Under the pieces are notes generated by a model. The model did no database searches and was not told the DNA's origin. It saw nothing but the letters and a program-made list of their open reading frames with translations. The position numbers and the translations under genes are program-made. 64,000 bases of DNA from Callorhinchus milii (taxonomy: Eukaryota), in the NCBI RefSeq assembly GCF_018977255.1, contig NW_024704742.1:57848001-57912000 (forward strand). Reading direction: 5' to 3'. Below are positions 1 to 64,000 of this stretch, piece after piece (position 1 is the first letter of the stretch; every line of letters begins with the position of its first letter).

Positions 1-910
1 GTTGGGAGTCGAACAAGATGCCCAGGTTCCTGACTGGTTTGGTGAGGTGGAGTGTGCATCCTTGAATGCTGATGATGCCAGTGTCTGAGGTGCGGAGGCG
101 CTGGCCTGAGTCAATCAGGAGGGCTTCAGTCTTGCTGACATTCAACTGTAGAAAGTTGGATCTCATGCAGGACTTGATGTTTGACTGACAGTTTGTCAGG
201 ACATCAGTGGTCTTGGGGTCGAGGGTGGAGGCAGAGAGATAGAGTTGGGTGTCATCCGTGTACATGTGGAAGTTGACTCCATATCTGCGGATGATGTCAC
301 CGAGGGAGCATGTACAGGTTGAAGAGGAGAGAACCAAGGACAGAGCCCTGAGGAACACTGCACGAGACTTTACAGTGGCTAAAGGAGAAGCCATTTGTGG
401 AGACAAAGTGGAGTTGGTGTGAGAGATAGGATCTGAATCATTCAAGGACAGAATCTTAAAGGTTAAGGTGAGAGGAGAGGTGGTGGAGGAGGATAGAGTG
501 GTCCTCAGTGTGAAAGGCAGCAGAGAGGTCGAGGAGACAGAGGGAGCCCTAGTCACAAATGGACAGGATGTCATTTGTCACGTTGACCAGGGCTGTTTCC
601 ATTCTGTGGGCAGGGATTCGTAGAGGGAGTGGCAGGAGAGGAAGGAGTAAAGCAACAACTTTTTCAAGGAGCTTGGTTGGAAATGGGGCAGTTGTTAATG
701 AGACAGGGAAGATTTTTTTTAGGATGGAATGATGACAGCTGTTTTTAGGGGGGTGGGAATGGTGCCAGTTGACAGGGAGGTGTTGATGAGATCAGATAGT
801 AGATAGGCAAGGAGATGGAGCTGGGAGGTAAGCAGAGGGTTAAGGATGGGTTCGAGGGAGCAGGTAGTGGACTTTATACGGGTTATCGTGGTGGTGAGAG
901 AGAAGTGGGT
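1..910 (-). mobile_element. L2-clade LINE fragment (RT region), degenerate
   Basis: Minus strand encodes [13 protein letters not shown] (about 235-272) and [12 protein letters not shown] motifs; similar to L2 copies at 38-39 kb and 60-61 kb. Confidence 0.85.
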
Positions 911-1029
911 AAGATTAAATAAGATTTGCAGCTATTCTAGAACATTTTTTGTGCAAATTAAGAAACCTTTAATAATAGCTAGCAGATGAAGAACCACTCT
1001 CTGTGTCAGTGGAATTGTTCCTTTCAACT

Positions 1030-1160
1030 CGCCCAATGCTTTTTTGTAAAATCTAGCCCTTGAAATACTTCTGTCCGCACCAATTTCAATATCCACCAAT
1101 ACTCTTCTGAAGTAGATAATTATCCAATTTAGTCTTGAAGGAGTGACTCTCTGAGGCACC
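1030..1160 (-). mobile_element. Old CR1 3' end remnant
   Basis: Minus-strand ASESHSFKTKLDNYLLQKSIGGY* resembles the CR1 ORF2 C-terminus. Confidence 0.5.
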
Positions 1161-1799
1161 AACTATTTGTTTCATACAACCAATAATTCATGGAATAAAA
1201 ATCTTCTAATCTCTGCCCTTACTCAAGACTTTTAAAATAAAGTCAAACCTATGTTTCCACTTCTGCTCCCATTAGGCAAGCTGAAATCGGTGTGGTTGTC
1301 ACAAAGGGCAATATACTTAGTCCTGGAAAACAATCCTTTATGAAAAACAGATGAATTTTGACCATTTTCCCAATTATCCAGAGCAAATTACTGCCACTCT
1401 TTTGATGTTGCATTTGTATCTATCTCTTCAGAGTGTACAAAAAATATATCATGACGTAAAACTAGCTAATTAGTTTGAGGAAATGAACCAAAATAACCTG
1501 TAAGGCTGCAAGACAGCAACACAAGTTTCAACATGAATTGCGAACTGCAATTGTAATACTTTGAAGTGGAAATTGTATATGCGATTGAACATTGATGAAA
1601 AAATGGATTCCTTATACATTGCCTTTTTGAAATGAGGCATATTGTTACATGACATATGAAACACATTTATGTAATTTCAAGCCATGATTGATTTTCAATT
1701 GAATATTGTATGTTTCATCATGTGGGCCTCATGTGGCACTAAGTTGAAAGCCTTGTGGAAGTCAATAAACCAATGTAAGTGGGTTTCCCCTTAGCCTTA

Positions 1800-3345
1800 A
1801 GAGCATCAGTCTCAATTGTTGACTCTTATTGGTACCTTGGGGTCGTGGTGGACACCAACTTTTGCCTGGACACTGTCCTGAAGGATTGCGCTGAGAAGCA
1901 GTGAAGAGCACTCTGGTCATTCTCATCCCTCTTCAAGGACAGCAAGGTCCCAATGTAGGTCAAGCTTGCGGCATACAAGACCTATGTGCAAACAATCCTC
2001 CTTTATGGATCTGAGCTTCTGGGGATGCAGTGACGAGGTTTCCTCCAATCCATCTGCAAACTCCAGGATCAAAAAGTGTGGTGGATCTGTGGCAAACATG
2101 GGAAGTGGCTACAGGGTGGGAGGGTTTCCAACCTAGACTGACCTGTTGCTAATCACCCTGGAGACAGAGGCAGCTTCACAGCGGTCACATCTATTTGCCA
2201 AGGCCACTTACATGAGGACCTGATTTAAACTGGTGCTGAATAAACCTGTTACACAACATTTCACTTGGACCTCAAGAACATCAAGGTGGCTGTCCTGTAA
2301 GGGTCCTCCCACTATGCCAGAAGCAGACCCCTGCTATATAGCTGATGAGAACAGCATTGTCCATGAGGCTTGGGGCAACAGCTGCTGGAAGGCATTATCT
2401 GGAGTCCGAGTTCATGAACATACGTTAGTATGACCAGCACCTGGAATCCACCTTGATTGGCCGGCAAAGCAGCCAACAGCTGCTGCTTAACCTCTGTACC
2501 TCCAACTGCTGGAAACATTGCTCAATGGGAAGGGACGTGCCCAAACTACAGACAGGAAGATGGTGGCAATGCTCTCACGCATTTCATGCTGAGCTGTGTT
2601 GCCCACCAGGAAGTTTGCAGGGAGTTCCTGGTACTTGGTATCCACCTAATGAGGGATCAAATCTGTGCTTGTTGGATGGGATGTCAAATAACTAACTAGT
2701 GACTATCCACTTTGGGAGGGGTGGTGGAGGGGGGAAGTAAGTGGGGTCTCCTTGGAGCTGAACTGTCTCCAAAGTGACACATTTGGTAATGGAATGTCGG
2801 CATCACGCCAGCCCTCTGTGGTGGTCTCATTAGTCTGGTTCCTGAGTCAGACGGGTCTGCGGTATTCCAGAGCACTGCTGATGATAGCACAGCCAGCCTG
2901 GCTTATTGGAGGGAAATGGAAGGGCAGACCAGTCACTGGGGCACTGAATCATCGCACTCGGCTCCTGTTAATCCTGCAAGCCAAAGTGCTAATGGGTAGA
3001 GTGGTCCTACCTGGACAAGCAGCGGACAAGCTTGCTGGACAGCAATATCAATAGGAGGTTCCTGAGACAGACGGGTCCGCAGTATTATGCGGACTATGCG
3101 GTTTTAGCTGGTTAGACTCCAGCAGGACCCTAACGGACACTCTGGGGTCCCCAAACCTTCACTCTTGCCAACCTGCATCTAATACTTTCTTGAATTAGTT
3201 AAGCAGAATGTATCCTTCCAGGGAGAGAGTGAGCATTCCAGTCCAACAATCTATTTCTGTAATTTCTATGTGAAGGTGGGATGCATGGAATACCGATAAG
3301 CATGGTGATGGGTTTCTGCATGTGTCACCTGGCTGACCAAAAAAA
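1800..3345 (+). mobile_element. RTEX-like non-LTR retrotransposon, 3' part (degenerate ORF end, long 3' UTR, terminal stem-loop)
   Basis: SYWYLGVV (about 1824), KLAAYKTYVQTILLYGSELLG (about 1962-2024), C-terminal Cys/His knuckle-like ..CPN..THFMLSC; 3' end catggtgatgggtttctgcatgtgtc..cctggctgaccaaaa shared with other copies. Confidence 0.65.
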
Positions 3346-3807
3346 TTATTGTATGTTCAGTGAGATTTTAAGGCTTTTTGCTTTCACTTTATTGTATGAT
3401 TTAGCAATTCACTTTGTTAGCATTTTTTAACATTCCAGAAAACAACTTGAAGTTCAAACATTGTTCCTTTTCAGCTTCTCATAGTTGCCTGTACACAGTG
3501 ATAATGTCCATTTCCATCTGCAAAATCAGAAGCCTATAAAATACAACAAATCCAATTAAATCCGGTATGCTATGATGAAAACCTATTAGCACACAATGAA
3601 AGATCTATTGGAATTAAATACTGTATCACCATGTTACTACTGTATAGCTGATATTTTTTGGGTGATTGCTATTTCTTGTGCAATGGCTCTTACTCTTCAT
3701 AGGCAACTCTATTTTTGCACAGCCACTGAGGACTACATTAACTTCACACAAAAACTTTGGAGGGTGAAAATAGTGAAATTAATTAGATGTGAAATATAAT
3801 GGAGATT

Positions 3808-6800
3808 ATAATAATAATGATCCTTGTATTTGTAATAGTACCTTTCATTTCAGGAGGATGTCTCAAGGTACCTCACAGGATTCAGTGTAAAGTTTATATA
3901 GGACACATAGGAATTAGGAGCAGGAGTAGGCCATTCACCCCCTCGAGCCTGCCCCGCCATTCAATAAAATCATGGCTGATCTTCTAACCTAACTCCATCT
4001 GCCCGACTTATCCCCATGACCCTTAATCCCCCTGTCCTTTAGAAATCTATCAATCTCAGTCTTGAATATGTTCAAGAACTGAGCATCTACAGCCTTCTGG
4101 GGTAGAGAATTCCATAAATTCACTACCCTCTGAGTGAAGGAGTGTTTCCTCAACTCTGTTCAAAAAGGCTGTCTCTAAATCTTAAGACTGTGACCCCTAG
4201 TTCTAGATTCTCCAACCAGGGGAAACAGTCTCACACTGTCTACTCTGTCAAGCCCCATAAGAACCTTATATGTTTCTATATGATCACCCCTAATTCTTCT
4301 ATATTCTAGAGAACATAGGCCTAGTTTACTCAACCTATCTTCATAGGTCAACCCCCTCATCCCAGGAACTAATCTAGTGAATCTACACTGCACCCCCTCT
4401 AAGGCGAGTATGTCCTTTCTTAAATAAGGAGACCAAAACTGCACACAATATTCTAGGTGCGGTCTCACCAAGGCCCTATACAGTTGCAGCAAAACTTCTG
4501 TACTCTTGTATCCTAACCCTTTTGCAATAAACGCCAACATGCCATTAGCCTTCCTAGTTGCTTGCTGTACCTGCATACTAACTTTTTGTGACTGGTGTAC
4601 AAGGATACACAAATCCCTCTGAACACTAACACTATCTAATCTCTCCCCTTCTAGAAAATAATCTGCTTTTCTGCTTTTACTACCTAGGTAAATAACTTCA
4701 CAATTCCCCACATTATATTCCATCTGCCACCTTCCTGTCTACTCACCTAGCCTATCTATATCTCTTTGCAATCTTTTTGTGTCATCCTCAGAGCTTACTC
4801 TCCCACCTAGCTTAGTATCATCCGTGAATTTAGATATTTTAAGTTCTATGTCCTCGTCCAGATCATTGATATAGATTGTAAATAGTTAAGGCCCAAGCAC
4901 TGATCCTTGTGGCACTCGACTAGTCACATCCCGCCAATCTGAGGACCCATTTATCCCTACTCTCTGCTTTCTTCCCGTTAGCCACTCTTTGATCCATGCT
5001 AATATATTGCCTTTAGTTCCATGGGCCCTAATCTTGTATAGCACCTTATATGTGGCACCTTGTCGAATGCCTTCTGAAAATCTAAATATACCACATCTAC
5101 TGGTTCCCCCCTATCTAACCTGCTAGTTACATCCTCAAGGAACTCTGAAAGATTTGCCAAACATGACTTCCCTTTTGTAAAGCCATGTTGGCTCTGCTTA
5201 ATCGTGTTATGGTCCTCTAAGTACCCCACGACGTCCCTAATTAAGGATTCTAGAATTTTCCCTACCACCGATGTTAGACTGACTGGTCTATAGATCCCCA
5301 TCTTCTCTCTCCCACCCTTCTTAAATAGTGGTGTTATGTTTGCGATCTTCCAATCAATGGAAACTGTTCCAGAATCCAGAGAATTTTGGAAGATCAAAAA
5401 AAGCCATCCACTATCTTAGCAGCCACCTCCTTTAAAAGCCTACGATGTAGGCCATCAGGTCCAGTGGATTTGTAATTTTTCAATCCCAACAGTTTCCCTC
5501 GTACTAATTCTTTACTGATTCTAATTTCCCTAAGTTGCTCACTAACATTAGCTTCTTAGTTCCCCTCTATTTTTGATAAGTTTTCCATGTCTTCTAATGT
5601 AAAGCAAAGTATTTGTTTCATGACTCTGCCATATCTTTATCCCCCATTATAATTCCTCCTGTCTCTGCCTGTAATGTACTCACATTCACTTTTGCTAGTC
5701 TCTTCCTCTTTATGTATTTGTAAAAACTCTTACAGTCTGTCTTTATGTTCCTAGCTAGTTTGCCCTCATAATCCATTTTCTCCCTCCTAATCATTTTCTA
5801 GTTTTTCTTTGTTGGTCTCTGAAGCCCTCCCAATCCTCGGGTTTACTGCTTTGTACTATAGGACCCTTCTTTTAATTTTATACCTTCCCTAACTGCTCTA
5901 GTTAGCCATGGTTGAACCATTTTTCCCATGGTATTTTTATTCCACAAGGGAATATGTGATCGCTGGAAATTATGTACTATATCTCTAAAGGTTTGCCATT
6001 ACTGGTCTACTGTCATATCCTTTAATCTAATTCCCCAGTGTATTTTAGCTAAATCTTCTCTGATACCTGCAAAGTTGACTCTATTTAAATTTAAGACCTT
6101 TGCTTCAGACTTAACTACATCACTCTCTAACTTAATGTTAAATTCCATCATGTTATGGTCACTCTGCCCCAGAGGAGCCTTGACTTCCAGATTGCTCATT
6201 AGCCCTATTTCATTACACAAAACAAGATCTAGGATCGCCTGTTCCCTGGTTGGTTCCTCATCATACTGATAGAGAAAACTATCTCTAATGCATTCTATAA
6301 GCTCCTCCTGTAACTTACTTTTGCCAATTTGGTTTTCCCAATCTATATGAAAATTAAAATCACCCACTATTAGTGCATTTCCTTTTCTACATGCTCCAAT
6401 AATTTCCTGCTTAATACTCTGTGCAATACTGTGACTGTTATTCGGGGGTTTATAAACTACTCACACTAGTGTTTTCTACCCCTTGTTATTTCATAGCTAC
6501 GTCCTGATTTTCTGATTTAAAATCTTTCCTCTTTACTGTTTTTATCCCATCATTTATTAACGGGGCTACCCTCCCACCTTGTTTTCCACATTGCCTCACT
6601 TTCCTATATGACGAATACCCCAGAATATTTAGCTCCCACCCTTGATCTCCCTGTAACCACGGCTCAGTAATGGCTACTAGATCATATCCATTTATTTCTA
6701 TTTTTGCCATTAATTTGTCTATCTTATTACGAATGCTTCGTGCATTCGTATACAGCGCCTTTAATTTTGACTTCTTACTATTTGCCCTACTCGCTAATGC

Positions 6801-7885
6801 TCTATTTTCTTTTCTGAGCTTCTTGTCCCTCCTAGACACACTCTGCTTATCTCCCTCATTATTCTGCTTTACCACCTTCATCTTTCTTAGTTTTGCTGGT
6901 TTACTTCAGACTTTAACTGTAGCCTTCCCTCTCCACCCCTCACCCCTTAGTAGTTTAAAGCTCTGCCTACCTCACTATTTATTCATTCTTCCAGGTCATT
7001 GGTCCCAGCCCGGTTTAGGTGGAGTCCATCTCTATGAAATAACTCCCTTTTCCCCCAATACTGGTGCCAGTGGCCCATAAAATGAAACCCCTGCCCTCCG
7101 CACCACTTTTTCAGCCACGCATTTAATTCTTTAATTTGTTTGTGCCTGTACCAATTTGCACATGGCTCAGGCAGTAATCCCAATATTATTACCTTGGAAG
7201 TTCTATTTTTTAATTTAATTCCCAATTCGTTGAACTCACCCCTTAAGTCGTCCCTACTAGTACTACCTATATCGTTGGTGCCAATGTAGATTACCACACT
7301 TGGATCTTCCTCCTTCTGCCTCAAATTCTTCTCCAGCTTTGAAGAGATTTCCTTCACCCTGGCCCCAGGAAAGCAACAGATCCTTTGTATCTCCTGGTTG
7401 CAGCTGCAGAGAAGTGTGTCTGTCCTCCTGACTGTCTCGTCCCCAATTACAACTGAATTCCATCTTTCACCCCCCACTTTTGTGGCCTCCTGTATAGAGA
7501 TGTTGGGAGTTAGTTTGCCCATCTTCCTCACAGGCTTCCTTGTCCACACAGGTTGCAAGTATCCCGTACCTGTTGGACAAGGTTAAAGCCTGGGGCTTCT
7601 CCGCCAATCTCTCTGGGGTCCCCTTACCTTCCTGACTGTCAGTCACCCTGTCCTGTTCCTGACTAGTAATGTAATCTATACTTTCCCTGAGACTCAGGGG
7701 AGTGACTGGCTTTACTGACTGTGTATTTGTAGGTGAACATAGTAGCCATTTGCACAAGGCAATGTCCCACAAACAGACACGAAGAGAATGATCAATTTTA
7801 TTTGGGGATTGTTGGTGCTTGATCTCACAATGTTCTGATTCAGAGGCAAGAGTCCTACCAACTAGCCAGGCTGACACCTGGCTCA
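3808..7885 (-). mobile_element. Deu-type SINE split by the CR1 insertion (3' half about 3808-3900, 5' half about 7712-7885)
   Basis: (aat)n tail plus L2-type stem on the left; gactgtgtatttgtaggtgaa..tgtcccacaaacag and a tRNA-like head on the right, colinear with intact SINE copies. Confidence 0.75.
3905..7710 (-). mobile_element. Near full-length decayed CR1 LINE: SGNH-esterase ORF1 (about 6983-7558), ORF2 APE endonuclease (about 6000-6780), RT (about 4800-5400), C-terminus (4175-4723), 3' UTR
   Basis: VVIGD..CCFPGA..IGTNDIG (ORF1 esterase); LYTNARSIRNK, GDFN, SDHN (endonuclease); YRPVSLTSVVGK, QHGF, YLDFQKAFDKV (RT); LVRPHLEYCVQFWSPY. Multiple frameshifts and stops. Confidence 0.93.
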
Positions 7886-8199
7886 TAATATGCTTTTATT
7901 GATATTACTTCACTGCATGGAAAGTAATGGCATAGATATTTCCCTGAAGGTATATGCCTCTTTAAAGTCTTTAAACATTTGTTAGAGTACGGGTTATCTG
8001 ATAAAATAAAAAATTACCATTAGGAGACCAAAATAAATGGAAATTATTGTATATAATATTGGGGATAAAATTGATGTTGTATCTCATGGGAACATTATCC
8101 AGAATGGCAAGTCTTAGCTGAGCATGTCCATTAGAGATAGAAAGCCTTGGAGATCAGTGGGAAACGGAAAATGTCTGTGCTTGGATTGAACATCTATTC

Positions 8200-9090
8200 A
8201 TCAGAATATTTGGTTGAACAAGACCCTTCAGCCCATCTGATCTCATACTTCTCAAATACCCACCCTACCCACCCACCCTTAATCTTCTTTTAAACTCAGT
8301 TCAATGTACCTGTCTCAACCACCTTTGCCGGTAACCTGTTCCAGTCATTAATTGCCATCTGGGTAAATGAAAACTGATATCTATCCTGAAATTGCTCATT
8401 GCAACTCTAAACCTATGTTCTCTTGTTTCACTGTCATGGTGAATCCTAAAGTTTTGTTCTTAGTTTACTTTTACCATACATTTTAAATTTTATACATCTC
8501 TATAAAATCCCATCTGATACAAGACTGAAAAACCCTGGTTTATCCAATTGTTTCTTATAGATCATTCCTCTAACATTGTGGATCATCCTTGCTGCTATCT
8601 TCTGCATTGCTCTTAGGGCTCTTGATGAGCCCATTCCTTATGTCACAGTGACCAGAACTGTACAGTCTAGCCAGGTGCAGCTTTACTAGAGCACTATATA
8701 GTTTCAGTGTAATGTCTCAGACAACTGAACACAAATGATTTATCAATAAGCCAATTTACTTTGTTTATACTGTTTTGACATGGTGTGCGAGGAGTCAAAC
8801 AACACCACTAGATCACTTCCAGCTTCCCCCTTCGCAAGTTCTATCCTGTCCTTGGAGTACAAAAGTTTCCTATTCTTACTTCCTAAATGTAGCACCTTGT
8901 GTTTATCTGTAGTAATCTTCATTTGGGAGTTATCAGCCCATGTGTACATCCTGTCAAGCTCTCTTTCCAAGACATTTGCTGCCTCCTCTGATTCCACATT
9001 TCCCCCAATTTAGTGTCATCTGCAAAATGAACTAATTTACATTACGTCAGCGAATACAAATCATTAATATATATAAAGAGTAAGGGAGAT
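8200..9090 (-). mobile_element. Old CR1 3' fragment
   Basis: ttagtgtcatctgcaaa = FADDTK on the minus strand; ORF 8743..8997 (KHKVLHLG). Confidence 0.75.
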
Positions 9091-9699
9091 TTACTTCACA
9101 TTTCAAGATGTCCCACCTGACATTGTTTGATTCTGAGACTGAAAATGTTAAATTTTGCAGGAATGACATTCAGCATTTCAAGAGGCACAAAAGGGGAAAG
9201 GGAATAATGAGAAATGAGAACTTACTTGATGGACTAGGCAGTAATGTCATCAGTACATTGGACAGCTGTGAGGGAATGCAAGAAAGTGTTGCCATTCTGA
9301 GATTGTCTCTGCTGGGATGCAGATATCTCGAAGGAGGAAGGAGGCCTCTGACGGCACATTAGGGAAAAGGGCCAGCAACTTAAAGAAGAAAGTTACATTG
9401 TCAGAACACATTCTATCATAGTCATCATATCATATTAAATATCCTTGCATTTGATATAGCACCAAAATGTCTTAAAATGCTTCACAAAGTTTCTGTAAAT
9501 TGTTGTGGCTGTGTAATTGTAGATGAATGTATATTGAGCATGGTTATATCCGACAATCAGTATATTACACAATATATATGTGGAATTCTCCAGCTATTTT
9601 TGGATACTTATAAGCAGAGTGATGAGTTTTCACATATATCAGTCACCTGGCTGATAAAAAAGAAATCTAAGACAGATTTGTGAATATGACTCTTCTCAA

Positions 9700-9843
9700 T
9701 CAAGTTGCTTCTTTCATTACCCCACCCCGGCCTTCAAACCAGCCTAAAGATCTTTTCAATGGTGTTTTCACCTCTTGTCTTTTAAGTTCTGGATTTAATC
9801 TTTCAGTCTTTCTCTGTTTCTTCCCTGGACAAATCAATATTTA
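9700..9843 (-). CDS. Candidate terminal coding exon 10 region of the SLC22A5-like gene (acceptor and frame unresolved)
   Basis: Polypyrimidine tract 9846-9870 with AG acceptors before 9843 and 9824. A hydrophilic frame (ICPGKKQRKTERLNPELK...) is present but out of phase with exon 9. Confidence 0.35.
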
Positions 9844-10226
9844 CTTTGAAAAAGGGAAAATAAACAAGATGCAAGGCAAAATACCTTTCTTAATCTATGT
9901 TGTTGCCCTCTGAGCTAAAGATTCCAATATTTCAATGGCTTGTTAAACAACATAAGTTGTCACCAGCACAGCCTAAATGGACAGAATGACCTGTTACTTT
10001 GCTGTATCTTTCTTGTAATTCTATGTATTAAGTGTGCTATAGCAATGAAATATATATTGATAGTTTGGGAATTGTGAGTATCCCTGAGTTTATAGAATCA
10101 ATATTATTCTGGGTTATAAATATTTCAGGTTTTGGGAAACAACCAGGATATGTTTTCAGGTCTGAAATGGAAAAAGCTCTCAAGCCATCAACCCACATTG
10201 ATACGCTTCCCTGTTCAATTACTTAC

Positions 10227-10362
10227 CATTTGACTGGTTGTGCTTGCTGAATTGTGTCTGGAAAACGCTGGCCATATGTTTCAGGCAAAATGAAGCAGAA
10301 AAATCCAGCCATTATTGACAAGCCGCCCATTAACATAAAAGGCAGATCCTTGTTATACGTTC
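10227..10362 (-). CDS. SLC22A5: SLC22A5-like exon 9 (136 bp, [44 protein letters not shown])
   Basis: Hand translation (not in ORF track); TM12 plus LPET motif; acceptor tcttttag, donor TG|gtaagt. Confidence 0.94.
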
Positions 10363-13300
10363 CTAAAAGATAGAAAGCAACATAATTATAACTAATTCAA
10401 AACTGTAATAATCTGCTGCCTGAATCTGAAAACAGCACGTTAATGAGGTTCTGTATATTGTGAACATATTTCTTACTCATGCTACTTAGGTTTGTTAGCT
10501 AAAATTGTTTCAATAATAGTTCATATGTTTAAGAATAGACAGTATTTGGATTCATGCAGCAGATAATCTTACAAACAAATTGCTCTACAATAGAAGAGTA
10601 TTACCTGTGCTCAGGATCTTGGACAATGAGCAAGATGAGGTAGAAGCTTAGATAAAATACTGTATATCACATTTTAAACCTAATAACTTGGATTGTTAAA
10701 CTCATTTACAATACCGGAATCATGAAAGTAAAAAACATGTGTATGTTATATTTAATTAAAATTAATATTATTTTGGCATTATAATATTTAGTTATTAGGT
10801 ATTACAAAGGTATTGTTTAATCTTCAACTGCAAATTGATTTTAGGATTAATTGAGGTAATATATGCAAATATTCTAATAGTCATAATTTAAATTGATTAA
10901 TTAAAGGATTATAAATGCATATTAATCTACAAGTTATAATAGTACAAACAAAGGCTATTGTTGAGCCCATCAAATTAACATTGTCATTAAATCACGGTAC
11001 AAATGTTTCAATAATATTGAAATTATCCCACCTTATCTCCCCTCCCACCCTGCATTCCCACAACAAAAGCTTCCATTAATATATAATTTTGAAAAAGCAC
11101 ACAGAAGAAAAGCAGCTCTGCTCAGGATCAGTCCAGAACCCTTTGCTCTGCAATGCTTCCTGAATTTAGGAAGATTCAACGTTAGGATTTATTTTCCCTT
11201 TTCTCAACCGTAAATTTCCACATCCCATTCCTTCAATCCTAGGATCTTCTCCATCCCTCACTGAATATAATGGAATATTTTCACCTTATTTATAACATCA
11301 GAATTCTCCATATTCATTTTTTGAGTCCTGCATTGACCTAGTGGGAATGCAGCTTTCTCCCAGTATACTAGTATTCTACAAAAAAAATTCTATTAATACT
11401 GAATGAATAAATCTACGTGAACCCTTTGGAGCTCTAAATTCTAACAGAGAAGTGTCTGAAATTCAGGAACCAGAGAAGGGTAAGAGGATGCTTTTCAATT
11501 GGTGAGATGTAGTCAGTGGTGATCTGTCCTAGTGCCTCTCTTATGTACCATTTCAGACATATATTTTAGATACATTTATTATGCCCAAGTCTTCTTGCAC
11601 AGGGAATCACTTTAGCATAGGGAATCTATCTAAATTTACTGATTGATAATACCAAATTAAAGGGTGTGGGAAATTGTGAAGTGGAAAGCAGAAGAATATA
11701 GATGACATATTCAGAGTGAGTAGATAAGTAGGAAATAGAATTTATTTCAGAAATATGAAGTAGTACATCTTGTAAAGAAAAGAAAGGAAAGGAAATATAA
11801 CCTTAATGGGAACAACCTGAATGGAGTGGAATACTAAAGAGGCCTAGGAGTGTAGATATGCAAGGGACTCTATGGTTAAAAAAAAATTATTTATAACAGG
11901 AACCGTTGAATAAGAGACTGAACGGGAAATAGCAAACACATTAAACAACTACTTCCTGGAGATTTTTTTTTATCATGAAGCGCATCCCTAAAATTGAGCA
12001 GACATTGTGTGAGCTCCAGGACTTTGACAGGAGGTTCTATGCTGAGGTTATAGATCAGCTCAAGGGACTGAAAACCAACATATCCCTGGGAATGGATGGG
12101 GCCAGGCAGAAGATTTGGGTAGTATTAACAGAACCTGACAACATTAGATTGACCTCAATAATTGGAGACAATGATGGAGACAATCATCAGAAAGAAACAA
12201 ATATGACTTGTGTAAAAAAAAGGAATGACTGACAGACAGTATAGGTTCAGAAGGAGTAGATCTGTCTCACCAAATACATAGACCTTTTTAAGCAGTGACA
12301 ACCCAAAATGACTGTGAGAAGCCATATGATGTAGTGTATCTGGACTTTGAAAAGCATTTGACAAAGTACTACAGAAAAGATTCTTTTATGAATTGAGATC
12401 TCTGGGATTCAAGGAAAAGACATAGATTATAGATATTAGGGGAGCTAGATCAAATGGGAAGAAGTATGAAGTGTGTGTCTCATGGGTCTGTACTGGGGCC
12501 CACCCTGGTTCTTGACCTGGATTCAGAGTGACAGTGTAAGGTAATTACATTTGCAGATCACAGGATTTTAAATGGGATTGAAAACGTGAAGCCAGAACAA
12601 TAGTTTCAGATGCACCAATACAGCTGAACAAGAGGACAGAAGTTTAAAGTTGCAAAGGGCAATTTCAGAAAAAAAATATTTCCCCGGAGGGTGATTAGAA
12701 AGGGTGGTTAAGGCAAGGACATTTGCATTGAATACAAAAGAAAAAAGCCAATGTTACAAATTTACAAAGTATTAGTGAGGCTGGAGTTGGAGTATTGTGA
12801 CAATTTTGAGCACTCTGTTATAGATAGGACATCAGAGATTCACTAGGATGATACCAGGGACACAGGATTATAGTTATTTAGGATTGTTTTTGTTGGAATG
12901 CAAGTTAGAATCTAATAAATGTTTTCATAATTATGAACAATTTAAATTATTATTCTAAACTCATAAAGACTATTTCTATTGATTGACGAGTCAATAACAA
13001 CATGGCATAAATTGACAACTATCACCAGAAGGAAAAAGAGAAGGTTACACAGGGTTGTTAGAATACAAAATACTTTATACCAAAAAATATTGTTCAAGCT
13101 GAGTCCATAACAACATTTAATATGTAATTGAATAAATACTTGAAGAAAAATTATATTGAACAGTATGGGCCAAAAGTCAATGAATAGGATTATGCTGTTA
13201 TATTTACCCTCCAGTGGAGTAACCTGCTCAGACATGATGATATGAATAGTCTCTGTCTGTGATGTAAACACTCTTTCAATCCCATTACATATTTTTAGAT

Positions 13301-16300
13301 CTTTATTACTAATTAAAGATTTGCTTTTACAATGCTTTCATCAATTTTCTTAGGATTGATAAGTGCTCAAAACTAACCTAAAATAAAGCAAGATTGTTTT
13401 TGTCAAATGGACTCAACTTTGAATGTTATTATGGTTACTATAATAATTTCAGTTAATAATAATTCAAATTAAGTGCTTCATTCACTTCAAGATTCTCCCA
13501 TTCTAACATGAAATGGGAAATGGGAATTGTAATAAGACTAAGAATATAAGCTTTTCAAACACATTAATACTACTTAAATCACTCATCAGATAATTTGCAT
13601 TCATTACATTACAAATAAATATCTGATCACACTGAATCTTATAAATTTGAAGGATATGTTTGTATATTCTTATAATGTTAGTTTAATTTAAAAGATGGGG
13701 AGAATTGTTTCAGACCCTAGCATCTTCTCTAGAAGATTATTTTTTAATGACAAGCACAAATTCAAGGCAGGAATCTGAGCAAATCAGATTATGTTTGTTG
13801 TAACTGAACATGATAGTGCTTCCATGCTACAAGGATTTGCTATTCTGCAAACCTGAGTCAAAATTAATTTGATAATGACGAAGCCAAGTTTAACAGCTTT
13901 AAATCCAAAATGGAATATTCAAACTAATCCTGGTTTGCTCATTCCAAATATTTTTACTTTAATGCAGTTATAATGTTATGATGAATATTTCTAAATACTC
14001 TCCACCCCCACACCACACGCACTTTTCCTCAATGCAGCAATTAATGTTCAGGTATAGTTCCACAGGCAGCTCTCTGGTACATCATTCTTGTGGCAATTTG
14101 ACATCTGCCAGTTGGACAGTGAATTTTGGGAAGCTCTTGGACTGAGGGAGACCATTACAGCCAAAACCAATCCTGTCCTCACCTGATATCCGCAGATATA
14201 CATTTCTGGACAAGGTCATTGGATAATGATCAGGAGGAGGAACCCTGTCTGAATTTGTTTGCCCCTTCCTAATCTGAAAAGTGCTGAGGCCACCTGCAGC
14301 GCTCTCCTCATTGCCTGATCTTAGATTGACTAACTCAGCACTGACAGGGACGAAACTTGAGATTTTCTTCTTCTGGGTGGCTCATTAGGATGCCACATGT
14401 ACAATGGGAGTTGTTATTGCTCCTTGAGAGTTGATAACGGGCTCTTGTTAGACAAGATTCACTTTTCTGTGTTAAAGAAACAAAATACTACAGGATATTA
14501 AGTAGGTTTGGCTGCTAAAAGGCAGAACCATATTTTAATCCTACAACCATTATATTTCAATTTCAAATATTCTGTGAATTGAAGGATCCAAATACCCTCA
14601 TGATTATAATAATAACAATAATAATCCTTGCTTTTGATATAGCACCTTAGCACGTTATTGAGATGTCTCAAAGCAATTCACAGAATATACTATAAAGCGG
14701 ATTGATTGTGTATTTTGTGGCCGAAATGACCCTGTGAATAATAATTATATAACATTGCTTGACAAAGTACAATACAATACAAAATAACACTTCAGGAGAA
14801 CTTCTCAAGGCACTGAACAGTCAGGGATTACGACCCGAGCTGATGGGGTGGGGGGGGCTACCAACAGTGTTGGGATCACAGAGGGTGGAGGGCAGAGAGG
14901 GTAGGAGGGTGGCCGAAGGCACAGTCAAAGAGGAGGGTCTTGAGGCATCCCTTGAAGGAGACAAGGGAGGGAGCGAGGTGAAGGGAATGTAGGATGGAGT
15001 TCCAGAGGGTGGGGTTCACGGAGGCTGAAGGCCCGACCGCTGATGGTGGGATGGGCCAGGCGGGGAACATGGAGCAGGCTGGAGCCTGCTGAGCAGAGGG
15101 AGCGGACAGGTTGACAAGGAGTTAGTAGGTTGGAGAGGTAGGAGAGGGCAAGGCCTTAGAGGGCCTTGAAGGTGAGGAGGAGAATTTTTAACTTGATTGT
15201 CTGAGGAAAGTGGAGCCAGTGGAGCCGGGCAAGGGTGGGTATCATGGGATCACAGAGCCTGGTGCGGGAGAGGGCATGAGCTGCATTGTTCTGGATGATC
15301 TACAGCTTGTGGAGGGAAGCACTACTCTAAAGTAGTATTTAGAATATATAAAATATGAACTAACTGAGATTAGCACATTTCTGTCACCTCTGAGATCTTG
15401 GCTCAAATCCAGCCCAGATTGAAGAGACAAACATTTGTTCTCTGGTGGCTATGAGGGTCCTACACACAAAATATGAGGCAATCTCAACCCAGTTCCCTGT
15501 GGATTTGAGTTTACAGCAAAAGACTACCTAAATTCAGCTAAAAGAGAAGTACCATAAGGATGGAAAGTGGTTGTTGAGAACATTGCTTGCCAATGCTGGG
15601 ATACCACTGCAGGCTGTTGGAATTTCTCCTCATCCACAGCCTAGAGAATAGGCCATTCTTGTCATGGTAGATGACCCTCTGAATAACAAGGTTAGAAATT
15701 ATGCAGTAATGTACACCACAAAGGATTTACAAACCTTGATATGATCATATTGCAAAGCATTGCATGACTGGCTAAAGTTGAAAAAACACCACCAAGAAAT
15801 TGCATTTATGTAGCACATTTTAGGTAAAATAATGTCCCAGGATATTTTGGAAAATGTAATGGTGGACAATTGAGCAGTAAAATATGAGTTTTAAAAATGT
15901 TGATCAAAGGGATGGATTTATATGTATTTATATGTATTTATGAATGCTTTTGAATGTAGGGAGTGAGAAAGCAAGTTAAAGTGGTTTTGGAAAAGAGTTT
16001 GAAAGTATAGGGGCATTCTGGAAAAGGCTTGGACACCAATGGTGGAGTGAAGAAAGATGGGAGTGACCAATAGACCATTCTCAGAACAGTGGAGGTTATG
16101 GGCTGGAATCTAGTGCTGGAAAGACTGGTAGGACAATATCATGGTGTTATCGGGAGACAATGACATTTGGCAACGATTAGGGTAATACATCTACAGAGAT
16201 TTGTGCAGGAGAGATCGTGGGCTGCAAAGTTCTGGATCCATTGAAGCTTCTGAACAAAGGATCCAGGGAGGCTGGTGAAAGATATATCCTAAAGATACAT

Positions 16301-19300
16301 GATGAAGGCTTGAGTAGGGTTTCAGCAGCAGAGGATGTAAAGTAGGGACATGTGCAAGCATTGTACAAGAACGTAGTCTTGGTAATGAACTGGGTATGGG
16401 ATTTGCAACTTAAATGAATGTGGAAGACTCATGATTTCTGGAATTTACAGTAACACTGATGATTACTTATTAGATATCACACATCACCATATTGAAGAAA
16501 TAATACAACTTACTCCTATAGAGCATTTTTTTACAGATTAAATGTCTCATGGCACTTCTCAAAGATGGGAAAATGGGGGAAGGAAGGTCAGAGGGAGATG
16601 ATCTGAGGTGCACCCAAAGAGGTGGGTTTTAATAAGGTTTTGAAAGCAAAGAGGTAGGATGAAAGGTGCAGAAATTTAGGGAAAGAGTTTCAGAGAGGGG
16701 AAACAAGGAGGCTGTAACCTCATCCATGGTGGGATGCTGGGGGTGGAGGATATGAAGCAGGTGGCAGAGCAGAAGGAATGGGCTAGACAGTAGGGAGCCA
16801 GTACAACCCAGTTAAAATAGGATGATGGGCTCACTGAGGCTGGTAAAGGAAAGGATATGGACTGCAGAGTTTTGAATAATTTGTAACTTGTGGAGGGTTG
16901 AACTGGGAAGTTGAGCAAGGAGTTAATTGGAGAAATCAAGGCTGAAGGTGACTAAGTCCTGAATAAGGAATCAACAGTGCTTGGGATGAGGTAGGGATGG
17001 AGGCAAATGATTTTTAAGATATGGAGGTAAAGAAACTTGGTCAAGGACTGAGTGAAAAGCTTAAAGGTTGAGAATGTTCAATGGCTCCATAAGCTTGAGT
17101 GAGCAGCGGGAGAAGGTGAGCTAGAGATAAGAATGCTCATGTAAGAGCATTCTTACCTTTAGCTCTACATCCATCTCAACTTATATGGTTTTATGGACAG
17201 TTGAAAGAAATAGAACCTCATCCAGGGCTTGGTGTTTGACAGACTGGCTGTCAGGACACCAGTGGTCCTGCAGTCAAGATTGAAAACAGAGAGATAGAGT
17301 TTGGTATTGTCCCCATAAATGCATGCAGATTATGTCACCAAGGAGAGCATATAAATGAGGAAGAGAACCAAGAATAGAGCCCTGAGGAACATCACAAGTG
17401 ACAGTGTAGGGCTGTGAAAGGCAAGAGGAAAAGCCATCAAAAGATATAACATGAAATCAATAAAACAGACATAATTAGAACTAGAAAAGTATGGTGTTCT
17501 GGAGGTTGACCTGGGAGGAAAGATGATGGAGAAAGATGGAGTCATCAAAAATATTGAAGGCTACAAAAAAATCAAGGACAAGGAGCATGGACACAAACTG
17601 AGAGGATGTCATTGTTGACATTGACTGGGCTGCCTCAATACTATGAATAGGATGGAAACCAGATTGATTGGAGTGATACAGATAATAGTGGGAAAGGGTG
17701 GCAGTATAGCTGGGAGGCAACACCTTCCGATGACTTGGAGAAGAAAGGCAGTGTAGGGATGAGGAAATATTTAGAGTTTCGAAGGGGCCAAGCAAGGTTT
17801 TTTGAGAGGAGTAGGGGTGATGATTGGAGTTTTAAAGGAGGGCACTATGTTAAAGGATAGGAAATGGTAGATGACATCAGCAAGCAAGGAGACAAGAGTG
17901 GGTAGTTTGGAGATGAGGAGTTCAGTGGGAATGAGGTCAAGGAAGAAGGTGATAGGTTTCATTGCAAAAGATAGAAAGAGATGAGAGGCAAGCAGGGACA
18001 AAGTTGTGAAGGGTAGGGGTTATGGTAAGGGAGGAAGAGAGGTGTGGAAGAAGGTGAGATGAAGAATGGGGAGACACCTGAGCATATTTTTTGATTATAA
18101 TATTGTAACAATCTTTTTTTCATATTATAGTACAGTACTTAGGAAGTCGACAAATCTCAAAGCGCTTCACAAATAATTGCGTTCATTTGTATTAACTGTG
18201 TGCTTGTATGCTAGCAGTGCAGCACAGCAAGGTTCCACAAGTACGCATAAAGTGATAGACCAACTTAATTTGGAGGATTGTTCTCCAGGAACCGGGAGAA
18301 ACTCCCGTATCTTTTTGTATAATGCCATGGGATCATTAGTGTCCACCTGAACAGACAGACAGGACCTCAATTTTGTGTCTTATCCAAAGGTTGGCACCTT
18401 TGACAATGCAATGCTGGAATGTCAGCCTGGACTGTGAGCTGAAAGTCCCAATATAGGGCTTGAATCCACAACCTCTGACTGAGAGGTGAGAGTGCTACTA
18501 ATTCAGCCAGGCTAACACCAACAGAGGCCGTTTTGATTGGTGTACACTGTTGGTTTGACTGACAGTACCACACCACTTCAAAGGTACATTTCACCACATT
18601 CTGGGCTCCAGGAAATGCAACAAAATATTTTCTATGTGGCGAACTGTTACTTTCCATTTTTAGAAATAAGAATTAACCTGCCAACCCTTCTCCTGAATGC
18701 AGATGGACATGATGCCTTGGCCAATTCCATTGTAATCTCCTGAAGGTGCCTGGAAAGATACTGGAACAAAAAGATTAATGGCTGCTGTAATTTCTACAGC
18801 CTCAAGCAGAATAGTTTGACCTACTGAGACATTCTCCAAATATGAAGGTACCATTTGCCACCTCTCTTTGATTACATCCTTCGTTGGTTGAAACCTCCTT
18901 CTGAACACCCACTCCGTTATTGCCAAAATATTTATTGTTGATTCATATACCTTTAACATGAATATAGCTTTCGCCCTAATCTTCTCCTTCTGTCTGATCA
19001 CATTTTCTGCTTTTCCTGGTCCCCCTTTGAGAGAATAATGGCTGCAGTTATAGCAAGGAAAGTTATAGCAAGGGCTAACTCATGAAAAAAAAAGTTTGAT
19101 AAACTGCTGTGAATAAAACCTACTACAATAAACGCTGGTGGCATTAAAGCTCTCAAATAGCCTCATATGGCAGACTAATTAAATATAATAATGCAATATA
19201 AATTTACACTTATACAGCGTTTTTCACATTGGGAGAATGTTCCAAGATACTTGCCAGTCCTTCCTCAGCACCCAAGCTCGGGGTGCTGAGGAAGGAATGT

Positions 19301-22300
19301 AATGGAATCCTTCCCCCCCAAATCTGATAAATTGATATCTTTAGTTCAGCAATGGTAATAATTTGCGTCTGCATTAAACCACATGCAAATCTCAAAAATA
19401 CTGGTAATATAAATATATAATATTTTTGTTTGCTTGAACCTCTTGAATTTTGAATTATTTCTGTATTGTTTCCCCTTCTTAATATTTTTTTTCTCTGGAT
19501 TTAAATATGTTCAGGCCTCACATTTGCATTATTGAGAAGAAGGCCACAATGAAAAGATTTTCATAATATCCCTAAACATGTATTCCAAGACCTTCGGCAG
19601 GTTTTAACTGGAGTAAACATTAACAGTGGGGAATAGATATGTATATCTGTCTTCTGCCATTGAAGGATATTAGAGCACTGCCCCCACTTCCCCCCCCACC
19701 ACCCCCTCCCATCCTACCTCAGGTAGAATTGGTACCTTCAGCTAATTCTCTCCTTTGACATATAGCAGTATTGCTTCTTGTATCTGGTCCTCACAGATAG
19801 TTTTAGCAGCTGCAGGATTAGAGAAGAGCATGCCACTGGATCTGACTGAGTCCCAGCGAGCCATTTAGCCCTGGACAAGAGGGATGGAATCATAGAATGT
19901 TACAGCAGAGAAACAAACCATTCAGTCCACCAAATCTCTTTTTCCCCCCATGAAACATCTAAGGCCATCTATCCTGTTTTCTACTATATATCTTAGTCAT
20001 CTTTTTCAAGCATCTATGTATTTTCTTCTCGAAATTAGTTGATAGATTTTGCCACCAACCATGCTATGTATATAAATGTTGTCTTATTTCCCAATTAATT
20101 ATTTTGTGTTAATTTAAAATTTAAAAATCTAAAATCGCTAGTCATGAATTTGCCTACCAGTGAAAATAATCTATTGAGCCTTTATAATCTTTTGCACACC
20201 AAGGTCTCTGCTCCACTACCAATTTAAAATCTCATTGCTTAAGATGTACTTGCATTTCTTATGATTAAATTGCACTACTGTAGGTTTAAGAATGATGATG
20301 GGTTTCTGCAGGTGTCAGACACCTGACTGAGCCCCCAAAACTCTTCACATTTTTCAAAATTGAACTATATCTGCCACGTACTTGCCCATCCTACTAGCAT
20401 TCTGTCTTTCTGCAGTCTTTACATTCCTCATCACAATTTTTCCATTCCCTTCAATTTTGTCCATCAACAAATTTCAATATTGTTCCCTTAAGTCCTAAAT
20501 CCAGATAATTTATGTATACATAAGAAAGAACCCTGTTGAACACCACTCACTACAACATCCAAGGCCAAGAAACTTCCTTTTACCACTACTCTTTGCTTTC
20601 TGCTCTACACACCTGTCTCTAACCATGTGGTCATATTTTCCTTAATCCATGTGCCATAACAGTACTTTATCAATTATGTATTGAAAATCTGTATCAACCA
20701 CAAACCTTGGTTTGCAGAGGGATAAGCAGCTGCTGCTAAAGTTCCGCACCTCCAACTGGTGGAACCATCGCTCAATGGGAAGAGATTTGTGTACGAGCTG
20801 TGGGCAGGAATTGATGCAGTGCTTTCTCACTTATTATGCTGAACTATGTTGTCCACCAGGAAGCTCACAGGGAGTTCCTGATACCTGTGATCCATCTAGT
20901 GAGGGCTCAAACCTATGTTTGTTAGTTGTCAAATGGCCAAAGACTATCCTCCTTGGGAGGAGAGTTGGTGGGGTTGGTGGGGGGGTGTGGTGGGTGGGGG
21001 GTGGAAATGGGGTCTGCTTGTACCTAAACTGTCTCTAATGTGATATGTTTGGCAATGGAATGTCAGAATCAAGCCCACGTTCTGTGGCGGTTTTGGTAGT
21101 GCAATTCCTGAGCCAGGCAGCTCCGCAGTATTCCAGGACACTGCTGATGACAGCATAGCATGATACTTGCTCATCGGCAGGATTTGAAAGGGCAGACAGT
21201 CACTGGGGCAGCGAGTCATCCCACTCAGGTCCCGAAAATCCTACAAGACAAAGCTCTCATGGATAGGATGGTCCTAGCTGGACAAGCAGTAGGAAAGCTT
21301 ACCGGGCAGTGCTCTCAAAAGTAAGCTATGGCATTTTAGCTGGATAGACTGCACAAGGAGTCTTAACGCACACTTTCGGGTCCCCACGCCTTGGTTCTTG
21401 CCAACCTGTGCCTGAAATAGATAAGCAGGGTTTGTGCCTCCAGGGGGAGAGTGCACAATCCTTTCCAATAAACATCTCTGAAATTTTCATGTTAGGTGGA
21501 ACATATAGAAATCTTAGGTTGCTTTGGATACTCTCTTAAACATGGTGATGGGTTTCTGCATGTGTCAGACACCTGGCTGACCAAAAACAATCAAACACAT
21601 TGACTGAATTTTCTATTCTCTCTTTTATTTTTCAAATAATTCTATAAGATTTGTCTAGCACAACCTACCTTTCAGAATTTTTTGCTGATTTGCTTTAAGT
21701 AATTCATGTTTTTCCAAGTGCTTAGTCATGTAATTCCCTATTCTCTCTATTATTTTACAAACATCTGACTAACTGACCTATAACATCCTGTATTTTTAAA
21801 GCAAGTCAGTCAGACCTAGCAAAGAGGGCGATAAGATCACAGACTAAGTTTAACCAAAGAAACAGGGAGCACAGCCCATTCTAAAGCTCCTGGAAAGAGT
21901 GTAATGAGACTAAAAGATCCAGAATAGAAACAATAAGGGAGGGAGGGGAGGGTGGGAGGGGGATAGAGAAAGATAACATGCACAGGTATAGACCCTGAGA
22001 GAGAGTGAGAGGAATTTAGGAAACAGAGAGAAAGAGAGATGGTCAGTTCCCTTGACTACAATTTGGTCGACAACAACGATACGACCATTTGTGGGTTAGG
22101 ACATTATCTTGGAAAGTAATGTGCATAGTGTACAATACAATTGAAAATATACATTTGTTCTGCCCCTTTCACTTTAAATATGGCTATTGCTATAATAATA
22201 ATAATAATAATAATAAAAAGAATCCTTGCATTTGATATAGTGCCTTATCACGTTGTGGAGACGTCTCAAAGGGCTTCATCGAATATACTGTAAAGTGTAG

Positions 22301-25300
22301 TGACTGTGTGTTTTGTGGGCGATCAAAATTCAGTTCTACTGGATTGAACCTGGGATTCTTGGATGACACCAGACTAAATCCACCACAATATTACAAATTA
22401 TTGCTCCTCACTGAAATATGCGGGGTGTATAATCAGGAGTCAGTTTACAGCACAATCCCATATACAGCAACATATTCAGTATCCCTCTGTACACCCCCGC
22501 CCAAACCCCACAATTCAACAATAATAAATTGCACTTCAGTACTAAATATAGAATATATACCAAGTGTTAAATTGTAATACGTAATGGACAAATCTGCAAT
22601 ACATGCTAAAATAACTGCTATTTTATGATAAATCATAATGCTGCAGTAAGGCTTAAACATTCATTTTATAATGGACACAATGAATTAAAGTAATTGAAAT
22701 ATAACCGCCAGTGATACAGGTTTATGATTTAAAATCTAAGTGCTAATGATAATACAGATATTAAGGATAATAAAAGCATTGACTTTTGCTATAAAATACA
22801 GCAAAAGTCAGACCATATTAATTTAACTGGATCATAAAATTGGCTTGATTGGGACCCAATAGTGCCAAGTGTTGAACACTATCTTATTCCCATCTGCGAA
22901 AATACTACAATATAATGCACAAAATCCAATTTTCTGCTTGTAAAACTGCTAACATTTCAGGTAAACAACACCCACCATTTTCTCCCAAAGTACATCTATC
23001 ACCTTCCAACTCGGAACAATTCTATCAGAATTGCCAAAACAGCAGGAAAGAAGCCACAGGTTCCAGGATGTGATGGGCAATTTTAGGACACCTGCAAATA
23101 TCTCTTTGCAGAGGGTAACCACCACCGGAACAAAATATCAGGAAGGGTGGTTGAGGCTGGAACATTGGGTTCATTTGAGCAGAAGCTTGATGCAATAATG
23201 GGAAAATAATAGGGTGGATATTCTGGAAGGACAAATGGGCCAAAATGCCTTCTTCATCCGAACTGCTCTTGTGAAAAGACAACACTTTTTATTCATGAGA
23301 GGCATGAATGGATAGAAACTTGAACACTGAAAACAGAGACATTGTAATAACATGATAATACTATGAGGATCATTCATAAATGTACACGACAGTAACATAA
23401 TTCCTGTCTCAGTATTTTAACATTAAGGAACAATATAATCTATACAAAAGGGTGCAGATTAAATTATAAAACAATCAATCATCTCATGCTAACAAAATTG
23501 AAAGTCAATTGGCTGCTAATGACATAATTTATCATTCATAAAATAAAACTTGTTTTTAAATTACTAGTGAAAGTATAGAAAATAAATCTGATTCAGAATT
23601 CAGCTTCTTATCCAAATCAAATAGAACAAATATCCAAAATAAATAGATTTATATGAGATAAATTGTAAATTAAAACATACTAGGCAATTTACCATTATTA
23701 GCATCTCTTCTTCGTTTACACTCTACCTATCCACATTGTTAGAAGTTTCTTAATAGAAGTGATTACTGGAAGCAGAATAAAACAGTCAAATAAAGTGTCA
23801 AAATCTCACTTACCAAGATAAACAAGATATGGGGAGATAATGGTGGCACCCCGGGATGCCATAGAGCATGCCCCAAGCCCCATGTTTCTCACCAAGGTTG
23901 GATATAGCTCAGCAGTAAAAATGTAGATTATAGCGTAGCTTATTGCAATGCCAGATTTACCAATCATCACCAAGATCAAAGTCAGAATATGAAGACCTGT
24001 GAAATCAAAATGAAATAAATTATCTGCAATTTGCAATATCTGCCACTGTATTGGAAACATTTTATAAAATTACAAGAGTGATTCAGAAGAAAAACGTATA
24101 AAAACAATAGTTTACTTGCCATTTCACTAAATGTAGACACTATAGCAATAAATGCAGATTTATAGCTTTGTCTTTGCTCTGACAACTATACTGGACTGAA
24201 ATTCCCTCTCTTTAATTATGATGTTCATTAGGAAGAACTTGGATACAAATTGAACAAATCATCACTTTCCAGTCTCATAGTATTATTAAGATACTAAAGG
24301 TATTCGATAGTTCAGAAAAGGACAGAAAATGCCCTCAATGGTTAATGTACCATTTAAAACATTTTTGTTTGCTTACCCTTTTGAACAGCTACAGATTTTC
24401 ATGATAGCATTCATTTAGAGATATCTACCTGTGCATAGGTGGATTCCAAGTGCAAGTATAAACGTGTGTTCACAAACTTGGACTCCAGATTAAACTTTTC
24501 CGCAGCTGTTGCCAAAAGACTCAGAATTTCCTCATCAGTTATCTGATGAACATCTGTCTTCAGCATAGTGGGAGGGACTTTACAGGACAGTTTGTGACAT
24601 TCTTACCAACCTTGAAGTTCTCAAGTTCAGGTCCAATGCTGTGTACCAGGCTTACTCAGCACCAACTGCTTAATCCAGGCCCTTATGCGAGGGGCCTTGG
24701 CAAATAGATGTGCCTGCTGTGAAGCTGACTCTGCCCCTAGGAAGCTTAGCGACAAGTCATTATAGGCGAGCCCTCTCTGCCACAAGATGTGATTACTGTC
24801 AAATACATTATTAGGCAAATAGACTCCTGCATTGGGACAAGGAAAGTGAAGTAAAAATCTATAAGCAATTTAGGAAGCAGGAATAATAAGGCAAGACTGT
24901 TAAGCGACTTTAATTATTTGACAAATGAGTGTGGGTGAGATGGGGAAGGTAATTTTAGAGTATAAAACAAAATGTTGAGATGCCCACTCGAAAATATATA
25001 TTGTTTCATTTTGTCCTGGGCAATGAGCTAGGGTTGGTGAGCAACTTAAAGGTAGGAGAATATTTCCGAATCAATGACTATCAAGTTCACTGTCAAAATG
25101 ACTAGAATAAAGGAGGAATTTAGCATTAAGGTAATGAATTGGAAAAGAGCAACTTTGTGTGAATTAAATAAAGAATTGCTACACCTAGATAGGATAGAAC
25201 AAATACCATATAAATGGTAGGTTGTCGAGAAATATTTAAGTGAGAAATATTTAAAAACATTTGCATAAGATACAGGCAAAATATTTCCATGGATAATCAA

Positions 25301-28300
25301 GGAAATTGAGACAAAAATGAGATCAACAGTCATCTGACAGATAAAGGGCAAGTACAAAAAGGAACAGTGAAGTAAATGTTGTGGAGGTGGGGGAAGGCAG
25401 AGCGGGTCATGGTGCAGATGTGGGGTAGAAAAGATAGTTGGGAGTTAAGCAAAATGCCAGGGTTCCAGACTGGCTTAGCAAGGTTGAGGGTGCAACCATG
25501 GATGGGGATGCTCTCAGCATCTGAGGTGAGGAGGTGCAAAGTCTGGTGAGTCTCACACCATTTCCAGGAAGCTACTTGGGATCATAATAGAGAATGTTGT
25601 TGTGAAACATTTAGAAAAGATAGAATTGATAAGGGATTCCCAGCATAGTTTTGTGAAAAGAAAATCATGCCTGACTAATTGACTGAATTCTTCAACAAGA
25701 TAACAAAAATGTGGATAAGGTCATACATGGTTTTTTATTTAGATAAAGTATTGAAATAACAGATTATGGTCAAAATTAAGCCACAGGTTCACAAGGATGA
25801 TAATGGAGATAAAAGGATACAGCAAGAAGGACAGGTTTAAGAGGTTAGAGGGATTCTTCCTGCTGGTAGAGAAAAGGTTGAGGATTGATATGATAGAGGT
25901 GTTTAAAGTAATGAAAAAGGTTTGAAAGAAGCCATTGTGAAATACTCTTTACGCTGGAGATTTAGGGACAAATGGGCATTTGTTCAAGATTGTGATTCGG
26001 GGAATAGAAGAAGACTTTCAGAAATGAATTATCCCCCAGGGGTTTGTCAGGGTAACAGAATGATTTGTCACGACTGGTTGATCGAGCAGAGTTGGATAAA
26101 GCATTTAAAAAAGGAATTAGACAAGAACGTCAACAGAAATAGAATTATAGGATACAGGGAAAGAGCTGGGAATTGGGATTAGGATGGACGCCTCATTTGA
26201 AGAGCAAACACTGACACAAAATAATATGCTGATTAGCTTCTGACTGTTGTACTTTTGTATGGTAAGATAATTGCAGCAGCCATTTTTGCACCAGCAAAGT
26301 CCCACACACAGTGGTAAGGTGGAATGATTAATTGATCTGGAGCATTGTTTACAAGGACACTGGAAAACATTTTGAATAGTCTCATGGAATCTTTAACATG
26401 CACATGAGACATAGAGACAGGGCTTTGGTTTTAATACCTCAATACCTCAAGAAGTGTTATACATAAGTCAAACTGATACATTCCTTATAAGGCAGTGGAA
26501 ATAGGTAATAGTTCAAAATCTTTAAATTTGACTTGTAGCTTCGCAAGGTTCATTTTTATCATTTTTGCCTTATCTGATATTCTTATGGTAAAATGTGACA
26601 TTAACTGCATGAAGGTTTCTCTTTGAAAACTGATTGTCACTTTGATTTATAGTAATCCATCAGAATCAATGAATTTCTTAGCTGATCAGCATGTACTACA
26701 GAGTAATATTCAATTGATAAGTCATCAATTAGTGTAACTAAAGTATCAAGCTAGACCTTGTCTCCTGATTTCTAACATCCCTTTTACATCTTGTAAACAA
26801 TATATACTGTAAAAACAAAACTACCTGCTTAAATTAATGGGTCAGAATAATTCTGGTTTGTTGAGGTGCGTTTTGGGGGTCATTTTCATTTATCGTTGTT
26901 ATCATTTGACTCATTTCAAAAGCATATCTAATAATAATCCTCATATTTGATATAACACCTTTCAACTTGGGAGGACTTCTCAAAGAACTTTATATCTGGA
27001 TCAGATCATTGAAATGCATAATTATTGTAGCTTCAGCACCTTGGGACATCATCCCAACGTGAAAGGCACTATGCAAATGTTATTTTGTTGTTGTTATTCT
27101 GTTCCAGCTGAAGTTATCACAATAATACTACCCCACAGAGAAAATGATAGTTATATTTTGTAATACACTGGATGCTATTACATCTGATTGATTCATGTGC
27201 ATGGAGGATAAGATCTGATACACTTATTTTATTTCCATGGTTCTGATATATTCATAAAATTCCCCAATCTATCTCTGGAATATCTATGTGAGATGGAATG
27301 CATGGAATTTTCACTTTGGTTTGGACACACTTAAGCATGGTCATGTGTTTCCACATGTGTCAGACATCCGGCTGACCAAAATAATACATAGAATGTGGTT
27401 GAATTATGATTAGTTGAAGAATTGATACAGGTCCGCTGAGACAGTAACAAACAATTGTTAATTGATAATTATCACCAGAGAAAAAGCAGGGTGAAGAAGA
27501 TGTATCTTTTTCATAGAGGCTTGTTAGAATGTGATATTCCTTGCCATGAATAACTGTTCAATTTAAATAATAATCCTTGCATTTGATATAGCATTGCTGA
27601 GACGTCCCAAAGCATATACTGTAAAGTGGACTAACTGTATATTTTGTGGGAGAAATGTGGCAGCCAATTGCACACAGCAGTGTCCCACAAACAGTCATGG
27701 ATTGAGTGACCAAATTCTTTGTATTATTATCTTTTGAAGGAATTATTACCCCCGAAAGTGATTTTCCAACAACCAGGTTCCTATTTGCTACTAGGCAAAT
27801 AGAGACGAAAGACTAAGGAAACTTGCCTAAGGTTTTGCCATGCCCAGGAATCGAACCCAGGTCCTCTCACTTCTGAGATCAATACTCTAACGAATGTGCT
27901 ACAGGACTCCACAGGTATTTAAAATAACAGTATTTAAAATTAGAAGAAAAATATATTAAAAGGTAGATCTAAAGAGTTGGGGGCTGGGGTTAGAGCAGAT
28001 AGATCAAGTCAGGAAGCTATCACAAACATGATAGGTTAAATAATACCAAACATTCTTTGATATCAAAATGTTCATGCAGCTCTAATATATCTATTATTAA
28101 TCTTTGCTTGCTCCTTGGACCAGAGATTTTTTTAAGAAAATGTGAAAAGAAAATTAAAAGTATTATCAGGAGGTAAATGGAAACAACAACTTGCATTTAA
28201 AAGATAGCATCCGGGAACACTGCAGAGTGATGGGGTTGGACACCGAGTAACGGAGAAGGGGGAGGGGGAGGAGCACGGTCATCGTGGTTAGTCTTAACGT

Positions 28301-31300
28301 GAGATTTAAAAGTGAGTCTTTGTATTAGAAAAACAGAATAACTTGTTTAATTTAATCTCTTACTTGTTGGGACAAATCGAACCAGGAGTAAAATACTGCC
28401 ACCAAGCAGCAGCATAGAAGCTGTGGAGATTCGTCGAGGTGCATGAAGCATCAACCTCCATGAAATGATATATGCTACCATATCAGTAACTGCAGAGATG
28501 AAACAGTTGATGTAAGGGTTTCCATACATGTTGGAAGTACTGAGCGTTAAACCATAATAACTGATAGCAGTAATCACCCTGTAAGAAAACAAAAAAGAAA
28601 TACATTATTCTTAATGTAATACTGAATAACATTTATTATCAACTACATAGAGATAACAGTTAGAGAAAACAAATTATTCCTAACTAACTCCAGTTTTGAA
28701 GGTATCGCATATGGCTTTCAAATCATATGAATATATTAACACAAGTGAAGATGGCTAATGAAAAAGTGAAGAAAAAGAATCCTTACAATTGATATAACAC
28801 CTTTTCACATCATTGAGATGTCTCAAAGCACTTCACAGCGTATATTGTAAGTGAATTGACTGTATATTTTGTGGGCGAAATGAGGCAGCCAATTGCACAC
28901 AGCAGTGCCCCACAAACAGTCATGGATTGAATGACCAATTTTTTTAAAATAGTTTTTTGAAGGGATTATTACCCCCGAAAGTGATCTGCCAATCGACTAA
29001 CAACTGGGATCCTATTTACTGCTAGGTAAAACGACGTGTGGATTAAGGAAACATGCCTAAGATTTCACTCCGCAAAACTAAGTAGATATTAATTTACGGA
29101 TTGCTTATGCATGCTTCCATCTTGATGACATTACACTATTCGCAAGACTTACTGGTAATGATGTGATCTAATGAGTATGTCAATATTGTACCATTGCCAG
29201 TTGGTACAACTGTACCAGTTAATTCTGTTACTCATGTGATGGTATCAGTAAGAACACAATTAAAACAAGTTTTCTTTACTTTCACAATTGTTTTTATTTT
29301 ATTAGAAAAACCAGGAATACCTCGCTAACAGGTGTATTTGACAAGAATTCACACCCATGGATGAATGCTGACATTTGCTGTTAGTTCATTATCATCTGAT
29401 GTTGGTAAATGTTAGCAAAACTGGATCACAGCAGACCAGTGATGATCACCATTTAGCCCCATTTAATATGAGGCACTGATAAGTTCTCAATGCTTGTAAA
29501 GCTAAGACCACTATTAGGATGTAAGCTCATAGGATCCGAATCTGTATCAGATGAATCCCATTCTGCCAACAACATGTTTATCCTTTCAAATCCCATTGAT
29601 CGCATGGCACTATTCAAAAAAGAGAGGTTCTCCTGGTATTCTGATTAACCATCTCCCAGACATAGGAATGTAGCAACAGGAGCAGGCCACTCAGCCCCTT
29701 GAGTCCGTTCCATCATTCTATAAGATCATGGCTGATCTGTTCCTCAACTTTAATTACCCGCTCTTGCCCCATATCTCTTGATACCCTTATCAAACAAACA
29801 TCTATCCATCTCAGTCTTGAAAATTTTAATGAAAATAAAAAGTCATACATTTCATGATTGTTGTGGAGATCTGTGAGCAAACTGGCTGCCATGTTTGCCT
29901 ACAAACATGCAATAATTACCGAAAATCTTGATGAGAGTTTTGAGACTTTTCAATGATGCGTTACGGTACTATACTAAATACAAGAATAATTACAACAACA
30001 ACAACAACAAGATTCCATTTATAGAGCGCCTTTCACATTGGGAAGACGTCCCAAAGCACTGGACAGTTGGGTCAGGACCCGAGCAGGAGGGAGATGATCA
30101 GGGTGAGGGGAGGGAAGGGAGGGAGCGAGAAGGGGGGAAACGTCAGGGTGAGGGGAGGGAAGGGAGGGGCGAGGAGGGGGTAGAGAGTTGAGAGGGGAGC
30201 TGAAGGCACGGGCAGGTAGATAGGGGCATAGTAAGTCAGAGAGGTAGGAGGGAGCAAGGCCATGAATGGCCTTGTAGGTGAGGATGAGGATCTTGAATTC
30301 GATCCTCTGGAGGATGGGGAGCCAGTGGAGGCGAGCGAGGGTGGGAGTGATGTGATTACGAAGCCTGGTGCGGGACAGTACATGAGCTGCAGTTCTGGAT
30401 GACCTGCAGCTTGTGGAGGGAGGTGCCGGGAAGGCCGGCGAGGAGAGAGTTGCCATAGTCCAGCCTTGAGGTAATAAAGGCGTGGACCAGAGTTTCAGCA
30501 GCCTGAGGAGTGAGATAGTGCCGTAGTCCAGCGATGTTTTGGAGGTGATGGAAGGCGGTGCCAGTTGTGGCGCGGATATGAGGTAGAAAGGACAGCTCAG
30601 GGTCGAACAGAATGCCGAGGTTCCTGACCGGCTTTGAGAGGTGGAGAGTGCAGCCTTGGATGCTGATTCTCTCAGCGCCTGAGGTGCGGAGGCGCTGACG
30701 TGAGCCAATCAGGAGGGCCTCAGTTTTACGCACGTTGAGCTGAAGAAAGTTGTCTCTCGTCCAGAACTCGATGTCAGACAGGCAGGCTGTCAGGACATCG
30801 GTAGTCGTGGAGTTGAGGGTAGAGGAGGACAGGTAGAGTTGGGTGTCATCCGCATACATGTGGAATTACTATCATTGATTCTGCTGGTTGCAGGTGTGAA
30901 TTTTTATCATGAATCTCTTAGAATTCTGCATATCGATCTGATGACTACAAGTTCTAAATATAAGTGATCATGAAGCTACACTCGTGACAAATACATCCCA
31001 GCATCTGTTGTCCCAAACTTTAGAGTTTAGTGATCCATCTTTTGGAGAACATCCACTTTCAGCATGGTTGGAATACCTTTGCAATGCTACGATTGTTTCA
31101 AACAGCTGTCTGTAGCTTAAACATCACCAACCACCTTGCACAACAATAACGAATTGCAGTTACATAGCATCTTTCATGTCGGGAGGATGTCCTAGTCCTT
31201 GAGATTGAAGCCCAATGCTGCACACAAGGCCAACGTAACACTGACTGTTTAATTCAGGACCTCTTATAAGAAGGTTTTGTAAAGATACAAATCCACTTTG

Positions 31301-31817
31301 TAAAAGCTTTAAAGATTGACACAATTCTAAGCAATAACTCACAGCCACTTATTGTATTCTAAGACCGTGATCACAATTCTCCTATTTATAAGGTCACTGC
31401 AACTTGTCCGTCTGCTAATCTTTTATTTCCCTCTCCCCCTTTTCCCTTGCTCAGTGTCCAATCCCATCATGGTGAAGCACTCCAAGACCTTTTCCTAAGT
31501 GAAGGGCGCTATGCAAATGCAAGTAGTTGTTGATGTTATGTGTGTATACTGGCAGCCACACAAACTACAATAACAATCCTTACATTTTGGCATTATTCTG
31601 AATCTGCTAGTTAACGTTAAATAATAATCTTATAATAATCCTTGCATTTGATATAGCGCCTTATCATATCTTCCAGACGTCTCAAAGCACCCAACAGAAT
31701 ATACTGTAAACTGAATTGATTTTATATATTGTGGGTGAAAGATGGCAGTTAATTGCGCACAGCAGTGTACCACAAACAGTTGTGGATTGAATGACCACCT
31801 TTTTTTGAATGGATTAT

Positions 31818-31850
<33 letters not shown>

Positions 31851-34800
31851 CCTTGCATTTGATATAGCGCTTTTCACTTCGGGAGGACGTCCCAAAGCGC
31901 TTCACAGAACACATTGTAAAGTGAATTGACTGTATATTTGTGGGCGAATATCCCCAGAAAAGCAATTTGTCAATTGACTAACAACCAGGTTCCTACTGGA
32001 GAAAGGAAAGTGAGTCAACGTTTTGGATGCACGACCCTTGAACTGACGAAGGGTCGTGGACGCAAAACGTTGACTCACTTTCCTTTCTCCATAGATGCTG
32101 CCTGACCTGTTGAGTTTTCCCAGCTCTCTCTGTTTTTGTACCAGATTCCTACTTACTGATAGGTAAACAGAGCGTGTGGAGTGAGGAAACTTGCTAAATG
32201 TTTCACCCTGCGCAGGAATCAAACCCAGGTCCTCTCGCTTGGGAGGCGAGTGCTCTAACCAATATGCTAAAGGAAGTCCACCTTTAATGGCCTGAGGCAA
32301 ACAGATTACTGGTGGAGTGAAGAGACAACTACAGAAAGTGATTGGTGAGCTTGGTGCCTTTCATTACATTCATGTAATTCATTTATTATGTTTTATGACC
32401 TGTGAAACTGAATACCAATCGCACAAACATCTCACACTGACCTTAAGGGGACATAAAACAATTTTGATCATCAACAACTTTTGAGAGGAGGAATGTTGCT
32501 GGTTCCTGATCAAACATGTGATCAGATTGAGAACAGAACATCCTGCTCCTTGAAATAAGCCTGGCGAAATCACTCAAACTTATGCAATATTATCATGTTG
32601 TTCTGTTTGGTGGCTTTGACCTTTCAAATGCCATCAACGTGCATTCTGTAAATCTGTGGTAGGTGCAATGAAGGGAGGCACCTGTTCACAGAATTTGAGA
32701 AGTAGCCCAGAAATTTCTGTTGGGCTTTCTGCCTTGCAATACATGATCCAGAGAGAGAGGGGATATTTTCCTATGGCTTGACAACAGATATTGAAATCAG
32801 ATCCTCTTTGTTTCCAGGACCAATGTTTTTCTTCTTCTGCACAAATATTTCATTAACATTTCTCTCACGATCTTGTGAACACAATTTAATGACAATTTAA
32901 TTGGAGCAGAATTTCCTTTGTTAGCAGTTAAGAAGTTAATGCTACATCTGCTTTACACAAAATAGACTAAATACCAAAAGACCAATACAGATAACATATA
33001 TACAGGTTAATATGAATGACTTAATGATATAATATATACATATTAATATTAATGAGAATTCTTTGCTGATAAAGTCTCTACTCACCATATAAGGAGGGAT
33101 ATGACTGTGATTATCCTTACGTGGAAAGTTCTAACCAAATCCACGTAATTGTGTTTACTTTTCAGTTTATTCGTGGATTTCAAAACCTAAAAAAGTGTAA
33201 AATAAACAAGTGATATGATATTCTACATATAATGTAAAATTCGTAAATAGAACCACCTCTACATTAAGCAGACTATTTACTATATCCAACCTTTTATGCA
33301 AAAATGATTGAAAGTATGTGTAGGTTCCTGATCAACTGTAGCATATCCTACAATATCTCAGGGACTAGTTGTTTCAAATAAATCTCAGCAGAAACAGTGT
33401 GCATGACAAAATAATATAAAACATGAGTGAAAGCTGGGACCCATATAAATAACATTTGATCTCTTATTGTTGATCCTTGTTTCTTTCAGTGCAGTTAGAA
33501 CACTAAAATCTTAATTGGTTGAATCTCTGTGGATGCCACAAAGATGGTGGAGGAGAAGTGGGTAGAAATTCAACCTTGGTTTTGATTTACTCAATTAACT
33601 TAGCATTCCAGAGTGTGCAGAATTTACAAATTAAAATATAATTGAAATTTACATTTATATATCGCCTTTCACATTAGGAGGATACCCCAGATGGATTGCA
33701 AATTGGCAAATTGAACTTTTAATCCAGTTTTAACTTTGAAAACAATTTTCTGTAAGTTTTTAAAAGAAATTTACAGAAAATGGTTTCAAAATTAAGGGCT
33801 GCAAATTCACATGAAAGTTATGCTCATTGGATTCAGAAGTTCCGGAATAGAAGGTCCAGACCTTTCAATTATCTTAGAGATTATTTACTTTGGCAGCATA
33901 ACCTTTTGCAAAAGATTCTAGTTATTAAAATTGGTGGCACTCTTTACTCCATGTGTACACTGCTTATAGAGAAATATAGCATAAAAGACAATTATTCTTA
34001 AAATATGTAAATTATTCCAGATTTTGATTTAAATTACCAACATGAGATAAAAACAGTTAAGGAAAATCACCATTTATTCAGTGGTGTCTCTTCATTGAAA
34101 TAGTGGAGAACAGTGCTGTTGGGTTATTTTTGGCCTCCAAAATGGTTTTGGAGTAAAAGGCAGTTTTGGCCTGCAAGGGGGAGAGGTAGTAGTTGTGCAG
34201 AACCTCGAACCATAGCTGGTGATGGATTGTGAGGCCGGATTTGTGCCATCTGCACTCAAGTGACCAGGTTTTAGTTTTGATGAGGTGGAGGTAACTCTTA
34301 CACCAGAGGAAGTGGGTAGATTTGGAGACAGAACTAGATTCCAGGGGGCAAAGGAGTGAGGGTTGCAGAGAGGCGATCGTTTAGCAGCTTTATGGCTGCA
34401 TCAGGATTGCTGTGGATAGAAGTGCAGAGGGAGAAGAGATCCGAGGAAGGATGTGTCTTATAACAAAACCCTGTCTCACAACATAAGACAGAAACAATAA
34501 AGGATAATCACCAGATATAACAATAAAGAATAATCACCATGTTATCGCTACGCTGAAATATCTCCCCAACATGTTTAATGCCATTTTTCTTAGCAGCAGC
34601 TTTCACAATGGCTTCTGCTTCTTCCACTCGGCCTTGAGATAGCAGCCACCTGGGAGACTCAGGTATAAACCTGCAAAAATGTGCATGTAGCTTAAGAAAG
34701 ATTTCTCAATAAACACGGCAGAAGACTGAATTGATTAATGAAATACTGAAATTGACAATTGTGTAGAAAGGCTTCTGAATTTCTTTAAATTAACAAGTTG

Positions 34801-37800
34801 CATTTAGATAGTGCCCTTCACACGGGGTAGCTTCTTGGAGTACTTAATAGTGGTGTAGATCAACACTGAGCCAGGGAGAAAGGGGAGATGATCTTAGGCA
34901 CGGTCTAAGATGAAAGTCTTCAGGTGCGATCTGAAGATTGGCAAAGAGGGGAGAAGGTCGAAGGATTCAGACAGCAAGTTCAAGAGTTTCGGAAAAATTA
35001 ACAGAATTTCAGTCACTGATTTTAGCAATCTGGTGTTTTACAATTTACACAAATGTATTAAAATCAGTGGAGCCTTGCAATTTCTATGGTGCCGCTAAAA
35101 ATAATTGTATTTTATAGCACCTATGTGTTTCATATAACATTTCAACATGCTACAGTAATGGTAATGACATGTTCTGCAGTTACTTTTCTCAATTGAACAA
35201 TTATCAAACCTGGAAGAGTAGGTCCAAAAACGCTGAATCCTTTTTAGTTGAATTCAGTTCCTTCTTTCACCTTTTCATCATTTCTTTTTATCTGTTCATC
35301 TTGAAGTTCTTTAAACTATTTGCTTCTGTAGTTATTAGTTTTATTTACATAGACTTTACAGGATGGAAACAGGCCATTTGGCCTAACGAGCCAAGCTGGA
35401 CTCTACATCAGTCTCCACCCATTCATTATGCCTTTCCATCCCTTCTATTCCCTTCTCCCTCCTGTGTATATCTAGCTTTCTCTAAATTGCACCTGTACTG
35501 TTTGCTTCAGGCAGTGAGTTCTGCATTCTCACTACCCTGTGCATAAAGTAGTTCCTCCTAAATGCTCCAACTTTGAGGGGACGAATCATTTACCTGCAGA
35601 GGGAATAGTTTTCTCTGTTAATAACAAAAAAAACTGTGAATAAGGAGGCAAATATTAAATGGAAATATTAACTTACCACCACAGAGGGAAAAACAGAAGT
35701 TCTGGCAGAAACAATGCCAGTATTAATAGTTTCCATTCTCGGACAAAATAGGCGATAAGAGGTAAAATAGCATAGCCTATGGCAAATGTCAAGCAGATGC
35801 CAAGTGCTGTGAAAGTGATTCTCACAGATTTGCTGAACAGTTCTGCTCCTGGATAGTGAAAGGGAAAGAGAAATTAAAATAATTAAATTAAAATACAATT
35901 CATGATCAAAACCCATTAATAAAACTTCTTAATGCAATTTCTGAGGTTTCATTATCACATTAATTCACAAAATTATAACAAAACAAATGTGAAACTAATG
36001 CTACAATTTACATCAGATTTATACATCTCAAAGAGCTTCACAGAATATACTGTAAAGTGAATTGACTGTATATTTTGTGCGTGAAACCAGGCAGCCAATT
36101 GCACACAGCAGTGACCCACAAACAGCCATGGATTGAGTGACCTCATTTTTTTAAAGGGATTATTACCCCTGGTAAAGAGTATTGATACAGAAAGAAGCCA
36201 TTCAGTCCATTGTGCATGTGTTAACTCACTGAAAAAACAATTGATTTGCCACTACAAATTTGGTTGCCTTTGACATGATTGCAACATTCAATTTATTTGC
36301 AAGAAAAAAATACCACAGCAATCCTAATACTGATTCCTGTGACACACTAGCAACAAGTTGCTGATATTTGATGTAATCTCAGTGAGTGCTGATGAGGAAG
36401 AAATATCAGTGATAGATTATGGTGAGGGACCAGTTGCTGTTGGGTGGGTTTGAGGTTGTCTACACACCTATAATAATAACAATCCTTGCATTTGATTTAG
36501 CACCTTATCACGTCTTTGAGATGACTCAAATGCTTCACAGAATATATTGTAAAGTGAATTGACTGTATATTTTGCGGGTGAAATGCAGCAACCAATTGTG
36601 CACAGCAGTGTCCCACAAACAGTCACAAATTTTGCTTCATATAATTTGGGTATAGATGTAAATCGGTGGCATCTGTTGAAAATGGAGCTGTGAAGAATAT
36701 TGAAAAAAACTCTTATAATAATAATCCTTGCATTTGATATAACGCTTTTCACGTCTTCTAGACGTCCCAAAGCGCTTCACAGAATATACTGTAAAGTGAA
36801 TTGACTGTATATTTGTGGGTGAAATGTGGCAGCCAATTGCACACAGCAGTGTCCCACAAACAGTCCTGGATTGAAATGACAATTTATTATTGTTTTTTTT
36901 GAGGGATTATTATCGGGCGTGTGGAGTAAGGAAACTCGCCCAAGGTTTCACCCCGTTGGGAATCGAATCCAGGTCTCTCACTTGCAAAGCGAGTGCTCTA
37001 ACCACTGAGCTACAGGACTCCACTTCTGCTACACATAATGGAAGTGTAGAGATCAATTACATTCCAAGATGGTGCCATGGCATATCCAAATGCTCTGTAA
37101 GAAAACAATTTCAGACATGTTTGATGGAGTGGATTCCAAACTTTACAGATGTCCACACTTCTGTGCTCACATAGATCAGTGGGTGTCATGACTAGAAAGC
37201 CTTCAGCAATGCATTGTGTGGATTCCCTCAGTATTAACAACTTGGTAGGTTTGCCTGGTGTCCTGACCGTCCAACCCCAAGATAAAATTGATCATTCACT
37301 TCATGGCTGTTTGTGTAACATTGCATTGTGCAAATTGACTGACGACTTTGCCTGCAAAATACACAGTCACTACATTTTGCAGTAAAATCCTGTGGAGTGC
37401 TTTGATATGTCTTCATGATGTGATAAGCCTCATATCAAATGAGAGTTCAACAAAACACCAATACTCTGAACAGGTTCCATGAGGTGAAGAGTTGAAGTCT
37501 GACAGTCAATGAGTCAGAACAGCATCACTGGTGCATGACAGTTATTATATCAGGTTGTGAATCTGTTCTAATGGTGGGAATTATCTGCATATGAAGAAGG
37601 AGCAATCAAAGAGGAGGCACAGGCTTTCTAGGAACATCTCTTGTCGAGACATCTCAAAGTGCTTCACAGGATTTACTGTAAAATATAGTGACTGTGTATT
37701 TTGCAGGCAAAGTCGGCAGTCAATTTGCACAATACAATGTGTTTGTAGATATCCCATCAACCATTGTACTACAAATGGCCTCACAGTGACCAATTTTCTC

Positions 37801-40800
37801 TGGGGGAATTTTAGTTCAGCCACAAGGAGAAATTCCTTCCTTTTCAAATACAGCAACACAATTACATTTGTATAGCACCTTTCACGTCAGGAGGATGTCC
37901 CAAGGTGCTGAACAGACAGACTTTTAGACCCGAGCTGGGGGTCGGTGTCAGGGAGGGTGGAGGGGGGGGGGAAGCAGGGAGATCAAATGCACAGTCAAGA
38001 GTAGGGTCTTCAGATGCGTCTTGAAGGTGGCAAGGGAAGGGTCGTGGCAGAGGAACTGTGCGATGGAATTGCAGAGTATGGGGGCAGAGTGGCAGAAGGC
38101 CCACCTGCCAAAAGTGGGGTGAGGGACATGAAGCAGGCTGGAGCCCGCTGAGTGGAGAGAGTGAGCAGAATGGTAGGGGGTTAGGATGTCACGGAGGTAG
38201 GTGCTAGCAAGACCATGGAGGGCTTTGAAGGTGAGGGCCAGGATCTTGAACTGCATCCTCTGTGTGATGGGAAGCCAGTGGAGTCAGACGAGGATGAAGC
38301 TAATAGGTTCGCGGAGCCTATTGCGGGAGAGGACACGGGCTGCAGAGTTCTGGCTGATCTGCAGCCTATGGAGGGAGGAGTTGGTGAGGCCAACAAGCAA
38401 TGAGTTTGCATAGTCAAGCTCAATGTAATGGAAGCATGTATGAGGGTTTCGGCGGCCTGCGGTGTGAGACAGAGGCAGAGCCGGGCAATGTTGTGGAGAT
38501 AGAGGAAGGTAGAGCGGGTCATGGCGCAGATGTGGAGTAGAGAGGATAGTTATGGGTCAAATAAGACACCAAGGTTCCAGACTGGCTTAGTAAGGTTGAA
38601 TGTGCAACCATGGACGGTGATACTGTCAGCGCCTGAGGTGAGGAGGTGCTGACAGGAGTCAATCAGGAGAGCCTCGGCCTTGTTGATATTTAATTGGAGA
38701 AAATTAGCTCTCATCTAGGACTTGATGTCTCACAGACATTCGGTCAGGACAGCAGTGGTCCTGGAGTCGAGGGTGAAGGCAGAGAGGTAGAGTTGGGTGT
38801 CATCCGCATACATGTGGAAGTTGACCCCAGGACTGCAGGTGATGTCACCAAGAGGGAGCATATAGATGTTGAAGAGGAAAGGACCAAGGATGGAGGCCTG
38901 TGGAACACCGCACAAGACGGTGCGGGGGCTAGAGGAGAAGCCATGTGTGGAAAGATAGTGGAGGTGGTGTGAGAGGTGATTTGAACCAGTCAAGGACAGA
39001 GCTGTGAAGATTGAGATGAGAGGAGAGGTGGTGGATGAGGATAGAGTGGTCGATGGTGTTGAAGGCAGCAGAGAAGTCAAGGAGGATGAGGAGGTAGATG
39101 GAGCCCTGGTCCCAGATGGACAGAATGTCATTTGTCATTTTGACCAGGGCTGTTTCTGTGCTGTGGGCTGCACGGAAACCTGATTGCAGGGGTTCATGAA
39201 GGGAATGGCTGGAGAGGTAGGATCGAAGCTGAGAAACAACAATTCGTTTCAGGACCTTGTAGAGGAAAGTGAGGTTGGAGATGGGGAGGTAGTTTGGGAG
39301 TAGAGCTGGGACCAGGGAGGGTTTTTTAAAGGTAGGATTGATGACGGCAGTTTTTAATGGGGTAACAACAGTATCAGAGGTCAGGGAGAAGTTTATGATT
39401 TCTGTGAGTAAGGGGCAAGGAGGTGGAACTGGGAGGTAAGGAGAGAGGTAGGGATGGTGTCGAGGGAGTAGGTGATCGGTTTCATGTGGGTTATAATGGT
39501 GATGAGAGAAGAGGGGGAGACAGGTTCGAAGGTGTGGAGGGAAGGATGTGTAGGGGCTGGGCTGTGAGAGGGCGATGGGGTGGGGGTAGCAGATACAGTG
39601 GCAGAGGCAGCTAAGCAGATTCTCTAGACTTTGGATTCGAAGAAGTCCAGCATTGCCTCACAGTAAGCATTTGAGGTGAGGATGGGTGAGGCATGAGAGG
39701 ATTGGTGGATGAGCCAGTTCATGATGGAGAAGAGAAGCCTTAGGTTGTCCTTATCCTCCAAAATTGTCTTGGAGTAGAACGACGATTTAGCGGAGGTGAG
39801 AACGGAGCGGTAAGATTTGATATGTTCCAGCCAGATCTACCAATGGGCTGTTAAGTTTGATTTAAGCCAGGTGAGCTCAGCGGCACGCACCTGTGCTTTA
39901 AGGGAGTGGAGGTGGCTGGTATACCATGGTGACTTATGTGAATAAGAGATGACTCGGGAAGAGAAGGTGGCAAGGGAATCGAGAGTGGAGGAGAGGGAGC
40001 TGGGACAAAGAGTGACCGAGGAGGTTAGGTCATTGCGGGAGGAAGCCCAGAAGGGAAGGAGTTCAGATGACTCCAAGGCAGCTGAGACGAGGGGGGGGGG
40101 TGGGGAGATTTTTTTCCAGGACCGGTCAGGTTGGGTGATGGTGAGTAGAGGGATTGAGGAGTTAAGGGAGATTAAGTGAAATAGTGCCATGGAACAGGCA
40201 TACAGTATTTTGATTTAATATCTCATATTAAAGATTGCGTCTCCATTGGTGTGTCAGTCTAGACTGGGAGTTTAAAGTCATAATTGGGTTAAACCCACAA
40301 GCTTCTATCGCAGAAGAGAGTGAGCCACCAACTGAGCACGGCTGCCACACGTGTATATGTAAGATGTATGAATTCTAAAAGTTCTTTTGTACATTTGTAA
40401 TTGTTTGGAATGCTACCAGTGTTAAAACAAAGTTACCTAAAACAAAAGCAGTTACATAATTCGAAATATCTCCAACTCCAATGAAAAAGCACAATATGGA
40501 GAACATCTCCCAGCTACTTGAGGCCATTTGCATGAAACTTAAGATTGTCTGCATTGCAATGCCTCCAAAGAGAACGACTTTTCTTCCATACCTATAAAAC
40601 AATAAAAAAGTACAGTAATATTTTTAATCTTTAACAGAAAATATTGCAAGATTCAAAATTATCCAAAAGTTAACTTCATGTTCTAACAACCCTATATGTG
40701 AGAACATGTATTGTGGCCTTGATTTTGCTCTTCTGGTGATACAGAACAACCCTTATCAAGCGCCTCACTAGAGCACTGGTTCATTTTTAATGTTGGGGTG

Positions 40801-43800
40801 GTGGGGGGGCGGGTTGCTGTGGACCCGTGGTTTCCAGATGAACAGCACACTTCTGAGTTCCAGCACAGACCTGCTGGCTTCCTGCACTAAAATTAGCTGC
40901 TGACATCACTATCTGCATGTAAGATATTTGTAGCATACAGGAAGAGGCATTAATGACATTTCCTGATATCGCATGTGCGTTCAATGCACAGGAAGTGATG
41001 CCAGTGGCAACCTGGTAACCATAACGACATCCATGCTTTCATACTCTGTTTTAACACAACTACTAAGATATTAATAATTATAACCTTCCATCCTCTGTGC
41101 CTCTGCTGAGCCTTTGATGGGCCTTTCTATAATAAGACACCAAAGTTGGCCTCCAAACTGTATCTGGACAATGTACGTAATTGGGATACTTTCACCTGAC
41201 ACTTATTAGGCATTGTGAATGGAAGACAAGCTGTTAACAAAACTTGTCTCTAGATTCTACATAATTCTTACAAGCAAATGCTAGAGGATCAAATGCGGAA
41301 AGAACTCTACGTAGCCCGTTAGTCAGTATGACTGGGAAATGGGAGATGTACAATCGTGGTTCATGGCTCGCACTACATTGAAACAAATCTAATATTAGCC
41401 AGTAAGTTATTGGAGAATCTTTAAGTAATGGGTCCTGTTCCAGGATTATATTAATTCCATAAATAATGTGATATTTATGTCTTCTTTTCCATTTAGTTTT
41501 TCTCTTTGTTTACATTCTTTTAAGTTTCTTTGATTTTTGGCCAATTTTCCCTCCTGATCTTCTGAAGTAGTTTTCCTCTTTGTTTACATTCTTTTCTGTT
41601 TCTTTGAATTTTGGCCAGTGTTCTTTCCTATCTTCCTGAAGGAGGTGACTCTTATAGTTATATGGACTTTACCTATCCACCAGTACCTTACCAAGTGTCT
41701 ATTCTTCAAGTGTGTGCCGAGATAGTATGTGTTAGTGGGCTATTGTCAGCATCCTCCTGGAAAATACATAGTCACTACACTTTAGTAAATCCTGGGAAGC
41801 CCTTTGAGACATCCTCCTGACATGAGAGGTGCTATGGGAAATGTAAGTGTTATTATTAGTATTATTATCATTGAACCATTGGCGATGTCATAATGTAGTC
41901 TTGACTAGATGTCCACAATTCCCAAAAGGATCACTAGACAGTGATGGAGAGAATAACCTTTAGCTGATTTGTTCTCTCCCTCGCCCAGGGGTGCTTAGGC
42001 CAATTGTAATTGCTATGGTTCCTCTGGATGAAATCATATTAATATGTATATCCAACATCCTCACCTCATAGTGTCTAGTTGTGCACTGGGTCCCATTGGG
42101 AGGGGGTTGCAAATGCAACAACAACAACAACAAGATTCCATTTATTGAGTGCCTTTCACGTCGGGAGGACGTCCCAAGGCACTGTACAGTTGGGTCAGGA
42201 CCCGAGCAGGGGGGAAATGGTCAGGGTGAGGGGAGGGAAGGGAGGGAGCGAGGAGGGGGTAGAGAGTCGAGAGGGGAGCTGAAGGCACGGTCAAAGAGAA
42301 AGGTTTTGAGACCGGCCTTGAAGGAGGAAAGGGAGGAGGCGGCGAAGGCACTGGGGGATAGAGGTGCAGAGCCTAGGGGCTGAGAGGCTGAAGGCCCGGC
42401 CACCGATGGTAGGGCGGTTGGGGCGGGGGATGTGGAGCAGACCGGAGTCAGAGGAACGGAGGGTAAGGGCAGGTAGGTAGGGGGATAGTAGGTCGGAGAG
42501 GTAGGAGGGAGCAAGGCCGTGAATGGCCTTGTAGGTGAGGATGAGGATCTTGAATTCGATCCTCTGGGGGATGGGGAGCCGGTGGAGGCGAGCGAGGACA
42601 GAGAGATGACCTGAGGAATATCTTCTGAGCAAATATTTAGATGCAATTAACCCAGTCCCAACAGAATTGAAAAGTTATTGTCTCTTTACAGAACAACAAT
42701 TTAGGAGTTCATATATTTCACACAGTCATATGTCTGCAGCATGCAGATTCCAAATATCATCCACCTAACATTTACAACAATAACAAAATGCATTTATACA
42801 GCACTCTTCATGAGGGGTAGGATCTTGGAGTGGCTAACTGTGGTGGAGGAGGACACCAAGCTGGGTGAGGGGGGAGGTGACCATAGTCACAGTCAAAGAG
42901 GAAGGTGTTCAGGTGTGATCTGAAGATGGGGAAGGAGGCGGCAAGGCAGTGTGATTGAGGGTGATAATTCCATAGAAACCTGAAAGAACAGTTGCTGATG
43001 ATGGTGCGGAGAGGATGAGGGACATGCAGCCAGCTGAGCAAGGGTGGCATGTAGTGGAGTGGGTGTAACCAGCTTGGGGAGGTAGGGAGTTAAAGTGATC
43101 TGGGCATGAATTGATCTGTATGCAAGTGTTAGGATGTTGAAATTGATCTGTTGTACATCAAAGAGCCATTGGAGCCTGGCAAGGACTAGGGTGACATGGG
43201 GTATGGAGTTTGGTGCAGGTGAGGATACCTGTCATAGGTTAGGTTATGCACAGTTCAGTCAATCTGAGAGATAGGCTGAGGAGGTTGGAGCCACAGATGA
43301 GAACAAGTAAGTGGGTGCCAAGGCGTATGGCTTCCGTCTTTTCAACATTAAGCCCCAAAAATTACATTCCATCTTGCAATATATTTTTTATTCATTATAA
43401 GAACTGTAGTTTTACCTATCTGATACTTGTCCTGAGATTATTGCACCACATAGGTTTCCGAGGAAAATCATGGACAATGACATTGGCCCTTTCCAGTCAT
43501 TGTCACAGACTAGATCCCACTGAAAGAAACAGAAAAGAAAGGGTTCATATAATTTCCATAGGGTAAAACATTTGTTATATGAAAATCTGGAAAATTGCTC
43601 CGAAAGGAAATTATTTTAACTAACTTTTTCACAAAAGGACCCAATTTGTGATATTTGCTAAATGCTGGAGAGAGATTATTAATAATAATAATCCTTGTAT
43701 CTGATATAGGTCCTTATCACATCTTCAAGCTGTCTCAAAGTGCTTCACAGAATATACTATAAAGTGAATTGACAGTATATCTTGTGTGTGAAATGGGGCA

Positions 43801-46800
43801 GCCAATTGTGCAGAGCAGTGTCTCACAAAAAGTTGTGGATTGAATGACCAAATTATTTTAATTTATTTTGAAGCAACTAATACCCTTTGATTGGCGGAAA
43901 CGTGATGCGCCAATCGTCTGACAACCGGGTTCCTACTAAGCAGAGGCATGTGGAGAAAGGAAAATTGCCCAACATATTGCCCTACCCATCAAATCTTGGT
44001 CCTCAGTTGCAAGGCGAGTGCTCTAACCACTAATCTACAGGATTCCACCTCAGTTGACATTTGCCCTATTTATTAGCATTTTAGACCATCCAGAATTTAG
44101 CAAATTGTTGAATTGAGTTTGAACTTTGAAAGACCTTTTCTGTAATTCTTCAAAGAACGTACAGAAAACCAAAAATCAAAATGCTGCAGATGCTGGAAAT
44201 CTGAAATAAAAACAGAAGTCACTTTGAACATGAAGCAGGTCATGCAGCACCAATGGAGAGAGGAAAATGAGTTAACGTTTCAGGTCTATGACCTTCATCC
44301 AAACTGGATTCTGATGAAAGATCATGTACAGAAAAAACAACTTTAAAATAAAACCTACGTTTAAAAATTTGCCAAATCCTGGACTTTCAAAAATACAACA
44401 TCAATGAGTAAACCTAGACCTAGGTGGAATTTCTCTTCAGCCATTTTGATGTGCTATTTGTGACTCCTGGCTACAAACATCAAAAGCCAGTTAACTTGTG
44501 TGTAACATCGCAAAAGAGCTAAGTGTGAATTCCACAAGGTAGCAAAGTCTGAAAAAGAGGCCAGAGAGTAAAACAATTTCTGCCCTCCAATACTCTCCCT
44601 ACCAGCAATTTCCTGAAGATAACAAATATAAGATAAGAATACGCTTGATTTTAAGAGTTGCTTTCCTAAATACTCTAGCATGTAATTCACTTGATTTTTC
44701 TGGTCATTTGGATGTTTAACACACATGGAAACCCATCACCATGGTTAAGAGTGTCCTAACCAGACTGAGAGTTTCATGTATGCCATGTACACTTGGAACA
44801 TCCTCTGTTTGGAATGGAATATACTCTTTTTCCCTAGGATGCATTGTGCTAACCTAATTCTGGAAGGTAAGTAGAGGCTAGTCGGTGCAGGTTTGCATGA
44901 GCCAAAGCTTGAGCAACCAGGAGTGGGTGTTATGGTACTACTGGAGTTTAACTTTGAGAAAAATATAAGGCCTGCTATTGAAAGACTGGGGGCACAAAAC
45001 AAAAAGGTATTGGGATCAGATGGATTATTCTCCTTGGGATGCCAGCTTGAGGGGTTAATAGGAGCTGAGTGGAAAAATCCATGCCCCCAATTAATGATTT
45101 AGCCCTCCAAGCCCTGCCACTCCAAGTCCTACCGATGAGCCAGGCTGGCTGATCTGTCATCAACAGTGCCCTGGAATATAAAGGAACAGCCTTCCTTAGG
45201 AACCAGATTAGTGAGACTAGCACTAAAGGTTGGCTCTATTCCAACATTCTGTTGGCCATGCATGTCAACTTGGAGCCAGTTCAGCTCCAAAGGGAGCCTG
45301 CTAACTGGCACCCCAAGGAGAATAATCCATCTGATCTCAATGCCTTTTTGTTTTGTGCCCTCAGTCTCTATGTCACCTCTTTATTTGTTCACACTTTTCT
45401 GTTTGCCATTTCCTTTTCTCATGTTTAATTGACAACCTAGTTGTTTGATTGTTTTTTGTATTTGGATTTTAATGAAGCTCTCCTTCAAAGTTCAAAGATA
45501 TGATACTACATCCAATGGTTCTTGTGTCTGTTTATTTTGTTTCTCATATGATGTCTGCTTAATTCATCTGTCATATTAGTCCTTTGCCTTTCTTGCAAAG
45601 GATTATTGGATTTCTGAAGTTTTGGAAGCTTTTTGTTGATGATTCCATTCTACATGCATCAATTTCCTTCTGATTGCTTCATCCCATTTAACAAGCAATG
45701 GCTAAATTACTGAAGCATGCAATTCAATAAGACAATGAAAATCTTGTTTCTTTTCCACAATTCAAATATGCAGTTTCTGCACGTCTTTGCCAATTGCAAG
45801 ACACAGCTTCAGACTTAATCCTTCATCAATTGACATTCATGACCTCACTATCCCCTTATCTTAGAAGAACTTTTCCATTTAATAAATTGGTGAAGGACTC
45901 CCAAGGAAGTCCCTTTCTCCTTTCATGCTGTACAATTATTTCACCCTCAACAGCTTTTAAATCTATAAAGCCTGATTGTCTCCAAGACTTGAATACTGTT
46001 CCAACATTTGAAGTGGTCTTTCTAGCCCCTTTCACAGTACTCTGGACATGTTAGAAAAGCATATTATCCTACAAATAAACCCATCTCTCTACCCGAGACC
46101 CCATTCTTTCTCATTCTCTCAACCATAACCTTTTTATATTTTTGCTATTTTGTTAATATTGCTAAGGTCATTGTTCCTTTAAACTTTCCTTCTGTGTTTC
46201 TGCAAAGCTTCACTATCCACCATACATTCTCTTCCTCTTTCCTGAATCATCTCTGAATTCAAATCAAAAACAGTCTCTGATGCCCATTCTTTACCAGATT
46301 TCAAGATGTTGAAACTGTTTTACCTCCAATAATCCTTTTAAAACCAAAGCTTGTTAGTTATCTGCTACTTATCTCCAAAATATATAATACTCTCCCTTAC
46401 TCTTCTGAAACTTAGTGTTGGACCTACATGTTGTGTCTTCCCTCATTCGTCTCCTTTGACACGTCACTCTTTACCATTTCTCCAATCTCTCCCTAAAAAT
46501 TCCCCTCATCTTTTGCTCCCTGCAAACTCTCCAGCACTTTCCTCTCCAACATCTCCTCCCTCTATCTTCCCTCAGCCTCTACTCCAAACGCCTCCTCGTC
46601 TTGGGTAACTTCAACCTCCATTTTATTTCTTCTTGCTCCATCTCTGCTGACTTAGCCTCCCTTCTCTCTTTTCTTGATCTCTCCCTTCACTTTAACTCCA
46701 TCAACCACATCCATGGTCATCCCCTTGACTTGGTGATTACTTGGGGCTTTATCATCTTAGATATCACCATCAATGTTGACCACTCTATCCTTCTCCACCA

Positions 46801-49800
46801 CCTTTCCTCTCTTCACGATTCTGTTATTTCCTGGATTCAATTTTACCTACCCCAACTTCTCCACTTCCTATCTGCCAACGGCTTCTCCGCCCGATCTTGT
46901 ACCATCACATGCGCCTCTGTCCTCAGCCCTCTCCTCTAATATCTACATGCTTCCACTTGGTGATGTCATCTGAAGGAATGGGGTTAACTTCCACATGTAT
47001 GCGGATGGCACCCAACACTATCTCTCTGCCTCCACCCTCAATTTCAGCTATACAGCTGTTCTGGTTAATTGGCTGTCAGACATCAAGTCCTGGATGAGAA
47101 CTAACTTTCTCCAGTTGAATGCCGACAAGATAGATGCTCTCCTTTGGGCACCTATAAGATTCTTCTAACCTAAGGTGCTGATAGCATCAATCTACACAGA
47201 TGCACTGAGGCAATGCAGAATCTCAGTGACTTGATTGACTCAACTGCCCTTCAAACTCTGACACACTCAGTTTTTCCGAATGTCTGTAGCATTGCCCATC
47301 TAAGCCACTATCTCTCCCTTTGGGTACCATGGCCCATATCCATACATTGATCACATCCACACCAATTCTCTGAAAGCTGTAGATGCCAACTCTTCCCTCC
47401 ACAAGCTGCAGACCATCCAGAATTCTGCAGCTTGTGTGCTCTCCCACATTAGGTTCCATGAACCTAACCCATCATTGCTCTGCTCCACTGCCCCCCTCCC
47501 TACTCCTCAGAGGAGGAATTCAAGATCCTAATTCTCGCTTTTTAATCTCTCCACAGTTTTGCCCCAACCTATCTTTGTGACCTCCTTAAACCATATTAAT
47601 CTACAGGCTCCCTCCATCCCCTGGCTGCCTGCCCCACTATCGGCAGTTGGGCTTTCAGTATATCTACCGCCCTTGGGAACTCCAACCTTCTGTCACTTTG
47701 TTCCCTCCAATCGCACTCTGCTTGGTCCTCACTATGCCCAAATCTAACCACCAGCTTGAATGCTAACCTTTGACTGTCTATTGCCTTGGGACAGCCTCCT
47801 GACATGAAAGGAGCTATATCAATGCAATTTGTTGTTGTTGTTGTTTTGTTAGTGCATTCAAGATTTTAGATTTAAAAATGATGTAATAATAATCCTTTAA
47901 AAGATATCATCACCTTTTATGTCTAAATGACATCTCTAAGATTCACAAGATTTACTGTAAAATGTAGTGACTGTGTATTTTGTAGGTGAACATGGCAGCC
48001 AATTGATACACCGAGTCCCATAATTAGCCATGAAGTGAATGCTTAATTTCATCTGCAGAATTGTTGGCCAGAACACAAAGAGCAACTCCCTTCTCTTTTC
48101 AAATTGTGCAATGGGATCTGAACAGTTAACATCTCAACAACAAAAACAACTTTTATTTATGTAGCGCCCTTCATGCAGGGTAGCATCCCAGAGCACTTGA
48201 CAGTGGCGGAGCATGATGCTGAGCTGGGGCAAAATGACCGTAAGCACGGTTGAATAGGAAGGTCTTCAGGCATGACCTGAAAATAATGATCATAATAATA
48301 ATCCTTGCATTTGATGTAGTGCCTTATCATGTCTTTGAGATGTCTCAAAGCGCTTCGCAGAATATGCCGTAAAGTAAATTTACTGTATATTCTGCGGGCA
48401 AAATGCGGCAGCCAATTGCACACAGCAGTGTCCCACAACAGTCGTGGATTGAGTGAACAATTTATTGTTATTAATATTTTTGAAGGAATTATTACCCCCA
48501 GAAAAGCGATCCGCCAATCAACTAACAACTGGGCTCCTACTTACTGCTAGGTAAACAGAGGCGTGTGGAGTAAAGAAACTTGCTCACGCTTCGCTCTGCA
48601 GGAATCTAATCCAGGTCTCCCTCTTGGGAAGCGAGTGCTTTAACCACTGAGCTACAGGACTCCACAACTACTTCTGCCTGTTCAGATGGATGTTAAAGGT
48701 CACGCATCACTATTCAAGAAGAGATTTTTATCCATAGACACTCATATTTTTCTATTTAATTTGTCACAATTGATTGAAACAAACACACTTTTTTCCTGAC
48801 ATCCAACAACACGCAATGAGCAATGCGGGAAGCTACTCATTTCAGACTAACTGTTCTGGGATTTTTTTTCCATTGTAGGCCAATTTCATTTCAGTATGAA
48901 ATACTCAGGCTACATGCACATTTATTTTTAAATTTCTGTTTCTATTAGCCAAAGGTTTGAGTGAGTCAGCAACCCCAAAATAAAAAAGCCACATTTTCAG
49001 GCACATGTCTCTTTCCCCAAAAATAAAATCTGGAATATCAAATTGAGCTGAATATTTCTGGTGAAGATTTGTAACACTGAGAGATTCAAGCTATTTTCTC
49101 TGATGTTGCACTTCCCTAACTCATGTACATTTAGTGTCATAGATTGGTTTAATAAATTAATTTAATAAAATCTTCAGCAACTGATAGTGTTAAAACAGAG
49201 TTGTATTTAAAATAACCTACAGCTTAAAATTCATTTGATGAATCAGGCAGTATTTTTAGAATCAAGGGACCACAGATTGCACAATCCAGAGACATACTGA
49301 ACGCATGCAGAGACAGACTCATAAATCAAACGCTTTATTGCTACATGGGGAAAATCTTAGATGCCTATCAGAAACAACAACAACAACTTGCATTTATATT
49401 GCGCCCTCACAGGGGCAGCGTCCTGGAAGGCTTGACAGTGGTCGAGTCTGACTCTGAGCCAGGGGGAGAGGGAGGCAGGAGGTGATCATAAGCACAATCA
49501 AAAAGGAAGTTCTTTAGGTGGGATTTGAAAGTGGGGAGGGAGGGGGCAAGGCAGAGGGGATTGAGAGAGAGAATTCTAGAGTTTCAGGGCATAGTGGCTG
49601 AAGGCACTGCCACCTATGGTGGAGTGCAGGGGATGAGGAACATACAGGAGGCTGGAGCCATCCGAGCGGAGGCAGCGGCTGGTGGGGGGGTAAGCAAATC
49701 GGATAAGTAGGGAGGTGAGAGGGCTTGAAAGGATTTGAAAATGAGTGAGAGGATCTTGAAATTGATCTGTTCAGTAATTGGGAACCATTGGAGATTATCA

Positions 49801-52800
49801 AGGACTGGTTTGATGGGAGTTTTGTGCAGGTGAGAATTCGGATAGGGCGTTTTGAATTAATTGGAATTTGTGTATTGTGAAGTCCACTGAGGAGGGCATT
49901 GGAATAGTCCAGCCAGGAAGTGACAAAGGCCTGAACGAGGGTTTTGGGTGCTTTTGTTGTGAGGTATGGACAGAGGCAGAAAATTGACGTAGGTGGAAAA
50001 AAGTGGTCCTGGTCAAGGTACAGATGTGAGGTAGAAAGGAAAGCTGGGAATCGAACCTGATGCCAAAGTTGGACATGGGTTCGGTGCGTCTGAGGGAGAA
50101 CCCAGTGAGGTTGAGGAGTTCAGACCAGCAGACATTGATGGGAGCCAAAGTGAATGGCTTCTGTCTTGCCGACATTCAATTGTTGGAAATTTGCACTCAT
50201 CCAGGCATTGATGTCCGTCAAACAAGCTGACCGGACATCAGGGGACTAGGAGTCGCAGCTGAAGGAGGAGAAGTAGATTTGGGTGTCATCCGCATACATG
50301 TGGAAGAAACAGACAAGACAAGACAAACTTCTTATTAAGGACCCCGGAGGAGTACAGGATCATTAGTTTTGACAGTTGGTGTCCTGCATCGCCTCTCGTA
50401 TCAGCCTGGCGCTAGTGGTAGGACTCTCGTGTCTGAGTCAAAAGATTGCGGGTTCAAGCCAATATGGAGACTTGGAATCACATGGACTAAACTGACACTC
50501 CAATGTAGTGCGGTGTTGCATTAAAGGAGGTGCTGTCCTTCGATGAGACATTAAACCAAGATTCCATCTGCCTGTTCAGGTGGATGTTAAAAATCCCATG
50601 GCACTATGAAAAGAGAACAGAGTTTCTCCTGGTGTCTTGACCAACAATCCCCCAAATAAAATTAGTCACTCACTCCATGGCTGTTTATAGGACATTGCTC
50701 TGTGCAGCTGGCTGCCGCATTTCACCTACAAAATGCACAGTCACTCCACTTTACAGTATATCCTGCAAAACACTTGAGATGTCTCAATGACGTTATATCA
50801 AACGCAAGGAGTATTATTATTATTATTATTAATGGAACTCTTGCTGATGGTTCCTAACCTGCTCTGGTACTAACCAATGGGGTATCTCTCAAATACTAAC
50901 CAATGGGGATCTATCACTTTAACAAAAACAGAAAGAGCTAGGAAAACTCAGCAGGTCAGGCAGCATCTATGGAGAAAAGAAAGTGAGTCAACATTTCGGG
51001 TCCATGACCCTTCGTCAGAACGGTTCTGATGAAGGGTCGTGGACCCAAAACGTTGACTCACTTTCTTTTCTCCATAAATGTTGCCTGACCTGCTGATTTT
51101 CTCAGCTCTCTCTGTTTTTGTTTCAGATTTCCAGCATCTGCAGTATTTTGTCTTTTGTTGGGATCTATCACTTTTGCTGGTTGATACTCATACCTGTTGG
51201 TATTTAAGTCAATATCAAGATTGTCCAGTGGATATATTTAGCTACCTTGTTATGTCTATACTCCGATGGTTCTAGGCATGAATATAATCACAATGTGTGG
51301 TTTGCTGTTTCTGGTGCTTCACAGTTATTATTAATATTAGTATTAAAGTTATTATCGGCGCCTTGGGACATCCTCCCGACGTGAAAGGCACTATATACAA
51401 ATGTAACTTTATATTGTATTATTATTATCACTACTAATATTACCAGCCTCTGTCAGGTCTGTCTGACAGGTTTCCAGCAAATGTCAGGCCTCTCTCACAG
51501 ACTACCTGCCCCTTTCAGTCCCAAACTCCATCCCTCTTAGGTTCCACTGCAAAGCTCCCTCCAGTGTGACCTTATAGCTTAAGTGCCAGGCTGGCTCAGG
51601 TGGTAGCACTCTCACCTATGAGTCAGAAGACCTTCTAGCCCTCTCAGACATATCTTGCAGGTTCTGGCTCCTCTCAAGCCTTTCTCTAAGCCCCCAGACT
51701 CTGTCCGATCTCTTTGTCAGGCCTCTCTGTCAAGCCTGGTTGTCATTTGTTCTGCCTAGTATTTGTCTGCTTGTGATCATGCAGGATGAGACTTCATAAG
51801 TCTAAGGTGATCTCACTTCTAATACCAGTGTACAATATCCCCGAGGGTTTGCCAAGCCAGACAGATATTGAATAACCAAAGCAACTGACATGGTTCATGA
51901 ATCACATGGTATATTTATACAGGGGGAAACCTTAGTGGCTCTAACAACAAATTCGAACAAACCTAGTACAACAATCAATGTCTTAAAACACCTATTTCAA
52001 CTCACACAGTTCCCACCCTGCTCAGATTCTCAGTGACATGGTCCTGCCATGCAGCTCAGCATCAGCCTTTCCTTTGTTTTCCCTCTTTCTCAGAGAGTGA
52101 CCTGGCCTTGGGTCAGAACTTTAATATGACCCAAGTTCCACCCTTTCAGACCCACTGCAAAGCCCCCTCTGATGAGGCTTAGGTGTCACGCAACTCTCAC
52201 AATAACAACAACTTGCATTTATATAGCGCCCATCACGCATGGTAGTGTCACCCCTGAGTCAGAAGGTTGTGGGTTCAAACCCCACATCAAGACTTATTAT
52301 TATTATTTGGTCTAGGCTGACACTCGAATGCAGTGTTAATGGAATATTGCATTGTTGAAGATGCTGTGCTTTAGATTCAATCAAGGCCTCGCCTGTCTGT
52401 TCAGTTGGATGTTAAAAGATCCCATTGCACTATTGGAAAAGAGAAGGAAGTTTCTCAACAATTTTCCGATCTATGAAGTGCTGTGAGATGCCTCAACATG
52501 ATGATAAATTAAATACAAGGTTTGTAATAGGTCTGGGGGACACACACACCACATCACTGCTATACAAATGTAATTCGTTGTTGTTAAACCTTGTTACATT
52601 TCAGTCTAGGTTTTCTTACTGTAGCAAATATTAATTTACCAAAATTATAACATTGAAATATAAAAACAAACAATTATTGTCCTGCTGGGTGGTCCCAAAG
52701 TAAAAACAAATTATAATCCTAAATTTATCTAAAAAAAAATTAACTTATTTAATATTTGTTTTTAAAAAGCAAACTAATTTGCAAAAATAATTTTCAAAGG

Positions 52801-55800
52801 CTGTTTCCAAAGGGGAACTTCAATGCAATATTTGGTTATTTCTAGTAATGTCATGCTCAGTGGAATTCAAGATCAATTTCTGTAATTAATGATAAACCTT
52901 GCATTGGACACCTTTTACATCAAGATCACATCTCAATGTGCTTCATGTACTGTACCGGTGAAAGTGGCAGATAATTTGCATACATCAATGTCTCACAAAC
53001 AGCTATAAAGTAAATAACCAATTTTATCTGGGGTATTGTTGGCCAGGACACCGAGAGAAATTCCTTTCTCTTTTCAAATAGTGTCATTGGATCTTTAAAA
53101 TCCACCCAAACAGAGTCACACAGGATCTGGGTTTAATGTCTCATCTCAAGGATGGCATCTTCACGAGCACTGCACAATGTAAGCACTGTATTGGAGTGTC
53201 AGCTTGCATGTTCAAAGTCCCAACACACAGGATTTGAAACTACAGCCTTCTAACTCAGAGACAAGTGTGCTAACAAATAATAATAATAATTATCCTTGCA
53301 TTTAATATAGCACTGTATCATGTCTTCGAGACGTCTCAAAGCACTTCACAGAAGATACTGTAAAGTGAATTGACTATATTTTTTGGGCGAAACACAGCAG
53401 TGTCCCACAAACAGTCGTGGAATGAAATAACCAATTTAGTACTTTTTTTTTGTCGGAATTATTACCCTGGAAAAGCGATATGCAGATCGACTAACAACCG
53501 GGTTCCTACTTACTGCTTGGTAAACAGGGGCATGTGGAGTAAGGAGTGAGAAAGTGTTGGAACCTGTTACATAATATAGGTTTGCTCCATGACTATGCAC
53601 ATGCCTCAGAATATGGTCTTCTAAAATTATAAACACTTCTTTGAAAAACATTTCCTTCAGAGAAATAACAACTTTCATTTATAGCGCTCTTCACACAGGG
53701 TAGTATTTTGGAACACTTAACTGTGGTGGAGCCTGACACCGAGCCAAGGGGAGGGGACCGTGGCTGTAGGCATAGTCGAAGAGGGAGATCTTAAGCATGA
53801 TCTGAAAATAGGGAAGGAGGATACAATGTGGTAGGCTTGCACGGGAGAGTGCTAGAGTTTCAGGGCATAGTGGCTGAAGGCATGGCCAGCAATGGTGGAA
53901 CGGAGGGGACGAGGGACATGCAGAAGGCCGGAGTCAAAGTGATATTATAGGCTATTCAGCCCAACATAAATCTATCCCTTTGGACAAACATAAACACAGT
54001 CCAATCCAAATTTTAAAAAGGCTTTGTATGGAACATTGCTGTAAAAAATCATTAGATTGATTTGAAAACTCAAGCCTGTTTGTTTTATTTGCAATGTAGG
54101 AAGAAAAAATTAAATGAGTATTATTAGTATCTATGCACTAAACTATGAAAACTGTGCAGATTCCAAACTAGCACCAGCTTTCAGTCATGCAAAACAAAGA
54201 AAAAGCTCACATAGTTTATTTTACTAACAAATATGTTTATCTTCATTTACCCATAATTTTATATTTTTGTAAAAACAAAGGAAAGACGGGCACATAAATG
54301 AATCTAGTGGATTAAAACATGTAAACTCTACTGTTGGGAAGTATAAATGTGTCTTCTAGTGCAAACTATTGCTTTGCTATTAAACATGTAGTTGGACTAA
54401 GCAGCTGATCAAATCAGCTTTGTAATCTTTCTCTGAATCCTTTCATACAATATAACAATAATCTTTCTATTTGATAAAGCACTTTTCATGTCTTCTAGAT
54501 GTCTCAAAGTGCTTCACAAAATATACTGTAAAGTGAATTGACTGTATATTTTGTGATACAAGCAATTACTATACGAGTATCCACTTTGTGTTGCCTTTCA
54601 CCAGCTGCCAGCTCATTTCATACCTCACACATGCTGACCTTGCTGGTTAATATATCTCCACTTAGCTGGTAGCGTCACTCCAATCTAAAATTAGACCAAT
54701 AAGTGTCAGAATCATGTGCTATAGACCAACTAATGTTGTCATGTCTTCAGACAAGGAGGTGAAAAATGCACCAGGTCACATGTTTTATCATTATTCGTGA
54801 ACGTACCAAATTGGCAACAATTATGGTCAAACAATATAATAATTAGCAATTGGTCTGCAGGTTACAAAGTATAGTGACTGTGTATTTGTAGGCAAATGCG
54901 GCAGCTAATTTGTGCTCAAAAGTAACTCACTAAATTAATTGGAATTCCCTGATACTCTGTTACTGAACACATAAACTCAAGAAAGAAACTCCATGAACCA
55001 TCTGCCTAGCAAAAGGGGGGAAACTCTGTACAAAAAGGGGCAGGCATATAACTGTATTTCTCCTATAAGATAAAGGATATACAAATAAAATTCTCCCGCG
55101 GTGTGATTCGAAAAGAGAAGTAAGTTTTTTCCTGGAGCTCTGGTTAACAACCTCTCAAATATAATTTAATTCATGGCTTTTGTGGGATATTGCTGTGCAC
55201 AATTATTAGCCCCACTTGCTATCAAAATACACATTCACTTTGCAGTAAATCTTGTGGAAGCACTTTGAGATATTTTCTTGGCATAAAAGGCACTGTATAA
55301 AACAAAAGGATTATGTATTTATCAGCAACTAGGAATTCAATACGTAGAGGCTGGGATGGTAATCGCAAAGATCAATTTCTGCCTTGGAATGCTCATCTAT
55401 TCAAATAAATTCCTCAAATAAGTAATGAGCTAATGTCCAAGCAAATTCTCAACGTGATTGGAAAGTTGCTCAGTCAAACTCCACCCCACAGTTAATATTA
55501 ATGATATATTATAGACCAGAAGCATTTGTTCTCGTTTGTTTTGAAATTGACGAAAGACGAATTTTGTTAGATTCAACAGAAATAGTTCAAAAGAGATTCT
55601 AGTGAGAATTAGGAGAATCAGAATTTACACTGTTATTTTGGCAGTCTATGTTAAGATAATTGAAGTTCCCCATTATCACTATTCTTTGGTTTTGCATCTT
55701 TCTGAAATCTGCTTGCAGATTTGCTCATCTATCTCCTTCCCACTCTTTGATGGTCTATAGTATGCACCTAACAGAGTAATGGCTTCTTTTCGGCTCCTTA

Positions 55801-58763
55801 CCTCTAACCAAATAGGTTCTGTTTTTGGTGACTCTAGCACATCATCCCTTTCCCGGGCCGTAACAGTGTCTTTAATCAATATTGCCATCCCTTCTCCTTT
55901 TTTTCCTTTCCTATCCCTCCTGAATACATTGTCGCCAGGAATACTCAGCACCTTTTCCTGCCCTTGATTGAGCCAGGTCTCCATTATTGCCACTACATTA
56001 TAACCCCATGTGAGCCTGAAGCTCACCAATCTTATTTGTCACACTCCGTGCAATTACACACATGCACTCCAAGACCGACTGAGTCTGCTCTGCATTTCTC
56101 TCCCATCTAATCCCTCTTTTTTCTGGACTACTCCTTATTACATTGCTATTCATCTATCCCAGGCCTCTGTGTAACTTGTTTCTCCTTCCTGATGCTACAT
56201 CCTGATTCCCTTCCCCCCTCGAAATTAGTTTAGTTTCCTCACAGTGCTAGTTACCCTTTGGTCCCAGCCCTGTTCAGGTGTAACCCATTCACCTTGTACA
56301 GGTCTCGCCTACCCCAGAACTGGTCCCAGTGTTCCAGGAACTGGAAGCCCTCCTTTCTGCACCATTTCTCCAGCCAAGCATTCATGTGTTTGATCCTGTT
56401 GTTTTGATACTCATTTGCATGAGGCACTGCGAGTCATCCAAGGATCACCACCTTTGAGGTCCTACTCTTTAGCTTTTTCCCTAGCTTACTCTTCCTGTAG
56501 GAACTCAGCCCTTATTTTCCCTACGTCAAGGATCCCAACATGGACCACGACTTCTGGATGTTACCCTTCCCCCTGCAGAATATTTTCACTCATTCCGTGA
56601 TGTTTTCAACCCTGGCACTAGAGAGGCAACATACCATGTGAAGGTCATGTTTTTGGTTGCAGAAATGTCTGATTTCTCCTTTGACCATTGTGTCCCCAAT
56701 AACAATTGCAATGATACTCTTCCCTGATCCCCATTGTGCATCTGTTTGCTTTCGACTCCCCTCCCAAGAGGGATCATCACCCTGACTGGTATTCAGTGCA
56801 GAGAACCAGTTTTTGAGTGCCACACTCTCAGGAGATTTCCGCACTACATGTCTCCTCTTCCTACCATGCTGGATGGTTACCCACTCACTCTCCTCCTAAA
56901 CCCTCTGTGGCTATGGGGTGACCACCTCTTGAAACATTCGAACCATGAAGTCTTCAGCTTCCTGTATGCCATGCACTGACACCAGCCTCTCCTTGAGCTC
57001 ATAAACCCTGAGCTCGTCTCAAGTCAGCCTGAGGGGCTTCCTACACATGTATTTGTCCAGGGCACACAAAGCATCCTGGAGTTCCCACATAGCACACATT
57101 GTGCATGCAAACAGTACATGAGAAAGTAGCTGAACTACCTACATTGTTTTATTTTGTTACTTTGATTATACATATTTGAGCCAGAGTTCCACTAGATTAT
57201 GTTTGTAATTTAACTGAACACTTAAATGAATAAAAAGTCAGATAGGTTGAAAGATACGAACAGTTCACGTGATTACAATAAGGATTAGAACAGTTTATAG
57301 GATCAAAATAACTTAGAATCTGTTAAATCAACAAGCAGCTTTAATTTCTTCCCTGCAACCAATCTGTGAATGGTTCTGCCTTTCATGCTATGGTGACTGA
57401 AATGCTATCCAACACGAAAGGCACTATATAAAGTCGTCCTCACTTTCAGGGCCATCCATAACCTTGCTCCCTCCTCCTCTCTGACCCCCTACCAACCTTC
57501 CCACTCCCTCCATTCAGCGGGCTCCAATCTGCTCCATGTCTTCTGCCCGACCCGCCCTACCATTGATGGCCGGGCTTTCAGCCTCTCTGCCCCCAAACTC
57601 TGGAACTCCATCCCACAACAACAACAACAAGATTCCATTTATAAAGCGCCTTTCACGTCAGGAGGACGTCCCAAGGCACAGTCCCTTTGTCTCGCTTCCT
57701 CCCTTGCCTCCTTCAAGGCCAGGCTCAAGACCCTCCTTTTCGATTGTGCCTTCGGTCGCCCTCCCACCTCTCTGCCTTGCTTCAACCCTACTCCACCCCT
57801 CCCCCTGCTCGGGTCCTGACCCCTGATTGTCCAGCATCTTGGGACATTCTCCAGACGTGAAAGGTGCTCTATAAATGTAATTTTGTTGCTGTTGTTGTTG
57901 TTGCTGTTGTTGTTGTGTCTTAGATATCAGAGTACCTTATGTCTTATTACCAATGTCTTAATAAAGTCTAGGTGGAAAGGAGGTTGATATCTGTGATCGG
58001 TCTTTAAAGGATAGATGCAAAATTGTGATGTTTTCAAATATATGCAATAACACATTCATTGGTCACTACAACAACAAAATTACATTTGTATTGCGCCTTT
58101 CACATTGGGAGGACGTCCCAAAGCGCTAAAAGTGTTATCAAAGTGTTAGTGCTGTAAAGCATCATATTTTTCACCCCAGTACTACAAACAACTGTGCCAA
58201 ATTTTGGTTTTCTCTTCTCATTTTCTCTGATTGTAAAATCCAAATATTTGAAATTGGCCACTTTAGCACCTTGTAATTTGCAGTTAAGTATAGGTCAAAA
58301 CATGAAAACATGATTCAAATCAGTTAACTTCGAGAAAAGTAATGTTTTCTACTGATTCTCTTAGTGTGTTTTCTAAAAACAAATTCACAATTCTTACCTG
58401 AGAGACAATTGTAGAGATGTACCTGTCAGTGCTGTACTCCCAGCCATTCACACAGGGCTCAGTCTCACGTGTTGTGTCATTGAAACCGTCTGTTACAGGA
58501 GTTTTGTATCTTCTACATCGACTGTAGATCATCTCACCATCCACCTCCTCTACAGGCAGCAGTGAACTCAGATTGGCTTCTCCAGTGGTTCCATTCAGAG
58601 AGTTAGGCAGACGGCAGTGATGCTGAGGGGTGTCTGCCAGAAACACCATGGACAAACCCACATAGCCATTAGGGATAATGGTGATACTCAGCAGCAAGAA
58701 CATAATTCTCTGGAAGGGACCCCACTCTCCCAGAAAAGCAGTTGCTTCATCATAATCTTGCAT
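10227..58763 (-). CDS. SLC22A5: OCTN-type organic cation/carnitine transporter (SLC22A4/SLC22A5-like), multi-exon gene; exons 1-9 join to 1565 nt, terminal exon unresolved
   Basis: N-terminus [19 protein letters not shown], plus [42 protein letters not shown] and LPETYG motifs. Exon sizes 104/155/172/101/215/183/136 match the vertebrate SLC22A4/5 structure as I recall it. All junctions are GT-AG with compatible phases. A4 vs A5 orthology cannot be decided by eye. Confidence 0.93.
11460..13200 (+). mobile_element. Highly degraded, rearranged CR1 ORF2 fragments
   Basis: gtgtatctggactttgaaaagcatttgacaaagt (YLDF.KAFDKV) about 12335; ttagtgaggctggagttggagtattgt (LVRxxLEYC) about 12772. Confidence 0.65.
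14765..15325 (-). mobile_element. L2 3' fragment
   Basis: [25 protein letters not shown] ORF2 end, [12 protein letters not shown]2 tail. Confidence 0.8.
15800..18060 (-). mobile_element. Old degraded L2 fragments
   Basis: Purine-rich L2-type sequence; [23 protein letters not shown] and VPQGSILG remnants (ORF 17481..17795 and neighbours). Confidence 0.65.
18110..18520 (-). mobile_element. tRNA-derived SINE (SacSINE1/Deu-like)
   Basis: Head ctggctgaattagtagcactctcacctctcagtcagaggttgtggattcaagccc on the minus strand; gatcccatggca core. Confidence 0.75.
19885..21790 (-). mobile_element. Old CR1 fragment interrupted by RTEX-like insertions
   Basis: CR1 tail atcatagaatgttacagc at 19889; RT remnants on both sides of 20700-21590 (VVDTDFQ on the left, KGRLC*TNL on the right). 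Confidence 0.6.
20705..21590 (+). mobile_element. RTEX-like LINE 3' fragment (same family as 1800-3345)
   Basis: [24 protein letters not shown]; colinear with 2460-3345; ends gtcagacacctggctgaccaaaaac. Confidence 0.75.
23814..23996 (-). CDS. SLC22A5: SLC22A5-like exon 8 (183 bp, [15 protein letters not shown]...[35 protein letters not shown])
   Basis: Inside ORF 23806..24060; acceptor tttcacag, donor G|gtaagt. Confidence 0.95.
25365..26210. mobile_element. L2 fragment (minus, about 25370-25550) adjacent to CR1 fragments (plus, about 25560-26210)
   Basis: ORF 25330..25539 ([15 protein letters not shown]); cagcatagttttgtgaaaagaaaatcatgcctgactaat = [13 protein letters not shown]. Confidence 0.65.
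27565..27912 (-). mobile_element. tRNA-headed Deu-type SINE, full length
   Basis: aataatccttgcatttgatatagc tail, Deu core ggcagccaattgcacacagcagtgtcccacaaacag, head gtggagtcctgtagc..ggttcgattcc. Confidence 0.85.
28364..28578 (-). CDS. SLC22A5: SLC22A5-like exon 7 (215 bp, [12 protein letters not shown]...LLLVRFVPT)
   Basis: Inside ORF 28347..28592; acceptor ttcttacag, donor A|gtaaga. Confidence 0.95.
28775..29072 (-). mobile_element. Deu-type SINE, 5'-truncated
   Basis: Same tail and core as 27565-27912. Confidence 0.8.
29660..29830 (-). mobile_element. CR1 3' UTR/tail fragment
   Basis: cataggaatgtagcaacaggagcaggccactcagcccc..tcatggctgatc, same as 3905-4060. Confidence 0.75.
29993..30865 (-). 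mobile_element. Young 5'-truncated L2 (ORF2 C-terminal part, 3' UTR, (ttg)n tail)
   Basis: [51 protein letters not shown]; CpG-rich; possible TSD aattac (29987-29992 / 30864-30869). Confidence 0.92.
31818..31850. repeat. (AAT)n microsatellite (SINE tail)
   Basis: About 11 AAT units. Confidence 0.9.
31998..32139 (+). mobile_element. Penelope-like palindromic mini-element with a hammerhead motif
   Basis: Inverted arms 31998-32039 / 32048-32091; CTGACGA-A-GGGTC-GTG-GACGC-AAAA-CGTT at 32043-32071; 14-bp TSD accaggttcctact / accagattcctact. Confidence 0.75.
33086..33186 (-). CDS. SLC22A5: SLC22A5-like exon 6 (101 bp, [34 protein letters not shown])
   Basis: DLVRT motif; acceptor ttttttag, donor TG|gtgagt. 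Confidence 0.93.
34538..34670 (-). CDS. SLC22A5: SLC22A5-like exon 5 (133 bp, [22 protein letters not shown]...RSDNM)
   Basis: PESPRW motif; acceptor tttttgcag; donor ATG|gtgatt keeps phase 0 for exon 6. Confidence 0.9.
35677..35848 (-). CDS. SLC22A5: SLC22A5-like exon 4 (172 bp, [16 protein letters not shown]...FFPLWW)
   Basis: Hand translation; acceptor ctatccag, donor TG|gtaagt. Confidence 0.95.
36010..37023 (-). mobile_element. Cluster of three Deu-type SINEs (about 36010-36170, 36470-36625, 36715-37023)
   Basis: Repeated tail and core; the last copy has an A box TAGCTCAGTGG and a B-box-like GATTCGATTCC. Confidence 0.85.
37852..40190 (-). mobile_element. L2 LINE, about 2.3 kb 5'-truncated copy
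   Basis: [59 protein letters not shown], then L2 tail; frameshifted. Confidence 0.92.
40437..40591 (-). CDS. SLC22A5: SLC22A5-like exon 3 (155 bp, [10 protein letters not shown]...[13 protein letters not shown])
   Basis: Inside ORF 40375..40602; acceptor tttatag, donor G|gtaact. Confidence 0.95.
42117..42600 (-). mobile_element. Young L2 3' fragment
   Basis: [41 protein letters not shown]; near-identical to 29993-30340. Confidence 0.9.
42775..43350 (-). mobile_element. Older L2 fragment
   Basis: L2 tail and degenerate ORF2 end. Confidence 0.65.
43416..43519 (-). CDS. SLC22A5: SLC22A5-like exon 2 (104 bp, [35 protein letters not shown])
   Basis: Hand translation; acceptor ttttctgtttctttcag, donor AG|gtaaaa. 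Confidence 0.95.
43680..44048 (-). mobile_element. Deu-type SINE, full length
   Basis: (aat)n tail, Deu core, tRNA-like head. Confidence 0.85.
44169..44325 (-). mobile_element. Older Penelope-like palindromic mini-element with a degenerate hammerhead motif
   Basis: Minus strand GGATGA-AGGTC-ATA-GACCT-GAAA-CGTT-AACTC; short inverted CTGATGAAAGATCAT on plus; 10-bp TSD gtacagaaaa (44159-44168 / 44326-44335); tgctgcagatgctggaaatctgaaa matches the 51121-51150 tail. Confidence 0.7.
44695..45365 (-). mobile_element. RTEX-like LINE 3' UTR fragment
   Basis: Reverse complement of the family tail (acatggaaacccatcaccatg) and of the 2750-2930 segment. Confidence 0.7.
46450..47850 (+). mobile_element. 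Old L2 fragments
   Basis: [18 protein letters not shown] (endonuclease), FHMYADG (RT), L2 tail plus (ttg)n at 47780-47850. Confidence 0.8.
48290..48665 (-). mobile_element. Deu-type SINE, full length
   Basis: Tail, core and head gtggagtcctgtagctcagtggttaaagcactcgc. Confidence 0.88.
49373..50306 (-). mobile_element. 5'-truncated L2 (second subfamily)
   Basis: [11 protein letters not shown] at 50278-50305, LSFLPHI, (ttg)n tail. Confidence 0.85.
50400..50830 (+). mobile_element. tRNA-derived Deu-type SINE, full length
   Basis: Head tagtggtaggactctcg..gggttcaagcc, cccatggcact core, (tta)n tail. Confidence 0.8.
50985..51022 (-). ncRNA. Minimal type I hammerhead ribozyme motif (intact core)
   Basis: Minus strand: GUU CUGACGA A GGGUC AUG GACCC GAAA UGUU GACUC. 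Confidence 0.6.
51022..51059 (+). ncRNA. Minimal type I hammerhead ribozyme motif (GAAA>AAAA mutated)
   Basis: GGUU CUGAUGA A GGGUC GUG GACCC AAAA CGUU GACUC. Confidence 0.5.
52890..53545 (-). mobile_element. Two adjacent SINEs (52890-53275 SacSINE-like, 53276-53545 Deu-type truncated)
   Basis: Tail and core matches to other copies. Confidence 0.75.
55665..57100 (-). mobile_element. CR1 5' fragment (ORF1 esterase plus ORF2 endonuclease start), degenerate
   Basis: [21 protein letters not shown] (ORF1); [27 protein letters not shown] (endonuclease); GNFN at about 55670. Confidence 0.85.
57435..57915 (+). mobile_element. L2 3' fragment with (ttg)n tail, containing an inverted L2-tail insertion
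   Basis: [23 protein letters not shown], tail 57833-57915. Confidence 0.8.
58398..58763 (-). CDS. SLC22A5: SLC22A5-like coding exon 1 (366 bp, [19 protein letters not shown]...YISTIVSQ)
   Basis: ORF 58320..58763; donor CAG|gtaag at 58398/58397; TM1 plus large extracellular loop with Cys residues and N-glycosylation sequons (NGT, NLS, NDT). Confidence 0.95.
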
Positions 58764-59879
58764 ATTCTCTTCTATTCACTAAGTTATAATCTTTTTTGTG
58801 CGTTCGGTGCTTCACTTCCAAATGTGTGTTCTTTGGAAGCAATAAATCTATTTCATCCAATGTTCAGATGAAATCAGTTCAAAGCATAATAGTTGTTGCT
58901 TCAATAAAATTGAATAAATTACTTTAGGCACAATTATAAGAAGTTTGATGATCAATTTGAAAATGAGTCTTCGTATCACACAGTAATACCCGTACCAAGT
59001 GTATGAGTTAATATACCAGCAGGTTAGTGTCTGTAGTGTGGCTTGTAAAGTCCATTCGATGTCTGGAAAAGAATCTGAAAAATACAAGATACTTATTTCT
59101 AAAGCTGTGCACCTCCCCTCAGATTCATGGAGATTTGATTGGTTCCTGGCTCATTGATTGATATGGCTTTTTCTATTGCAGTCAAAATGTTTCCATCCCC
59201 TTTAAAACAGAAAATAGAATAAAAGTAAATATTATTAATATCACAATTGAGATTAGCAACTGCAAGGTCTGCTGACAGGTTAATTGTTTTAACAGTGTGC
59301 AGTGCAAAAGGAAATTCTCTGCTGATCTACGTGTTCCAGTGAAACTTCAAAGCCAAAATAAGTACTGTTTATCCTTTTCTTCTATCACTGTTTTGCCCTT
59401 GAGATAGTAGTATTCACAAAGACCAGCAAGGCAAACCTTCCTCTTGTGATTTTGTTAAGTGAGCCAGCTGAACTCACCCCTTGCACATACATATACACAC
59501 TCAGGCAGACAAACAAAGCCAGCTTGAACGTACCTTAGTTTTCACATTGCAGTCAGCTGTATTTGGTTGTATAAGCTACTAATGTCACATAAATATTTCA
59601 AGACCAGGTTTACTTTTCCATCAGCACTAGTCGTCTATGCATTTGATTAAAAGTTCAATTTCCCTGACTATTAATAAATCACGTTCTCTTTAGGACTGCA
59701 AAAATCTAAATGTAATTCTGCCAGCCAGAATAGTAAAAATAGGAGCACATGTACTCTGTGGATGACACAGAACTTGCCAACACAGAAGTTGAAAAAGACC
59801 AAGGGGTGTTAGGTTACTGGAAGATCACTCTGTCCAAATGTTATTGGTTATAGCAACAGAGCATAGGGATTTCAATCTT

Positions 59880-60195
59880 TTTTTATTGGTCAGCCCGGAG
59901 TATAACACATGCGGAAATTCATCACCATGCTTAAGAGTATCTAAACCAAACTGAGAATTCCATGCATACTACCTATATGTACATTGTTGGAATGGAATGA
60001 GCACTCTCTCCCTAAAGGAATGCATCCTTTCCTATTCTGGAAAATATTAGATGCAGATTGGCAAGAGCTAAGGCTTGGGGACCCCAGAGTGTGTGTTTTA
60101 CTGCTGGAGTAAAAACAACTAAAACCATTGATATTGCTGTCTGTCAAGCTTTCCTGCTGATTGTCCAGCTAGGATCACCCTACCCTTTAGGGTTT
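59880..60195 (-). mobile_element. RTEX-like LINE 3' end
   Basis: ttggtcagcccgg..catcaccatgcttaag is the reverse complement of the family tail. Confidence 0.7.
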
Positions 60196-60202
60196 TGGCT
60201 TG

Positions 60203-61670
60203 CAACAACAACAGCAAAATTACATTTGTATAGTGCCTTTCACATCAGGAGGACATCCCATGGTGCTGGACAATCAGTATTTTGAATCCGAGCTGGGAGT
60301 CGGGATTAGGGAGGGTGGAGGGCACGGGAAAAGGTGGGTGACTGAAGGCATGGTTGAAGAGGATGGTCTTGAGATGGATCTTCAAGGTAACAAGTGAGGG
60401 AGTGAGGCAAAGGGATTGTGGGATGGATTTCAAGAGGGTGGAAGCAGAAGGCCCACCCACCAATGGTGGGGTGGGCGAGGCGGGGGACATGAAGTAGGCC
60501 GGAGCCCGCTGAGTGGAGGGAGCGGACAGGTTGGTAGCGGATTAAGAGATTGCAGAGGTAGGGATGAGCAAGTCCATGGAGGGCATGAAAGTGACGACCA
60601 GGATCTTAATTTGTATCCCTGTATGGTGGGAAGCCAGTGGAGTTGGGCAAGGATGGGGTTGATAGTGTCGCAGATGTTCTGCAGCCTTTGGAAAGAGGAT
60701 TTGGGGAGGGCAACAAGCAGGGAGTTTGCATAGTCGAGCTTGGGTATTATGAATGTGTGTATGAGGGTTTCAGCGGCCTGTGGTGGAGCCGGGTGATGTT
60801 GCAGAGGTGGGGGAAGGCAGAGCGGGACATGGCATGGATGTGGGGTAGGAAGGATAATTGAGGCTCAAACAAGATGCCAAGGATCCGTACTGGCTTAGTG
60901 AGGTAGAGTGTGAATCCTTAGATGGTATTGCTGTCAGTGCCTGAGGTGTGGAGGAGCTGATGGGAGCCAATCAGGAGGGCCTCAGTCTTGTTGGCGTTCA
61001 GCTGTAGAAAGGACTTGATGTTTGACAGATATTCTGTCAGGACAGCAGTGGTCCTGGAATCAAGCGTGGAGGCAGACATATAGAGTGGAGTATCATTTGC
61101 AAACATGTCGAAATTGACCCCATGTCTGCAGATATGATGCCACCAAGAGGGAGCATATAGACAGTGAAAGGGAGGGGATCAAGGACGAACCCTGAGGAAC
61201 TCCACACAAGTTGGTGCGGGGGCTAGAGAAGAAGCCGTTTGTGGAGATAAAGTGGAGACAGTGTGAGCAGTAAGATCTGAACCATTCAAAGACAGAACAA
61301 CGAAGGTTGAGGTGAATGTAGAGGCAGTGGAGGAGGATAGAGTGGTCAATGGTATCAAAGACAGCAAAGCAGTCAAGGAGGACGAGGAGACAGAGGGAGC
61401 CCTGGTCGCAGATGGACAAAATGTCATTGGTCATTTGTTGGAGGAAGAAGGAGCAAAGCTGGGAAGCAATGACTCATTCGAGGATCTTGGAAAGGAAAGG
61501 TTGGAGACAGGATGGTAGTTTGAGAGCAGGGATGGGTCCAGGGAGGGTTTTTTAAGGGTATGAGTGATGATGGCCATTTTTAGAGGTGTGGGAATGGTAT
61601 CACGTTACACAGGGAGAGGTTTATGATATTTGTGAGTAGGGGCAAGATGTGGAGCTAGGAGGTAAGGTGT
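60203..61670 (-). mobile_element. L2 5'-truncated copy
   Basis: LDCFAVFDTIDH, GVPQGS, MFANDTPLY, L2 tail. Confidence 0.88.
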
Positions 61671-62149
61671 TAACAAGATTAACAGGATCGAAACGGAGGA
61701 TTCCCTGCCTCCAGTGACTGATCTGCCCTTCCAAGTCCTGCCAATGAGCTCAGCTGGCTGTGCTTTACCAGCAGTGCCTTGGAGTAATGCAGACATGCAT
61801 GGCTCAGGAACCAGACTACCGAGACTGCATGAATCAAACTATTTTACAGATTCGGCCCTTAGACCATATTTTATTTTGTTTCATAGTAATGTTCTGGGTT
61901 GTATCTTTAGAATAGCAGCTAAATTCATTCTCTCCTGATTGGGTATCTTCATGCACAACCATAGGTTGTACTACATAGAGAGAAAGTTAAGGAAGGCCTG
62001 GACATACATGAAGTGAGGCAAAAGGCCATCAGTGATCATAGATTCATAGAATTATACAGCTCAGAAGGAGGCCATTCTCTGTGCCATTCTGCGTGACGTC
62101 ACTTCCACCTGCCATATTTGAATCACTTTTAGCAGGTATAATATAGTTT

Positions 62150-64000
62150 ATACCAGTGTGTCTCCCTCCCATCCTCTGTCTGTCTCCCTCCCCTGTCCTT
62201 TCCCTGCAGGCTGCTCTTTGCTAACCAGAATGAGCGCACTCCCACTTCTGCACCACCTCTAGCCTTCACAGCCTCCTGCAGGCTGACAATGTCCCACTAA
62301 TCTGCCGCCTCTCGTCTTAGCGTGTTCATCTTGGCTGCCGCCCCTGACCCGAGCTGGCCCTCCCTCAAAATGCCCCCTCCCTGCAACTCTCCCACTTTGT
62401 CCTGCTCTCTCTGCCCTCCCCGCCTCCTATCTCTGCTTGACCCCCCCCCCATGCCCCCCTCTGCTCCAGCCTGGGAATTCTCTGCTGGGCTCATCGTGGC
62501 ACTCAGCGTTGGTTGTCCAGCAGCAGCCACACCGACTGCCCCATTCCTACTACCGCCGCAACCCACTCCGGATAGACCCCGGGGGTTAACCTCTCCTGCT
62601 TCATCCACATCCCCACCCTCCAATCCACTACCCCTTCCCATCCCACACATCCCTCTGCCAACTGTCCTTTCTGCATTGGCCTTCAAAACTTCCCCTCCAT
62701 CTGCAATAATACTCTGGCCACCAAGGATCTCATCCTCAATGAGAACGTTGATATTATGGGCCTCATGGAAACCTGGATCACCCCAGGTGACACCTTCCCC
62801 CTCACTGAGGCCACACCACCCGGCTATACCTACCACCATGCCCCACGTCCCAACCACCATGGCAGTGGGGTGGCCCTCATCTCCAGGGTGTCATTGCTCT
62901 ATCCCCCTACTCCGCTGGCTCATTCCCCTCTTTTGATCACCTAACCCTCTGCCATCCCTTCCATCTCTCACTAAACATTCTCCTAATTTACCGCCCCCTA
63001 AAAGCCTCCCCCACCTTCATCTCTGACATCTCCACCCTTCTAGTTTCCCTCTGCCTTTGCTTCAACCGCCTCATCATCCTAGGTGACTTCAACCTCCACT
63101 TCACCCCCTCTTTCTCCACCTCCTCAGAGTTCTCCACTTTTCTCTTCTCTCAATCTTTCCCTCCACATCCACTTTGCTACCCAAATTCATGGCTACCCTC
63201 TCGACCTGGTGATAATAATAATAATAATCCTTGCATTTGATATAGTGCTTTTCACGTCGGGAGGACGTCCCAAAGCGCTTCACAGAACACACTGTAAAGT
63301 CAATTGACTGTATACTTGTGGGCAAACGTGGCAGCCAATTGCGCACAGCAATGTCCCACAAACAATCGTAGATTGAAAATGACCAATTTATTATTGGTTT
63401 TGGTTTTGGAGGGATTATTATTAGGCTCTGTGTGGAGTAAGGAAACTTGCCCAAGGTTTCGCTCTGCCTGGAATTGAATTCAGGTCTCTCGCTTGCAAAG
63501 CGAGTGCTCTAACCACTGAGCTACAGGCCTCAGCGTCTCGTAGTCACCATCACCGACATGACCATCTCTAACCACCATCTCTTCCCACTCTGGCCCACCT
63601 TCTGCACCAACCGATCCTCTGCGTTTTCTCTCCTCCACATCACCCTCTCCACCACACTCAATTCCCTTCACCCCCTCACCTCCCAAACTGCCTCCTATTC
63701 CCGATCCTCATTCTGATTCATTAGCCACCTCCACTCGCTAAAGGGCCAGGTGCGGAGCTGCGAACGCACCTGGCTCAAATCCGGTCTAATGGTCCACCGC
63801 CACATCTGGCTGGACCACATTAAAACTGTCCGCTCCACTCTCGCTTCAGGTAAATTGTCCTTTTACTCCAGGTTAATCCTAGAGGCGAACGGCAACCCCA
63901 GGCTCCCGTTCTCCACCACCAGTCAGTTCCTCCACCCCTCCCCGCCATGCTTCGCAGATTCTTTTCTCCGACTCCCACTGAGAGGAAATGCTGGACTTCC
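62150..64000 (+). mobile_element. L2 LINE 5'/endonuclease region (runs off the window), interrupted by a SINE
   Basis: MGLMETWITPGD..GYTYHHAPRPNHHGSGVAL, IYRPP, LGDFNLH, HGYPLDLV; pyrimidine-rich L2 composition; matches the 39700-39920 segment. Confidence 0.85.
63212..63531 (-). mobile_element. Young Deu-type SINE inserted in L2
   Basis: (aat)n tail, core, head gcctgtagctcagtggttagagcactcgctttgcaagcgagag. Confidence 0.88.

Follow-up and report, generated by a model that had tools for sequence, protein, structure and literature searches.

How does a palindromic insert with hammerhead ribozyme motifs on both of its strands come to lie in an intron of a cartilaginous fish? The insert, here called copy 1, was picked out by a first-pass annotation of a 64,000-nucleotide (64-kb) stretch of Callorhinchus milii DNA, referred to below as the window. 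Our answer, to which we give a probability of roughly 0.85, is that copy 1 consists of two head-to-head copies of a hammerhead-bearing unit of ~137 nt, likely the product of one retrotransposition event carried out by the reverse transcriptase (RT)/GIY-YIG protein of a Penelope-like element (PLE), and likely inactive since.

The direct repeat GGGATCTATCACTTT, at 50906-50920 and 51160-51174, is identical at 15/15 positions and encloses an insert, 50921-51159, of 239 bp. These are its only two matches in the window at up to two mismatches, and the chance of finding an exact 15-mer within 20 nt of both insert edges is ~2.5e-6; the insertion between perfect 15-bp repeats stands as annotated. Aligned over 101 columns, the arms (50921-51021 and 51023-51122) show 10 differences, made up of nine transitions, four of them at CpG, and one gap. 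Each arm has TTTTGTT as its outer end. Together they are predicted to form a hairpin of -166 to -170 kcal/mol (z = -20.4), a stability equalled by none of 200 shuffles. The annotated inverted repeat of about 100 bp is thus borne out by arms of 101 and 100 bp; its 3-nt loop belongs to the predicted fold, a single nucleotide, G51022, separating the arms in the sequence. The short unpaired tail that had also been described measures 37 nt, in keeping with the 30-40-nt tail known for PLEs. No coding sequence lies between the repeats, implying, in line with the proposed mobilisation in trans, that the protein was made elsewhere. Immediately to the left of the insert, and overlapping the left target duplication, a 15-bp word recurs at 26-bp spacing (50868-50908), as if the target had undergone a local tandem duplication at an earlier date. 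The coordinates are collected in Table 1.

Table 1. Positions in the window of copy 1 and its parts, of the related copies and of the flanking host exons.
Feature	Position	Strand	Remarks
Left target-site duplication	50906..50920	none	15 bp
Right target-site duplication	51160..51174	none	15 bp
Short, tail-less arm of copy 1 (inverted copy of the repeat unit)	50921..51021	-	101 bp
Apex, single base between the arms (G51022)	51022..51022	none	
Long arm of copy 1, portion common to the short arm	51023..51122	+	100 bp; begins at the common 5' edge of the family
One-sided tail of copy 1	51123..51159	+	37 nt; the family often has its 3' edge at 51159; tail also present in copy 3
Minimal type I hammerhead, complete core	50987..51021	-	3-bp stem I, 5-bp stem II, stem III AUGU replacing ACGU; predicted cut 50990/50989; from descriptor match and arm alignment
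Minimal hammerhead with G12 changed to A at 51047	51023..51057	+	G in most family members
Copy 2, same subfamily as copy 1	31990..32153	+	insert 31998-32145; 8-bp duplication; short arm ~42 nt; intron 6
Copy 3, other subfamily	44159..44335	-	insert 44169-44325; 10-bp duplication; short arm ~17 nt; intron 1
Empty-site control: paralogous SINE-like copy without insert	53486..53540	+	8-bp motif present once
Host coding exon 1 (SLC22A5-like)	58398..58763	-	followed by a GT donor
Host exon 2, closing intron 1	43415..43522	-	

Read from the apex, each arm follows the pattern GUU-CUGA(U/C)GA-A-GGGUC-NNN-GACCC-(G/A)AAA-(C/U)GUU-GAC, and the extra base between positions 9 and 10.1 and the G10.1-C11.1 pair are found in both. 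A strict descriptor of the minimal hammerhead, built for this analysis, has a single match in the window, on the minus strand at 51018-50990, and no match in 60/60 random 64-kb sequences. The plus arm fails the descriptor because 51047 is A in place of G12, giving AAAA instead of GAAA. The claim of a hammerhead motif in each arm therefore stands, with the correction that at copy 1 the complete core (CUGANGA / GAAA / UH) is confined to the minus arm. For the palindromic stem III, claimed as AACGTT, the reverse applies: the plus arm has it, whereas the minus arm reads AATGTT. Correspondingly, the self-complementary ACGU for dimer pairing (15.1-16.1) occurs in the plus arm and in the majority of the family, and the AUGU of the minus arm would give two wobbles. 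The proposed check against Rfam models gave no hammerhead family among the six matches at E<=10. Covariation in stems I and II over six arms amounts to one compensatory pair (G-C to A-U) among eight pairs, a value equalled in 228 of 500 shuffles.

Can copy 1 cleave? Its two motifs sit back to back on opposite strands, so that one transcript holds a single motif. The minus motif alone is predicted to fold as a hammerhead; in the full minus-strand RNA the predicted pairing probability of its stem II is 0.0, consistent with the annotated sequestration of this motif in the hairpin. G12 is described as the general base of the hammerhead in the cited part of PMC6155905. With this base missing from the plus core, and with the minus core predicted to be buried in the hairpin, its stem II unpaired, both ribozymes are predicted to be silent and copy 1 is likely dead.

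The minus-strand core has to be seen against the surrounding gene. At 58763-58398 lies an exon with 100% identity to Callorhinchus milii SLC22A5 isoform X1, and ten coding blocks of SLC22A5 map along the minus strand. Because the exons flank copy 1 and run on the minus strand, copy 1 falls within intron 1 and the pre-mRNA corresponds to the minus strand, just where the intact core had been placed. This position, together with thousands of family contigs from a run guessed to be RNA, might suggest that the host has domesticated the insert as an intronic ribozyme or as a small-RNA hairpin regulating the SLC22A5-like gene. We consider this highly improbable: the arms decay by CpG-type transitions without compensation, the predicted fold buries stem II, and in copy 3, which alone among the further copies shares this strand and intron, the core is damaged. 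As for a small-RNA hairpin, the best Rfam match is a plant miRNA, at 38.6 bits against a threshold of 85. Taken as a single locus, copy 1 is decayed retroelement debris in an intron and of little consequence.

Within the window, BLAST finds two further members of the family, and 3/3 copies are fold-backs, with three different geometries. Copy 2, which sits within a SINE-like repeat, has a rearranged apex and a long arm without most of its tail; copy 3 has the complete long arm, tail included, on the minus strand. The tail is thus 37 nt in copy 1, present in copy 3 and mostly missing in copy 2, and the target duplications measure 15, 8 and 10 bp. For copy 2 there is an empty paralogous site, 53486-53540, that passes from the single 8-bp word directly into the sequence of the right flank of copy 2, implying that its duplication arose through the insertion. 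Target-site duplication, claimed at first for copy 1, accordingly extends to all three copies. The contigs described below did not reveal an empty site for copy 1; X4 and X6, which lack cover at 51260-51320, are uninformative runs in this respect.

Other repeats are common in the window. The SINE-like family that hosts copy 2 is abundant, has a short triplet-repeat end, and is seen at 50400-50830, 27566-27913, 36701-37026, 48278-48666 and elsewhere. Broken LINE-like frames, RT and endonuclease-like by eye, lie at 4175-7582 (minus strand) and 37842-39657 and recur several times. At the arm-tail border of copy 1 (51113-51126, plus strand) a pyrimidine run followed by CAG resembles a 3' splice site; it has a match in copy 3 at ~44200-44215 on the minus strand, which, being on the host sense strand in intron 1, could serve as a cryptic acceptor.

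What, then, is the unit that spreads? Contigs of four of 24 sequencing runs, representing three organisms, were aligned to 50996-51320 at 85% likeness, and 5656, 9812, 10820 and 1752 contigs matched. Throughout these thousands of contigs, in all three organisms, the repeated unit is one arm of ~137-140 nt, and cover falls sharply beyond 51023-51159. The summed depth in run X1, 306,860 on the arm against ~8 on unique flank, is not a copy number and means only 'very many'. None of the runs listed as containing the sequence is declared as RNA, a point without bearing on expression. Among the 24 loose ends listed (there are 691 more), the best supported before 51023 comprise 154, 273, 369 and 56 contigs with an agreement of 0.36-0.40, their consensus ending in CCA or, in run X15, TCA; those behind 51150-51159 have an agreement of 0.37-0.48. 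The low agreement at 51023 implies that most such contigs continue into unrelated DNA, although the pile-up there is partly built in, the inverted arm being part of the reference stretch on that side. A C-rich consensus word upstream of 51023 is shared by runs X1 and X15, both from organism A; it may represent a parent element that continues upstream of the hammerhead, and the motif has no match in the window. At 51047, G accounts for 68-91% of the family depth, so that the core is complete in the commonest form of the family. In copy 1 the two arms agree in having T at 51066, compared with C in 84-99% of depth, and in the minority form of 51097-51112; this suggests that they came from one source or that conversion took place between them.

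These shared minority letters are also what would be expected if the palindrome itself were a non-autonomous, self-propagating mini-element, its hairpin RNA or either strand being copied whole in trans; apex-spanning contigs from other loci, and the lack of attached coding sequence, fit as well. Such a palindromic master is nonetheless improbable. The apex and the arm lengths differ among 3/3 window copies, and the hairpin of -166 to -170 kcal/mol would bury the motifs. Many joints have other geometries (11 of the 15 listed, from 74 in all, connect the 5' edge to forward arms cut at 51077-51135), and the 51023 loose ends with unrelated flanks, among those listed, represent copies without a matching inverted arm. 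Since the window copies differ in apex, arm length and duplication, the palindrome was likely built at each insertion, with no propagating palindromic unit.

The same observations bear on the proposal, made at first pass, that the palindrome represents a retrozyme-like, non-autonomous family. Non-LTR retrozymes, as described in parts of PMC7229834 and 10.64898/2026.07.22.740005, consist of direct tandem repeats, from which circular RNA is released between one ribozyme and the next. Copy 1 resembles them in being short, non-coding and PLE-related and in having a type I hammerhead, but differs in that its motifs are on opposite strands with no tandem units (same sources). No direct repeat of the unit is present at any of the 3/3 window copies, where the units are inverted, and retrozyme identity was rejected. 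With three copies unlike in apex and arm length, and with joints cut at many places, that part of the annotation was not sustained.

The features of copy 1 correspond much more directly to those of PLE insertions. PLEs are described in part of PMC3846280 as having inverted repeats head to head, an optional 31-bp tail and 8-10-bp duplications, with self-priming proposed, and in part of PMC8557442 as having in general an inverted, 5'-truncated copy and a 30-40-bp tail. Like the insertion units of these two accounts, copy 1 has head-to-head inverted repeats, a 30-40-nt tail at one end and a duplication of variable length, together with strong 5' truncation and a hammerhead in the terminal repeat. 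It departs from them in having no open reading frame (ORF) between the repeats and in the end point of both arms, an edge common to the family that lies 3-6 nt short of the hammerhead core; its 15-bp duplication is also longer than the 8-10 bp of the rotifer elements (PMC3846280, in part). The hammerheads themselves are of a known kind. Sections of PMC4209133 describe minimal hammerheads in PLE terminal repeats; solo motifs number thousands per genome and are attributed to truncated PLEs, some pairs lie on opposite strands 100-700 bp apart, and monomers do not cleave. The motifs of copy 1 share with those of metazoan PLEs in these sections the type I core, the extra base before stem II, the G10.1-C11.1 pair and a palindromic 15.2-16.2 without helix III; stem II is 5 bp and stem I 3-4 bp, compared with 7-8 and 4-5 bp in the schistosome families, and, unlike the motifs in these sections, those of copy 1 are back to back and both damaged. 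Shark terms gave no match in two supplementary files of PMC4209133; file 1, which possibly contains ribozyme alignments, lay outside that search. A survey in which the elephant shark was among the species reports PLEs from every one of them (PMC4350176, in part).

A search of metagenome contigs with the core-plus-stem-II pattern provides a second link to PLEs. It found one locus, L001, whose sense strand has a hammerhead with this core and stem II ~160 nt past the stop codon of a 280-residue frame. This frame has a GIY-YIG domain (Pfam E 4.9e-5, above the cut-off), reads as an RT-thumb/GIY-YIG ORF whose homologues have RT domains, and carries a CxxxxCxxC motif before the nuclease, a linker feature given for Neptune and Nematis (PMC8557442, in part). 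L001 1-1298 appears as the 3' end of a Neptune/Nematis-like PLE, with a loop different from that of the chimaera family. Because it resembles the chimaera unit in the hammerhead only, L001 is not the autonomous partner; its motif behind an RT/GIY-YIG ORF does imply that this exact motif is a feature of PLE ends. The pattern had no match in viral contigs, the tail 21-mer none in viral or metagenome contigs, and the arm none in plasmids. No PLE coding remnant was found in the 64-kb window with 126 PLE-type proteins and a profile. The profile gave no matches and the proteins just two outside the copies, both from one chimeric-looking protein, as well as a marginal match on copy 2 (24% identity, E 0.005), which we treat as chance. 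Among the named matches of two protein searches seeded with L001 (29 matches, and 120 listed of 279), most matches being nameless, there was no chondrichthyan PLE protein, and neither these searches nor the window yielded an RT/GIY-YIG ORF sharing the whole unit. Our search of the literature found no paper on this chimaera family, which may be catalogued in Repbase or Dfam.

Inverted terminal repeats, a tail of 30-40 nt, a variable target duplication and a minimal hammerhead form the published signature of PLE insertions and thus support a PLE origin for copy 1; with the motif of L001 in addition, the PLE derivation and the minimal type I hammerheads of the first-pass annotation are upheld. 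A foldback DNA transposon (MITE) with chance hammerhead-like words would have long inverted repeats and a target duplication too. That reading is scarcely credible and already largely refuted, as the repeats are not flush at both ends, given the 37-nt tail, the duplication varies from 8 to 15 bp, and in L001 the motif accompanies a PLE ORF. We conclude that copy 1 is most likely a minimal fold-back PLE insertion, of a kind already described and with a published architecture.

How might a PLE protein build such a structure? At copy 1 the arms are of one source type, their outer ends are offset by 37 nt and their inner edge is shared; across the three window copies the geometry is locus-specific. 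The enzyme of Poseidon from Anolis carolinensis (PAc) is reported, in the relevant part of PMC11167929, to cut and extend both target strands in vitro and to start reverse transcription at two sites, separated by the length of the tail, without homology and with no requirement for hammerhead cleavage. Copy 1 resembles PAc in having the hammerhead ~100-140 nt upstream of two 3' ends set a tail's length apart, and in the absence of target/template pairing at the short-arm junction. It differs in that the PAc ORF begins at stem II, whereas at copy 1 each of the three frames running from the core is closed by a stop inside the arm, and in that its target is not AT-rich, compared with the AT-rich ATT site favoured by the anole enzyme (PMC11167929, in part). 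We propose that a PLE protein would nick both target strands, 15 nt apart. The first nick would prime reverse transcription at the distal start site (51159), ending at the usual 5' limit of the template a few bases before the hammerhead core, while at the other nick a second copy of the same source would be made from the proximal start site, 37 nt further in (51122). The two cDNA ends would then be joined head to head and gap filling would leave the target duplication. The hammerheads, predicted not to cut at copy 1, would be passengers from the terminal repeat of the parent. The 37-nt tail of copy 1, the published tails of 30-40, 31 and 34 nt, and the equivalence of tail length with the distance between two RT start sites in vitro support this proposal. 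The target of copy 1, the failure of the searches above to find an RT/GIY-YIG ORF sharing the whole unit, the covariation no higher than in shuffles and the missing empty site of copy 1 speak against it.

Priming at the second nick is not the only route. Fold-back self-priming of the first cDNA could also produce an inverted copy, and the ends of the short arms of copies 2 and 3 fit it at least as well. We lean somewhat towards the second nick for copy 1, and no further than that, since neither copy 2 nor copy 3 has a short arm ending at the proximal site.

The inner edge raises a related question, namely whether the arm has become a lineage in its own right. On this reading the single arm of ~137-140 nt would be a true non-autonomous, SINE-like lineage, transcribed from a start of its own at the 5' edge and amplified without need of full-length PLE transcripts. 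We think this less likely than not, and see it as a refinement of a PLE-mediated insertion and not as its replacement, the fold-back still being made at insertion. The common 5' edge with unrelated upstream flanks, the CCA shared just before it and the existence of subfamilies are consistent with such a lineage. The CCAGTTC at this edge also fits the initiator consensus YYANWYY. Penelope is described in part of PMC2377424 as having a 34-bp repeat, an internal promoter in the terminal repeat and an intron. Against this, the pile-up at 51023 is partly built into the reference stretch, the C-rich upstream consensus in X1 and X15 suggests that some copies extend into a longer parent, and the same short copies would result if a tandem autonomous transcript were primed close to its 5' end. 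The inner edge may accordingly be fixed by a transcription start, by the CAG as a splice acceptor or by a stall of reverse transcription; in Drosophila Penelope a splice acceptor is placed at helix I (PMC4209133, in part). A more specific form, in which the ~140-nt arm is a PLE-mobilised chimaera SINE, independent of autonomous transcripts and present in tens of thousands of copies, and transcribed by Pol II from a start of its own that coincides exactly with hammerhead stem I, we regard as doubtful.

Finally, copy 1 offers a clean, minimal example in a cartilaginous fish of the PLE insertion signature, with arm, tail and duplication readable to the base. Its family, with thousands of copies, could be mined for how PLEs make the inverted second copy and could show what fixes the 5' edge beside the hammerhead, both of them questions that are unsettled in the cited parts of PMC11167929 and PMC3846280. 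If the arm is indeed a SINE-like lineage, its many fold-back insertions, in each of which the inner edge is fixed and the two outer ends are separated by 37 nt, would amount to natural in vivo evidence by which to decide whether PLE integration uses twin priming or fold-back self-priming.
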